Origin: a virus
Lineage: Duplodnaviria > Heunggongvirae > Uroviricota > Caudoviricetes
Reading direction: 5' to 3' (one strand)
Length of the DNA: 52,958 bases
IMG/VR virus record: IMGVR_UViG_2541047912_000003
Part shown: positions 1 to 52,958 of the stretch, piece after piece
How the letters are laid out: each line of letters begins with the position of its first letter
Numbering within the stretch: position 1 is the stretch's first letter
Made by a program: the position numbers and the translations under genes
Notes under the pieces: model-generated
The model's input: only the letters and a program-made list of their open reading frames with translations
Told to the model about the DNA's origin: nothing
Databases searched by the model: none

Positions 1-91
1 CACAACATCCGAGGACAGCAACACCCGATACTTTTTCCTAGCTTCCAGCAACGGGGTTTCTTCCTCCGTTGCATATACAGCTCACCTTTTT

Positions 92-385
92 TCACCCACG
101 ATTAACCAACAGCCAGACCAGCAGACACGCCACCACCGGCACAGCAAAATCCATCAGGCTTGCCACATCCCAAGCACGCGGATCAAAACCGCCCCACCAC
201 GGCATATTCATTCGCTTGCCATGCCCGAACATTTCAATCCAGCGATATTCTGCCTGGGTATGTTCACGCGCAATGAAGAACGTACAACCGGCTATCGCTC
301 CGTAAGCCCAGTTTCCGGTAAAAAGACCAACCAGTATCTGCGCAGCCACAGCACAAAGTGCATGAAGTAAGGGGCTTATATCCAT
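92..385 (-). CDS. hypothetical small membrane protein (97 aa) distal to the tail-fibre genes
   Basis: ORF with two hydrophobic stretches (LLHALCAVAAQILVGLF, FAVPVVACLLVWLLV); same strand as the tail module; no family recognised. Confidence 0.4.
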   Translation of the reverse strand: MDISPLLHALCAVAAQILVGLFTGNWAYGAIAGCTFFIAREHTQAEYRWIEMFGHGKRMNMPWWGGFDPRAWDVASLMDFAVPVVACLLVWLLVNRG

Positions 386-397
386 TATTTCCTCCTT

Positions 398-676
398 TCA
401 GCTCCATTCCCGAAGCGGTGTTTCCAGCTCCACGACATAATCAGAGAATACAGAAACATCAAACAAGTCATCAAGAATGCGAATGTTGACAAAATAACCA
501 TCATTCCGGATACAGACAGGTTCTCCCTCTTCTGTTACCCCTGTTTCTGTGTAGGTGAAACCAATTTCATCAACTAACAGTTTATTCTGGAGGTCTTCAT
601 CTTCCGCCCAGCCAAGAGATGACAGGAAGGCCTTAAACTGCAGTTTGTCATGAAACTTCAAAGTTAAATCTTTCAT
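398..676 (-). CDS. hypothetical acidic protein (92 aa) immediately downstream of the tail fibre gene
   Basis: ORF start overlaps the tail-fibre stop (676 vs 673), suggesting translational coupling; function unknown. Confidence 0.45.
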   Translation of the reverse strand: MKDLTLKFHDKLQFKAFLSSLGWAEDEDLQNKLLVDEIGFTYTETGVTEEGEPVCIRNDGYFVNIRILDDLFDVSVFSDYVVELETPLREWS

Positions 677-2739
677 ACGACCTCTTTTAATTGCCTGTCA
701 TTTAATTCTTTATGCCATATGCGGAAATTGCGAATATGGCCAAACAGATGTCGTTCTCCAGTGTTCGTCTGCCCTCCAAATCGGATATTTTTATCAGCGG
801 TCACGCCATTATATTCACAATAAACTTCATTAACCGCTTTACCATTTGTCACCACATGAAAGTGACCATCAGCTTTTGCAATACATCCAAATGTGGTTTT
901 CTCTGCAAATACATCTGTCGCTGCGCTATTAACATACGAGCCTGAAGGGTTTGACAGACTCATATATAACTTACCACTACCTCTGTTGATTGCTGCAATT
1001 GCTGATTGCCCGGTATTGGCTGCTGCTATATCCCACACGCGGGGTGCGGCGTTTGGTGCAATATCCCAGTTTTTATGAATCTCAAGTAAAAAAGTAAATG
1101 GTAACTTATAAAGATTATTTCTGGTGGGGATACTAACCAAATCACTGGCTCTTGTCGTTGCGCTGCCTCCTGAAATAATAAATGATGATACACACGGCCC
1201 ATTCTCTACTTGTGGGGTGGCAAGATAAATATAGTCACCAGATACTGTTGCCCCACCCTGCTCAGGAGAATACTGTATCTGAGAGCCTATTTTTAACTCA
1301 CCATCAATTGCCTGAATCGTTGCCCCTGCAAAAATCCAGCCTGTGGTCTTATCCTTCCTGACTCGTGCCGTAATTCTGCCGGCAGCCCCACCTGTCATAT
1401 TAATTTCAAGCGTTTGCGTATCAATGTACGCATCGCCAAGAAAAGTTGTTGCACTACCATCATACTTATCAAACCGTATACGTAACCTTACCTGTCGTTC
1501 TGTTTTAAAACGGCATGAGGTTGTCACGTACTTGTTATCGCCTGAGACATCAACTGACTTTGTTGCAGCAATTGATGCCATATTAATAGCCGAAGTTTGC
1601 CCAACCAGAGAATCGTTGCAGACAAACTTTCCATAAGTAAAACCAAAACTATCTGTCCCGGTTTCGGGCACATCCATGTTTGATGACTTCCCCCAGCTGG
1701 CTGGACTTTCCGAATTGAGCATGTAGTTCGTTCTTTGTCCCTCAATAAGCAGGCCATCACACTCAAATCGCGGCTCATTAATTTCCGCCGTTTTCAGTTC
1801 GCCAGATTTGTTGATATATGTTGCCGTTGATGCGCGACTGAAATTAACCTGTTTATCACTGGCGACCTGAACCACATCGTCACCAATAGCTATTTTTTTA
1901 TAGCCCGGAGAAAAACCCGCAATCATATCCAGTGAATCGTTAAACGGTATCCACACATCAGGCAGCGGCGGCACTATATTCGCATAGGGCTCTGCAGTCA
2001 CTTCCGCTGCGACTTCTGCGCGGTCTGCCGCCTTTTCAGCCCGTGTCGCTGCCGACAGAGCCTCATCCTTTTTCTGCCCGGCCTTTGTTGCGTCTGCTGC
2101 GGCCTCCCGCGCTTTTGTGGTGGCGACTCCGGCATTTTCAGCGGCTGACTCTGCATTACGGCGGGAAGCCTCTTCACTGTCTGCGGAGGCTTCTTCTGAC
2201 GCACGGGCATTTGTCTCTGAACGTTCTGCCGCTGTTGCTGCGTTTTGTGCGGCTGTTTTTGAAGAAGCTGCCGCTTTCGCGCTGTTACCTGCATTCGTCT
2301 CTGATGTTTTCGCCGCATTCCTGGACGATGCCGCTGCTGTTTCTGATTTCTTTGCTGCCGCTGCGCTCTGAGAGGCGGCTTCAGCGTTGCGTGCCACCTC
2401 TTCCACCATCTTTTCAAAACGATACAGTGCCTCCGGACGAACATCATCTTCTGTTGCAGCGCCCAGAAAATCATTCAGCGTCCCCGGCTTAGAATCCTCA
2501 TACACGGTGATGGTCCCGGCATGTGAAGGCGGAAAACCTTCAACCAGCAGGATAACGCTGTACTGGCCATACTCGACATCCATGCTGTAACGTCCGGCTT
2601 CATCCGGATTTTCTGAGGCCACCGTGTTCACCACAACCGTGGTGCTGTTACGTTTTGCTTTGAGCTGAATGGTGCAGTTCTGTATCGGTTTTCCTGCACC
2701 GTCTTTCAGCACGCCTGAAATCTGTACTGCCATATTCAC
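673..2739 (-). CDS. side tail fibre protein (688 aa) with prophage tail-fibre N-terminal domain and Ala-rich coiled-coil repeat region
   Basis: N-terminus MAVQISGVLKDGAGKPIQNCTIQLKA is the conserved prophage tail-fibre N-terminal domain; central low-complexity Ala/Ser/Glu repeat (about 2000-2450); directly downstream of J. Confidence 0.85.
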   Translation of the reverse strand: MNMAVQISGVLKDGAGKPIQNCTIQLKAKRNSTTVVVNTVASENPDEAGRYSMDVEYGQYSVILLVEGFPPSHAGTITVYEDSKPGTLNDFLGAATEDDVRPEALYRFEKMVEEVARNAEAASQSAAAAKKSETAAASSRNAAKTSETNAGNSAKAAASSKTAAQNAATAAERSETNARASEEASADSEEASRRNAESAAENAGVATTKAREAAADATKAGQKKDEALSAATRAEKAADRAEVAAEVTAEPYANIVPPLPDVWIPFNDSLDMIAGFSPGYKKIAIGDDVVQVASDKQVNFSRASTATYINKSGELKTAEINEPRFECDGLLIEGQRTNYMLNSESPASWGKSSNMDVPETGTDSFGFTYGKFVCNDSLVGQTSAINMASIAATKSVDVSGDNKYVTTSCRFKTERQVRLRIRFDKYDGSATTFLGDAYIDTQTLEINMTGGAAGRITARVRKDKTTGWIFAGATIQAIDGELKIGSQIQYSPEQGGATVSGDYIYLATPQVENGPCVSSFIISGGSATTRASDLVSIPTRNNLYKLPFTFLLEIHKNWDIAPNAAPRVWDIAAANTGQSAIAAINRGSGKLYMSLSNPSGSYVNSAATDVFAEKTTFGCIAKADGHFHVVTNGKAVNEVYCEYNGVTADKNIRFGGQTNTGERHLFGHIRNFRIWHKELNDRQLKEVV

Positions 2740-2791
2740 TCCACAAATAAAAAAGGCGCCATTTCTGGCACCCGTATCTGGGTTATAAAAT

Positions 2792-5700
2792 TCAACTGAT
2801 ACTGATACCGGCTGTAGATTTCTTCATCACAACAACAAGAAGGTCGCTGATACTGGTCGTTGGCGTCCAGTTATTAGCACCATATGAAGAAACATTGAAA
2901 GTCAGGGTGACATGGCCGTGTCCGGCAGGCATATCAATGACTGATGAAAATACCCTGCTGACATCCGTCGCGGGTTGCTGAAAGATTTCCTGTCCGTTCT
3001 TCAGCACCTGCAGCTTACAGGTTGAATACCAGTATGACTGTTGGTTGTTGCTGTTGAAGTTTTCATGCTTACCACCGCGAAACAGAACGGGGGGGATTAC
3101 TATCTGACGGTCAAAAGCCTGGTCATCGTACACCGTGACCGTTATTGTACCGCTGGCATAACTGCTATTTCTCGGAAAGGCTTTTCCCACCGTTTTAACA
3201 ATATCGCCTTCAATCTGGTTGGCTGACAGTTTTCCCAGAATCCGGCAGTTCTGATTAATCGTGACATTGTTGAGCGTCCCGGAGTTCGCGTTCACGTTAC
3301 CGCTGATATCCGCATTTTTCGCCGTCAGCCGCCCGTCCGGTGTCAGGGAAAATGCCGGAGGATTACCGCCGCTGGTAATGGTGGGAGCCGTCAGATATTT
3401 CAGGAACACTTCATTCATAAATATCTGATCGCCCTGACCAACAAACATCGGCTTTGTATTGCCATTCGCAGGATTAATCATCGCAATCCTGTCCGCCGCC
3501 AGCAGCACCTGACTCTGCATACCGTCAGGGGTATTCTCAATACCGGCACCAATACCCGCGATATAAAGGCGTCCGTCCTGCATCTGCTGCAGCTTCACAG
3601 CCCACATGCTGTTCAGGTTATTATTTGTATCAACCTGAACCTTCTGTATCTGCTGGATCGCTGCACTCTGGTCTTCCAGTTTCTTATTGACGGTCTGCGT
3701 GATTTCATTGCTGACACCCGTAATGGACGTCCTGATTTCAGCCAGGTCAGGCGCAAGCTGACCGTTATCAATCTGCGTCCACAACTCCTGAGCCAGATGG
3801 GTTTTCCCTATCTCTCCTTTGAAAAAATTCAGATAGCCGGATGCATCATCACTCGGCTGGCCAACAGCCTCCACAAATGCCGATTTGCCAACGGTGTTCA
3901 CACTGCGGATGTAAAAATAATAATCATGGCCCGGTTTGATATTGATACTGGCGGCTATCCAGTACAGCGCCGTGCCAAGATAGCGTGCTGTGGTTTCAAC
4001 CTGCCTGATATCCGCAATCCGCTTTTCCGAGAACCAGAACTCAAACTGTACCGTCGGATCATAAACCGCAAGATGCGGCGTGGCGGTTATCTGAAAATAC
4101 CCCGGTGTCAGCTCAATCTGCGACGGCGCTGCCGGTGCGGCAATCCGGAACGATACCGATGCCGGATCGCCCTGCTGCCCCCACGCATTTACCGCCCGGA
4201 CTGTCAGCCTGTAGTTCCCCAGCGCCAGTTGCCTGAAGCGGTATGTGGTTTCCGTCGTCCGGGCCATGCTGACCAGCCGCTCACTGCCGTCGTCCGCTGC
4301 CACGGTAAGGCGAAGCAGGAAGCTCACGCCCTTCACCACCTTCGGCGTGTCCCATCGCGCCAGCACCTGATATTCCCCGCTGTCTGCGGTGACTTCGGCG
4401 GTCAGGTGCTGCACCGCTGGCGGCGTGACACCATTCACCGTGCCGCTCTGGTCGCCGTCAAAGTGCGCCCCGTTATCCACGATGGCTTCTTTTTCCGGTA
4501 CATGCTGCACGGCGGTGATGGCATACGTACCGTCATCGTTCTCCCGGATACTCACACAGCGGAACAGGCGCTGGCGCAGCGTCGGCAGCTTCAGCCCCCA
4601 CACGCTGTATTCGGCAACGCCGTCAGGAACACGGCTCACTTTCACCTTCACGCCGTCGGTGACGGACTGGACCTCCACGCTGACCGGATTGCCATTTCCG
4701 TCAACCAGGCTTATCAGCGTGGTGGCGGAGGATGGCAGCATGATTTCACGGTCGAGCGTCAGTGTCCGCGCCTGGCTGTTCACCGCCAGCACGCGCCCGC
4801 CGATGCTGATACCCGCATAGTCATCATCGCAGATTTCAATGACATCGCCCGGTACATGACGAAGCCCTTCTGCGCCCACGCTGAAGTCCACGGTCTGCGT
4901 TTCCAGCAGCTCCGTTTTAATCAGCCACAGCCCGGCGCGGTGTGCCTGCCCCCGACTGGTACAGCCAAAGGCATCCATCTTCGTGACGTTACGACCGTAA
5001 CGGGCAATGGCCTGCGTGTCCTCCACAAGCTCTGTCGCCGTCTCCCAGCCGTTATCCGGGTCAATCCAGTTCACCTCAACGGCATTATGGCGGTCTTTCA
5101 GGGCGCTGAAGCTGTAGCGGAACGGCGCGCCATCATCCGGCATCACCACATTACTGCGGTTATAGATCCACACCTTATCCGACGGTCGGTCCTGCACGAA
5201 TGTCAGCGTCTGCCCGTTCCATACCGGCATACAGCGCATCGCCGAGCAAAAATCACTGAGCACATCCCACGCCTTGCGCTGTGTGGTCAGGTACGCATTA
5301 CAGGTGATGCGCGGCTCCGTGCCGCCAAATCCGTCAGGCACCGACTGGTCGCAGTACTGACCGATGACATACAGCGCCCATTTATCCACATCTGCCGCAC
5401 CAAGACGTTTCCCCATGCCATAGCGCGGATGGGTCAGCATATCCCACAGACACCAGGCCATGTTGTTGCTGTATGCCGGTTTTAACGTTCCGTCCCAGAT
5501 ACCGCTGTATTGCCGCGTCTGTGGGTTATAGTTCGACGGCACCTGCAGGATGCGCCCGCGAAAATGATAATTACGGCTCACCTGCTGGCTGCCGAACTGT
5601 TCCGAGTCCACCTGCACGCCGACCAGTGCCGTGTTCGGGTAGCACTGTTTCACATCGATGATTTCGGTGTATGACGACCAGAGCGTTTTGTTCTGCAGCT

Positions 5701-6274
5701 GGTCTGTGGTGCTGTCCGGCGTCATCCTGCGCATCCGGATATTAAACGGGCGCGGCGGCAGGTTACCCACCACCACCGAGGCCAGATACTGCGAGGTGGT
5801 TTTGCCCTTAATGGTGATGTCTTTTTCCGTCACCCAGCCACCGTTACGTTGTATCTGAACCAGCAGGCGGACTTCCGACGGATTCCGGTCCCCCTTTGAG
5901 GTGGTTTCCACCAGTGCCTGCACACCGAAGGTAAAGCGCAGACGGTCGATGTTTGCCGACGTGATGGTCCGGGTGATCGGCGTGTCATATTTCACTTCCG
6001 TACCCAGCACCGTCTCGGAACCGGAGGATTCAAACCCCTCCGGCGGAGTCTGCTCCTGCTCACCTGCCCGGAACACCACCGTGACACCGGAGATATTGGT
6101 ATTCCCCTCACTGTCCAGCACCGGCGTACTGTTCAGCAGCACGCTTTTTAATCCATCCACCGGACCTTCAACCGGCCCTTCGCTGATGGCATCGATCACA
6201 CTCAGCAGCTGCGTGGACTTCAGGTTGTCCTTCGCTTCGCGCGGGGTATGCCCCTTACTGCTGCCTTTACCCAT
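2792..6274 (-). CDS. J: central tail fibre / host specificity protein J
   Basis: 1160-aa ORF, N-terminus [37 protein letters not shown] and overall length match lambda gpJ; follows I. Confidence 0.95.
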
Positions 6275-6334
6275 TCGTCATGCTCCATAAACGATAAAAC
6301 CGCCCGGAGGCGGTTTCACATAAAACATTTTGCA

Positions 6335-7006
6335 TCAGCGACCAATCACCACAACCTGACCACCATCCCCTTCGTCTGCCGTGCTGATCTCCTGAGAAAC
6401 CACGCGTGACCCCACGCGCATTTCACCGTACAGAACCGGCAGAACATTGCCCTGGGCAACCATGTTATCCAGTGAGGAGAAATAGGTGTTCTGTTTGCCG
6501 TTATCCGTTGTCTGTGTACGGGGAGTTCTGGCTTTCGGTGCCAGCATCTGCGCCACACCACCGAGCACCATACTGGCACCGAGAGAAAACAGGATGCCGG
6601 TCATACCACCGGCCCCAATGGCTGCCCCCCATGCTGCAAGGGTGGCTCCAGCGGTAAAGAATGATCCGGCAATGGCGGCAGCCCCCAGGACAACCTGGAA
6701 TACGCCACCTGACTTGGCCCCGGCGACTCTGGGAACAATATGAATCACAGCGCCATCAGGCAGAGTCTCATGTAACTGCGCCGTTAACCCGGACGTGCTG
6801 ACGTCCCGCCCGGCAATCCGTACCTGATACCAGCCGTCGCTCAGTTTCTGACGAAACACCGGGAGCTGTGTGGCCAGTGCGCGGATGGCTTCAGCCCCCG
6901 TTTTCACACGAAGGTCGATGCGGCGGCCAAATCGTTGCAAATCCCCGTAAAGGCAGATGCGCGCCATGCCCGGTGACGCCAGAGGGAGTGTGTGCGTCGC
7001 TGCCAT
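6335..7006 (-). CDS. I: tail assembly protein I
   Basis: 223 aa, matches lambda gpI (Gly/Ala-rich hydrophobic middle); overlaps the 3' end of K by ~100 nt as in lambda. Confidence 0.9.
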   Translation of the reverse strand: MAATHTLPLASPGMARICLYGDLQRFGRRIDLRVKTGAEAIRALATQLPVFRQKLSDGWYQVRIAGRDVSTSGLTAQLHETLPDGAVIHIVPRVAGAKSGGVFQVVLGAAAIAGSFFTAGATLAAWGAAIGAGGMTGILFSLGASMVLGGVAQMLAPKARTPRTQTTDNGKQNTYFSSLDNMVAQGNVLPVLYGEMRVGSRVVSQEISTADEGDGGQVVVIGR

Positions 7007-7647
7007 TTGTCGGTATACCTCTCTCGTTTGCTCAGTTGTTCAGGAATATGGTGCAGCAGCTCGCCATCACCACAGTAAATGGCGGCATGATTCGGCACCG
7101 ATGAACCAAAACAGCACAGCAGCACATCGCCCGGTTGTGCTGATGACAACGGCACCTGATACAGCCCTGTGGCCTCCAGATTATCCAGATAGAGATTCTG
7201 ACCGTGACGCCACCAGTCATCCTCGCGATGAAAATCCGGCATCTCAATCCCCGCCAGATGATAAGCATCCCGGAACAGCGTGTAACAGTCCGTCACCCCG
7301 TGCTCAAAGCGCCGCCCGGTGAGATGCGGCACACAGCGGAACTTATGAATCGTCCCTCGGCAGACCAGCCACCACGGCAAATCACTCTGCACCTGCAGCC
7401 GCCGGTCGGCCTCACTCAGCCAGGGCAGACCACCGGGGTGGCTGTGGACCAGCGCCACAATCTCACCCTGCATTTCTGCCTGCAGCCAGTCTTCCGGCGA
7501 CATACGGAAATACGCCTCCGGCTCACCGGAGATATTCACGCAGGGGAAATATCTTTCCCCCTCCGGCGTGCTTACCACGAAGCCGCACGACTCCGCTGGC
7601 GCACATCGCCGGGCGTGCGCCAGAATCGCTGATTCTGTCTGTGTCAT
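6904..7647 (-). CDS. K: tail tip assembly protein K (JAMM/MPN plus NlpC/P60-like)
   Basis: HSHPGGLPWLSEAD (HxHx7SxxD) motif; ORF begins 6 nt after L stop; an internal Met at 7503 would give the 199-aa form I recall for lambda K, so the start is ambiguous. Confidence 0.85.
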   Translation of the reverse strand: MTQTESAILAHARRCAPAESCGFVVSTPEGERYFPCVNISGEPEAYFRMSPEDWLQAEMQGEIVALVHSHPGGLPWLSEADRRLQVQSDLPWWLVCRGTIHKFRCVPHLTGRRFEHGVTDCYTLFRDAYHLAGIEMPDFHREDDWWRHGQNLYLDNLEATGLYQVPLSSAQPGDVLLCCFGSSVPNHAAIYCGDGELLHHIPEQLSKRERYTDKWQRRTHSLWRHRAWRASAFTGICNDLAAASTFV

Positions 7648-7652
7648 GGGAT

Positions 7653-8351
7653 TTACTGCGAAAGTTTGTTAATGGAAAGGAAGCCGCCAAAGTTGCCGAC
7701 GTTATTGCGGAACTTACAGCCACTCAGGCATTTGCTGCATTTATCCTTCGTGATATCGGACGTCGGCTGGTCATATTCATCCGCGACCGCCGGACCGCTA
7801 TAACCGCACTCATCACCGCGATAGGTCCAGGTGCAGGTGTTGGCCAGCATGATGCGCCCCGGAAAAACAGCACCATCCGTTTCCGTCGGCGTGGACAGTA
7901 CAAAAGAGGCACTCACCGCGCTCAGTTCGCTGCACTGCTCAATGCGCCAGCGGCTGATCACCTCCTGCTCCGGATCGGCGTCACTGTTTCCGTTGACGAA
8001 GTTCACCGCATCCAGAAAACGGGCGTAAACCTTACGCCTGACCACCGTTCCGCCGACCAGACTCTGCAGATCTTCCGCCATCCCGGTGACCATACCGTAC
8101 AGGTTAGAAACCGTCAGCGTGGGGCGCGTACTGGTGCCTTTGCCATTCAGTTCAAAACCACTCCCCTGAATGGGATACGGCTGATACTGTCGCCCCTGCC
8201 AGGTGACCGGCTCACCTTTTTCGTTCTGCTCATTACAGAAAAAATAACGTTCTCCACCGACCTCTGTCAGATCGATTTCCCAGAGCACCACGCTGGCCGA
8301 CTGCTCCGCACGGGTGCATTCATTCAGTGTTTCCTGCCGGATATCCTGCAT
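7653..8351 (-). CDS. L: minor tail protein L
   Basis: 232 aa, matches lambda gpL including the C-terminal Cys cluster (CSKCLSGC). Confidence 0.95.
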   Translation of the reverse strand: MQDIRQETLNECTRAEQSASVVLWEIDLTEVGGERYFFCNEQNEKGEPVTWQGRQYQPYPIQGSGFELNGKGTSTRPTLTVSNLYGMVTGMAEDLQSLVGGTVVRRKVYARFLDAVNFVNGNSDADPEQEVISRWRIEQCSELSAVSASFVLSTPTETDGAVFPGRIMLANTCTWTYRGDECGYSGPAVADEYDQPTSDITKDKCSKCLSGCKFRNNVGNFGGFLSINKLSQ

Positions 8352-8680
8352 CAGATCACCACCTGTTCAAACTCTGCGCTGAACTCAACACGCAGCATAC
8401 TGACCCGCGACGACCATTTTGCGCAGGTCACCTTTATCTGCCGCCACTCATAAGGCGGCGTCCACAGAAAGGCTTTCCAGCCCCCGTGCTCAGCCAGAAA
8501 CGACTCCAGCGCCGTGGCCTCCCAACGGGGAACAGAAAGCGTCACGCTGTACGTTTTCAGGTCGGCATTCAGCCCGGCAGGCGCTCGCTGGGAATAGCCA
8601 TCACCAAAGCGCACTTTCCTGACGGAAGGGGCTGAAGCCACATCCATACCGGGTTTCACTTTCCAGCGGAAGGTCTTCAT
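8351..8680 (-). CDS. M: minor tail protein M
   Basis: 109 aa, matches lambda gpM; stop/start overlap with L. Confidence 0.95.
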   Translation of the reverse strand: MKTFRWKVKPGMDVASAPSVRKVRFGDGYSQRAPAGLNADLKTYSVTLSVPRWEATALESFLAEHGGWKAFLWTPPYEWRQIKVTCAKWSSRVSMLRVEFSAEFEQVVI

Positions 8681-11244
8681 CGTCCACCTCCGGAGAACAG
8701 ACCACCATCGCGCATCTGTGCCTGAATTTCATCACGGGCACCCTTGCGGGCCATGTCATACACTGCCTTCAGCATCTGTGGACCTGGCAGACCATTCGTA
8801 CCGTCGTTCTGAATCACCACGTTGTTGTTCTGCTCAAATCTGATACCCTCTGAACGCCGCATTTGCGCCGGACCTCCGGTGCCACCGACATAACCACCGG
8901 TGGCATAGCCGCGCATCAGCCGGTAAAGATTTCCTACGCCAATCCGGCTGGTTGCCTCCTTCGTGAAGACAAATTCACCACGGTGAACAATCCCCGCTGG
9001 CTCATATTTGCCGCCGGTTCCCGTAAATCCTCCGGTCGCAAAATGGAATTTCGCCGCAGCTGCCTGAATGGCTGTAACGCCTGACGCTGATGCGCCGCCG
9101 CCAATGGCGCTGCCGATACTTCCGACAATCCCCACCATTGCCTGCTTAAGCAGAATTTCTGTCATCATGGACAGCACGGAACGGGTGAAGCTGCGCCAGT
9201 TCTGCTCACTGCCGGTCAGCATCGCCGCCATATTCTGTGCAATGCCATCAAAGGTCTGCGTGGCAGCACTTTTTACCTGCGACATACTGTCCGTGGCGCT
9301 CTCTTCCCACTCACTCCAGCCGGACTTCAGGCCTGCCATCCAGCTCCCGCGAAGCTGGTCTTCAGCCGCCCAGGTCTTTTTCTGCTCTGACATGACGTTA
9401 TTCAGCGCCAGAGAATTATCGCCATACTGTTCCTTCAGGCGCTGTTCCGTGGCTTCCCGCGCTGCCTGCCGGTCAGTCAGCCCCCGGTTTTTTGCATCAA
9501 TGGCGGCCCGTTTTGCCCGTTGCTGCTGTGCGAATTTATCCGCCTGCTGTGCCAGCGCGTTCAGGTGCTCCTGATAGGTGACCTTGTCGCCAAGTGCAGC
9601 CAGCTGGCGTTTGTACTCCAGCGTCTCATCTTTATGCGCCAGCAGGGATTTCTCCTGTGCAGACAGCTGGCGACGTTGCGCCGCTTCCTCCAGTACCGCG
9701 AACTGACTCTCCGCCTTCCACAAATCCCGGCGCTGCTGGCTGATTTTCTCATTCGCTCCGGCATGCTTCTCCAGCGTCCGGAGTTCTGCCTGAAGCGTCA
9801 GCAGGGCGGCATGAGCACTGTCTTCCTGACGCTCTCCTGCAGACACCTTCACGCCGGACTGCTTCGGCTTTTTCAGTGTCGCTTCATAGTCCTTTTTCGC
9901 CGCCGCCATCAGCGTGTTGTAATCTGTCTGCAGGATTTTTCCGTCTTTCAGGGCCTTATTCAGTTCTTCCTGACGGGCGGTATATTTCTCCAGCGGCGTC
10001 TGCAGGCGTTCATAAGCCTTCTGCGCCTCTTCGGTATATTTCAGCCGTGATGCCTCAGACTCGGCCCAGTCCTTTGCTGCCATCTCTCTGGCCTTTTCAA
10101 GATCGGCCTGCAACGTGGCGGCTGAAAGCCCAAGTTGCGCATTCGCTCTGTCCTCCCATGCTCCCCGGAGATTAGCAAGAAATGCGGATGTTTTACCGCG
10201 CCGGTGGCTCCGGCTCTGATACCACTGCCATTTTTTGTCCGCCTCATCAAAAGCCTTTTCTGCTTTCTCCAGCATTTCCTGGGCTGTGTCCGGGCGACCA
10301 ATATCCAGCACCGAATCCCACATGGATTTGAATGCCCGCGCAGTCCTGTCTGCCCAGGTCTCCAGCGTGCCCATGTTCTCTTTCAGGCGGCGGGTCTGGT
10401 CATCAAACCCTTTCGTTGCGGCCTCGTTCGCTGCCTGCAATGCCCCGGCCTCATCGCCGGAACGCTGCAACTGAGCAACATACGCAATTTGCTCCGCCGT
10501 CACGTTATGGAACTGGCGCGCCATCGCCGTCAGCCCCGACGTCGGGTCAGTGGTCAGCTTCCCGAAGGCTTCAGCGACCTTGTCCACCTCCACGCCGGAT
10601 GCAGAGGAGAAACGCGCCACACTCTGGCTGATGGACGCAATCTGAGCCTCACCGCTTACCCCCGCCTTAACCAGTGCACTGAGTGACTCGCTGGTCTGGT
10701 TAAACGTCAGCCCTGCCGCCTGCCCGGCTCTGGACAGGACCAGCATACGATCTGCCGTCAGACCCGACTGATTACCGGAAAGGACCAGCGTTTTGTTGAA
10801 ATCGGACAGGGTTGAGTTACCCTGATACCAGGCATACGCCAGCGCACCGGTCGCCACCGCCAGCGAGGTGGCCCCGACCATCGGCAGGGTGATCGCACCG
10901 GCAAGCCCCCGGAACATGGGGATCATCCCGCCGAAGGAGTCCTTAACCTGACCACCCTGTTGCAGCAGGATCAGCCACGGACTTTGCCCGCCTGCAAGCT
11001 GCGTGGCCACGTCGGTGAACTGTGCAGGCAGCATACGCATGGCAGCTTTATACTGCCCGACGGAAATCCCCGCTTTCTGTGCAGCCAGCGCCTGCCGGTT
11101 CATCGACTGTTCAACGACTGCCGCTGTTTTTTTCGCATCAGTTTCCGTACCGGAAAAATGACGCCTGACTCTGGCCATCTGCTCGTCAAATCTGGCCGCA
11201 TCCAGACTTAAATCAACGACCAGATCGCCTACCGGTTCAGCCAT
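8677..11244 (-). CDS. H: tail tape measure protein H
   Basis: 855 aa, coiled-coil rich, Gly-rich C-terminus; size and position match lambda gpH. Confidence 0.95.
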   Translation of the reverse strand: MAEPVGDLVVDLSLDAARFDEQMARVRRHFSGTETDAKKTAAVVEQSMNRQALAAQKAGISVGQYKAAMRMLPAQFTDVATQLAGGQSPWLILLQQGGQVKDSFGGMIPMFRGLAGAITLPMVGATSLAVATGALAYAWYQGNSTLSDFNKTLVLSGNQSGLTADRMLVLSRAGQAAGLTFNQTSESLSALVKAGVSGEAQIASISQSVARFSSASGVEVDKVAEAFGKLTTDPTSGLTAMARQFHNVTAEQIAYVAQLQRSGDEAGALQAANEAATKGFDDQTRRLKENMGTLETWADRTARAFKSMWDSVLDIGRPDTAQEMLEKAEKAFDEADKKWQWYQSRSHRRGKTSAFLANLRGAWEDRANAQLGLSAATLQADLEKAREMAAKDWAESEASRLKYTEEAQKAYERLQTPLEKYTARQEELNKALKDGKILQTDYNTLMAAAKKDYEATLKKPKQSGVKVSAGERQEDSAHAALLTLQAELRTLEKHAGANEKISQQRRDLWKAESQFAVLEEAAQRRQLSAQEKSLLAHKDETLEYKRQLAALGDKVTYQEHLNALAQQADKFAQQQRAKRAAIDAKNRGLTDRQAAREATEQRLKEQYGDNSLALNNVMSEQKKTWAAEDQLRGSWMAGLKSGWSEWEESATDSMSQVKSAATQTFDGIAQNMAAMLTGSEQNWRSFTRSVLSMMTEILLKQAMVGIVGSIGSAIGGGASASGVTAIQAAAAKFHFATGGFTGTGGKYEPAGIVHRGEFVFTKEATSRIGVGNLYRLMRGYATGGYVGGTGGPAQMRRSEGIRFEQNNNVVIQNDGTNGLPGPQMLKAVYDMARKGARDEIQAQMRDGGLFSGGGR

Positions 11245-11671
11245 ACCGGACTCCTCCTGCGATCCCTTCTGATACTGTCATCAGCATTACGTCATCCTCC
11301 GTCATGCCCGTCACATCCGGGGAAGCGGGGATAACTTCATTCCCGTCCGGGTCAAAGCGGACGCCTCCGGCAAGCCCTGCCGCTTTCTGCATCAGCACAT
11401 CATCTTCAGGCTCTTCGTCAGCCTCACGCCGGTTCAGCAGACTGAAATCCAGCGGATGCATATCCGGATCGCTGAAAAACAGGCTGAGTACGGTGTACGT
11501 CAGCCCGGAAAAGTGCATATCCAGCAGAACATCATGAAAATAGTGGGTACTGTAAAAGCGGTGCCAGTCGGCATACTCCGTGGATGACATCCCGGCAAGC
11601 ATGGCGCGCCAGTCGGGTCGCCCCATCTCACGCGCCAGTTTCAGGGCAAAACTCAGCTCACCGTCGAACAC
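11237..11671 (-). CDS. T: T portion of tail assembly chaperone G-T (expressed by -1 frameshift from G)
   Basis: ORF in the -1 frame relative to G, overlapping the G 3' end; matches lambda gpT. Confidence 0.85.
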   Translation of the reverse strand: MFDGELSFALKLAREMGRPDWRAMLAGMSSTEYADWHRFYSTHYFHDVLLDMHFSGLTYTVLSLFFSDPDMHPLDFSLLNRREADEEPEDDVLMQKAAGLAGGVRFDPDGNEVIPASPDVTGMTEDDVMLMTVSEGIAGGVRYG

Positions 11672-12075
11672 TTTCCCGCAGAAACAGGCTCTGCAGGCCC
11701 GGCGTCCTCTGCCTGTTCAGGGGCATTATTCACCACAAACTCAGACATACCGGACAGCCGGTACACCACGTTTTCAGCATGAGAAATTGCCTCTGTGGGC
11801 CAGGTGGTAAGCACTTCCTGCTCAATCTGTTTAACGGCCTCATTCATGGACGGCATCTGCGTCTTCTTCGGATGGTTATGCCACAGGGACATCGCCACCA
11901 CAAAAGCACCGGTTCTGATGACGTCTTCCACAGTAACCTGCCGGTTGCTGTCTGACTCCGCCTGTTCTGCCTGCCGTTTCATCAGGGCAAGATGCTCAAT
12001 ACGCTGCAGGGCTGACAGTTCAGAAAGCGTGACGGTCACGCCGTTATGTTCAAATGATTCGGTTTTCAGGAACAT
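11653..12075 (-). CDS. G: tail assembly chaperone G
   Basis: 140 aa, matches lambda gpG; slippery heptamer near its 3' end. Confidence 0.9.
   Translation of the reverse strand: MFLKTESFEHNGVTVTLSELSALQRIEHLALMKRQAEQAESDSNRQVTVEDVIRTGAFVVAMSLWHNHPKKTQMPSMNEAVKQIEQEVLTTWPTEAISHAENVVYRLSGMSEFVVNNAPEQAEDAGPAEPVSAGKCSTVS
11671..11677 (-). other. programmed -1 ribosomal frameshift slippery site GGGAAAG (G to G-T fusion)
   Basis: Plus strand reads ctttccc at 11671-11677, i.e. GGGAAAG on the coding strand, about 5 codons before the G stop, as in lambda. Confidence 0.8.
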
Positions 12076-12090
12076 CGCTGACTCTCCGGA

Positions 12091-12831
12091 TTAACTGGCG
12101 GTGACGGTGATTTCTGCAACCGCAGCAAACTCACCATTACCGGATACAACCGGAATGTTGACCCTGCCTGCAGCAACGCCGTTCACGGTGATGGTCATAC
12201 CACTGACCGACACGGTGGCTTTTGTTTTATCCGCAGACACCGCACGGAAGCTCTTGTCGGTTGCGCCTTCCGGCTGGAATGCCACGGTCAGCGTCGTGCT
12301 CTGCCCTTTCACCACCGAGGTGCTGGCAGGCGTCACGGTCATGCCGGTTGCCGCTGTGACCGTGCTGCGATCTTCTGCCATCGACGGGCGTCCCACATTG
12401 GTGACCTTCACCGTGCGGGTGATCACTTCCTTCGCCGTCACCGCTTTACCGATACTGCTGACCCAGCCACGGAACACATCGACCGTGCCGTTCGGGAAGC
12501 GGATTTTATAGGCACGGGTATCACCTTCATTAAACCACGCCAGCAGCGCCTGCTGCCCCTGTTCTCCGGGCATCCACGCCAGCGTGAAGCTGGTATCTCC
12601 GGCTGATTTCTGCCCCTGCCCGGTCGCAGTCCAGTCCGCATCTTCATCATCGAGATAGCTGTCGTCATAGGACTCAGCGGTCAGTTCGCCGGGCGTCAGG
12701 TCTTTAACTTTTGCCAGACGCGACCAGTCCACGTCTGAAAGCGGGTTCGCATAAGGGTCACCGTTCCCCTTATAAACCCACAGTGTGGTCCCGGCACCTT
12801 TCACCGGCATTGTAGGATTTGGTACAGGCAT
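12091..12831 (-). CDS. V: major tail tube protein V with C-terminal Ig-like domain
   Basis: Sequence from [20 protein letters not shown] matches lambda gpV (246 aa); the supplied ORF extends 10 codons further upstream. Confidence 0.9.
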
Positions 12832-12838
12832 ATCGTCC

Positions 12839-13234
12839 TCACATTTCATAGGTAATGACATAAGTCAGATCGGCTGAACTCCACAGGCCCGCATCATCGT
12901 CGCGTCGGTAGTCATAGCCACTGGCCACCATACTGGTGATCAAATCTGACAGTGCCGGGATATCGCTCATCACCGGATAAATCCGGGACTCCATCCACGA
13001 ATCCAGCGCTGAATCCGGCACCTGAGCAGGCAGGAAAACTTCAATATGCAGCTCCGCCTGCCAGGTATCGCTGTCCAGCTCTTCGCCCGTGTATTCAGCG
13101 CCGGTGAGATAAACGGCAATTGCCGGAAAATCCGCCTCATCAAAAACAGCGGGGCGACCATCAAAAAGCGTCGCCCCGGTGTCATATTTTTCCAGTGCAT
13201 CCAGTACGGCTGCACGGAGTTCAGTATGTTTCAT
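12839..13234 (-). CDS. U: tail tube terminator protein U
   Basis: 131 aa, matches lambda gpU. Confidence 0.95.
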
Positions 13235-13809
13235 CGCTTTATTACCATCCTCAGTTGATGCTGCAGCGCATAGCCCAGCTCTTTCGGAAGACGCTCACGC
13301 CGTATCCGCTCAATATTCTGTTTAAACGCCGTGGTCAGCGGCACCGCCATCGGAATTTTCACCACATCAATGGGGTAACGGTTTTTCCCGGCCACACGCT
13401 GCATGACATGCCAGCGGCCATTTTTCAGTTGCTGAATAAACGCGCCGGGAATACGACGGTTTCCCACCACAAGCACGCTGCCGCCACCTTTCAGGGATGA
13501 ACGCTGCCCCTTTTTACGACGCCTGCGTCGGGACAGGACAACCCGCGCGTTACCCAGCCTGATTACGGGCAAATCCCCCCGGTTAACTTTGATTCTGGCC
13601 TGCGGATTTTTGACTGTGGCCCTTTTCAGCCTGGCCCTTTCCTTTACCAGTTTCCGGCGTACCTTTGTCTCACGGGCAACCTGTGCCACCGACTGCGATA
13701 TCGCGGATGAAGCAACGCGGTTAATGGCCATTGCGGCGGCACCGGGCACCGCCGTTCTGCTGATACGGCTGAGGTTTTCAACGGCCTGCTCAAGACCTTT
13801 TATGGCCAT
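13231..13809 (-). CDS. Z: tail completion protein Z
   Basis: 192 aa, matches lambda gpZ (Arg-rich central region). Confidence 0.95.
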   Translation of the reverse strand: MAIKGLEQAVENLSRISRTAVPGAAAMAINRVASSAISQSVAQVARETKVRRKLVKERARLKRATVKNPQARIKVNRGDLPVIRLGNARVVLSRRRRRKKGQRSSLKGGGSVLVVGNRRIPGAFIQQLKNGRWHVMQRVAGKNRYPIDVVKIPMAVPLTTAFKQNIERIRRERLPKELGYALQHQLRMVIKR

Positions 13810-13820
13810 ACATCCCCCTT

Positions 13821-14174
13821 TCAGCGGCGACGGTTAACGGCAGGCGGTACGCCCCGCCCAAGCCAGAGATGACAGCTTCCGCCATCATCCGGCGAAATCC
13901 GGTCTATCCAGAAGTTTTCCTCACCGATGGTCAGCGTGTCGCCGCGCCGCAGCTGCCGCACATCATCAGTCCGGACAAACAGGGACGGGCTGGAGCCTTC
14001 AACGCGCACGCCCTGTCCGGCATAGCTGATATTTTCAGGGTCATCAAAAACACCACGTATCACAGCACCGGACTGCTCACCGGATGTCATGGTGGCTGAC
14101 GTTCCCATGTACCCGCGTATCGTTTCATCGGCGCAGGCAATGGCAGCATCGAACAGGTTATCGAAATCAGCCAC
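13821..14174 (-). CDS. FII: head-tail joining protein FII
   Basis: 117 aa, matches lambda gpFII. Confidence 0.95.
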   Translation of the reverse strand: MADFDNLFDAAIACADETIRGYMGTSATMTSGEQSGAVIRGVFDDPENISYAGQGVRVEGSSPSLFVRTDDVRQLRRGDTLTIGEENFWIDRISPDDGGSCHLWLGRGVPPAVNRRR

Positions 14175-14185
14175 AGCGCCTCCCG

Positions 14186-14581
14186 TTATTGTATTCTGGC
14201 CAGGCCGCGCTCTGTCATTTCAGCTGCCACACCGGCAGAGACACGGAACGCCGTTCCCGGCAGCACAAATGCCACAGCCTCATCCCGCGTGGCGTGAAGT
14301 GCATCAGTATGCAGCGTCACCAGTGCCACAACCGTGACCAGATCAGCCGTATCAGTCACGGTATCCGGCTGCGCTGATACAACCTCATTTTCATGTCCGG
14401 TCAGCACATTTTCCGGGCTGAGAGGGATATCCTGACCGGCAGTGTTGCCCGTGTCATCAAGCTCTTCTTCCAGTTCTGCCACACGGAGCGCCAGTTCTTC
14501 TTTCGTCCCCGTCAGGCTGATATCACGGTTCAGTTGTTCACCCAGCGAGCGGAGACGGGCAATCAGTTCATCTTTCGTCAT
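14186..14581 (-). CDS. FI: DNA packaging / head completion protein FI
   Basis: Sequence from MTKDELIARLRSLGEQL matches lambda gpFI (132 aa); the supplied ORF has a 13-codon upstream extension. Confidence 0.9.
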   Translation of the reverse strand: MTKDELIARLRSLGEQLNRDISLTGTKEELALRVAELEEELDDTGNTAGQDIPLSPENVLTGHENEVVSAQPDTVTDTADLVTVVALVTLHTDALHATRDEAVAFVLPGTAFRVSAGVAAEMTERGLARIQ

Positions 14582-14622
14582 GGACTCCTCCACAGAGAAA
14601 CAATGGCCCCGAAGGGCCATGA

Positions 14623-15412
14623 TTACGCCAGTTGTACAGACACGAACTCATCAGGGTCAGCCAGCAGCATCAGCGGTGCTGACTGAATCATGGTGAACTC
14701 ACGCGCCGGGTCGCCGGTGGTCACCCAGTTTTTCGGGTAACGGGCAGAGGCGTTAATGCCTTCGCGCTGTGCGTCCGCATCCTGAATGCAACCATAGGTG
14801 CGCAGACCGCGTGCCTGAGTGTTCCCCAGCACCATCGTGTTGTCCGGCAGGAAGTTCTTTTTGACGCCGTTTTCCACGTACTGTCCGGAATACACGACGA
14901 TGGCCACATCGCCATACATTCCCTTATAAGACACCGCTTTGCCCAGGTCTTTTACCGCTGTCTCCAGCTCGGAATGAGAGCCGCGACGGGTATCCAGCTT
15001 CTCCTTGACGGCTTTGAAGGAACGGAACAGCGCCCAGCCTTTCGGATCAAACACGATGATATTCACCACACCGCTGGCGTTCAGCGCGTAGGCTTCGATA
15101 TCGTCGGTCGGGTCATACGTGGACTTGTCACGCTTGCTCCACTCCGTGCCGCCGGACTGCGTGATGTTATTCGCCTCACTGCGGCCCATATCCACCTCAA
15201 CCGGATCGAAGGCTTCACCGGTCATGGTATATTTGCCCTTAAGCACGGCAGAAACTGCCTGCATCTCTTCGACCTGGGCAATCGCCAGATTTTCATCCAG
15301 CATATTCTGCCGAATAATACGGCGACGACGGTAAGCCGGGTCAGCCAGGTTCTGCGGATCTTCATCCGGCAGGCGACGCAGGGTCATCTGCGGATTCACC
15401 TCATGCTTGGGT
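14623..15412 (-). pseudogene. E: major capsid protein E, C-terminal ~260 codons, separated from its 5' part by a 10.7-kb insertion
   Basis: Translation PKHEVNPQMTLRRLPDEDPQ...FVSVQLA is collinear with lambda gpE from about residue 83 to the end; preceded in frame by a stop at the insertion junction. Confidence 0.9.
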
Positions 15413-15413
15413 T
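15404..15413. repeat. left copy of 10-bp direct repeat tgcttgggtt (putative att core, attL side)
   Basis: Identical 10-mer at 26130-26139; both lie exactly at the break in E. Confidence 0.7.
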
Positions 15414-15620
15414 ACATGAGTCAAATAGAAAAAAGATACTTGATTTAACAGAGATTTATTTTATAAATGAGAGGGTGCAGAATTACGTAGCAATACATGC
15501 TGCAATACATGGTTAGGGAAAAGCCTTCTTGGCATCGTACAAAAAACAAACCGAATTTTTTCTAACACAGCCAAGTAAAGCCTCCTTCACTTAATTAGTT
15601 AAATTATAAAGGAATATTCA

Positions 15621-16763
15621 ATGAAAATTTTTCTTGCTCATGCAAAAGAAGATGAAACGATAACTGAAGAAATCTATGAAAGGCTAAAAAGTGGAGGATA
15701 TTCCCCTTGGATGGATGTAAAAGATATACCCGCTGGCGTAAACTGGGATTATGAAATCCAAAAAAACTTCGCTAATTCAAACTTGATAATCCTTATCCTT
15801 AGCAAAGTGAGCACTCAGAAAAATGGTTATATTCGCCGCGAAATAAATGACGCCATTGATAAACTAAAGTATTACAAACCAGATGATGTGTTCGTGATAC
15901 CATTACTTATTGATGATTGCGAAGTACCCGCCTACATATCAAGCAAGCTCCAATTCATTGATTTTAAGAGAAATGATGGTTGGGACATTTTATCTAGATC
16001 TTTAAGATTAGCAGCATCGCAACAAAAACTTGAAATATCTCAAGGTATCACTTATGGGCCATTTAACTTTAGCAGCGAGGTTTTCAAGGAAGAATATAAC
16101 AAGATCCCAGGGCATGAAATTGAAATAGCATATCCAAGAATTGAAAGCCATACATTACCGAAATCAGCAAAACTCATTAGTGATTACTTTTCAGGAAAAG
16201 CGGCTTTACATATTTTTTCTGAACGCACATCACTATGGCCAGGAACACCATATTGGGATGAAGAATATAAACACACTTACACTAGTTCCTATAATGAAAG
16301 TTATAACATCTCATACTGTAACGAAAATGTTATGAGCATCCTTCATTCCGTACATTGGTATGGTGCGGGAGCAGCACACCCTAACAGTCATTTTGAAACT
16401 AGTAATTTCGTAATAACCAAGGATGACTACGCATACAAATTTAGTTTATGGGATGTATTTACCGAAGGGAAAGAGCAAGAAGCGATTAATAAGATAAAAC
16501 AAAAAATAATCTCTGAATCAGCTCGTGAATTTTGGGAGAAAACTGGTGAAAAACCAAGTGAGGACGACATTAGTACGTTTGCAACGGGTATCATGGATAG
16601 TAACTTAGACTCGTTCACAATAAATAGTGATGGATTTAGATTCCATTTTGCACCTTACGAAATTCATGCATATGCTTTTGGTTCTTGGGAATTCTTTATC
16701 TCATTCTTTGAAGTAATAGACTTCCTTAAAGAGGATGGAATTTACTCTCTAATAAGGAGTTAA
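15621..16763 (+). CDS. TIR-domain protein (380 aa) with ~250-aa C-terminal domain of unknown function; candidate defence/abortive-infection effector
   Basis: N-terminal ~120 aa (KIFLAHAKEDE, ILILSKVS, candidate catalytic Glu in RREINDA, VIPLLIDDCEVP) fit the bacterial TIR fold; AT-rich codon usage unlike flanking DNA; strong RBS aaggaa; C-terminal WYGAGAAHP motif loosely resembles the GGAH motif of DUF3298/RsiV-type domains (unverified). Confidence 0.7.
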   Translation: MKIFLAHAKEDETITEEIYERLKSGGYSPWMDVKDIPAGVNWDYEIQKNFANSNLIILILSKVSTQKNGYIRREINDAIDKLKYYKPDDVFVIPLLIDDCEVPAYISSKLQFIDFKRNDGWDILSRSLRLAASQQKLEISQGITYGPFNFSSEVFKEEYNKIPGHEIEIAYPRIESHTLPKSAKLISDYFSGKAALHIFSERTSLWPGTPYWDEEYKHTYTSSYNESYNISYCNENVMSILHSVHWYGAGAAHPNSHFETSNFVITKDDYAYKFSLWDVFTEGKEQEAINKIKQKIISESAREFWEKTGEKPSEDDISTFATGIMDSNLDSFTINSDGFRFHFAPYEIHAYAFGSWEFFISFFEVIDFLKEDGIYSLIRS

Positions 16764-17129
16764 CATTTCAATAAGCCTGAAATTTAATCAGGCTTATATA
16801 CATTTCCTTATGATTAAATTATTGCTGTTCTTAAGCAAAGATGCAGCCAGAAGTAATTCCCCCTCAAGCTTGCTTGCACACATAAAGAACTGACACAAAA
16901 CTCTGCTGTAAAGTTGTCTAGCCACACAGCAAAAAACATATGAAACTTTGTTATTCGCAAACTGCTTGCTCTATATTCCACCATCAAGGCGCATAAAGCA
17001 ATTGCAATGGCGCAGAAGTAGGCCATAACTATGAAGTGAAGCTAGCGGCGCGTTATTGGCCGCTTCTGAATAGGGCCTGATTCAACTCAGGGATAAGATT
17101 TTTTCTGGTGATAGACCGCGACGGATGGC

Positions 17130-17330
17130 AACAAAACCAGAGAAAGGAAACGACAGAGGCCAAAAAGCCTGTTTTTAGCACCTGTCGTTTCCTTTCTTTT
17201 TAGGGGGTGTTTTTAATAAAAACATTAAGTTACGGCGAAGAAGAACGGAAACGCCTTAAACAGGAAAATTTTCACAAATAGCAAAAAACTGCGCGCCTGA
17301 CGCCCCGTAGCCTGTCAGATCGCCGGAAAG
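17130..17330. other. satellite cos site (cosQ-cosN-cosB-like), paralogous to the prophage cos
   Basis: About 200 bp roughly 90% identical to 32340-32540 (aggaaacgacag, cacctgtcgtttcctttc, ttacggcgaagaagaacggaaacgcc blocks) in the same orientation; cosN-equivalent 12-mer at 17295-17306 (gcctgacgcccc) differs from the prophage's. Confidence 0.75.
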
Positions 17331-17361
17331 GACCCGCCAGCCAGAGCGGGCCCTAATTTCA

Positions 17362-17745
17362 TCAACCAATCAGCTTATAGCGACCATCCCGTGCATTGCG
17401 GCGTACACGCTCAATCTTGAGGCATAGCGCCGCATCTGGCTTTTTTGGGACAGGTACGCGGCAATATTCAGAAGCGCGAGGAATATTATTTATCCAGTCG
17501 ATCACTTCACTTAAATACCAGGCCTTACGCCCTTCCGTAACCTGCACACGCTCCGGGAACTCTCCACTAGCCTCAAGGTTTAGCAGTGTACGCCGACTCA
17601 GGGTTGTAATTTCCATCACCTGATTCATATCAACAAGGCGCTCGCTTAAACACATTTTGTCAGCGATAGCTTTTAATTCCTCTACAGCTGGATTCGGGTA
17701 CATCATTTCGGCAAGTGGCTTAAGGTCATTGTAATCATTCTGCAT
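17362..17745 (-). CDS. HTH protein (127 aa; AlpA/MerR-like winged helix), adjacent to satellite cos; possible packaging-redirection or regulatory protein
   Basis: C-terminal half (EITTLSRRTLLNLEASGEFPERVQVTEGRKAWYLSEVIDWI) resembles AlpA-type HTH and the Nu1 DNA-binding fold; strong RBS; last gene of the capsid operon next to cos. Confidence 0.5.
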   Translation of the reverse strand: MQNDYNDLKPLAEMMYPNPAVEELKAIADKMCLSERLVDMNQVMEITTLSRRTLLNLEASGEFPERVQVTEGRKAWYLSEVIDWINNIPRASEYCRVPVPKKPDAALCLKIERVRRNARDGRYKLIG

Positions 17746-17756
17746 TGTATCCCCCT

Positions 17757-18098
17757 TTACACACGAGCCAGCGGCTGAACAGAAATACCTGAGCCAACAA
17801 ACGCTGCAATCTTTACTGACAGTTCTTTTACAGACTCAGGCCAGTTCAGAGCATCAACATTTAAGACACCTGTCTTATAGACCTGAGCCTGTGTTTTTTT
17901 CGCGGTGTCGATTTGTACAGCGGAAACATAAACCGCTTTACCTACGCTCGAACCATCCCATACCACCAGTGCACCTGTTGCATCTTCCTGCATCAGTGGC
18001 GTAAATGCAGGAATTACCCCTTTATTAGCTGAAAATATCCCCAGCGTAGTCACCAGTGCTTCAGTGCCAGCCATGAGTTCAGTGTAATGAGTAGCCAT
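17757..18098 (-). CDS. head decoration protein (lambda D paralogue) encoded by the satellite
   Basis: 113 aa; shares the PLM...VVWDG...YKTG...WPE pattern with lambda gpD (26430-26762) but is divergent; strong RBS. Confidence 0.7.
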   Translation of the reverse strand: MATHYTELMAGTEALVTTLGIFSANKGVIPAFTPLMQEDATGALVVWDGSSVGKAVYVSAVQIDTAKKTQAQVYKTGVLNVDALNWPESVKELSVKIAAFVGSGISVQPLARV

Positions 18099-18107
18099 TG
18101 CTCCCCC

Positions 18108-19148
18108 TTAGCCAATGCGAACGGTAACAAAACGATTGATGCGGGCCGGTATTGGCTGTGGTGCTGAATGTGTCTGCACATATTCAATAGCCGGATCACC
18201 AGGCACAATATAGTTTTTCGGTGCAAGTTCGGCTTTAGTCAGCCCCATTCGGATTAGCTCCGGATCCTGAATACCGCCATAGGCGACAATCCCCTGAAGA
18301 GCCGTATTGCCAAGCACCATCAAATCAGGATCAAGGAAATGTTTTTCAGTTCCGTCCTCGTCGGTATAACGCCCGCTGTATACAACAATCGCAACATCGC
18401 CCATATACCCTTTAAAACTCACCGAATCACCAAGGTCTTTAAGGGCCGTTTCCAGTTCGGAATTAGAACCACGACGGGTATCCAGAGCCTCTTTTATCGC
18501 TCTGAATGAACGGTATTTCTTCCATACATTACCGCCCATAATGATGATATTAGTGACGCCCTCACTAAATTCTGCGTAGCTCTCAATATCATCATTTGGA
18601 TCAAAAGTTTCTTTATCCTTACCTGACCACTCAGTACCGCCAGACTGAGTGATGATATTTTGTGGTTTTATATTCCAGTCCAGCTCATAACGTTCAATAC
18701 CATCGCCCTCAATGATATTTTTCCCCGTTGTGATTGCCTGAACGGCAAGCCATTCAATACGTGCACGAATAGCTTTAGCCTGATTTACAATCGCCTGTTT
18801 AACTTTAATATTACGCGCTCCAAAAGCATTGTATTGCTCAGGTGATACACCAGCAGGGCGCACAGCTAACTTATTTGGATCAATGCTGCTTTTCGGCTTC
18901 ATATAGCCTGGACGAATTGTTTTTGATTCGTACCCTTCGTCACGTGAAACTTTACTACCTACCATAGGAGAACAAAACGCTGCAATTGGGATATTTGGAT
19001 CGTCGATTGTATCAAGAATAATATCGCGCGATTCAAACATTACCGAACGAGTAAAAAACAAACTGGTAAACAACGCATTTAGTTGTTTTTGTACATCTAC
19101 AGCATTAACCACCTGTACAAGCTGGGTAGGCGAATATAAATCAACCAT
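18108..19148 (-). CDS. major capsid protein (lambda E paralogue) encoded by the satellite
   Basis: C-terminal two thirds about 50% identical to lambda gpE (ITQSGGTEWS, DTRRGSNSELETA, YMGDVAIVVYSG); likely start at MVDLYSPTQ with AGAGGA RBS; the supplied ORF is extended upstream. Confidence 0.8.
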   Translation of the reverse strand: MVDLYSPTQLVQVVNAVDVQKQLNALFTSLFFTRSVMFESRDIILDTIDDPNIPIAAFCSPMVGSKVSRDEGYESKTIRPGYMKPKSSIDPNKLAVRPAGVSPEQYNAFGARNIKVKQAIVNQAKAIRARIEWLAVQAITTGKNIIEGDGIERYELDWNIKPQNIITQSGGTEWSGKDKETFDPNDDIESYAEFSEGVTNIIIMGGNVWKKYRSFRAIKEALDTRRGSNSELETALKDLGDSVSFKGYMGDVAIVVYSGRYTDEDGTEKHFLDPDLMVLGNTALQGIVAYGGIQDPELIRMGLTKAELAPKNYIVPGDPAIEYVQTHSAPQPIPARINRFVTVRIG

Positions 19149-19365
19149 ACGCATCCTCTTTGCATTCATTAAAAATAATTGTGGATATATGCTATCACCG
19201 ATATTTGTCATGCGAATACATGCAACCGAGTGCAATGTTGTATAAAGTTTTGGGATAACAACTCCAGCGCGGATAATTAGTGTTAATATCTTCACTCCCT
19301 TTGGTCGGGATTTATGTAGCATGCCGGAAAATTTATTTTTTTCCGGCCTTTTTTATTGGCAATAT

Positions 19366-19815
19366 TTAAAACGGAATATCATCTCCCCATTGCTCATTAT
19401 CTCCCACTGGTGGATGGCTTCCTTGCTGATCTGCCTGTTGTTTTGCTCTGTTCAGTGCGTCAGTAGCCTGACCCTGTTGACCTTTTTTGCCGCCCGGTCG
19501 CACCGTTCGCGCACTGATTACGCTGTCTGCGATAACCTGCCAGCCCTGCCGCGTTTCACCGTTCTGTCCAGTCCACTGGCTCACCTGCATATTACCCGCC
19601 ACGCTCAGGAGTTCGCCTTTGTGATGCTTTGCCAGCGCGTCGGCTTGTCTGCCAAACGCCAGGACAGATAACCACATCGTCGCCTGACCGTCATCCGACT
19701 GACTGCAGGGCAGTGATACCGCCATACGCGCCAGCGTCATGGGGGTGCCCTTGCTGGTCTGTTTTGTCTGCGGGTCGTCCACCAACCGCCCGTAAACTGA
19801 TATTTGCGCCGTCAT
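19366..19815 (-). CDS. ssb: single-stranded DNA-binding protein
   Basis: 149 aa, OB-fold-like N-terminus, Gly/Gln-rich linker and C-terminal acidic tip DDIPF; RBS present. Confidence 0.85.
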   Translation of the reverse strand: MTAQISVYGRLVDDPQTKQTSKGTPMTLARMAVSLPCSQSDDGQATMWLSVLAFGRQADALAKHHKGELLSVAGNMQVSQWTGQNGETRQGWQVIADSVISARTVRPGGKKGQQGQATDALNRAKQQADQQGSHPPVGDNEQWGDDIPF

Positions 19816-20057
19816 GCTGCCTGCTCTCCGGACTTAATATTGATTGTTGTCACTTCCTCCGCTTCAGCAATCTCCCGTTCGGTCAGAGTGGCAAAGTTTG
19901 CAGCCGCCGTTGTCATGAATGCGCTAATCAGTTCGGGATGTGCTTTCGCGTATCCTTCCCCGGCGTTGCGGTCGATGATTTTTATCGACACCCTTAACCA
20001 GTGTTCCGTCAAATCAAGGGCGTGCGATTGTGATTTTTTTGTGTGCTTCGCTGTCAT
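19812..20057 (-). CDS. hypothetical protein (81 aa), translationally coupled to ssb
   Basis: Stop overlaps the ssb start (ATGA); immediately downstream of the iteron region. Confidence 0.5.
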   Translation of the reverse strand: MTAKHTKKSQSHALDLTEHWLRVSIKIIDRNAGEGYAKAHPELISAFMTTAAANFATLTEREIAEAEEVTTINIKSGEQAA

Positions 20058-20099
20058 AGGCTTTATCTCACAGCAGTAAATTAAAATTTTTGCGTTTTA

Positions 20100-20335
20100 A
20101 CCCTTCACCTGTTCACCTTTTGATATTTTCTCTTTTAATTCATAATGTTAATGGGTGAACAGTTTCACAAAAACTATTCACCAACTGTTCACCACTGTTC
20201 ACCCTTGAAGCTCAATAAACAATCAAAAAGGTGAACAGTGAATAGTTTGGTGAACAGTTCATAAATAACTGTTCACCCTATAATATACTGATATAAAAGA
20301 TATTTATGACAGGGTGAACAGTGGTGAACAGTTAT
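20100..20335. repeat. iteron cluster (about 10 copies of TGTTCACC / GGTGAACAG in both orientations); putative satellite replication origin
   Basis: Motif recurs throughout 20103-20330 in an AT-rich context, immediately downstream of the primase-helicase gene. Confidence 0.75.
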
Positions 20336-20344
20336 TCCATAAGT

Positions 20345-22165
20345 TTAATTTTTGCTATCGTCATTAGTGACCGATACACATGATGGCATCCAGTCTTCTG
20401 ATTCCTCCGTCAGGGTCACGTTTGAACGCAAACCGTGCTTCGTTTTCCGTTTCATATACTCCCTGCCATATTCCGCCATTGCCCCCGGCATATCTTTACC
20501 GAAGCGCGTCAGTGTTACAGGTTTACCAAACCCATGTGCCCTCATATAAGCCAGATAGGCATGATAGAGATACCTGCGTGGGCTGAATGGCACAATTTCA
20601 GCATTACCCACTAACAGGCCATCACACATTACCGATGCCATGAGATAACCGCAGAAGTCCACCAGCGAATCCCCCTCTCGCTTTATCGCCAGTGCTTCTT
20701 CAGATTTCTGCTGCTCATATAACAGGCGTCTGGCTTCGTCCTGATCAGCAAACCTTGTAAGCAGATGACGAATCACTACCGCCAGCTCACCTTCTATTTT
20801 TTCCGCCAGCATCGAATCGCGTTCGTTCTCCGGTACAACTTCCGAAAAATTGAATATCACCCGACGACGTGAGATCCCCCCGCTGCGGTCACTGAATGAC
20901 ATGGCGTTATTGTTAACCGCCAGCACTACTGCCGGAATACGCGTTGAATAGGGGGCTTTGTGTTTCGGGTCAATTGCCACCTTGTCACCGCCTGTAATGG
21001 CCTTAATCCCTGCCCCATCACCAGCGTAGCGGGTCATATCCGGCATGATAATCAGCGAAAAGCCAACCACTAACGCACGTTCCCTTGCATCTTCCAGCGC
21101 CTTCATGCTTGCTGATACTGTATTAGCCTTACCCGCCAGCATGGTGCAAATCTCCGCCATCACACTTTTACCACTTCCCCCCGGCCCTGTTACCTCAATG
21201 AATAACTGCCAGTCGTACCGGTTCGCCAGCACCATGAATAATGCCGCCAGTACGCGATCTGCCTTGCGGTCATTCTCAGCCACCGAACGGCGCAACCACT
21301 TCCAGAAATTCGGCGCATGTGTTGCCAGCGTTTCCCCCTCTGCTGGTGGGCTGAAAGGTAATTCACTGGCAATTAACAACCAGTCGTTTTTGTTATGCTC
21401 CCGAAAATTACCAGTTCTGGTATCAAATACCCCGTTACTGAATCCAATCAGGTTACGGGCTGTATTCCCCATTACAGGCAAACTTAACTTCATGGTATCT
21501 ACCGCCGATTTAATAGCGTTCTGCGAATAGCTGATCTCCGCATCAATGAAAATCTGCGCCATAGCACGCTGTAACTCTTTATCCTGAACCGGCTCCCATA
21601 CAACGCCGTTGTAATGATGAACGGTGTCAGAGTCGGCATTGATTGCCAGTTCGCCGCCGTAATGTGCAAGGAGAACTTCACCGCGCTGGCTGGCCCCCAT
21701 CTGATTCAACGCCAAAGATGAAGCACGCTCGTCATTTTTGCGCTCAGCCTTCTTCACTGGCAGTTCAATCACCAGACTTTCCCCATGCTCCGCTTCAGCT
21801 TTTAGGCCGACAAGGCGCGGAGTCCAGTCTTCAGGCTCTCGATCAACAAAGCTACGGTAACAACGTGCTTCCTTTACGCCTGCAATAGCAAGTAATGTCG
21901 CAACCTTCGTCAGATTTTTCTCTGCAATCTTTCCGGCACGATAAACACGCACATAATGACGGCCTTCATCGATAATTTGCATATCATCCAGGTTTTCCAG
22001 TTGTTCCGTACCCAGAATTACTGGTGGTGTATCATCTGCTGCAATATGCTTACCCGCCCATTCATTCCATTCTTTTGCATGGCTCCAGGCATCACTGCCA
22101 GCAAAAATGATGACTTCTGTCATTTTGTCGCGCGGTTGGTATTTTAAGTTCGGAGCACGTTTCAT
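20345..22165 (-). CDS. replication primase-helicase (P4/PICI-type, P-loop NTPase)
   Basis: 606 aa with Walker A GPGGSGKS and downstream Walker B-like hydrophobic-acidic stretch; GGAGG RBS; adjacent iteron origin. Confidence 0.8.
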   Translation of the reverse strand: MKRAPNLKYQPRDKMTEVIIFAGSDAWSHAKEWNEWAGKHIAADDTPPVILGTEQLENLDDMQIIDEGRHYVRVYRAGKIAEKNLTKVATLLAIAGVKEARCYRSFVDREPEDWTPRLVGLKAEAEHGESLVIELPVKKAERKNDERASSLALNQMGASQRGEVLLAHYGGELAINADSDTVHHYNGVVWEPVQDKELQRAMAQIFIDAEISYSQNAIKSAVDTMKLSLPVMGNTARNLIGFSNGVFDTRTGNFREHNKNDWLLIASELPFSPPAEGETLATHAPNFWKWLRRSVAENDRKADRVLAALFMVLANRYDWQLFIEVTGPGGSGKSVMAEICTMLAGKANTVSASMKALEDARERALVVGFSLIIMPDMTRYAGDGAGIKAITGGDKVAIDPKHKAPYSTRIPAVVLAVNNNAMSFSDRSGGISRRRVIFNFSEVVPENERDSMLAEKIEGELAVVIRHLLTRFADQDEARRLLYEQQKSEEALAIKREGDSLVDFCGYLMASVMCDGLLVGNAEIVPFSPRRYLYHAYLAYMRAHGFGKPVTLTRFGKDMPGAMAEYGREYMKRKTKHGLRSNVTLTEESEDWMPSCVSVTNDDSKN

Positions 22166-22449
22166 TTATTACCTCCGGCAACTAACATTGCCCGAATTTT
22201 GCGGATATAGCCTGCGGCACGCCTCTGATTATCTGTCTTGCAATTTTTTACCAGAATGAAATCTCTTTCGAACTGCTGACGCGGCATAACACATTCAAAA
22301 TCATAACCATCACGCAAATAAGAGACACGGCGATCATCAACCGAAATAATCTTTACCCGATAGCCATAGCTATCTTTGAAAATATCCCCAAGGCTGATTT
22401 TTGAATGAGCTTGACCGCTGGCAATAAAGCCAGAAAATTTATTTTTCAT
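22162..22449 (-). CDS. hypothetical protein (95 aa) in the satellite replication operon
   Basis: RBS GGAGAA; stop overlaps the primase start. Confidence 0.5.
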   Translation of the reverse strand: MKNKFSGFIASGQAHSKISLGDIFKDSYGYRVKIISVDDRRVSYLRDGYDFECVMPRQQFERDFILVKNCKTDNQRRAAGYIRKIRAMLVAGGNK

Positions 22450-22451
22450 TT

Positions 22452-22676
22452 TTATTCTCCGGTATAGCTCTGGTCGTGTATTTTTATAGCTTCATCCAGC
22501 TCTTTGATGACAGGATCAAGTAACGTAATTAACGCTCCAGCTAAATTAGCATCCCGTTCATCGTGTTCCGCATTTGTTGTCCCATCAAGCCAGGTTGATA
22601 AGATTTCTCGCATATTTTTGCCACAAACGAGCGCGTTTTCAGCATGTGTCAGCACTTTAAAATAAAGATCATTCAT
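22452..22676 (-). CDS. hypothetical protein (74 aa) in the satellite replication operon
   Basis: RBS GGAGG 7 nt upstream; tightly packed with neighbours. Confidence 0.5.
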   Translation of the reverse strand: MNDLYFKVLTHAENALVCGKNMREILSTWLDGTTNAEHDERDANLAGALITLLDPVIKELDEAIKIHDQSYTGE

Positions 22677-23034
22677 GGCACACCTCCTGACGAATACGGG
22701 CGGCGAATATCATCACGCAGCCAGTTGGGGATTGCTGGCGGGCTTCCTGTTCGCTGGTGGCCTCGATGGTAATCACGCGCGGTTGTGTCGTACTCAGGGC
22801 GATAAAACGCCAGAGGAAATTGTTTTCACATTTCTGAATAAACAGCGTGTTTTCTTCCCGCCCTTTCCAGAAAGCCGCAGTATAGCCCATCTCCTTAACC
22901 ATCTTGCGGGCATCAACCAGCGTGTCAGCGGCTACATGTACCGTAGTTGCTCCATCTGCTATGCGATCGCGATGTAGCGCCAGAAAGATGTATATAAATT
23001 TAGGGTGAGTTTGGGTATGCTGTGTTCCAGCCAT
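22669..23034 (-). CDS. hypothetical protein (121 aa), first gene of the minus-strand satellite operon
   Basis: Internal Met of the 304-aa supplied ORF with GAGG RBS; the upstream extension is Ser/Arg-rich and overlaps a convincing plus-strand gene. Confidence 0.5.
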   Translation of the reverse strand: MAGTQHTQTHPKFIYIFLALHRDRIADGATTVHVAADTLVDARKMVKEMGYTAAFWKGREENTLFIQKCENNFLWRFIALSTTQPRVITIEATSEQEARQQSPTGCVMIFAARIRQEVCHE

Positions 23035-23039
23035 AATCG

Positions 23040-23240
23040 TTACCTCGTTTAACGGTTTGGTTAGAAGCCCGGTTAGTGTTCGCGCACTGCCGGGTTTCGT
23101 CGTTTTTATGAATCGATCATTGTGAGATACATAGCGACCATAATGTGAGATATACATTATATTGTGGTGATATACATTGCAAGTGTTTTTATATCTCACT
23201 TTTGTGTATAGTGATATACACATAACAAATTGGTGATTAA
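23040..23240. promoter_or_regulatory. divergent promoter/operator region of the satellite with repeated TGAGATA(T)ACAT-like motifs
   Basis: Several copies of gtgagatacat / gtgagatatacat / gtgatatacat between divergent genes at 23034 (minus) and 23243 (plus). Confidence 0.5.
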
Positions 23241-23242
23241 CT

Positions 23243-23545
23243 ATGTCTGTATACAAAAATGCAAAATCGCAAATGACAACGATCAGGGTTCCCCACGATG
23301 TTATGGAGGGCATGGAATCCGTAAAACTGGACGGCGAAAGCAACGCCGGATTCATAGTAACCGCCATGCGCGGTGAGATCGCCCGCCGCCAGGCAGAAGG
23401 AAGCGGAGAAAATCCCCTCGTGTCTTCACTGGATGCCTTAGCTAAGGTCGAACAAATCGGCATCAAGGCAGCGGAGGAAATCGGGCAACTCGTAGCCGTC
23501 GCTCGTGAAGAACTCCAGCGGCGTAAAGCCAAAGAATCTGAATAA
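23243..23545 (+). CDS. hypothetical regulator (100 aa), divergently transcribed from the satellite replication operon
   Basis: Charged, helix-rich protein adjacent to the operator repeats; position expected for a satellite repressor; no family recognised. Confidence 0.5.
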   Translation: MSVYKNAKSQMTTIRVPHDVMEGMESVKLDGESNAGFIVTAMRGEIARRQAEGSGENPLVSSLDALAKVEQIGIKAAEEIGQLVAVAREELQRRKAKESE

Positions 23546-23895
23546 TTAGTATCAGCGCCGTGATGTGAGTAACTACGGCGCATTGCTATGTAAATACTGG
23601 CAATAAACAGAAAAGGTAGTTCTACTCCGAATAATTTTATCTGACACTACTCCTAAACTAACATGCGCTTATCTTACAGGATATAAATATAAATCCATAA
23701 AATCACGATTAAATAAAGTCGCTCCAAATATAAACCACACCCAACGCTTAACAAGATAGCAACAAACAGATAAATAACTTGCAGAAATATTTATCGCAAG
23801 GATTATCATTATTAATGACAAATCACTTTACCAAGTCATTCCCCTCTCTTATCATAAAGAGAAAGTAATAAATAAGTTAAGGGAGTTAGAATGCT

Positions 23896-24432
23896 ATGAA
23901 TCTAAAAAAAATAGCCACAAACACAAAAAACAAGATAACAGAAACATTCAATAAACTTATATTAGAGGCATCTAAAACCCCCACACAAGATGAAATTAAA
24001 ATACTTGAGAGAAGGAGTAAGAAGTTTAATTACTCCTTTTTCTCATACGCAGTCACAGGAGCTATAATAGTTTTTTGCTCTCAACCATTAATAAAATACG
24101 CAAACCCAATACTTATTTTATTGAGTGGCCTGCTATTGTCTCTCACCATTATCCACCTCAGAATTCTTTATATTTCACAAACAAATAGATCATGGACAAA
24201 AAATAAAAAAACTGCATATATTATTTTAATTTTATCTGTATGTTTCCTAGCGTCAACATTGACGTTGCTATATCAGGCTTACGATAATAACATCACACAC
24301 AAATTGTACTGTAAAAATATACAACAACTTATTGAAAAAAGGATAGAAACAGAAAAAAACATCAGCATATTCAGTGGAATGCAATGCACCCCGGTATATG
24401 ATTACTCTTTATTTGGATTTAATCTCTTATAA
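23896..24432 (+). CDS. AT-rich integral membrane protein (178 aa, about 3-4 TM segments); cargo gene of the satellite
   Basis: Hydrophobic segments (AVTGAIIVFCSQPLI, ILILLSGLLLSLTIIHL, AYIILILSVCFLASTLTLL); very AT-rich relative to neighbours. Confidence 0.55.
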   Translation: MNLKKIATNTKNKITETFNKLILEASKTPTQDEIKILERRSKKFNYSFFSYAVTGAIIVFCSQPLIKYANPILILLSGLLLSLTIIHLRILYISQTNRSWTKNKKTAYIILILSVCFLASTLTLLYQAYDNNITHKLYCKNIQQLIEKRIETEKNISIFSGMQCTPVYDYSLFGFNLL

Positions 24433-24440
24433 AGAATGTT

Positions 24441-24476
24441 ATTACTGATTTGAGTACAAATTCTCAAATCAGTAAT
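24441..24476. terminator. perfect 14-bp inverted repeat hairpin between convergent genes (likely bidirectional terminator)
   Basis: attactgatttgag / ctcaaatcagtaat arms with 8-nt loop, followed by a T-rich tract. Confidence 0.6.
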
Positions 24477-24501
24477 TCATAATATTTTATTCTGAGATAA
24501 T

Positions 24502-24738
24502 TTAAACTACCCACTCACCTCGAATCCATGCCTGCACTTCTGAAAGACGATATGCAACAGCAGTGGAACCAATCTTGATCCGCTTAGGAAATTTTCCTTC
24601 CTTCTCCAGCTTCCAGCGTGTGCTGTTCGCAAGAGTGGTTAGCTCCCGACATTCTTTCTCACGGATCATTCGGTCAATGTTAGGAATGTACTCCAGACCC
24701 TTTTTATCAACAATTGCCATTTTTTTCATGTTAACCAA
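24502..24738 (-). CDS. alpA: AlpA-family excisionase/transcriptional regulator
   Basis: 78 aa, HTH (ELTTLANSTRWKLEKEGKFPKRIKIGSTAVAYRLSEVQAWI) typical of AlpA/Xis; immediately downstream of int. Confidence 0.8.
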   Translation of the reverse strand: MVNMKKMAIVDKKGLEYIPNIDRMIREKECRELTTLANSTRWKLEKEGKFPKRIKIGSTAVAYRLSEVQAWIRGEWVV

Positions 24739-25966
24739 CCTTTTGTTTGAGGATCGTCACTTTTGAATCAGCACCTGCGATGCTATTGAGATATGTAGTC
24801 CAGAGTTCCAGAGCATCCAGTTTTTTAGCCATAAACTTACTCCGGTTGTAAACACCTGCCACGCCAGGTAGCGCATGGCCTAACAGTTGTTCTACTACAT
24901 AAAATTCAACACCGAGATCACTTAGATGAGTAGATAGCGTTCTTCTAAGGTCGTGTAGTGACCATTGTTTTTCATGGCCCAAACGTTTACCGATTTTCCC
25001 CCCAATCTTGCTTACGCTTTCTCTAATTCGCAGACTTCCCAGCACATAACCAGTATGTTTTGTCTCTTCGTGAACATCCGTTACCCACTGTCGTAGAATT
25101 TCAGGTACTGGTCTGACGATTTCAACACCAGTTTTTGAGTGATCTTTTGGTACAGTCCAAACCCAACTTTCGAGATCCCATTCGCTCCATTCTGATAATC
25201 GGGCTTCACTCATTCGACATCCAAATACTGTACAAAGCACAAACATTTTTCGCGTGTATTCAGACATTAGTTTTAAATCAGGCTCGACAAAAATTGCCTT
25301 CCAGAGCTGGCCGAGTTCGGCTTCATCCAGAACCCGATCCCGCTTACCTGCAATCTGCCCCACATCACTCATGCGCAAATCCTTTAAAGCATCACACGTC
25401 GCGTACTGGCGTACCCGACAAAAACGAAGAGCTAATTTAGTGTCAGAAAAAACATACGCCGCCATAACTGGTGCATTACGTTTAATTCGGTCAAAACAGT
25501 CCAGCCATTCATATAGGTGAGTGTCATTTACGGGCAAATGACCGATATAGGGAAAGATATGCTTTCGAAATCTGCCAAGCGTTACAGCATGAGTTTTACG
25601 ACGCACCTTACAGTAATTTTCATACCAGTAATTTAGTGCATCCTCCACTGTGACCGGCTTTAAGCGTTCTTCAGCCTGAATCTTAATCTGGATACGCGGA
25701 TCACGTTTGTCAGCCAACCAACCACGGCACTCGTCGCGCTTTTCCCTTGCCTGTTTGAGTGACATATCAGGATATTTACCCAACGTTAGCCAGACCGGAG
25801 CAGCCCGGCCACCTGCTAACCTGTAGAAGAAAACAAAGCTCACAGCCCCTTTAGTACTCACACGAATAGAAAGCCCCTTTCCATCAGCAATGGTGATCTG
25901 CTTTTCTCTGGGTTTCCCCAGATATCCTTTAAGCGCTTTGTCGCTCAGTTTGTTCTCGCCAGCCAT
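24731..25966 (-). CDS. int: tyrosine integrase (P4-type) of the satellite
   Basis: N-terminal arm-binding region, catalytic region with HDLRRT and HxLGH-like (LLGHA) motifs and terminal Tyr (VYNRSKF); start taken at MAGENKLSD. Confidence 0.85.
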   Translation of the reverse strand: MAGENKLSDKALKGYLGKPREKQITIADGKGLSIRVSTKGAVSFVFFYRLAGGRAAPVWLTLGKYPDMSLKQAREKRDECRGWLADKRDPRIQIKIQAEERLKPVTVEDALNYWYENYCKVRRKTHAVTLGRFRKHIFPYIGHLPVNDTHLYEWLDCFDRIKRNAPVMAAYVFSDTKLALRFCRVRQYATCDALKDLRMSDVGQIAGKRDRVLDEAELGQLWKAIFVEPDLKLMSEYTRKMFVLCTVFGCRMSEARLSEWSEWDLESWVWTVPKDHSKTGVEIVRPVPEILRQWVTDVHEETKHTGYVLGSLRIRESVSKIGGKIGKRLGHEKQWSLHDLRRTLSTHLSDLGVEFYVVEQLLGHALPGVAGVYNRSKFMAKKLDALELWTTYLNSIAGADSKVTILKQKVG

Positions 25967-26098
25967 TTTTAGCCCCAAAAAGCAATACAAGCTGCAATAC
26001 AGAGATGATTGCAACACACAGATAACGAGGAAAATTCAGTGAAAGCGCCAGATAAATTTATTCTTTATTATCAAAAGATTAAGTGTAAAAACCAGCAA

Positions 26099-26374
26099 CT
26101 ACACGAAAGCCTCAGAAAGCCATGCTAAGTGCTTGGGTTTGACATAACCCGGCGTAAATTCAGAGGTGGAGCCGCCACGGGATCGGATAACCTCACCGGA
26201 AACAATCGGCGAAACGTACAGCGCCATGTTTACCAGTCCCGGAATTTGTGAGAGATAGACTTTTTCCGTGGTGAAAGGATAGGTTTCACGGAAAAACAGG
26301 CGCAGAAACAGCGGATCGAACTTAAAGTGATGCTGGGTCGATGCCAGTAATTCTGCAGTTGTATATACAGACAT
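26099..26374 (-). pseudogene. E: major capsid protein E, N-terminal 82 codons, fused in frame to 9 codons of satellite DNA
   Basis: MSVYTTAELLASTQHHFKFDPLFLRLFFRETYPFTTEKVYLSQIPGLVNMALYVSPIVSGEVIRSRGGSTSEFTPGYVKPKH matches the lambda gpE N-terminus, then diverges (LAWLSEAFV, stop) at the junction. Confidence 0.9.
26130..26139. repeat. right copy of 10-bp direct repeat tgcttgggtt (putative att core, attR side)
   Basis: Identical to 15404-15413; encodes the PKH codons present at both E fragment ends. Confidence 0.7.
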
Positions 26375-26429
26375 AAATTATTTCCATAAAAAAAGCCGCA
26401 CAGGCGGCCTTTGTTGATGAAGGGGAAGA

Positions 26430-26762
26430 TTAAACGATGCTGATTGCCGTTCCGGCAAACGCGGTCCGTTTTTTCGTCTCGTCGCTGGCAGCCTCCGGCC
26501 AGAGCACATCCTCATAACGGAACGAGCCGGACTTGTAGAACGTCAGTGTGGTGCTGGTCTGGTCAGCAGCAACCGCAAGAATGCCAACGGCTGCACCGTC
26601 GGTGGTGCCATCCCACACAACCAGCTTACGGGTAGTGCCATCCAGCATCAGTGGGGTCATTGCAGGCGTTTTCGCACTCAATCCGCCAGGCGCAATTGCT
26701 GTATGAGCCGGATCACTGTTACCCAGCGGCTGGTAATGGTTAAACTCTTCTTTTGTCGCCAT
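26430..26762 (-). CDS. D: head decoration protein D
   Basis: 110 aa, matches lambda gpD. Confidence 0.95.
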
Positions 26763-26771
26763 AACTGCCTC

Positions 26772-27179
26772 TTATACCGGTAAAGCTTCAGGTGTATTAA
26801 GTAATTCTTTATTGGTATCAGATGCCAGGTTACCTGCAGCCAGCGGTGCCGGTGCACCCTGCATCAGACGATCCAGCGCAGTGTCACTGCGCGCCTGTGC
26901 ACTCTGTGGTGCTGCGGCCAGAATGCGGCGGGCCGTTTCCACGGTCATTCCGGGGGTTTCTGCCAGAACGCGCGCCTGTTCTTCGCGTCCGTGAGCCTCC
27001 TCACAGTTGAGGATCCCCATAATGCGGCTGTTTTCTGCCGCAACCGCTGCGGTGATCTGTGCGTTCACATCCGGCTGCGCCGCGCTGGCGTTTTCGCCCT
27101 CCTTCGCAGGCTCCACGGTGGTGATGTCAGCCTGCGAAGCAGTGGCTGAAACAGTTGTTGATTGAGTCTCTTTGGTCAT
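26772..27179 (-). CDS. Nu3: capsid scaffolding protein Nu3 (nested in frame within the 3' part of C)
   Basis: In-frame internal Met (MTKETQSTTVSA...) sharing the C stop, as in lambda C/Nu3; exact start not verifiable from sequence alone. Confidence 0.6.
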   Translation of the reverse strand: MTKETQSTTVSATASQADITTVEPAKEGENASAAQPDVNAQITAAVAAENSRIMGILNCEEAHGREEQARVLAETPGMTVETARRILAAAPQSAQARSDTALDRLMQGAPAPLAAGNLASDTNKELLNTPEALPV

Positions 27180-28083
27180 TCGCCCTCCTGAGAGACGGGA
27201 TTTACGTGCATCCAGTGCATCACGCATGACGGTGATCGCATCGCTGCTGTTAACAAGTTCATCAGCCAGTCCGGCATCAATGGCCTCCTGACCGCTGTAC
27301 ACTGCAGCCTCGGTATCCAGCACAGCCTGCACAGACAGGCCGGTATATGCCGACACCTTCTGCGCAAACATCTGGCGGGTTGCGTCCATCCGGGACTGCA
27401 GTGTCTCCCGGACGTCATCCGGAAGATGGCTGTAGGGATTGCCATCCACCTTATGGCTGCCGCTGTAAATCAGCGTGATTTCCACACCCTGTTTCTCCAG
27501 GACAGCACCGTAATTACTGTGAGCCATCATGACGCCGATGGAGCCTGTCCGGGCGGTCTGCGTGACCAGACGCCGGGAGGCGGCACTGGCAAGCAGCTGA
27601 CCTGCACTGCAGTTCATGTCGTTGGCCAGCGCCCATACCGGTTTTATGTCACGCACACGGGCGATGATGTCAGCGCAGTCAAATGCCCCCGCCACCATTC
27701 CGCCTGGCGTGTCCATATCGAGCAGAATGCCGTCCACCATCGGGTCGCTGGCAGCCTGTTGCAGACGGGCGATAATGCCGTTGTAACCGGTCATCCCCGA
27801 GTACGGCTGCAGCGCCCGCGTCCGGCTGACCAGCGTGCCGGACACCGGCAGCACGGCGATGCCGTTCATGACCTGATAACTCCGGGCCTGTCGTGGTCCG
27901 TCATCATCACCGGATAATGCCAGCGTCGCGAGTGCCTCCTGGGCAGTCAGGCTGTCGCCGGACACCGCATCCGTCAGGCGGCTGATCCCAAGCTGGCCTG
28001 CAAGCGCACAAAAGAAAACCCGCGCATAGGCGGGTTCAAGCATCAGCGGCTCATTAAAGGCCATGCTGGCAATATGCGGGAGA

Positions 28084-28103
<20 letters not shown>
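26772..28103 (-). CDS. C: prohead protease / minor capsid protein C
   Basis: Matches lambda gpC from VTAELRNLPHIASMAFNEPLM (GTG start inferred); the supplied ORF extends upstream into B. Confidence 0.85.
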
Positions 28104-31784
<3,681 letters not shown>

Positions 31785-31810
<26 letters not shown>

Positions 31811-32330
31811 TCAGCAACCCCGGTATCAGTTCATCCAGCGCGGCTGCTTTGTTCATGGCTTTGATGATATCCCGTTTCAGGAAATCAACATGTCGGTTTT
31901 CCAGTTCCGGAAAACGCCGCTGCACCGACAGGGGGATCCCGTCGAGAATACTGGCAATTTCACCTGCGATCCGCGACAACACGAAAGTACAGAATGCGGT
32001 TTCCACCACTTCAGCGGAGTCTCTGGCATTCTTCAGTTCCTGTGCGTCGGCCTGCGCACGCGTAAGTCGATGGCGTTCGTACTCAATAGTCCCTGGCTGG
32101 AGATCTGCCTCGCTGGCCTGCCGCAGTTCTTCAACCTCCCGGCGCAGCTTTTCGTTCTCAATTTCAGCATCCCTTTCGGCATACCATTTTATGACGGCGG
32201 CAGAGTCATAAAGCACCTCATTACCCTTCCCACCACCTCGCAGAACGGGCATTCCCTGCTCCTGCCAGTTCTGAATGGTACGGATACTCGCACCGAAAAT
32301 GTCAGCCAGCTGCTTTTTGTTGACTTCCAT
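31785..32330 (-). CDS. Nu1: terminase small subunit Nu1
   Basis: 181 aa, MEVNKKQLADIFGASIRTIQNWQEQGMP winged-HTH N-terminus as in lambda gpNu1. Confidence 0.95.
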
Positions 32331-32339
32331 TGTTCATTC

Positions 32340-32520
32340 CACGGACAAAAACAGAGAAAGGAAACGACAGAGGCTAAAAAGCCCGTTTTCAGCACCTGTC
32401 GTTTCCTTTCTTTTCAGGGGGTGTTTTAAATAAAAACATTAGGTTACGGCGAAGAAGAACGGAAACGCCTTAAACCGGAAAATTTTCATAAATAGCGAAA
32501 ACCCGCGAGGTCGCCGCCCC
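32340..32520. other. cos: prophage cos site (cosB R-site/IHF region and cosN)
   Basis: Reverse complement of the lambda left-end sequence; cosN 12-mer GGGCGGCGACCT is the reverse complement of 32508-32519 (aggtcgccgccc); lies immediately upstream of Nu1. Confidence 0.85.
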
Positions 32521-32667
32521 GTAACCTGTTGGATCGACGGAAAGGACCCGAAAACGAGAATAATTATCACTTACAGCAAGAATCGAATCTGATCTATTAT
32601 GGTGCTTGCTATTATGTGCCGGCACAAGTGCGTCGTTTACCGTCATTTCACACAGAGGCATCATCAA

Positions 32668-32919
32668 ATGAAAATCAGAAATATTCTCGCTATCTCCCTT
32701 GCGACATCATCCTTCAGTTGCCTGGCATTTAAATCCTCGCCCAATGTGCTACCAGGACCAACGAATCAACTAACTGCGGTAGAAAGTAAAATTATCGGAC
32801 ATTTTTATGCCCCACACAGTACATTACCCGGAACAACCATCACAGGGACATGTGACGCCTCCCCCGTCCCGGGATGCACCTGCCCGTTTTGTACTATGCT
32901 GCGTAGCCAAAACCGATAA
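32668..32919 (+). CDS. hypothetical small secreted Cys-containing protein (83 aa)
   Basis: Internal ATG with AGAGG RBS; N-terminal signal-peptide-like segment MKIRNILAISLATSSFSCLAFKS; between cos and the lysis-region morons. Confidence 0.35.
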   Translation: MKIRNILAISLATSSFSCLAFKSSPNVLPGPTNQLTAVESKIIGHFYAPHSTLPGTTITGTCDASPVPGCTCPFCTMLRSQNR

Positions 32920-32980
32920 CATCCGCATTTACCTGGTATTCCATGATGAGTTCACGCAGCGACTGATAGAGGAAGGAAAG

Positions 32981-33160
32981 ATGGTTAGTAAAAGCAAGGC
33001 GCATTGCCGCCGCATGCTGCAGGCATTGCAACAGACGAGAGCAGGTATTTTTGACCAGTTGGAAAACTGCCAGCATACTTTGCCCGAGTATATCGCCATC
33101 TCATCGGAAACCAGTGCAACTCTTATTCATCGGGTTCCACCAGAGAAAAAGAAGAAATGA
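32981..33160 (+). CDS. hypothetical small protein (59 aa)
   Basis: ATG preceded by strong RBS gaggaaggaaag; Lys-rich C-terminus; no family recognised. Confidence 0.3.
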   Translation: MVSKSKAHCRRMLQALQQTRAGIFDQLENCQHTLPEYIAISSETSATLIHRVPPEKKKK

Positions 33161-33282
33161 ACAGTGAGGCGTTGTGTGGCATACAACGCCTTCTTCCATC
33201 ATTCCTCGTCAGCCATGACAAAAATATAACCGCTGGCTCTTTCATTTTTCTCCTGCTTCCAGCCCCTCTCTATCTGGAAGCA

Positions 33283-33609
33283 TCAAGGACGTGACGGCGT
33301 AAAGATAAATTGTCTCTTCACTCCCTGACAGGGGCGATTCTTTTCAAATCGCCATTTCGCCATGGCCTTCACCACTTCATCACGAAACAAATTATGAGGC
33401 TCTGAGCGGAGAAAAACGATCCGTGTCACAGTCCCATCAGCACCAATATCGAACTTAACCTCAACCAGCCCCTTGATATAATTTGCTGCAGCATATTCCG
33501 GATATCGTGGATACACCGTCACTAATTGCCGGGGCTCATCAGCTTTTTGCTGCGAGCATCCCACTGCCAGGACAGATAACAGAAAAAGTAGTAAAAGGCG
33601 TCTTTTCAT
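33283..33609 (-). CDS. lipoprotein with TonB C-terminal-like domain
   Basis: Lipobox LAVGC after a hydrophobic signal (MKRRLLLLFLLSVLAVGCSQQ); C-terminal YPRYPEYAAANYIKGLVEVKFDIGADGTV resembles the TonB_C fold. Confidence 0.6.
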   Translation of the reverse strand: MKRRLLLLFLLSVLAVGCSQQKADEPRQLVTVYPRYPEYAAANYIKGLVEVKFDIGADGTVTRIVFLRSEPHNLFRDEVVKAMAKWRFEKNRPCQGVKRQFIFTPSRP

Positions 33610-34089
33610 TTTTATTCCTACGGGTCTTATTCTGACAATATATCCTGTGTTCCAGACTGCCACATCACCACATCCTGTGCCATTATCTGACTCACATTAC
33701 ATACATCGCATCGGGATACAGTAGTAGCACTTTCTGTAATACAGCTTCCTGTTTCTTCCACCATCGCACCGGGATAAACCCGCGAATCATTAACGCGGTA
33801 AAAACCCGGTGTGCATCGTTTTTAATTATTCCCGCACACTCACGCAGAAGGAATTCCCCGTCGGGCTACGGTCATGGTTAATGCGGGAATACGGCGACGA
33901 TACAGCGCAGCTAAAAGGGTAATGGACGGATAGACCGGTTTATTTCATTCCACAGGATTCTGAGTGTCCCCAACTTCCTCCAATAGTCTGAGCCCACCTG
34001 TGTAGTTTTAATTTTCATCAATCCATTTAACTATCGTTTAATTGTTGTCACATAGGATTCTGCCGTTTTTAACAATGCAGGATAATAAG

Positions 34090-34383
34090 ATGAAAAAAAT
34101 GTTGTTTTCTGCCGCTCTGGCAATGCTTATTACAGGATGTGCTCAACAGACGTTTACTGTTGGAAACAAACCTACAGCAGTAACACCAAAGGAAACCATC
34201 ACCCATCATTTCTTCGTTTCGGGAATTGGGCAGAAGAAAACTGTCGATGCAGCAAAAATTTGTGGTGGTGCAGAAAATGTTGTTAAAACAGAAACCCAGC
34301 AAACATTCGTAAATGGATTGCTCGGTTTTATTACTTTAGGCATTTATACTCCGCTGGAAGCGCGTGTGTATTGCTCACAATAA
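34090..34383 (+). CDS. bor: Bor lipoprotein (serum-resistance moron)
   Basis: 97 aa from MKKMLFSAALAMLITGCAQQTF matches lambda Bor; opposite strand to the lysis genes as in lambda. Confidence 0.9.
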   Translation: MKKMLFSAALAMLITGCAQQTFTVGNKPTAVTPKETITHHFFVSGIGQKKTVDAAKICGGAENVVKTETQQTFVNGLLGFITLGIYTPLEARVYCSQ

Positions 34384-34414
34384 TTGCATGAGTTGCCCAT
34401 CGATATGGGCAGCT

Positions 34415-34891
34415 CTATCTGCACTGCTCATTAATATACTTCTGGGTTCCTTCCAGTTGTTTTTGCATAGTGATCAGCCTCTCTCTGAGGGTGAAATAAT
34501 CCCGTTCAGCGGTGTCTGCCAGTCGGGGGGAGGCTGCATTATCCACGCCGGAGGCGGTGGTGGCTTCACGCACTGACTGACAGACTGCTTTGATGTGCAA
34601 CCGACGACGACCAGCGGCAACATCATCACGCAGAGCATCATTTTCAGCTTTCGCATCAGCTAACTCCTTCGTGTATTTTGCATCGAGCGCAGCAACATCA
34701 CGCTGACGCATCTGTATGTCAGTAATTGCCGCGTTCGCCAGCGTCAGTTCTCTGGCATTTTTGTCGCGCTGGGCTTTGTAGGTAATCGCGTTATCGCGGT
34801 AATGATTAACAGCCCAAGACAGGCAGACGATGATGCAGATAACCAGAGCGGAGATAATCGCGGCAACTCTTCTCACTGATCTATCCCCCAA
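34415..34891 (-). CDS. Rz: i-spanin Rz
   Basis: Matches lambda Rz ([38 protein letters not shown]...). Confidence 0.9.
34474..34656 (-). CDS. Rz1: o-spanin Rz1 (embedded in the +1 frame of Rz)
   Basis: 60-aa lipoprotein with LVVVGC lipobox and [18 protein letters not shown] proline tract, as in lambda Rz1. Confidence 0.85.
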
Positions 34892-35406
34892 CAGGCTAAT
34901 GCGCTTTCCTGGTCACGACGAATAACCTGTCCGTAGCAGTTATTTGAACGTGTGCGGCAATCACGCCCACCGTCCTTAATCCACCAGCGAATCGACTCAC
35001 AGGCACCTTTACGATCACCGGCATTAAGCCGCTTATAAAACGTCGACGGGAAACACTTACCGGGGCCAATGTTATAGGGGCAAAATGACGCGATACCTGC
35101 TTTTTGTGGCTCGGTCAGTGGAACTTTTATATTACGCTCCACCCATGCCAGCGCCTTATCCCGCTCAATGGCGTTAACCTGGGCGCATTTTTCCTTCGAC
35201 AGTTTCATGCCCGGAATAACAGGTTTACCATCCACCACCGTGGCACCCCGGCAAATGGTCCATATGCCGGAACCATCGCGGTATGCCTTTGTGTGGTTAC
35301 CCTCTTTTTCGTCCAGAAACTGGTCAAGTATCTGAGGAGCAGACGCGCCTGCGGCAATCAGCGCCAGAACAGCAGCCGACAGGCCGTATCTGATTTTTAC
35401 GTTCAT
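34873..35406 (-). CDS. SAR endolysin (T4-lysozyme-like muramidase with N-terminal signal-anchor-release segment)
   Basis: N-terminal weakly hydrophobic Gly/Ala-rich segment ([21 protein letters not shown]) followed by [22 protein letters not shown] catalytic region; pairs with a pinholin. Confidence 0.85.
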
Positions 35407-35540
35407 GGATATTTATCAGGATTTATCGGTTTCTGAACCCTGGATATGTTAAGCATTCAGCCCGTCAGTGGTAGGACACTGGCGCTCTGGTTAAGGATTA
35501 TGGGGGATGCTGGCTGAGCTACCCCATCTGAGGATTTGAT

Positions 35541-35780
35541 ATGCAAAAAGAAGTTTTTATCAATATTACAGCTGACTGCTCATCTCCTGCATCAACAGCA
35601 AAAGAAATTGAAGCTCTTAAATATATGATTACAGTAATATTTTCCGTATTGGACCAGAATGAAAAAAATGGAATCATTCATCAATTAAATGAACATGTAA
35701 ATAATCCATATATCAAAAGCAATCTGGAAATGCTGCTACCAATGAAAGATATTGGAAAACCAACTGAAACAAAAGGCTAA
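35541..35780 (+). CDS. hypothetical AT-rich small protein (79 aa) inside the lysis cassette, opposite strand
   Basis: ORF with AT-rich composition; unusual location between holin and endolysin; no family recognised. Confidence 0.35.
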   Translation: MQKEVFINITADCSSPASTAKEIEALKYMITVIFSVLDQNEKNGIIHQLNEHVNNPYIKSNLEMLLPMKDIGKPTETKG

Positions 35781-36091
35781 CAACCAGTAATCGAGTTATC
35801 TGAACTGTTAATTTTTATGGTATACCGCGCCTCTGAACAGGGGCGCGTTTCTGGCAACAGCTCGTCCCCTTCACATAACCCGGCAGCAACATCCAGGAAG
35901 ACCTGTCTGATGCTCCTTCTGGCTGCAGCCTCATAAAACTCCAGCGCGGCACCTTCAACACGGTCCAGCGAGATGTCCAGGTCAAAAATTTCACCGTCAA
36001 AGCGTTTTTTGTCCCGTAACGCTAAAGTTACCGTAACTTTATTCTCAAAATTGCGGATCCCTTTCACAATCAGTTCATAGTTTTGAGTCAT
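35777..36091 (-). CDS. hypothetical protein (104 aa) between holin and endolysin
   Basis: ORF on the lysis-gene strand beginning 5 nt after the holin stop; no family recognised. Confidence 0.45.
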   Translation of the reverse strand: MTQNYELIVKGIRNFENKVTVTLALRDKKRFDGEIFDLDISLDRVEGAALEFYEAAARRSIRQVFLDVAAGLCEGDELLPETRPCSEARYTIKINSSDNSITGC

Positions 36092-36095
36092 TGAA

Positions 36096-36311
36096 TTACT
36101 CTCCCCGTGCAGCCTTACGCTTATCTTCTTTAATCTTGAAATAAAGGTTTGTCAGGTACGTCAGCAGGCCAAATACCAGGCTACCCAGCACACCTATTGC
36201 CGCCCACTGTGAGGGCGTGACTTTATCGAGCAACTGTAAAAACCAGTACCCGGCACTACCTGCTGAGGTACCATAGGCGACACCCGTTGTTAACTTATCC
36301 ATGGATTTCAT
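36096..36311 (-). CDS. class II holin (pinholin, S21-like)
   Basis: 71 aa, [29 protein letters not shown]...[36 protein letters not shown] matches the phage 21 S / DLP12 EssD type. Confidence 0.9.
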
Positions 36312-36440
36312 AACCCCACCTCGCAGACAAAGCGGGTGTAAATTAAGGGGATACTACGTATCGCAATAAAGGCAGAAACGTAACAGATTCGGAGTCAGTG
36401 AATAACTCAGGTATTGGGTTATCAGCTAATATCGAGACTC

Positions 36441-36473
36441 AAAAAATGGAAAAACCCGCTCGACGGCGGGTTT
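36441..36473 (-). terminator. intrinsic terminator upstream of the holin (tR'-like or read-through control point)
   Basis: Minus-strand hairpin CCCGCcgtcgaGCGGG followed by a T-run; about 130 nt upstream of the holin start. Confidence 0.5.
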
Positions 36474-36900
36474 AAGCTGTGTGACGAAGTAACCACTCTT
36501 AACAGCATAACCAATTTTTTACGTACGTAAACTACTAAATGATATTTGTGAGAATGCCACCGAGTGTTCAAAACACCACCACAAATACATAAGAAAACTT
36601 CAACAAATAACCAATGAATAATTTCCGATGTTATTTTTAGTTTGTTTAAATTAAGCTAAAGAATTATAGAGCGCTTATAAATAAGTGCCATTAATATAAA
36701 TTAGCTAATAGATTTATTTTCGTTCAAACAAGAGCCATGAATAGGATTAGATAGAAAAGGTTCAGATAAAAATAGAGATCTACTTCACAAATTAAATGAG
36801 AAACTAAAACTTAAATCTTGAAATAATCGCATTGATTAGATGAATATTTATCGCGCAGTGACATCATTTTTTAATAATAGTTCAAAAAAAAGGGCGTACA

Positions 36901-37983
36901 ATGAAAAAATTAACAGTGGCAATTTCTGCTGTAGCTGCATCAGTACTGATGGCGATGTCTGCTCAGGCAGCTGAAATTTATAATAAAGACAGTAACAAGC
37001 TGGATCTATACGGGAAAGTTAATGCCAAGCACTACTTCTCCTCTAATGATGCAGATGATGGTGATACTACTTATGCCCGTCTTGGCTTCAAAGGTGAAAC
37101 CCAAATCAACGATCAACTGACTGGTTTCGGTCAGTGGGAATATGAATTCAAAGGCAACCGTGCTGAATCTCAAGGTTCTTCCAAAGACAAAACCCGTCTT
37201 GCATTTGCAGGCCTGAAATTTGGTGATTACGGCTCAATCGATTACGGCCGTAACTACGGTGTAGCATACGACATCGGTGCGTGGACTGACGTCCTGCCAG
37301 AATTCGGTGGTGATACCTGGACCCAAACAGATGTGTTCATGACTGGTCGCACTACTGGTGTTGCAACTTATCGTAACAACGACTTCTTTGGTCTGGTCGA
37401 TGGCCTGAACTTTGCTGCTCAGTATCAGGGTAAAAATGACCGCACTGACGTAACTGAAGCCAATGGTGATGGTTTCGGTTTCTCCACTACTTATGAGTAT
37501 GAAGGATTCGGCGTGGGTGCAACCTATGCTAAATCAGATCGCACTGACGGTCAGGTCGCCTATGGTAAGAGCAAATTCAATGCCTCCGGCAAAAATGCGG
37601 AAGTATGGGCTGCAGGCCTGAAATATGATGCGAACAATATCTATCTGGCTACCACATATTCTGAAACTCAGAATATGACCGTTTTTGGTAATAACCATAT
37701 TGCAAACAAAGCACAAAACTTTGAAGCAGTAGCACAATATCAGTTTGACTTCGGTCTGCGACCATCTGTTGCTTACCTTCAGTCAAAAGGTAAAGACCTT
37801 GGTGTTCATGGTGACCGAGACTTAGTCAAGTATGTCGATGTCGGTGCTACTTACTACTTTAATAAAAACATGTCCACTTTTGTTGATTACAAAATCAACT
37901 TAATTGACGATAGTAAGTTTACCAAAACAGCTGGTATTGATACCGACGACATCGTCGCTGTAGGTCTGGTTTATCAGTTCTAA
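36901..37983 (+). CDS. outer-membrane porin (OmpC/NmpC/Lc family) lysogenic-conversion moron
   Basis: 360 aa, signal peptide [39 protein letters not shown] start and C-terminal VGLVYQF typical of enterobacterial general porins; sits between Q and the holin as nmpC/lc do. Confidence 0.9.
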
Positions 37984-38120
37984 TCTGACTTACGAAAAAG
38001 ATATGTTGCGGGAGGCTTTGCCTCCGCAACATATAAGTGGAGCCCTCAAGCCACTTCCTTTAGAAGCACTACCTTGCTTCTTACTATATAAACCTTCTGT
38101 TATATATTACCCTTTATTTT

Positions 38121-38146
38121 GGGGGCGTTTCCACGCCCCATTTTTA
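38121..38146 (+). terminator. intrinsic terminator downstream of the porin gene
   Basis: GGGGCGT-ttcc-ACGCCCC hairpin followed by ATTTTT. Confidence 0.55.
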
Positions 38147-38171
38147 ATAACTTTTAGTAAACAATTGCATA

Positions 38172-38570
38172 TCAATTAGAATTATTAGCAACGATATCCA
38201 TATCTAACCGGATATCTAATGCCATTAACATCCCTTCAATTATGCCCTCAGCCTTCTGTAACCTTTTCCCGATATAACCATCCGAGCAGCAATGCTTACT
38301 TGCCAGTGACATGAATGTCATACCACATACATAATAATCTACTAATAAATCGTGTAAATCGCTGTTGTTCTTTTTCAGACGGGCCATGCACCCGCAAATG
38401 ATCATCGCGTCATCGTCACAACATTGCGGGCGAGATTTTACTTTTGAAGGAATTAATCCCTTAAAACCGGCGGCAACGGACGACCAGGTCACATCTTCAT
38501 GATTATTAGCCGCCCACGCTCCCCAACGCTCAAGAACCATCTGAATATCACGCATCAACTTACTCCACAA
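38172..38570 (-). CDS. Q: late-gene antiterminator Q (small Q, phage 82/DLP12 QuuD type)
   Basis: [25 protein letters not shown]...[20 protein letters not shown]... matches QuuD-like antiterminators; located between rusA and the lysis cassette; start could be 38555. Confidence 0.85.
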
Positions 38571-38640
38571 AAATCAGACCAGAACGCCAATTACAAGCAA
38601 AAATCAACAAAACAGTATTAGTTGATTGTTATCTCTGACT

Positions 38641-38763
38641 TCATACTCCTGCTCCTGTCAGGGTTTTGGCGTAATTCTTCAGTATTCGGTAATCGGTCAA
38701 AACAGAACCAGGAAAACGATATAAGCGCAGGCGCACCCAGCGGCGGCGAAGAAGTTCTGCCAT
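38641..38763 (-). CDS. ylcG: small ORF (40 aa) at the ylcG position between rusA and Q
   Basis: Below the ORF-track size cut-off; translated by hand; Arg-rich MAELLRRRWVRLRLYRFPGSVLTDYRILKNY resembles the DLP12 ylcG product as I recall it. Confidence 0.3.
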   Translation of the reverse strand: MAELLRRRWVRLRLYRFPGSVLTDYRILKNYAKTLTGAGV

Positions 38764-38777
38764 ATAAAACTCAAACA

Positions 38778-39140
38778 TCATTCATTCCCCATTTCGGTGA
38801 TGGTCAGTTCCAGCCTCCCACCTTTGGTAACAGGCATCTTCACAACGCGGTAATCAACGACCTGAGCATCATCCAGCCAGAAACCTGCTTTAGTGAGTGC
38901 GTCAAAAGCGGCTTTTTGCAGATTATCCAGGTCACGGCGACGGCGATCCGGCATGTGGCACTCAATGCGGATTTTCACAGGCATAGCCAGGCCGATATCC
39001 AGCATTGCGTTTTTAATGATTCGGGCGACGTTATCGCGGTATGCCTGCCCCTCTGCGCTGACGTGCGTGCGCCCGCGATTATGGCGGTAATAGCGATTAT
39101 TGCTCGGAGGCCAGGGTAATGTGATGCTGTAGGTATTCAC
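38778..39140 (-). CDS. rusA: Holliday junction resolvase RusA
   Basis: 120 aa, matches RusA (DLP12), including the catalytic Asp-rich region DRRRRDLDN. Confidence 0.9.
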
Positions 39141-39427
39141 GCCTTAATAACCCCCTCTTTCAGCCAGATAACCTGTGTTCTCGCCATACCTTCCAGCGCG
39201 CATTCTTTTGCATATGCAGCATCGACAAAATGTGTGCGGCGGTCGATTTCGTCGTGGCAGGCAGAACATGCAATGGTGGCAATCAGGTCTGGCGGTTTGG
39301 TACCGGTGCCGCACAATCCAGTCAGCCGGATATGTGCCAGTACAGACGTTTCAGGGTTGCCATTACATACGCCAGGGATTCTTACCTGGCATTCCCGACC
39401 ACGCGCTGCTTTTCTCAAATCAGCCAT
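39137..39427 (-). CDS. ybcO: YbcO-like nin-region protein (Cys-rich, putative nuclease)
   Basis: From [28 protein letters not shown] matches DLP12 YbcO; start overlaps the ninE stop. Confidence 0.8.
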
Positions 39428-39590
39428 GATTCCTCCTTGCTGCCAGTCGCAACCATTTTTTATCAACCAGGCTGGCGGTATATCCGAGCAGTGTTGGTAT
39501 TTCGGAAGGCTTCAGCTCAGGTTTACGCTTACGACGATTTGGTACTCTGTAAATGTGCCCGTTCATGACACGAATAAGCGGTGTAGCCAT
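39420..39590 (-). CDS. ninE: NinE-like small protein (56 aa)
   Basis: Not in the ORF track; hand translation [56 protein letters not shown]; TAATG overlap with ybcN stop and ATGGCTGA overlap with ybcO start. Confidence 0.6.
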   Translation of the reverse strand: MATPLIRVMNGHIYRVPNRRKRKPELKPSEIPTLLGYTASLVDKKWLRLAARRNHG

Positions 39591-40045
39591 TACGCCTCCT
39601 GCTTGTCGCGCAGCAGCTGGAACTCGCAGCTCGGCGGAATAGTCAGGTGGCAGCCAATATTCATCGCCCAGGCTTCAACCTTACACAGGAAGACATACAT
39701 CTCTCCGGTATCAAGATCGGAGGTATGGCGTAACGACTGAATAGTGGTGATTTCACCGGTTACGACATCAACCAGGTCTTTGGTTTCATAACCGAGGTAT
39801 GTGTGTTTGAGAGCATCTTTTACCCATGCTGCAGTAGCGAACGATTTCCCCCTGCTTATGAGGTATTCACTGATTTCGCTGTACCACATGTGGCTAAGTG
39901 CATTCTGGGAAAGACTGCGTCTCTCGCGCCACGGTTTAAGCACCATGCGAAAGCATTTGCCGTCCTCCAGATAAGGCTGGATCTGCTGACCGATAGCGGT
40001 GAAGTTACCGCGATGCAGTTTGATGCCATCTTGTGGTAGGTTCAC
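39590..40045 (-). CDS. ybcN: YbcN-like nin-region protein
   Basis: 151 aa, matches DLP12 YbcN. Confidence 0.8.
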
Positions 40046-40234
40046 GCTTCACCTCCACAGAGGTCAGACGCTGGATGCAAAAAATCGCAGGTGCATTTCT
40101 GCATCTGTGAAGGGAGAAGAGAGTTTGGATTGTATGTGCGCATAAACGTCCCCGTTTAGCGCAGAAGTCACCGGAGTTGTTCAGGCTCCGATGACATGAT
40201 TATGGCGAGTTGATTAGTGAAAATCAAAGGCAGA

Positions 40235-40717
40235 TTAATTTAATAATCCTTGGAGAAATCTCACGCACCATCTCAATAGTTGCGCTTGCTCTTGAGAATC
40301 AACAAAAAGATAAGCGTCTTTATTCCCGTGGAAAAGGTTATTTCTTATCCTTATAACTATCTTTAATACTGTAGACATGGTGTTTAGATCTGTTGCTGCG
40401 TCATTTTGAAGCCCATTAACTATTCCCCGCTTATCTCTCTCTCGACCGAAACAGAGGGCGTCAAGTCTTTCCTGCGCATCCCCGTTCAAAATGTATCTCT
40501 GCTTAAAATCGTGAAAAAGTTCGTTGGGCACCTTTATCCCGGCGTCAAGTAACGTTCGAGCATAATTTAAACTGTCTTCCCCCTTAGCAAAGCCACCAAA
40601 AAAACTTTGCTCGACCCTAGGAAAAATCATGCTGAATTGAAGATAAACATCAATCAGTTCATCAGATGGAGGCTCCGATAAATTAAGTAACCGCTGCAGT
40701 CCTTCTGCACTTATCAT
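40235..40717 (-). CDS. hypothetical protein (160 aa) with C-terminal Rx4H (HEPN-like) motif; nin-region insert
   Basis: [12 protein letters not shown] motif fits the HEPN Rx4-6H signature; not part of the lambda or DLP12 nin sets I recognise. Confidence 0.5.
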
Positions 40718-40972
40718 TTTTCACCTTCCTGCTTAAGATGTCGAGGGGCGGATGCCTTGGGCAGAGCGATGTCTGCTCGCGGTAATGTCGTGGCCGCCCC
40801 AAAAAATAGCCCCGCAAATGCTCAGGCTGCTCACGCATCACCGCTTCGGCAATAACCGGTATATTAAGGCGCTCTTTGTAGGCCACTCAGGAGACAGCAA
40901 GGTCAACGTTAACCTTCTCGCGCTCTTCTTGTGTTTTAGCGGCAATATTCCGCTTCGACATGGCGTTACGTT

Positions 40973-41725
40973 TTACTCCTTTTTGGGTGCATACACGTTG
41001 TTTATCCGTTCAATATGAATAGTTACATCCGGGCTTTCTAAGAATAAGAAGTCAATCAAATGACCAATGAGAATGCAGGCATCATTAATAGAGGACCTTG
41101 TGACTTTAATCCCTCCATGACTGCCGTGATTCCCCAACCACTTTAACGCCATGAATGCATCTTTATTTGGTCCCAGTTTATCTGAATAATTTGTGATTCT
41201 TTCATGCGTAGAAAGACGTATTATCTTGCCTTTAACTGTTTTCTCTCTTGGTACATCAAGACTATCAAGCATCATCTCCAGTATGGTTCTCATGGTGTTC
41301 ACCGCTGAAGCTGGGTGCGAGGGGATCAGAGCTGATACTTCCGCCAAGAGATCAGCTATATCTTCAGGGCACTTTTCAGGAAACAGGAATAGAGGAAGTG
41401 GTGGATAGAAATACTTAGGACGGAAACCAGAAACATACCAACGCTCCGTCATTTCGTCATTGAAGCATTCTACAGCAACAACCTGCCCAGACAAAGCAAC
41501 CTTCTCCTGGCAGGCTTGGCGGGTACAGCGCAGCACGCAACTGAATACTCCTCCCGACATTTCCTCATCAAACCATACTTCATCTCTAAACTGAGTTGTT
41601 GCGCTTGAATCAGTTTCTACAAAACTATCAGCGACAATCTCCAGTGTTTCATTCATACAGTTCGGGCAGCGCCAAGCTGGTGCGTCATTTCGTTTAAACG
41701 TGGCATACAGTAATTTAGGATCCAT
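40973..41725 (-). CDS. hypothetical protein (250 aa) with N-terminal Cys4 zinc-ribbon-like motif; nin-region insert
   Basis: WRCPNCMNE...CVLRCTRQAC Cys pairs at the N-terminus; C-terminal LKWLGNHGSHGG; no lambda counterpart. Confidence 0.5.
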   Translation of the reverse strand: MDPKLLYATFKRNDAPAWRCPNCMNETLEIVADSFVETDSSATTQFRDEVWFDEEMSGGVFSCVLRCTRQACQEKVALSGQVVAVECFNDEMTERWYVSGFRPKYFYPPLPLFLFPEKCPEDIADLLAEVSALIPSHPASAVNTMRTILEMMLDSLDVPREKTVKGKIIRLSTHERITNYSDKLGPNKDAFMALKWLGNHGSHGGIKVTRSSINDACILIGHLIDFLFLESPDVTIHIERINNVYAPKKE

Positions 41726-42013
41726 GTTTTTTTCTCCGTGCTTAACGTTTTTGGTTGCGTTAACACTCTATAGGATTTTGCAGCCTTTACTAGTTCATAC
41801 CCAACCGGTCTTAGTAGGCATATTGAATTACAATCAGCTAATTAAGTTCCTCTACATCGAGGGTATAGTCGCATCAGCAACACGGAACTCGCGCTCAAAT
41901 TCTGCAAGATCCTGCTCAAGTGCAACGTAGTCTTCGCAACACAACCATGACGCCCTCAGCACTCTCTACCACATCGCAATGGCACGAATACCCACACACT
42001 CATAACGTTTCGC

Positions 42014-42307
42014 TCATACCCCTACCCTCCCCCAAAACATCAATACCCGTTTCATCACGGCACTCTGGCGACACTCCTTGAAAATCAGGTTCGTGCTCAC
42101 CTTTCCTTCCCGCTCCTCCCTGGTAGCGAACCGGTAATACACCGTTCGCCAGACCTTGCCATCAATAACTAGAATTCTGGCCCGTGCCATTTTGGCTGCT
42201 ACCTGATTGATGCTGGTTACTGTTGCGCCTGTTACCGCAGCAACGTCCTGCACACAGAAGCTCTTATGCGTTCCCAGGTAATGAATAATTGCTTCTTTTC
42301 CCGTCAT
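42014..42307 (-). CDS. ren: Ren exclusion protein
   Basis: 97 aa, MTGKEAIIHYLGTHKSFCVQDVAAVTGATVTSINQ matches lambda Ren. Confidence 0.9.
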   Translation of the reverse strand: MTGKEAIIHYLGTHKSFCVQDVAAVTGATVTSINQVAAKMARARILVIDGKVWRTVYYRFATREEREGKVSTNLIFKECRQSAVMKRVLMFWGRVGV

Positions 42308-43005
42308 ACACTGGCTCCTTTCAGTCCGAACTTAGCTTTAATTTCTGCGATCTTCGCCAGAGCCTGTGCACGATTTAGAGGTCTACCGCCCATGACAGGA
42401 AGTTGTTTTACTGGTTCAGGTATAGCCTCACCACGGTTAATTCGCGCTGTCATACAGGTCAGTTCATCAGCAGCCTTGCGCCGTAATTCCGCGTCAGTCA
42501 GCGCATTGGCTCGCATGTTCTGGTACAGGTTGGTAACCAGCCAGTAGTGCGCGTTCGATTTCCATGGATAAGACTCTGCGTCCGGATACAGGCCACGCTT
42601 CCGGCAATACTCGTAAACCATATCAACCAGCTCGCTGGCGTTTGGCAGCCCGGCGGTAACGGATGCTTCTTCCCGGCACCAGGCAACAAACTGCCCGGGT
42701 GATGGCAGGAATGGTCGATTCTGCCGACGGGCTACGCGCATTCCTGCGTTAACCTGTTCCATTGTGGTGATCCCGTTTTCCCGGAAAGCCAGCACCCACT
42801 GGCGGCGGATTTCGTTCAGTTCGTTCTGGTCCCGGTTAGCCAGGCTCGCTGGGAAAGTTGCCAGTAACTGGCTGAACACACCATTGATGATCTGCGCTAC
42901 CTGTTGTACCTGCGGCTTTTCGTCGTACTGTTCCGGCATGTTGTTGGCGATCCGACGCATCTGCTCACGGTCAAAGTTAACCATCTGTGCGGCGATGTTT
43001 TTCAT
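42304..43005 (-). CDS. P: replication protein P (helicase loader)
   Basis: 233 aa, matches lambda gpP. Confidence 0.95.
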   Translation of the reverse strand: MKNIAAQMVNFDREQMRRIANNMPEQYDEKPQVQQVAQIINGVFSQLLATFPASLANRDQNELNEIRRQWVLAFRENGITTMEQVNAGMRVARRQNRPFLPSPGQFVAWCREEASVTAGLPNASELVDMVYEYCRKRGLYPDAESYPWKSNAHYWLVTNLYQNMRANALTDAELRRKAADELTCMTARINRGEAIPEPVKQLPVMGGRPLNRAQALAKIAEIKAKFGLKGASV

Positions 43006-43931
43006 AGCTCCACCCCGTAAATCCAGTCAGTGTTCGTCAGGTCGAGTTTTGGTTTGCCGGCTGTCACGCCAGCCTGTTGCTTGTTTCGGTTGATTTCGAG
43101 CTGGGTCCACTTGTCGCGGAGTTTGGCCGGACTCAGCACGTTACCGGACCAGAAGTTGTCCTGGCATGCCCAGCGGAACAGTACACACATGTCGCGGTGG
43201 TTACGTCCGTCACGTTCTCGCATCAGGCGGATATCGTTAGCCCACCCTGCAAAATTCGGTTTTCTGGCTGATGGCGCGATGGTCTTCACCATGTCAAACA
43301 TCCACTCTGCGGCGGTCAGGTCTTCTGCTGTCCCCCACTTGCTGCCGCTCTGAATTGCAGCATCCGGTTTCACCACAGGAAGATCGTTTTCTGGCTGGTC
43401 AGAGGATTCGACAGAATTCTCGGACGAAAAAGGTTTTATATTGTCTTTTGTTAGTTTGTCTTTTGTGTTTACCTGATTCGGGTAAACGTCTTTACCTGAT
43501 TTGGGTAAACTTTTCTTACCTGATTCAGGTAAATTTACCTCTTTCAGGTAAACTTTATTTTTCTTACCTGATTCGGGTAATGTTGACCATTCACTGACCA
43601 CATTATTAATGCCTATATTCCGCCCGCTCTGAATCAAAATCCCACGCTTTACCAGAACACTTTTTGCAGCAGAACACTTGTGCGGCAATATCCCGGTTAA
43701 CTCGGAAAGTTGCTCGTTGCTCACCCAATCCATTTTTTTATTAAAGCCATATGTTTTGCGCATGACAGCCAGGAAGACCAGAAGCTGGTGCTGTGTTAAT
43801 CCGGCCAGCATCACAGCTTCCAGCAACTCATTAGCAATGCGCGTATAACCATCATCGAGATCTGCCACGCGCGGCTCCTTTTGTGCCACATCCGGCACTG
43901 GAAAATTGAATATCTCAGCAGTGTTTGCCAT
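43002..43931 (-). CDS. O: replication initiator O
   Basis: C-terminal half nearly identical to lambda gpO; N-terminal DNA-binding half divergent; start taken at MANTAEIFNF; contains the origin iterons. Confidence 0.9.
   Translation of the reverse strand: MANTAEIFNFPVPDVAQKEPRVADLDDGYTRIANELLEAVMLAGLTQHQLLVFLAVMRKTYGFNKKMDWVSNEQLSELTGILPHKCSAAKSVLVKRGILIQSGRNIGINNVVSEWSTLPESGKKNKVYLKEVNLPESGKKSLPKSGKDVYPNQVNTKDKLTKDNIKPFSSENSVESSDQPENDLPVVKPDAAIQSGSKWGTAEDLTAAEWMFDMVKTIAPSARKPNFAGWANDIRLMRERDGRNHRDMCVLFRWACQDNFWSGNVLSPAKLRDKWTQLEINRNKQQAGVTAGKPKLDLTNTDWIYGVEL
43465..43585. repeat. ori iterons within O (about 5 copies of TTACCTGATTYGGGTAA-like palindromic repeats) with adjacent T-rich region
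   Basis: Repeats at 43468-43581 with T-rich tract at 43441-43467; encode the repeated LPESGKK peptide in O. Confidence 0.8.
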
Positions 43932-44017
43932 AATTCCTCCCGCAATGAGTGCGTTACGATTTGCACCTGAAAGTCGGTTCTGTTCGCGCAGACCGGCTTT
44001 CGCCATTTCCGAACCTG

Positions 44018-44557
44018 TCATATTGCCCCCAGCATGGTGGTGACCATCGCCATCAGTGGACCAGCCAAATCCGGGTCCACACGAAACATCGACACAATGC
44101 CTTCACTCATCTCCTTCAGTTTCTGGTGGCGTGGTGCGTTGAGAATGACAGCCTGTTTTGCCTCACTGAGTTCCTTTTCCATTTCAGCCAGCCGAGCCAT
44201 GAAGCTATCCTGCTCAACCAGGTGGCCGCGATATTCCAGCGGTAGTACCGCCAGAATTGCCGGGGTCAGTTCACGCACGTTATTTCGGTATTTTTCAGAA
44301 TCGAATTTGTTATCGAGGAAGCGGAACAGCTTCTGGCGTGCACGGCTGACATCATCAGGGAAATCGATGGTGCCGCCGCCCTGCTCCCGATACTCATTCA
44401 CAATGAGTGCGGCAACAACATCCTGATTATCTGCAGCCGACCAGGCGCGAACGGCATCACGGATTTTTTCGTGGCCTGGCACCTGTTTTGTTTGAGAACG
44501 ATTTATCACCGCAGTCGGGCTAAATCCGCTAGTCTGTTGGTATGTAAGTGGTTGCAT
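44018..44557 (-). CDS. YdaT-like protein at the cII position (putative CII-type regulator)
   Basis: 179 aa; EYREQGGG and LTPAILAVLPLEYRGHL resemble the Rac YdaT family as I recall it; directly downstream of the cro-like gene. Confidence 0.6.
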   Translation of the reverse strand: MQPLTYQQTSGFSPTAVINRSQTKQVPGHEKIRDAVRAWSAADNQDVVAALIVNEYREQGGGTIDFPDDVSRARQKLFRFLDNKFDSEKYRNNVRELTPAILAVLPLEYRGHLVEQDSFMARLAEMEKELSEAKQAVILNAPRHQKLKEMSEGIVSMFRVDPDLAGPLMAMVTTMLGAI

Positions 44558-44626
44558 AATTGACTCCTTTAGTTTGAATTGACTGTTAAGTTGATTGCTT
44601 ATTGTTAAAGAGCGTGAAATGGAAAT

Positions 44627-44857
44627 TTAAGCTGCGTTCTTTTCGGTGTGTGGAAACAACTTCGGAAGATCCGGGCGAATCTGGTATGCCTTCACTACTC
44701 CACCAGTAGCCGTAACAATGCTGCCGACATGTTCAGGGGATACCTTTGCTTTGTTGTGAAGCCACTTATAGACGGCCTGCTGTGAAACTTCGCAGGCAGC
44801 GCCCAGTTTCTTTTGTGAACCAACGATATTGATCGCTGTTTTGATAGCTGGGTTCAT
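44627..44857 (-). CDS. Cro-like HTH repressor (YdaS family)
   Basis: 76 aa HTH protein divergent from cI across an operator-rich intergenic region. Confidence 0.7.
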   Translation of the reverse strand: MNPAIKTAINIVGSQKKLGAACEVSQQAVYKWLHNKAKVSPEHVGSIVTATGGVVKAYQIRPDLPKLFPHTEKNAA

Positions 44858-44961
44858 AACAACCTCCGTGGTTAATTCGAATCAAGATTAAAACTATGGT
44901 TGTTTTTAGTCAACAACCATTTTCGTTTGATAGAATAAAACCTTGGTTGTACATTTGGACT
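44858..44961. promoter_or_regulatory. OR-like operator/promoter region between cro-like and cI genes (AACAACC / GGTTGTT half-site repeats)
   Basis: Four copies of ACAACC/GGTTGT arranged as inverted pairs in 104 bp; the same motif recurs at the OL-like region 47340-47395. Confidence 0.6.
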
Positions 44962-45651
44962 ATGAAAACAACACTCTCAGAAAGACTTAAAGAAGCCAGA
45001 TTAGCGCGAGGCCTTACACAAAAGGCGCTTGGGGATTTGGTCGGGGTTAGCCAAGCTGCTATTCAGAAAATCGAAACAGGGAAAGCTAACCAAACAACTA
45101 AAATCGTGGAGATCGCGAACGCTTTGGGTGTGCGCGCAGAATGGTTATCTTCTGGCGTTGGAAATATGTCAGACAGTACAGTGCAACCAATACCATCAAC
45201 TGTCAGCCATTCCAAATACTTTAAGATTGACGTTCTTGATATAGAAGTGAGTGCCGGGCCGGGAGTCATCAACCGTGAGTTTGTAGAAGTTCTACGCTCG
45301 GTTGAGTACTCGTTTGACGATGCTCGTCACATGTTCGATGGTAGGAAGGCAGAAAATATCCGCATCATTAACGTACGCGGTGACAGCATGTCAGGAACGA
45401 TCGAACCAGGTGATCTGCTGTTCGTTGATATCACGGTTAAATCTTTCGACGGTGATGGCATCTATGCGTTTCTGTACGACGACACCGCCCATGTAAAGCG
45501 CCTGCAAATGATGAAGGATAAGCTGCTGGTTATCTCTGATAACAAGAGCTACTCACCGTGGGACCCGATCGAGAAAGACGAGATGAACCGGGTGTTTATC
45601 TTCGGGAAAGTTATTGGGAGCATGCCGCAGACATACAGAAAGCATGGATGA
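44962..45651 (+). CDS. cI: CI-like repressor (N-terminal XRE HTH plus C-terminal S24 LexA-like peptidase domain)
   Basis: HTH LTQKALGDLVGVSQAAIQKIE; C-terminal VRGDSMSGTIEPGDLLFVD with Ser and downstream Lys (AHVKRL) of the S24 dyad; start may be 44896 or 44962. Confidence 0.85.
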   Translation: MKTTLSERLKEARLARGLTQKALGDLVGVSQAAIQKIETGKANQTTKIVEIANALGVRAEWLSSGVGNMSDSTVQPIPSTVSHSKYFKIDVLDIEVSAGPGVINREFVEVLRSVEYSFDDARHMFDGRKAENIRIINVRGDSMSGTIEPGDLLFVDITVKSFDGDGIYAFLYDDTAHVKRLQMMKDKLLVISDNKSYSPWDPIEKDEMNRVFIFGKVIGSMPQTYRKHG

Positions 45652-45744
45652 CTTAGCAAGTTGGTTTAAATGTTTGTGTGATAAACCAAACTCAAATTAT
45701 AAAAATACTTGATGCTTACTACATTATAAAACTACACATAATCA

Positions 45745-46770
45745 ATGGTTGATTCTATGAATAGTGAAAATAGCAGCTCTGTAAATAAAAAACATAATAA
45801 ACCTAAACAAGTGAAATTAAGAGCTTTTAAGATAGAAAACAATAATCTAACAGAAAAATCTAGCCCCGCGAAAAAGCTTTTATTACAAAAGCTAGTTGAC
45901 TCATCTACCGTAAAAGAACGTTGCATGGTTTTAAACTCTGACGATCTTAGGCAAGAACAAGATTTGATATCGTTCTATCAGACATCAGACAACAGTAATT
46001 CTGTTTTTTGTACAATGGTTAGAATTGCCCCAAGCGAGGGAGTTGAAAAGATTCCCGATCAACTTTTTAACAAAAAATCATTTACAATTAGTGATCTCCA
46101 TAATGCTGACATTGATACAGAGGTCGTATGCAAAAACCATTTCTACTTCTGTATAAGTGATAATTATTTAGTTACCAATCTGCAGATGAATAGGACTATA
46201 TCATCTCTACAAACTTATATACGCTGGCTGGTTGGGAATGAAATGATTGAATTCACACCGATGATTGTTAAAGGTAATAAAGTTCAGCTTAAGGATATAA
46301 AATCAATTTCTGTGAGAGATCCATCTCCTCTTCCAAAAGAAGTATTGGTTCAGTCATCCGATATGAAATCGCCACCATCAGAAATTGAAGAAAAAAATAC
46401 AAAAATAAAACTTTCACACGCTGTTTTAAATGCATTGAAATCAGCTGTACCAAATTTCCCAAATCTAAAAGAAATAATTGACAATCAAATAGTATCAGCT
46501 GAACTGTTAATAAAGTTTAGTAAACCAAGGAGCATGGATGAAGATAGTTATGCTAAACTATTAGGTGCAACATTAAAACCTGTTAGTGATCTTGATAACA
46601 TTGTATTCAAACGAAGTGATGGTCGCTCAGAAATAAAAGGCAAAGATCTTCTTAAGATTAAAAATGTAACAATTGAGGTTACTGATTCAGGCAAGCTTGT
46701 AGAACAAGAGGTATTTCAAGAAATGAGCAGATATTTAAAAGAGATAGAAAATGAAGCGACAAATAGCTAG
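45745..46770 (+). CDS. hypothetical AT-rich protein (341 aa) at the rexA position; candidate abortive-infection sensor
   Basis: Same strand as and immediately downstream of cI; AT-rich; no detectable similarity to lambda RexA by eye, only positional and architectural analogy. Confidence 0.55.
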   Translation: MVDSMNSENSSSVNKKHNKPKQVKLRAFKIENNNLTEKSSPAKKLLLQKLVDSSTVKERCMVLNSDDLRQEQDLISFYQTSDNSNSVFCTMVRIAPSEGVEKIPDQLFNKKSFTISDLHNADIDTEVVCKNHFYFCISDNYLVTNLQMNRTISSLQTYIRWLVGNEMIEFTPMIVKGNKVQLKDIKSISVRDPSPLPKEVLVQSSDMKSPPSEIEEKNTKIKLSHAVLNALKSAVPNFPNLKEIIDNQIVSAELLIKFSKPRSMDEDSYAKLLGATLKPVSDLDNIVFKRSDGRSEIKGKDLLKIKNVTIEVTDSGKLVEQEVFQEMSRYLKEIENEATNS

Positions 46771-47200
46771 CTTGCTAATTGTTCTGATAATTACTATCGG
46801 GCTTCCATCATTTTTAGCTTGGAGGCCTGATCAGTTTTTGATTTCTACATTGTATTCTGTCTGTGGCATAATGTTTTCTATCGGGTTAGGGTTGATTGTA
46901 ACTTTTAACATGTCTGGCATTAAAAACATTAATTATGTTAAAGTTATCAGAAAAGAATTGGTATCTATACGAAATTCTTTTTTGCGCTTTTTCACTCTTT
47001 CTACTTTATGCCTTGTGCTTAGTGAATATTTAAAAGAGTATGAGTTCAGCTTTGAATTTAAATCCCTGATACTAAAATTCTCTCCTTCAATACTTTTTTT
47101 CACATTAATAATTTACGCAATTGTCTTCTTCATAGTAAATTTCCTAAATGTGCAAAAATTAAGTCATGATATCTTCGATAAGATCAATCAAGAACAATAA
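46751..47200 (+). CDS. hypothetical 4-TM membrane protein (149 aa) at the rexB position
   Basis: Four hydrophobic segments; start overlaps the upstream gene by 20 nt; followed by an intrinsic terminator. Confidence 0.55.
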   Translation: MKRQIASLLIVLIITIGLPSFLAWRPDQFLISTLYSVCGIMFSIGLGLIVTFNMSGIKNINYVKVIRKELVSIRNSFLRFFTLSTLCLVLSEYLKEYEFSFEFKSLILKFSPSILFFTLIIYAIVFFIVNFLNVQKLSHDIFDKINQEQ

Positions 47201-47228
47201 CCCGGCCACCGTGCCGGGTTTTCTTTTG
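47201..47228 (+). terminator. intrinsic terminator ending the cI-cassette transcript (timm-like)
   Basis: CCCGGC-caccgt-GCCGGG hairpin followed by TTTTCTTTT immediately after the stop at 47200. Confidence 0.7.
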
Positions 47229-47339
47229 CCCTCCCCTCATCACACACCGTTCAAAAAACCACCACGACCTCGCTTCAGTTATCGCTATGCGATGCAAGTC
47301 ACAAAATAAATCCATCTTAAATACAACCAGTTATATCTA

Positions 47340-47400
47340 AAACAACCAACAAAACAACTTTTGTTGTTGACGATAAAACAACTATAGTTTTAAATGAATT
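47340..47400 (+). promoter_or_regulatory. pL-like promoter with OL-like operators
   Basis: TTGACG (47367-47372), 17-bp spacer, TTAAAT (47390-47395); overlapped by AACAACTTTTGTTGTT palindrome and further ACAAC motifs shared with the OR region. Confidence 0.5.
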
Positions 47401-47588
47401 CATCGCAACAACACAACGATACGGCAATCACCTGATTCACCGTTGCGATGACCGCTTAGATCCGCAGCTTGAATTTCAGCAGGCTCCGGGGAGTGCGAGG
47501 GGTGAAGCGGACGCGTGAACGTCGGTGTGACCAGCTGAAATCAACTCAACACTTCATACCTCAGTCGCTTCAACGAGGCGGCTTAGTT

Positions 47589-47879
47589 ATGACAACCGGC
47601 GGCCATCCACCGCCTGAATACGCGCAGAAGTCTCTATATGTTCAGCAGCCCAGCTTACGGGCAGGAGTTTTTATGGTTCATCAACATTACGGAACGCAGA
47701 CCGTTAATCGCGGTGCGGTCATGCCAGGAATGCTGGTCAAACACAAAGATGGTACCTGGACTGCATCAGCTAATCTACGCGGACGGCTTTATCTTCATCG
47801 CGGCATCGAGCGCACTTATACCCGTGACTTGCTCGTGGAAATTTTTCTCGACGGACGCGGCAACGGCCTGAATCACTAA
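47589..47879 (+). CDS. hypothetical protein (96 aa), first ORF of the early-left operon
   Basis: ATG with GAGG RBS; the supplied ORF extends upstream from a TTG; not recognisable as lambda N, cIII or kil. Confidence 0.4.
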   Translation: MTTGGHPPPEYAQKSLYVQQPSLRAGVFMVHQHYGTQTVNRGAVMPGMLVKHKDGTWTASANLRGRLYLHRGIERTYTRDLLVEIFLDGRGNGLNH

Positions 47880-47954
47880 CCCCCTTTCCTGTTTTCCTAA
47901 TCAGCCTGGCATTTCCCGGGCAATAGTTTCACAGCCATTTTCAGGAGTTCAGCC

Positions 47955-48251
47955 ATGAACGCTTATTACATTCAGGATCGTCTTGAGGCTCAGAGCTGGG
48001 CGCGTCACTACCAGCAGATCGCCCGTGAAGAGAAAGAGGCAGAACTGGCAGACGACATGGAAAAAGGCCTGCCCCAGCACCTGTTTGAATCGCTATGCAT
48101 CGATCATTTGCAACGCCACGGGGCCAGCAAAAAAGCCATTACCCGTGCGTTTGATGACGATGTTGAGTTTCAGGAGCGCATGGCAGAACACATCCGGTAC
48201 ATGGTTGAAACCATTGCTCACCACCATGTTGATATTGATTCAGAGGTATAA
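47955..48251 (+). CDS. gam: Gam (RecBCD inhibitor), short form
   Basis: 98 aa, [40 protein letters not shown] matches lambda GamS. Confidence 0.95.
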
Positions 48252-48256
48252 AACGG

Positions 48257-49042
48257 ATGAGTACAGCACTCGCAACGCTAGCCGGGAAGCTGGCTGAACG
48301 TGTCGGCATGGATTCTGTCGACCCACAGGAACTGATCACCACTCTTCGTCAGACGGCATTTAAAGGTGATGCCAGCGATGCGCAGTTCATCGCATTGCTG
48401 ATCGTCGCCAACCAGTACGGCCTTAATCCGTGGACGAAAGAAATTTACGCCTTCCCTGATAAGCAGAACGGCATCGTTCCTGTGGTGGGCGTTGATGGCT
48501 GGTCCCGCATCATTAATGAAAACCAGCAGTTTGATGGCATGGACTTTGAGCAGGACAATGAATCATGTACATGCCGGATTTACCGCAAGGACCGTAATCA
48601 TCCGATCTGCGTTACCGAGTGGATGGATGAATGCCGCCGCGAACCATTCAAAACCCGCGAAGGCAGAGAAATCACGGGACCGTGGCAGTCGCATCCCAAA
48701 CGAATGTTACGGCATAAAGCTATGATTCAGTGTGCCCGTCTGGCCTTCGGATTTGCTGGTATCTATGACAAGGATGAAGCCGAGCGCATTGTCGAAAATA
48801 CCGCATACACTGCAGAACGTCAGCCGGAACGCGACATCACTCCGGTTAACGATGAAAGCATGCAGGAGATTAACACTCTGCTGATCGCCCTGGATAAAAC
48901 ATGGGATGACGACTTATTGCCGCTCTGTTCCCAGATATTTCGCCGCGACATTCGCGCATCGTCAGAACTGACACAGGCCGAAGCAGTAAAAGCTCTTGGA
49001 TTCCTGAAACAGAAAGCCGCAGAGCAGAAGGTGGCAGCATGA
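48257..49042 (+). CDS. bet: Bet single-strand annealing recombinase
   Basis: 261 aa, matches lambda Bet. Confidence 0.95.
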
Positions 49043-49719
49043 CACCGGACATTATCCTGCAGCGTACCGGGATCGACGTGAGAGCTGTCGAACAGGGGGA
49101 TGATGCGTGGCACAAATTACGGCTCGGCGTCATCACAGCTTCAGAAGTTCATAACGTAATAGCAAAACCCCGCTCCGGAAAAAAGTGGCCTGACATGAAA
49201 ATGTCCTACTTCCACACCCTGCTTGCTGAGGTTTGCACCGGTGTGGCTCCGGAAGTTAACGCTAAAGCGCTGGCCTGGGGAAAACAGTACGAGAACGACG
49301 CCAGAGCCCTGTTTGAGTTCACTTCCGGCGTGAATGTTACTGAATCACCGATCATCTATCGCGACGAAAGTATGCGTACCGCCTGCTCTCCAGATGGTTT
49401 ATGCAGTGACGGCAACGGCCTTGAACTGAAATGCCCGTTTACCTCCCGGGATTTCATGAAGTTCCGGCTCGGTGGTTTCGAGGCCATAAAGTCAGCTTAC
49501 ATGGCCCAGGTGCAGTACAGCATGTGGGTGACGCGAAAAGATGCCTGGTACTTTGCCAACTATGACCCGCGTATGAAGCGTGAAGGACTGCATTATGTCG
49601 TGGTTGAGCGGGATGAAAAGTACATGGCGAGTTTTGACGAGATGGTGCCGGAGTTCATCGAAAAAATGGACGAGGCACTGGCTGAAATTGGTTTTGTATT
49701 TGGGGAGCAATGGCGATGA
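49039..49719 (+). CDS. exo: lambda exonuclease
   Basis: 226 aa, matches lambda Exo. Confidence 0.95.
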
Positions 49720-49874
49720 AGCATCCTCACGATAATATCCGGGTAGGTGCGATCACTTTCGTCTACTCCGTTACAAAGCGAGGCTGGGTATTTCCCGGGC
49801 CTTCTGTTATCCGAAATCCGCTGAAAGCCCAGCGACTGGCTGAGGAGATAAATAATAAACGGGAGAGTGTATGA
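49716..49874 (+). CDS. small ORF (52 aa) translationally coupled to exo and to the downstream gene
   Basis: ATGA overlaps at both ends (49716-49719 and 49871-49874); below the ORF-track size cut-off; translated by hand. Confidence 0.3.
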
Positions 49875-50623
49875 TTCATTTTCACGGTGGTCCAATAACT
49901 CCCGATACCTGTGCGTTGAAAGCCTGGAAAGGCAGACACGCATTCATCAGTTTTGCTAATCCAGCTCAGATTGATCTGGCTTCCGAAGTCACCCAATCAT
50001 TTGCTCTTGATAATGGTGCATTCACATTCTGGACAAAAAACAAGGCCGTAGACTGGAATGAATATTACAGATTTGTTGAACGCTGGGGTAATCACCCTCG
50101 TTTCTCATTCGCGGTTATCCCGGATGTTATCGGCGGAACCAGTGAAGAGAATGACGCCCTGATTGCGGCATGGCCTCACGGTAAATTTATTGGTGCTCCG
50201 GTGTGGCACATGAACGAACCAGATGAGCGATTTATTCGTCTGTGCCATGAGTTTCCCCGCGTCTGCATCGGCTCGATGGGGGAATACGATGCAAAACGAC
50301 CGAGAGCGTGTCGGGCTAAACTACGCGATCTTATACGTCATGTTGTAGATCAGTACGGCTACCCAATCACCAAGATTCATGGGTTACGGATGTTAAATAA
50401 AGACATTTTTACTCATGTACCGCTTTCGTCTGCAGACAGCACGAACGTCGCAAGAAATATAGGCATCGACAAATCCTGGGTAGGTTCGCCATATGCTCCC
50501 GCAAGTAAAGAAACCCGTACGCAAGTTCTTGTGGAACGCATTGAATCATTCAACAGTGCCAGTTCACTTAATTACAACGCTGAACGGGACGTCTTTACCC
50601 CTCAGTTGGCATTCGAAGTGTGA
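49871..50623 (+). CDS. TGT-like (DpdA-like) putative transglycosylase in the exo-xis region
   Basis: 250 aa; LDNGAFTFW resembles the catalytic TDSGGFQ(V)F region of tRNA-guanine transglycosylases and CIGSMG resembles the LMGVG region; no Zn-binding C-terminal subdomain; family assignment from motif recall only. Confidence 0.4.
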   Translation: MIHFHGGPITPDTCALKAWKGRHAFISFANPAQIDLASEVTQSFALDNGAFTFWTKNKAVDWNEYYRFVERWGNHPRFSFAVIPDVIGGTSEENDALIAAWPHGKFIGAPVWHMNEPDERFIRLCHEFPRVCIGSMGEYDAKRPRACRAKLRDLIRHVVDQYGYPITKIHGLRMLNKDIFTHVPLSSADSTNVARNIGIDKSWVGSPYAPASKETRTQVLVERIESFNSASSLNYNAERDVFTPQLAFEV

Positions 50624-50630
50624 GGCCAAT

Positions 50631-50846
50631 ATGACAATAGAACATAATAACGCCCTTCGCAGCATTGCCCGTCAGGCTAATTGTGAAATCAAAAAAGCCA
50701 GACAGCAGTTTCCGGATAAAAACGTCGATGACATTTGCCGTAGCGTACTGAAGAAGCACCGCGAAACGGTAACGCTGATGGGATTCACACCGACTCATTT
50801 AAGCCTAGCGATCGGCATGTTAAACGGCGTTTTTAAGGAACGGTGA
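50631..50846 (+). CDS. hypothetical protein (71 aa), exo-xis region
   Basis: Internal ATG with GAGG RBS; the longer supplied ORF overlaps the upstream gene. Confidence 0.4.
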   Translation: MTIEHNNALRSIARQANCEIKKARQQFPDKNVDDICRSVLKKHRETVTLMGFTPTHLSLAIGMLNGVFKER

Positions 50847-50944
50847 ACATGAAAAGCAAAATCATCAGGGAGCTACAGGCTCCTTTTCTATTATTCGCAT
50901 TCACCCTCAAGCGTATTAACCAACAATTCAGGGATTAATGGAAG

Positions 50945-51163
50945 ATGGCAGACATCATTGATTCAGCATCAGAAATTGAAGAATTACAGCGCAACACAGC
51001 AATAAAAATGCGCCGCCTGAACCACCAGGCTATATCTGCCACTCATTGTTGTGAGTGTGGCGATCCCATAGATGAGCGAAGACGCCTGGCCGTTCAGGGT
51101 TGTCGGACTTGTGCAAGTTGCCAGGAGGAGATCGAACTTAAGAACAAACAATGGGGATTGTAA
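50945..51163 (+). CDS. DksA/TraR-type C4 zinc-finger protein
   Basis: 72 aa with CCECGDPI...CRTCASC four-Cys motif, typical of exo-xis-region TraR-like proteins. Confidence 0.75.
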   Translation: MADIIDSASEIEELQRNTAIKMRRLNHQAISATHCCECGDPIDERRRLAVQGCRTCASCQEEIELKNKQWGL

Positions 51164-51210
51164 TGGCCTCAAAGCAGCAAATTTCAACATCGTCCAACTG
51201 AGGTGTAAAA

Positions 51211-51450
51211 ATGTTCAGAATCATTTTTCCTAACACCTGGTACGTCGACCACCACGGCACTCCCTGCAAAATCCTGCGTTCTACCCACAACAAAGTTCAC
51301 TACATCCAAAAAGGCAGAACATGTATCGCCAGCATGTTCCGCTTTAATCATGACTTTGAACCTGTGAATAAAGCTGATGCAGATCGGATAGCCGAAGAGA
51401 TCGATACAGCAGAACACATTAAGAAGTTACGTGCCATACGCAGGAAATAG
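51211..51450 (+). CDS. hypothetical protein (79 aa), exo-xis region
   Basis: ORF with plausible spacing in the operon; no family recognised. Confidence 0.4.
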   Translation: MFRIIFPNTWYVDHHGTPCKILRSTHNKVHYIQKGRTCIASMFRFNHDFEPVNKADADRIAEEIDTAEHIKKLRAIRRK

Positions 51451-51589
51451 AAAAATTGATAAATTCAATACTGCATTTCTCAGCATTAAATTTATCTCTA
51501 TGACCAGTCAAGAGATGTACCTGCCATGAGCTTAATATCATGTCAGATATATCGGTCACAAACTCCCTCAGTAGCTAAGAGGAGGACAA

Positions 51590-51826
51590 ATGTCTCGACT
51601 AATCACTTTACAGGACTGGGCTAAAGAAGAATTTGGGGACTTAGCACCAAGTGAGCGAGTTCTGAAAAAATACGCGCAAGGGAAAATGATGGCCCCACCC
51701 GCTATAAAAGTTGGTCGCTACTGGATGATTGACCGAAATTCCCGTTTTGTAGGAACGCTTGCAGAACCGCAACTCCCAATAAACGCAAACCCAAAACTCC
51801 AACGGATAATCGCTGATGGCTGCTAG
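51590..51826 (+). CDS. xis: excisionase Xis
   Basis: 78 aa; LTLQDWAKEE...PPAIKVGRYWMIDRNSRF resembles the lambda Xis winged helix; overlaps the int start. Confidence 0.8.
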   Translation: MSRLITLQDWAKEEFGDLAPSERVLKKYAQGKMMAPPAIKVGRYWMIDRNSRFVGTLAEPQLPINANPKLQRIIADGC

Positions 51827-52958
51827 ACCCCGATCTCACAAAATCTCTATACCCAATTTATATTGCAAATTAGATAAGCGAACCGGAAAGGTATATTGGC
51901 AATACAAACATCCACTATCCGGTCGTTTTCATAGCTTAGGAACTGATGAGAATGAAGCAAAACAAGTTGCTACTGAAGCAAATACCATTATTGCTGAACA
52001 ACGTACCCGACAAATATTAAGCGTCAATGAGCGTCTGGAAAGAATGAAAGGCAGGCGCTCAGACATTACGGTGACAGAATGGCTTGATAAATATATTTCT
52101 ATCCAGGAGGACAGGCTGCAACATAATGAACTAAGACCCAACTCCTATCGGCAAAAAGGCAAACCCATTCGTCTTTTCCGTGAGCATTGTGGAATGCAAC
52201 ACCTCAAGGATATTACCGCACTTGATATTGCCGAAATAATTGATGCTGTAAAGGCTGAAGGTCATAACAGGATGGCGCAAGTCGTGAGAATGGTGTTAAT
52301 CGACGTCTTCAAAGAAGCACAACACGCAGGACATGTTCCGCCAGGATTTAACCCAGCGCAGGCAACAAAACAACCGCGAAATCGAGTAAACCGCCAAAGA
52401 TTATCACTGCCCGAATGGCAGGCAATATTTGACAGCGTAAGCAGACGGCAGCCCTATTTAAAATGCGGGATGCTACTTGCTCTTGTCACTGGACAACGTT
52501 TAGGCGATATCTGCAATTTGAAATTCTCTGATATCTGGGACGACATGTTGCACATTACTCAGGAAAAAACCGGTTCAAAACTTGCTATTCCGCTTAACCT
52601 GAAATGCGATGCTCTGAATATTACCCTTCGTGAAGTTATATCTCAGTGCAGGGATGCTGTTGTTAGTAAATATCTGGTCCATTACCGTCACACAACCTCT
52701 CAAGCAAACAGAGGAGACCAGGTTTCTGCGAATACTCTGACAACGGCTTTTAAAAAGGCCAGGGAAAAATGTGGCATAAAATGGGAGCAAGGAACTGCGC
52801 CCACATTTCATGAGCAGCGATCTCTGTCAGAACGGTTATATCGGGAACAGGGTCTGGATACGCAAAAGTTGTTAGGCCATAAATCCAGAAAAATGACCGA
52901 CCGATACAATGATGATCGTGGTAAAGACTGGATTATCGTAGATATCAAAACAGCATAG
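51816..52958 (+). CDS. int: prophage tyrosine integrase (lambda Int family)
   Basis: 380 aa; N-terminal arm-binding region (ARPRSHKISIPNLYCKLDKRTGKVYWQY), C-terminal catalytic region with HEQRSL, LLGHKS and terminal Tyr (DRYNDD); the stop is the last codon of the window. Confidence 0.9.
   Translation: MAARPRSHKISIPNLYCKLDKRTGKVYWQYKHPLSGRFHSLGTDENEAKQVATEANTIIAEQRTRQILSVNERLERMKGRRSDITVTEWLDKYISIQEDRLQHNELRPNSYRQKGKPIRLFREHCGMQHLKDITALDIAEIIDAVKAEGHNRMAQVVRMVLIDVFKEAQHAGHVPPGFNPAQATKQPRNRVNRQRLSLPEWQAIFDSVSRRQPYLKCGMLLALVTGQRLGDICNLKFSDIWDDMLHITQEKTGSKLAIPLNLKCDALNITLREVISQCRDAVVSKYLVHYRHTTSQANRGDQVSANTLTTAFKKAREKCGIKWEQGTAPTFHEQRSLSERLYREQGLDTQKLLGHKSRKMTDRYNDDRGKDWIIVDIKTA

Follow-up and report, generated by a model that had tools for sequence, protein, structure and literature searches.

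A two-gene, RexAB-type candidate phage-exclusion cassette in the cI-to-terminator slot of an Escherichia coli lambda-like prophage

The two genes that follow the cI repressor gene in a lambda-like prophage of Escherichia coli probably constitute a RexAB-type module of phage exclusion, expressed in the lysogen, likely to act by abortive infection and representing a large family that has no name. [quoted passage not shown] We infer that the cassette is a known kind of system, unrecognisable in sequence and lodged in a defence hotspot, even if the family itself is unnamed. By analogy, its most likely role is to protect lysogens from other phages, as lambda Rex does.

The window (the whole stretch of DNA analysed, 52,958 nucleotides) holds cI, ORF-A and ORF-B in that order, all on the plus strand. 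The features of this region, in coordinates of the window, are as follows.

44627..44857, minus strand: cro-like (YdaS-type) regulator, an ORF annotated as "transcriptional regulator" or "Cro", divergent from cI
44858..44961, no strand assigned: OR / pRM-pR control region, with a GTTGTT-N7-AACAAC palindrome at 44899-44917 and half-sites shared with the OL region
44962..45651, plus strand: cI repressor (HTH_3 + Peptidase_S24) by Pfam match, with the PGAP-equivalent start at 44962
45650..47200, plus strand: swappable cargo module (leader, ORF-A, ORF-B) delimited by blastn junctions, 31.8% GC
45745..46770, plus strand: ORF-A, 341 aa, predicted RexA/RdgC-type two-domain fold, alternative start at 45757
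46751..47200, plus strand: ORF-B, 149 aa, predicted small four-helix membrane protein (from the ORF, an AlphaFold model and hydropathy)
47199..47228, plus strand: intrinsic terminator of the cI-A-B unit (from hairpin and folding), where lambda has tImm
47341..47412, plus strand: putative OL/pL region, with a GTTGTT/AACAAC half-site cluster and TTGACG-17-TTAAAT

The longest ORF for cI runs from 44896 to 45651, and its product matches the Pfam families HTH_3 (6.5e-13) and Peptidase_S24 (1.5e-18). The cargo begins with a 5' leader of its own (45652-45744) ahead of ORF-A, the two ORFs overlap by 20 nt, and the GC content of the cassette stands at 31.8% against 45.8% for cI and 49.2% for the whole window. 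The terminator comprises an 8-bp G+C-rich hairpin at 47199-47220 followed by TTCTTTTG, with a folding energy of -15.5 kcal/mol (z = -3.3 against shuffles), and between cI and this site at 47199 no second terminator-like site was found on the plus strand. From 47196/47201 onward the window matches many lambdoid phages at 85-97% identity, and GTTGTT/AACAAC half-sites cluster both at 47341-47412 and in the cro-cI intergenic region (44858-44967), which fits an OL/pL region downstream of the terminator; the pL promoter is called here by position and lambdoid homology rather than by consensus scan. A promoter scan returned sites no more numerous than in shuffles, and we claim no internal promoter for the cassette; a search of Rfam over 44000-48300 gave zero RNA families above threshold. 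An earlier, sequence-only reading had described an AT-rich two-gene unit after cI, closed by a clean terminator before pL/OL and sharing the position and architecture of RexA/RexB, and each of these points is upheld: a soluble protein, a multi-helix membrane protein, a terminator and OL/pL follow the repressor.

That reading also took the pair for a replaced immunity-region module, and a discrete, exchangeable unit is indeed what comparison with sibling phages reveals. IdasGreatGrand, PhiR5_1 and Perceval have flanks near-identical to those of the window but a different cargo, bounded by the same pair of sharp junctions. Aligned to each of them by blastn, identity stops at 45647-45649 and restarts at 47196-47201, so that the left junction lies at the cI stop (~45648) and the right one at the terminator stem (~47200); the terminator, as judged from the alignments, is part of the conserved flank and not of the cargo. 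IdasGreatGrand and PhiR5_1 even have the same cro-cI immunity region as the window. Sibling cargoes in the slot match the PADLOC candidates PDC-M11 and PDC-M66, and the cargo of Perceval is a remote homologue of protein A together with a membrane protein. On this sequence evidence the slot that runs from cI to tImm in these lambdoid phages is a defence hotspot with base-precise junctions. Since it exchanges candidate defence systems, other orphan cargoes found there could be mined in the same manner.

Prophage Perceval of E. coli LF82 offers a view of how such cargo is expressed. Its 340-aa PERCE_43 is related to the A family at 44 bits by hmmsearch and at 97% probability over 286 columns by hhalign, with only ~18-22% identity to ORF-A, and it is followed, with no gene overlap, by a 168-aa membrane protein (PERCE_42). 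Slot and flanks are thus shared with the cassette, whereas the membrane partner has no sequence similarity to protein B. RNA-seq of the LF82 Perceval lysogen gives ~78 for CI, ~27 for the A homologue and ~578 for the membrane partner of this remote pair, with kil, gam, cro and cII at ~5, which is background. Co-transcription of cI, ORF-A and ORF-B in the lysogen is plausible, given that no terminator lies between them and that the Perceval cargo is transcribed in a lysogen whose lytic genes are silent.

Homologues of protein A form 65 clusters at 90% identity and 428 at 50%, those of protein B form 56 clusters, and together they span Proteobacteria, Bacteroidota and Firmicutes. These clusters, and the invariant motifs that each family carries, mark ORF-A and ORF-B as real genes. 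The two are tightly coupled: all 70 testable viral loci have B directly 3' of A, with an overlap in nearly every case, and pairwise identities among A proteins track those among B proteins at r = 0.93, a value reached in none of 999 Mantel permutations. The conserved overlap points to translational coupling that would set the A:B ratio, and in a single natural case (P0133) full-length A and B are fused in one protein. Of 47 distinct viral contexts, 25 have an HTH_3 domain and 22 a Peptidase_S24 domain encoded by the nearest upstream gene on the same strand, so a CI/LexA-type repressor directly precedes A in about half of them. The repressor-A-B arrangement recurs in lambdoid phages of Salmonella, Photorhabdus and Acinetobacter and in Mu-like prophages of Actinobacillus, and the pair accompanies several unrelated repressor types. 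It is also found outside prophages and away from any repressor, both on a chromosomal island of Pasteurella and on an island of Lachnospiraceae adjoining AbiEii and Fic, and a copy in Klebsiella has an Imm_superinfect gene in its vicinity. Canonical RexA, by comparison, is narrow in distribution (Enterobacterales; 36 clusters at 90% identity), which makes the A-B family, with its several phyla, the larger and more diverse of the two.

Despite this breadth, neither protein is recognised by current sequence models. Pfam, PADLOC, PHROGs and NCBIfam yielded nothing for ORF-A or ORF-B. Within PADLOC-DB v2.0.0, which includes Kiwa, the PD-T4 and PD-lambda systems and the PDC candidates, both lacked a match at E <= 1, and neither matched the RexA/RexB models there. 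Among family members, none of 32 A proteins matched Pfam RexA (PF15969) or RdgC (PF04381) and none of 29 B proteins matched Pfam RexB (PF15968) at E <= 1. The positive controls behaved as they should, lambda RexA scoring 1e-97 in Pfam and 9e-110 in PADLOC, and lambda RexB 9e-61 in PADLOC. Profile-profile comparison was no more productive: a 181-sequence A profile aligned to a 21-sequence RexA profile by hhalign at a probability below 1%, A against lambda RexA and A1 against the RexA profile were likewise negative, and so was B against RexB by both hhalign and hmmsearch. Sequence profiles from the PDB gave only noise for A and B, and neither protein is similar to known Sie, Imm or TA families. 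Kiwa consists of the four-TM protein KwaA plus KwaB; it was rejected as the identity of the cassette for want of a PADLOC match and for its opposite gene order. HepS, BstA, SNIPE and the svsR sRNA were compared from the literature and are unrelated, and literature searches on the A and B accessions, on PhiR68 and on RexA-like or RdgC-like defence turned up no description of the A-B family.

The lack of resemblance to Rex seen by the sequence-only reading is therefore confirmed in Pfam, PADLOC and hhalign, yet the fold predicted for protein A is RexA-like. Profile and structure searches had been proposed there for both proteins; the profiles proved negative, the A model came out as RexA/RdgC-like, and for B only weak matches in BFVD were obtained. 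The AF2 models of both proteins are confident. In that of protein A, an N-domain (~21-191) is joined by a disordered linker (195-223) to a C-domain (225-310) and a C-terminal helix (320-340). Its element counts equal those of RexA: the N-domain has seven strands, the second domain has four strands plus four helices, and a long helix closes the C-terminus. Protein A is accordingly predicted to have the two-domain fold of RexA, in which a seven-stranded globular domain is combined with a dimerisation domain of four strands and four helices and with a C-terminal helix. This assignment is made from one predicted monomer model by its elements rather than by an inspected residue-level superposition. 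In a Foldseek search of BFVD, phage RdgC proteins were the next named matches to protein A and lambda RexA was absent from the matches; the RexA/RdgC/Iml3 fold is common to proteins of unrelated function. Conserved basic residues are spread across both domains of the A family.

For protein B, the AlphaFold model consists of four long helices (2-21, 28-50, 60-93 and 112-148), and Kyte-Doolittle analysis finds three strongly hydrophobic segments, with a weaker third one at ~78-93. Together these make four TM helices likely as a prediction: the earlier description of a four-TM protein is supported by the modelled helices and tempered by the weak third segment. Helix 2 contains an invariant intramembrane GIMFSIG motif. 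The charge distribution agrees, by the positive-inside rule, with an N-in/C-in topology, and the natural A-B fusion likewise places the N-terminus of B in the cytoplasm. Protein B is thus predicted to fit the description of RexB as an inner-membrane protein of ~145 aa that has four TM helices and both its termini in the cytoplasm. Its most suggestive match in BFVD is a 172-aa protein of the uncultured phage ctylc9, which also holds the best match to A. ORF-B is left uncalled by PGAP.

By the genomic criteria used for RexAB-type systems, A and B are an adjacent, co-oriented prophage pair near the repressor, composed of a soluble protein with a predicted RexA fold and a multi-TM protein. Lambda RexA/RexB (PF15969/PF15968; PDB 8TWQ) resembles the pair in position, architecture and predicted A fold, and RexB, at 144 aa, is close in size to the 149-aa B with its four predicted helices. 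Protein A is 62 residues longer than lambda RexA and has a disordered linker of ~30 residues, and its gene overlaps that of B by 20 nt where lambda rexA and rexB lie 15 nt apart. Pseudomonas putida RexABpp (PP_5643/PP_5644; PMC12894663) lies two genes away from its repressor; PP_5643 is detected against RexA by HHpred (98%), whereas the A family is not by hhalign, and the two systems are set side by side by description. The same holds for the mycobacteriophage pairs of Sbash (gp30/31), CarolAnn (gp44/43) and Butters (gp30/31), which have actinobacterial hosts and likewise combine, near a repressor and expressed from the prophage, a soluble RexA-like protein with a membrane protein; they exclude heterotypic phages, and their RexA-like members form dimers with non-specific binding to DNA. 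RdgC (PDB 2OWL, and phage homologues) differs in lacking a membrane partner and in lying outside immunity regions.

For the cassette we infer dimerisation, DNA binding, A-B contact, membrane damage and an anti-phage phenotype. Both proteins would be made in the prophage state by pRM read-through past cI, possibly with an internal promoter as well. Protein A, cytosolic, with a RexA/RdgC-type fold and probably dimeric and DNA-binding, would be the sensor of infection, and protein B its obligate inner-membrane partner and effector. A superinfecting phage might supply the trigger in the form of an intermediate of DNA or of DNA and protein, in line with what has been proposed for lambda RexA, upon which A would engage B. 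Protein B would then compromise the membrane, depolarising or permeabilising it, and neither the infected cell nor the phage would grow further.

The same predicted fold might serve defence in a non-classical manner, either as a membrane-tethered DNA clamp acting directly on phage DNA as it enters or replicates, or with A as the effector and B sequestering it; this we regard as unlikely, if worth keeping in mind. Proteins of the RdgC type encircle DNA and act as modulators of RecA, the conserved basic residues of A extend over both of its domains, A is unrelated to RexA in sequence, and the fusion shows that permanent tethering to the membrane is compatible with the working of A. Butters gp30/gp31 provides a precedent for reversed roles, with the soluble protein as effector. 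Nevertheless, of the four other RexAB-like systems on record, three use the membrane protein as effector, and B is conserved as strongly as A; this conservation and the invariant intramembrane motif suggest that B is more than an anchor. A related proposal, which we advance only tentatively, is that the A-B family is not a diverged Rex but an independent defence lineage, in which a DNA-clamp-fold sensor is obligatorily coupled, and in one case covalently fused, to a small pore-forming or scaffolding membrane protein and acts by a mechanism unlike classical Rex depolarisation. If so, the sensor would recognise phage DNA close to or at the inner membrane, and A-B would belong with lambda Rex, RexABpp and the Perceval pair to a broad superfamily in which RdgC-fold sensors are coupled to the membrane, distributed over Proteobacteria, Bacteroidota and Firmicutes.

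It is improbable that the pair regulates the prophage's own lysis-lysogeny decision or induction, with A biasing the CI-Cro switch or damping RecA-mediated cleavage of the S24 repressor. RexA does stabilise the lytic state independently of RexB, RdgC reduces RecA-dependent LexA cleavage, and the pair directly follows an S24-type repressor in many phages. However, it also occurs with several unrelated repressor types, in Mu-like phages and in the two repressor-free islands, it is exchanged for candidate defence systems in phages of the same immunity region, and strict coupling to a membrane protein would be left unexplained. Lower still we rate a different lysogenic-conversion or addiction role, be it a TA-like pair in which A neutralises a toxic B or a barrier of Sie/Imm type to the injection of DNA at the membrane: the small membrane protein with its soluble partner, the gene overlap common among TA pairs and the Imm_superinfect neighbour in Klebsiella invite such a reading, but A would be a large antitoxin, and one with a predicted DNA-clamp-type fold, a stable natural toxin-antitoxin fusion would be odd, and known Sie, Imm and TA families show no similarity. 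That the ORFs are chance frames in AT-rich filler, or decaying genes, as low GC, the omission of ORF-B by PGAP and an IS1 in the region in one E. coli genome might suggest, is refuted by conservation: hundreds of homologue clusters in three phyla, invariant motifs, confident models and 100% sequence conservation in dozens of genomes.

Annotation and defence-finder models currently miss the A-B family, its membrane gene often going uncalled. The fusion, which fixes topology and implies direct A-B contact, gives a handle on the Rex problem; the invariant motifs, the many orthologues available for structures and a cultivable phage, PhiR68.2, isolated from ECOR13 and bearing the cassette, provide others. 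The cassette is carried by 42 of the 5,426 complete genomes of E. coli, including several from human clinical strains of O25:H4 type, and this makes it relevant to the choice of therapeutic phages.

The cassette genes, ORF-A (341 aa, predicted soluble) and ORF-B (149 aa, predicted membrane protein), lie in a lambdoid prophage whose orientation is that of lambda leftward transcription, and the ORF coordinates uphold a layout of cI, A and B on one strand with A and B overlapping, as the sequence-only reading had described it. The genes of the region are as follows.

42304-43005, minus strand: P
43002-44021, minus strand: O
44018-44557, minus strand: YdaT-type 'cII'
44627-44857, minus strand: cro-like gene
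44896-45651, plus strand: cI, long ORF with HTH_3 and Peptidase_S24 domains (PGAP start equivalent to 44962)
45745-46770, plus strand: ORF-A, 341 aa
46751-47200, plus strand: ORF-B, 149 aa, overlapping ORF-A by 20 nt
between ORF-B and gam, plus strand: kil
47955-48251, plus strand: gam
48257-49042, plus strand: bet
49039-49719, plus strand: exo

The sole plus-strand terminator candidate from cI to the next operon is a hairpin (47199-47220) that leads into a T-run (folding energy -15.5 kcal/mol, z = -3.3). Because GTTGTT/AACAAC half-sites cluster both in the cro-cI interval (44858-44967) and at 47341-47412, the DNA 3' of this hairpin is read as an OL-type operator region, which confirms the clean terminator previously placed before pL/OL. 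The strong AT-richness of the cassette was likewise confirmed, at 31.8% GC, whereas cI stands at 45.8% and the window as a whole at 49.2%. No N-type antiterminator gene was recognisable between the OL/pL region and kil/gam (47400-47955). A 136-aa TTG-start ORF at 47469-47879 is without a Pfam match, and the one PGAP annotation within it is a Kil-like protein of 68 aa at the 3' end (about 47673-47879).

Cargo is exchanged at the slot between cI and the terminator, a hotspot whose junctions are exact. The sibling coliphages IdasGreatGrand, PhiR5_1 and Perceval (the last of E. coli LF82) match the window at 90-99% identity as far as 45647-45649, where cI ends, and resume the match at 47196-47201, at the terminator, while the DNA between these junctions is unrelated to the window cassette. 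The earlier view of a replaced module at the Rex position therefore holds, since the siblings carry other cargo between the same two junctions.

Cargo at the slot in related phages
IdasGreatGrand: 357-aa protein and 125-aa ASCH protein, the PADLOC candidate system PDC-M11
PhiR5_1: HipA_2 kinase and DUF3037 protein, the PADLOC candidate PDC-M66
Perceval: 340-aa protein and 168-aa membrane protein, an orphan pair
lambda, equivalent position: RexA/RexB

All cargoes of the slot (45648-47201 in the window) in the three siblings (L011, L012 and L013) are AT-rich, at 35-40% GC, and the 340-aa protein of Perceval is a remote homologue of A (44 bits; hhalign probability 97% over 286 columns). The match of IdasGreatGrand and PhiR5_1 to the window runs unbroken across cro, OR and the whole of cI, so their immunity region is that of the window. 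Conversely, four IMG/VR loci (L020, L024, L025 and L028) share the window's A-B cargo, with an A protein 100% identical and surrounding DNA about 96% identical, and differ from the window over 44559-45094, which comprises cro, OR and the N-terminal DNA-binding (HTH) part of cI; the S24 domain of cI is common to all, and the immunity specificity module has thus been exchanged inside the repressor gene. With cargo swapped under the same immunity, and immunity swapped beside the same cargo, the two reassort independently.

Neither protein had been thought to resemble Rex, and for sequence this was borne out. Searches of Pfam, PADLOC, PHROGs and NCBIfam returned nothing significant for ORF-A or ORF-B, and neither did a search of PDB sequences. 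Lambda RexA and RexB, run as positive controls, matched both Pfam PF15969/PF15968 and the PADLOC RexA/RexB models at E values of 1e-61 to 1e-110, so the failure of A and B to match is meaningful. At E <= 1, none of 32 A-family members matched the RexA or RdgC models and none of 29 B-family members the RexB model; profile-profile comparisons with Rex were also negative, including that of a 181-sequence A profile (Neff 5.7) with a 21-sequence RexA profile. Every database copy is labelled 'hypothetical protein', and no publication on either protein was found in the literature. The PGAP annotation of RefSeq E. coli genomes (e.g., E. coli SK1144, L002) omits ORF-B, and in Acinetobacter phage TCUAN1 (L091 4394-4869) a full B-family ORF is annotated as a 72-aa fragment only. 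Defence-system finders that rely on annotated proteins would, with B uncalled, register one orphan gene.

Homologues of A form 65 clusters at 90% identity and 428 at 50% identity (E <= 1e-3; 334 of these at E <= 1e-10), and those of B form 56 clusters. Their sources include Escherichia, Yersinia, Providencia, Proteus, Photorhabdus, Xenorhabdus, Salmonella, Serratia, Klebsiella, Enterobacter and Pectobacterium, and further Pasteurella, Haemophilus, Actinobacillus, Acinetobacter, Balneola, Halpernia and Lachnospiraceae; canonical RexA comprises only 36 clusters, all from Enterobacterales and at least 43% identical. Invariant or near-invariant in A are the LRAF strand, R59, D73, R93, Y158, the K260-P-R262 motif, K278-P279 and M327, with eight conserved basic positions distributed across both domains; B has an invariant G-I-M-F-S-I-G motif in helix 2, together with N59, F81 and L137. 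A B-family ORF lies directly 3' of A in 70 of 71 IMG/VR loci, nearly always with an overlap of 4-26 nt, and the contig of the remaining locus stops short of B. Pairwise identities of A and B are strongly correlated across 47 distinct pairs (r = 0.93; 0 of 999 Mantel permutations as high). In a Mu-like prophage, a 452-aa protein, P0133, joins a complete A (2-305) to a complete B (308-451), although it is known from one contig only and may be an assembly or frameshift artefact (L094 4001-5359; GCA_047974135.1, contig JBKECC010000112.1). By these comparisons A and B are real, conserved and strictly linked gene families, and linkage, co-divergence and fusion are evidence that they function as a single unit.

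Profile and structure searches had both been called for, and the profile searches returned no match. The AlphaFold2 model of A, built from the family alignment (pLDDT 77.6, pTM 0.73), has an N-terminal domain of seven strands with flanking helices (residues about 21-191) and, beyond a disordered linker (195-223), a second domain of four strands and four helices (225-310), with a long helix at the C-terminus (320-340). In its crystal structure, RexA comprises a split globular domain of seven strands and a dimerisation domain of four strands and four helices, and its C-terminal helix runs back to the globular domain; on the model A very probably has a RexA-like fold. Foldseek against viral models placed two uncharacterised metagenomic siphovirus proteins first, followed by phage RdgC proteins. 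The same fold occurs in RdgC and kinetochore proteins, and the resemblance of A, itself predicted, may reflect either ancestry or convergence. For B, the four transmembrane segments first read from the sequence are likely: the model (pLDDT 80.4) comprises four extended helices, the last two separated by a short beta hairpin, and hydropathy strongly supports helices 1, 2 and 4, but helix 3 only weakly. The distribution of Lys/Arg residues, which are concentrated near the N-terminus and in loop 52-77, is consistent with an N-in/C-in topology for the modelled protein; the P0133 fusion would likewise imply a cytoplasmic N-terminus. RexB, at 144 aa against 149 for B, is also predicted to have four transmembrane segments.

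The pair thus falls outside the RexA (PF15969) and RexB (PF15968) sequence families and agrees with the 'RexAB-type' systems of the literature in predicted fold, architecture and genomic position. An anti-phage role is fairly likely, and we favour, somewhat less firmly, a RexAB-type exclusion module as the best overall reading; whether it acts by a Rex-like membrane mechanism is an even question. Under such a mechanism, patterned on the model proposed for lambda Rex, the mycobacteriophages Sbash and CarolAnn and the Pseudomonas putida system RexABpp, A, with the RexA/RdgC clamp fold, would dimerise, bind DNA and serve as the sensor, and B would be its membrane effector partner. Both would be made in the lysogen at a ratio fixed by translational coupling; once a sensitive phage infects, A would engage B, and membrane integrity or potential would then be lost and the infection stopped. 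A defence system of the same fold with another mode of action, or with roles reversed as in mycobacteriophage Butters, is a lesser prospect. It is improbable that the pair modulates the prophage's own switch or induction: although an HTH_3 domain is found in 25 and a Peptidase_S24 domain in 22 of 47 distinct upstream same-strand neighbours on viral contigs, the cargo is exchangeable with defence candidates and occurs away from any repressor, between selA and an MFS gene in Pasteurella multocida and adjoining Fic and AbiEii genes on Lachnospiraceae contigs. A TA-like or Sie-like function is rather less probable still, and that A and B are non-genes can be set aside. A RexAB-type module is a kind of system already known, and specialists would be expected to find the assignment plausible rather than startling; what is new is a large family invisible to current tools, the strict A-B coupling with a natural fusion, and a hotspot mapped to base-precise junctions. 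As PhiR68.2, which carries the cassette, is a cultured phage, the finding, a worthwhile one, is directly testable.

In lambda, rexB is driven by its own promoter, pLIT. Published RNA-seq of the LF82 lysogen gives normalised values, for the Perceval cargo rather than the window cassette, of about 78 for CI, 27 for the A homologue PERCE_43 and 578 for its membrane partner PERCE_42, against a background of about 5 for kil, gam, the cro-like gene and cII (PMC9928086). The slot is therefore transcribed in this lysogen. PERCE_42 exceeds cI about 7-fold and PERCE_43 about 20-fold (L013 1942-3492), and PERCE_43 is strongly raised in some growth conditions (PMC9928086). By analogy, the excess of PERCE_42 over PERCE_43 suggests an internal promoter like pLIT.

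The pair is rare in cultured collections: among 5,426 complete E. coli genomes 42 carry it, as do 2 of 50,697 phage records. For one of these E. coli genomes, that of CH4794 (NZ_CM166349.1 2782848-2785424), the match is split in two by an IS1A inserted inside 45600-47400. Elsewhere A-B directly follows the repressor in Salmonella and Photorhabdus lambdoid prophages, where the repressors are others, in Acinetobacter phage TCUAN1 and in an Actinobacillus Mu-like prophage, and other Mu-like prophages also hold the pair. A Klebsiella/Raoultella element (L006-L008, 4867-7441) has A-B alongside a DUF927 primase, SSB and an Ash-family protein, with an Imm_superinfect-domain gene close by, and may represent another accessory or defence locus in a non-lambdoid element. 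The early left operon of a Photorhabdus temperata prophage with A-B includes a gene for a Gad1-family (anti-Gabija) protein (L016 8386-9363), so that defence and counter-defence would be carried together.

Follow-up and report, generated by a model that had tools for sequence, protein, structure and literature searches.

Described 7-deazaguanine transglycosylases

The DpdA family matters because phages use 7-deazaguanine modification of DNA as a counter-defence, against which modification-dependent nucleases such as GrwAB are in turn directed. In Escherichia phage CAjan, DpdA (DpdA1) is a protein of 306 residues with a C-terminal extension, whose gene lies within a FolE-QueD-QueC-QueE cluster together with a preQ0 transporter, and which inserts dPreQ0 at about 32% of G. 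Deletion of CAjan dpdA resulted in the loss of dPreQ0 from virion DNA (Hutinet et al. 2019, PMC6884629). The same study described a third group of 76 phages that have DpdA without homologues of G+ or preQ0 biosynthesis genes, and stated that the Q pathway is encoded by the hosts of such DpdA-only phages; in a similarity network, singleton DpdAs from gamma-proteobacterial phages formed a cluster of their own (PMC6884629). Phage 7-11, the only tested member of this cluster, carries 50 dADG per 10^6 nt in its virion DNA (about 0.02% of G), and no modification was found in the singleton phage Orion (PMC6884629). When expressed alone in E. coli, phage DpdAs use host pools without DpdB, yielding 84-790 dPreQ0 per 10^6 nt with the 9g enzyme, 926-1607 dPreQ0 per 10^6 nt with nt-1 DpdA2, and about 2765 dPreQ1 per 10^6 nt with VH7D DpdA2.

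The bacterial enzyme (bDpdA) of S. Montevideo (PDB 7UI4) has 413 residues, a structural Zn site, and the insertions Ins1, Ins2, Ins3, and Ins8, the last forming a subdomain of 128 residues. Its activity depends on the DpdB ATPase, and its gene belongs to the dpdA-K cluster (Dpd restriction-modification system; PMC10164549). In its active site, Asp95 serves as acid/base, Phe99 and Leu236 sandwich the base, Asp256 is the nucleophile, Asp130 and His181 recognise the Watson-Crick edge, and Gly206/Gly207 form the loop for the 7-substituent; guanine exchange is abolished in D95A and D256A (PMC10164549). Two further enzymes are relevant for comparison. Cap10 of type IV CBASS (PDB 9NTN) acts on the deazaguanine-modified N-terminus of a CD-NTase, is encoded in an operon with Cap9, and has a pair of nucleophile and partner residue, H226/D248. 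Tgt (PF01702; 375 residues) contains a CxCxxC Zn motif and a C-terminal tRNA-binding part.

Organization of the locus

The locus considered here lies in an E. coli prophage adjoining icd, represented by a stretch of 52,958 nucleotides (IMGVR_UViG_2541047912_000003), hereafter the window. Based on gene calls and domain searches, the + strand of the window corresponds to a lambda-type leftward early operon with the following features:

48257-49042, + strand: bet
49039-49719, + strand: exo, lambda exonuclease with a YqaJ domain (PF09588, E=2.3e-30; 'lambda exonuclease family protein' in PGAP)
49716-49874, + strand: 52-codon DUF1317 ORF (PF07026, E=1.3e-32; phrog_1998), with an ATGA overlap at each end
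49871-50623, + strand: 250-aa DpdA-like protein of the TGT superfamily, 100% identical to phage SfI YP_009147480
50631-50846, + strand: 71-aa phrog_303 gene (PHROG match and PGAP call), downstream of the DpdA-like gene
beyond the phrog_303 gene, + strand: DksA/TraR zinc-finger gene, DUF4222 gene, xis, and int

Direct reading of the bases showed that the TGA of exo overlaps the ATG of the 52-codon ORF within ATGA at 49716-49719, and that the TGA of this ORF overlaps the ATG of the 250-codon ORF within ATGA at 49871-49874. A Shine-Dalgarno-like run (GGGAGAG, 49861-49867) ends 3 nt upstream of the ATG at 49871. PGAP called these three genes, with identical 4-nt overlaps, in the E. coli chromosome NZ_CP151067, which matches at 100% identity, and labelled the 250-aa protein there 'hypothetical protein'. 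The two ORFs and both ATGA couplings behind exo, as well as the LDNGAFTFW segment (residues 46-54), are therefore present as proposed in a first-pass annotation of this DNA made from the sequence alone.

Annotations of the neighbouring ORFs differ in two places. RefSeq starts the SfI DUF1317 ORF at an upstream ATG at 49710 (two codons earlier, 54 aa), and PGAP at 49716 (52 aa). RefSeq also calls a 117-aa ORF from 50493 in SfI that overlaps the 3' end of the DpdA-like gene, where PGAP calls the 71-aa gene from 50631, which matches phrog_303 end to end.

A consensus scan of 47200-51835 found no sigma-70-like promoter site on the + strand, and no convincing terminator was found between exo and the DpdA-like gene, so the latter appears to belong to the leftward early (pL-type) operon. 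A terminator-like hairpin is located at 50867-50885, 3' of the phrog_303 gene.

Distribution and a mosaic junction

The same protein occurs in phage SfI as gp34 (YP_009147480), with 100% identity and in the same slot of the exo-xis region, following exo and DUF1317. The two copies differ in their setting, as the window copy resides in the E. coli prophage, whose capsid gene is interrupted. Among 5,426 complete E. coli genomes, the DpdA-like gene was found in 99, always on the chromosome, at least 99% identical, and labelled 'hypothetical protein', while about 3,900 of these genomes contain the flanking sequence. Of 224 phage records matching positions 49000-51200, only three contain the gene (at least 80% coverage of that segment). 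The DpdA-like gene is thus an optional module, whose extent was obtained from an alignment with NC_049946 that breaks at 49873/49874 and resumes at about 50643:

49874-50642, + strand: mosaic module, missing from most lambdoid relatives

In phage 4A7, a DUF1382 gene fills the slot and uses the same start codon, which overlaps the stop of DUF1317 (L006, 1375-1651). Since homology with 4A7 stops exactly at the ATG of the gene and an alternative gene uses the same ATG, the ATGA coupling is a property of a conserved mosaic junction at which the cargo is swapped. Many lambda-like phages likewise carry a DUF1382 gene at the ATG overlapping the DUF1317 stop.

Family membership and predicted fold

A search against PHROGs placed the 250-aa protein in PHROG 887 (phrog_887, 'queuine tRNA-ribosyltransferase') with E=4e-99, and CAjan DpdA falls into the same family (E=8e-96). 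BLASTP aligned the two proteins over residues 46-192 (E=2e-4; about 21% identity), and an hhalign comparison of 52 relatives of the 250-aa protein with 33 relatives of CAjan DpdA gave 96.1% probability and E=3.1e-9 over 147 columns. A total of 6,182 homologues were found at E<=1e-3 in 90% clusters, corresponding to 1,701 representatives at 50% identity, mostly of about 250 aa, and 60 columns are invariant across 52 enterobacterial relatives that share 63-90% identity; thus the 250-codon ORF is not a chance ORF. Two alignments were used for residue conservation, A1 with the 52 relatives and A2 with 64 sequences, which takes in the 7-11 and CAjan proteins.

General domain libraries do not reach this clade, which is covered by neither Pfam nor NCBIfam. 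Scans of the 250-aa protein against Pfam, NCBIfam, and PADLOC gave no match, and the NCBIfam and PADLOC DpdA HMMs gave none even at E<=1-10. When the 64 members of the broad alignment were compared with PADLOC and Pfam, CAjan DpdA alone matched DpdA (E=1.3e-3) and none matched TGT (PF01702). This weak match, between CAjan residues 147-209 and positions 200-259 of the PADLOC model, is the only sequence bridge toward bacterial DpdA. Searches of PDB sequences with the family profiles A1, A2, and A3 (hmmsearch) and with CAjan DpdA (phmmer) reached no Tgt or bacterial DpdA, and the GCN4 and designed-repeat matches obtained were set aside as noise. An hhalign comparison of A2 with the E. coli Tgt sequence (1.6% probability) was uninformative because a one-sequence template has no profile. 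The comparison with TGT and DpdA profiles suggested by the first-pass annotation therefore had a divided outcome: the family assignment stands on PHROG 887, while the Pfam TGT, NCBIfam, and PADLOC DpdA models are unmatched.

An AlphaFold2 model built on the 52-sequence alignment (mean pLDDT 82.1, pTM 0.81) shows an alternating strand/helix pattern and is predicted to form a TGT-like (beta/alpha)8 barrel. In structure comparison, the highest-scoring chains included Cap10 (9ntn_B, 15.9), DNA preQ0 insertase DpdA (7ui4_A, 14.0), archaeosine TGT (1iq8, 13.8), bacterial Tgt (3unt, 12.5), and QTRT2 (6fv5, 11.6), and unrelated barrels scored up to 12.5. Five of the seven top chains belong to one superfamily, with a modest margin above the unrelated barrels. 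Foldseek against PDB returned generic barrels only, e.g. PdxJ and TrpA. Among predicted viral structures, the significant matches were phage proteins annotated as queuine tRNA-ribosyltransferase and a protein of Vibrio phage nt-1.

Taken with the conserved residues described below, these results indicate that the 250-aa protein very probably belongs to the phage DpdA family. The initial call had relied on short motifs; it now holds on PHROG 887, hhalign, the predicted barrel with Cap10, DpdA, and TGTs among the top chains, residue conservation, and a prior listing of the SfI protein. The identification itself is already known, as RefSeq names the SfI protein queuine tRNA-ribosyltransferase and PHROGs carries the same annotation. 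In the work of Hutinet et al. 2019, YP_009147480 is entered as DpdA in Supplementary Data 1 together with proteins of HK106, SPN3UB, BTP1, SEN1, SE131, PEAT2, and 7-11, these phages being members of the third, DpdA-only group (PMC6884629), which agrees with the earlier remark that family members are known in phages.

Predicted active-site residues

Six conserved elements were recognised in the 250-aa protein: LDNGAF (D47, F51), IPDVIG (D85), VWHMNE (H113), IGSMGE (G134), IHGLRM (H170), and SADST (D189). Their spacing is 38/28/21/36/19 residues, compared with 44/29/21/35/19 in the phage 7-11 protein (36% identical to the 250-aa protein) and 42/27/21/34/19 in CAjan DpdA. The same order is found in E. 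coli Tgt (TDSGGF, FDEC, IQGS, GGLAVGE, YLMGVG, and MFDCV; sequence verified against PDB 10fa/10fb). D47, H170, D189, and S190 are invariant in the 64-sequence alignment; at least 90% of its sequences retain D85, H113, and G134, of which D85 and H113 are invariant in A1. In the predicted structure, each element is placed at the C-terminal end of a successive β-strand, and the C-terminal ends of strands are where TIM-barrel active sites lie. The codons of the putative catalytic and recognition residues are as follows:

50009-50023, + strand: D47-N-G-A-F51, predicted to supply the general acid/base (D47) and the base-gating Phe (F51) where strand 43-47 ends; aligns with CAjan D63/F67
50123-50125, + strand: D85 (IPDVIGG), predicted base-recognition Asp; paired with CAjan D105 by BLASTP, 3 residues off in hhalign
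50207-50209, + strand: H113 (VWHMNE), candidate for the position of bDpdA His181, judged from order and spacing alone
50378-50380, + strand: H170 (KIHGLRM), aligns with CAjan H187; candidate nucleophile partner, 19 residues before D189
50435-50437, + strand: D189 (SSADST), predicted nucleophile Asp; aligns with CAjan D206

Because the elements follow the order seen in Tgt, and both the order and nearly the spacing seen in the 7-11 and CAjan proteins, LDNGAF can be regarded as the acid/base-Asp motif, and the likening of this segment to the catalytic Asp region of TGT/DpdA enzymes is borne out by its alignment with CAjan LDSGAF and its resemblance to Tgt TDSGGF. Judging from order, spacing, and the CAjan-PADLOC match, D47, D85, and D189 would correspond to bDpdA D95, D130, and D256, respectively. 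H170 and D189 may form a pair similar to H226/D248 of Cap10. An assignment of H170 to bDpdA His181 was also considered and dropped, as spacing appears to favour H113 and H170 would occupy the beta-7 position near Tgt Met244 and Cap10 H226.

Comparison with known systems

CAjan DpdA and the 250-aa protein have in common PHROG 887, the elements LDxGAF, xxD-hG, H, GxxG, and H-x18-D-S, and the lack of a Zn motif; the CxCxxC motif of Tgt is absent from both as well as from the 7-11 protein. They differ in length, in the C-terminal extension of the CAjan protein, and in genetic setting, since the window prophage has none of the pathway genes that surround the CAjan gene. Bacterial DpdA is more distant. 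Its HMMs leave the 250-aa protein unmatched, a protein of this size has no room for Ins8, and neither a Zn site nor a dpd cluster was found, the neighbours being exo, DUF1317, and phrog_303. With Tgt, the 250-aa protein shares the superfamily fold and active-site layout, but it lacks the Zn motif, the C-terminal tRNA-binding part, and any Pfam match. Cap10 resembles it in fold only (10% identity), and no gene for a CD-NTase (CdnD) or QueC-like Cap9 was found in the annotated prophage.

Precursor supply and the extent of modification

No folE, queC, queD, or queE gene was found in the prophage annotation, so any donor base must come from the host. E. coli as host would be expected to supply the queuosine-pathway precursor. 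The context of related genes favours DNA as the substrate: Red recombination genes are present in SfI and the window, a dNMP kinase gene adjoins the gene in 7-11, and in Vibrio phage K391 the relative is flanked by helicase and primase genes, with a DNA methyltransferase gene nearby.

The analysis covers gene structure, family membership, predicted fold, residue conservation, the lack of pathway genes, and the modular distribution; as to the substrate, the donor base, the extent of modification, and the biological benefit, we infer a scheme based on the TGT/DpdA mechanism. With 250 residues and no Zn motif, the protein is a minimal representative of the phage DpdA branch within the tRNA-guanine transglycosylase superfamily. 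Its gene is placed in the delayed-early leftward operon and coupled to exo via the DUF1317 ORF; given this place in the operon, the protein would be made while phage DNA replicates and recombines. It would then act on double-stranded phage DNA by double displacement, in which D189 would attack C1' of the target deoxyguanosine, D47 would protonate the leaving guanine, and a 7-deazaguanine base of the host queuosine pathway (preQ0, possibly preQ1) would resolve the covalent intermediate. As precursor genes are missing from the phage, sparse substitution is expected; it would probably be motif-restricted and well under 1% of G, and could provide at most site-selective protection from restriction. 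Overall, a low-level insertion of host-derived 7-deazaguanine into phage DNA seems reasonably probable.

The first-pass annotation had gone further and suggested DNA hypermodification as an anti-restriction strategy. This part is unsupported and probably overstated: the prophage is DpdA-only, without preQ0 genes, the protein lacks the Zn subdomain seen in Tgt and bacterial DpdA, and the low level in 7-11 and the unmodified DNA of Orion mean that hypermodification is not predicted by the nearest evidence. Sparse, possibly motif-specific substitution appears likelier than hypermodification, and low-level or site-specific modification from host precursors would be the realistic expectation. A literature search found no test of a temperate-phage singleton DpdA.

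Two relatives with fused domains were also observed. In P0253 (Ga0452210_009018, 2840-3847; L007), the DpdA-like domain is located behind a QueD/PTPS domain (PF01242, 1.2e-24); this is a single case on one metagenomic contig with no other Que genes called, which may be a chimera and is suggestive only. In P0237, the DpdA-like domain, without its first ~38 residues, is located behind a truncated Dam-type N6-adenine DNA methyltransferase (PF02086, 8.6e-62), which may reflect recombination or an assembly chimera. If real, the two fusions would connect this clade with the preQ0 pathway as well as with DNA modification.

Alternative explanations

The gene could encode a genuine DpdA homologue that has no measurable effect on phage DNA, either as a drifting accessory module or for want of a partner or precursor supply. 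The data on Orion and 7-11 are in line with such an explanation, as are the dependence of bDpdA on the DpdB ATPase, with no partner in the prophage, and the dispensability of the gene, which is missing from most near-identical lambdoids and carried by just 99 of the 5,426 genomes. However, the putative active site is under strong purifying selection across thousands of relatives, the gene is intact and at least 99% identical in all 99 E. coli copies, and DpdB is not needed by phage DpdA1 and DpdA2, which are active in E. coli on their own. A lack of effect is on the unlikely side.

It is more doubtful that the enzyme acts on a target other than DNA, such as host tRNA or a 7-deazaguanine-protein conjugate in a Cap10-like manner, possibly as a counter-defence. 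Cap10 ranks first in the structure comparison, but this rank may only be due to its size, 325 residues being the shortest length among solved TGT-fold proteins. In addition, no CD-NTase or Cap9/QueC-like gene is nearby, the 250-aa protein lacks both a C-terminal tRNA-binding domain and a Zn domain, its sequence is closer to the validated DNA-modifying CAjan DpdA, and the context always consists of DNA replication or recombination genes. A broader and quite speculative proposal, to which we assign little probability, is that the solo Zn-less DpdA-like enzymes of temperate enterobacterial phages either place a sparse motif-specific mark from host precursors or act on deazaguanine-protein conjugates; the conjugate action would fit Cap10 being the closest solved structure.

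That the protein is an unrelated TIM-barrel enzyme with a coincidental short-motif resemblance to TGT/DpdA is hardly credible and already largely refuted, despite the missing Pfam, NCBIfam, and PADLOC matches and the generic barrels (PdxJ and TrpA) returned by Foldseek.

State of the prophage and neighbouring loci

An island of ~10.7 kb (15412-26128 of the window; GC 43% vs 51%) splits the lambda-E-like major capsid gene of the prophage, which is on the minus strand. Its junctions lie within 14623-15399 and 26099-26374, with only an 11-bp direct repeat near them, and the N-terminal capsid fragment ends in GYVKPKH and the C-terminal fragment begins with VNPQMTL. The island carries an integrase gene, two AlpA genes, a primase-like gene, SSB, an Icd-like gene, a Phage_cap_E capsid gene (1.9e-41), and head-decoration genes, and it looks like a capsid-forming satellite (PICI/P4-like) integrated into the capsid gene of a helper-type prophage. 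The prophage is probably unable to use its own capsid protein for packaging DNA, and the effect of the DpdA-like enzyme on virion DNA may be unrealised in the strain of the window. The island also encodes a 380-aa protein (15621-16763, + strand) with an N-terminal TIR domain (PF13676, 2.8e-21) and a C-terminal DUF3298, which weakly matches the TIR parts of pAgo-associated and Thoeris ThsB-type PADLOC models and is a candidate satellite-borne anti-phage effector.

Several accessory genes were observed elsewhere in the window. Two overlapping ORFs (45745-47200, + strand), one for a 341-aa protein and one for a 149-aa protein with hydrophobic membrane-like segments, are located between the repressor gene and kil/gam, the usual lambdoid site of exclusion or defence morons (rex/sieB-like); they gave no Pfam or PADLOC match and are followed by a strong terminator-like hairpin (47200-47219). 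In the late region, an OmpC-family porin gene (36901-37983, + strand) and an iss/bor serum-survival lipoprotein gene (34090-34383, + strand), both classic lysogenic-conversion morons, are oriented opposite to the surrounding phage genes. A 250-aa DUF4145 protein (7.8e-12; 40973-41725, - strand; no PADLOC match) is encoded in the nin region next to a frameshifted homologue of DNA polymerase III theta.

Implications

The gene adds nothing new to the DpdA catalogue. If action on deazaguanine-protein conjugates were true, it would represent a counter-measure to deazaguanine-based immunity, e.g. type IV CBASS. The SfI-type temperate phages of E. coli and Shigella would offer a convenient genetic system for asking whether DpdA-only phages modify their DNA at all and, if so, with which base and to what advantage.
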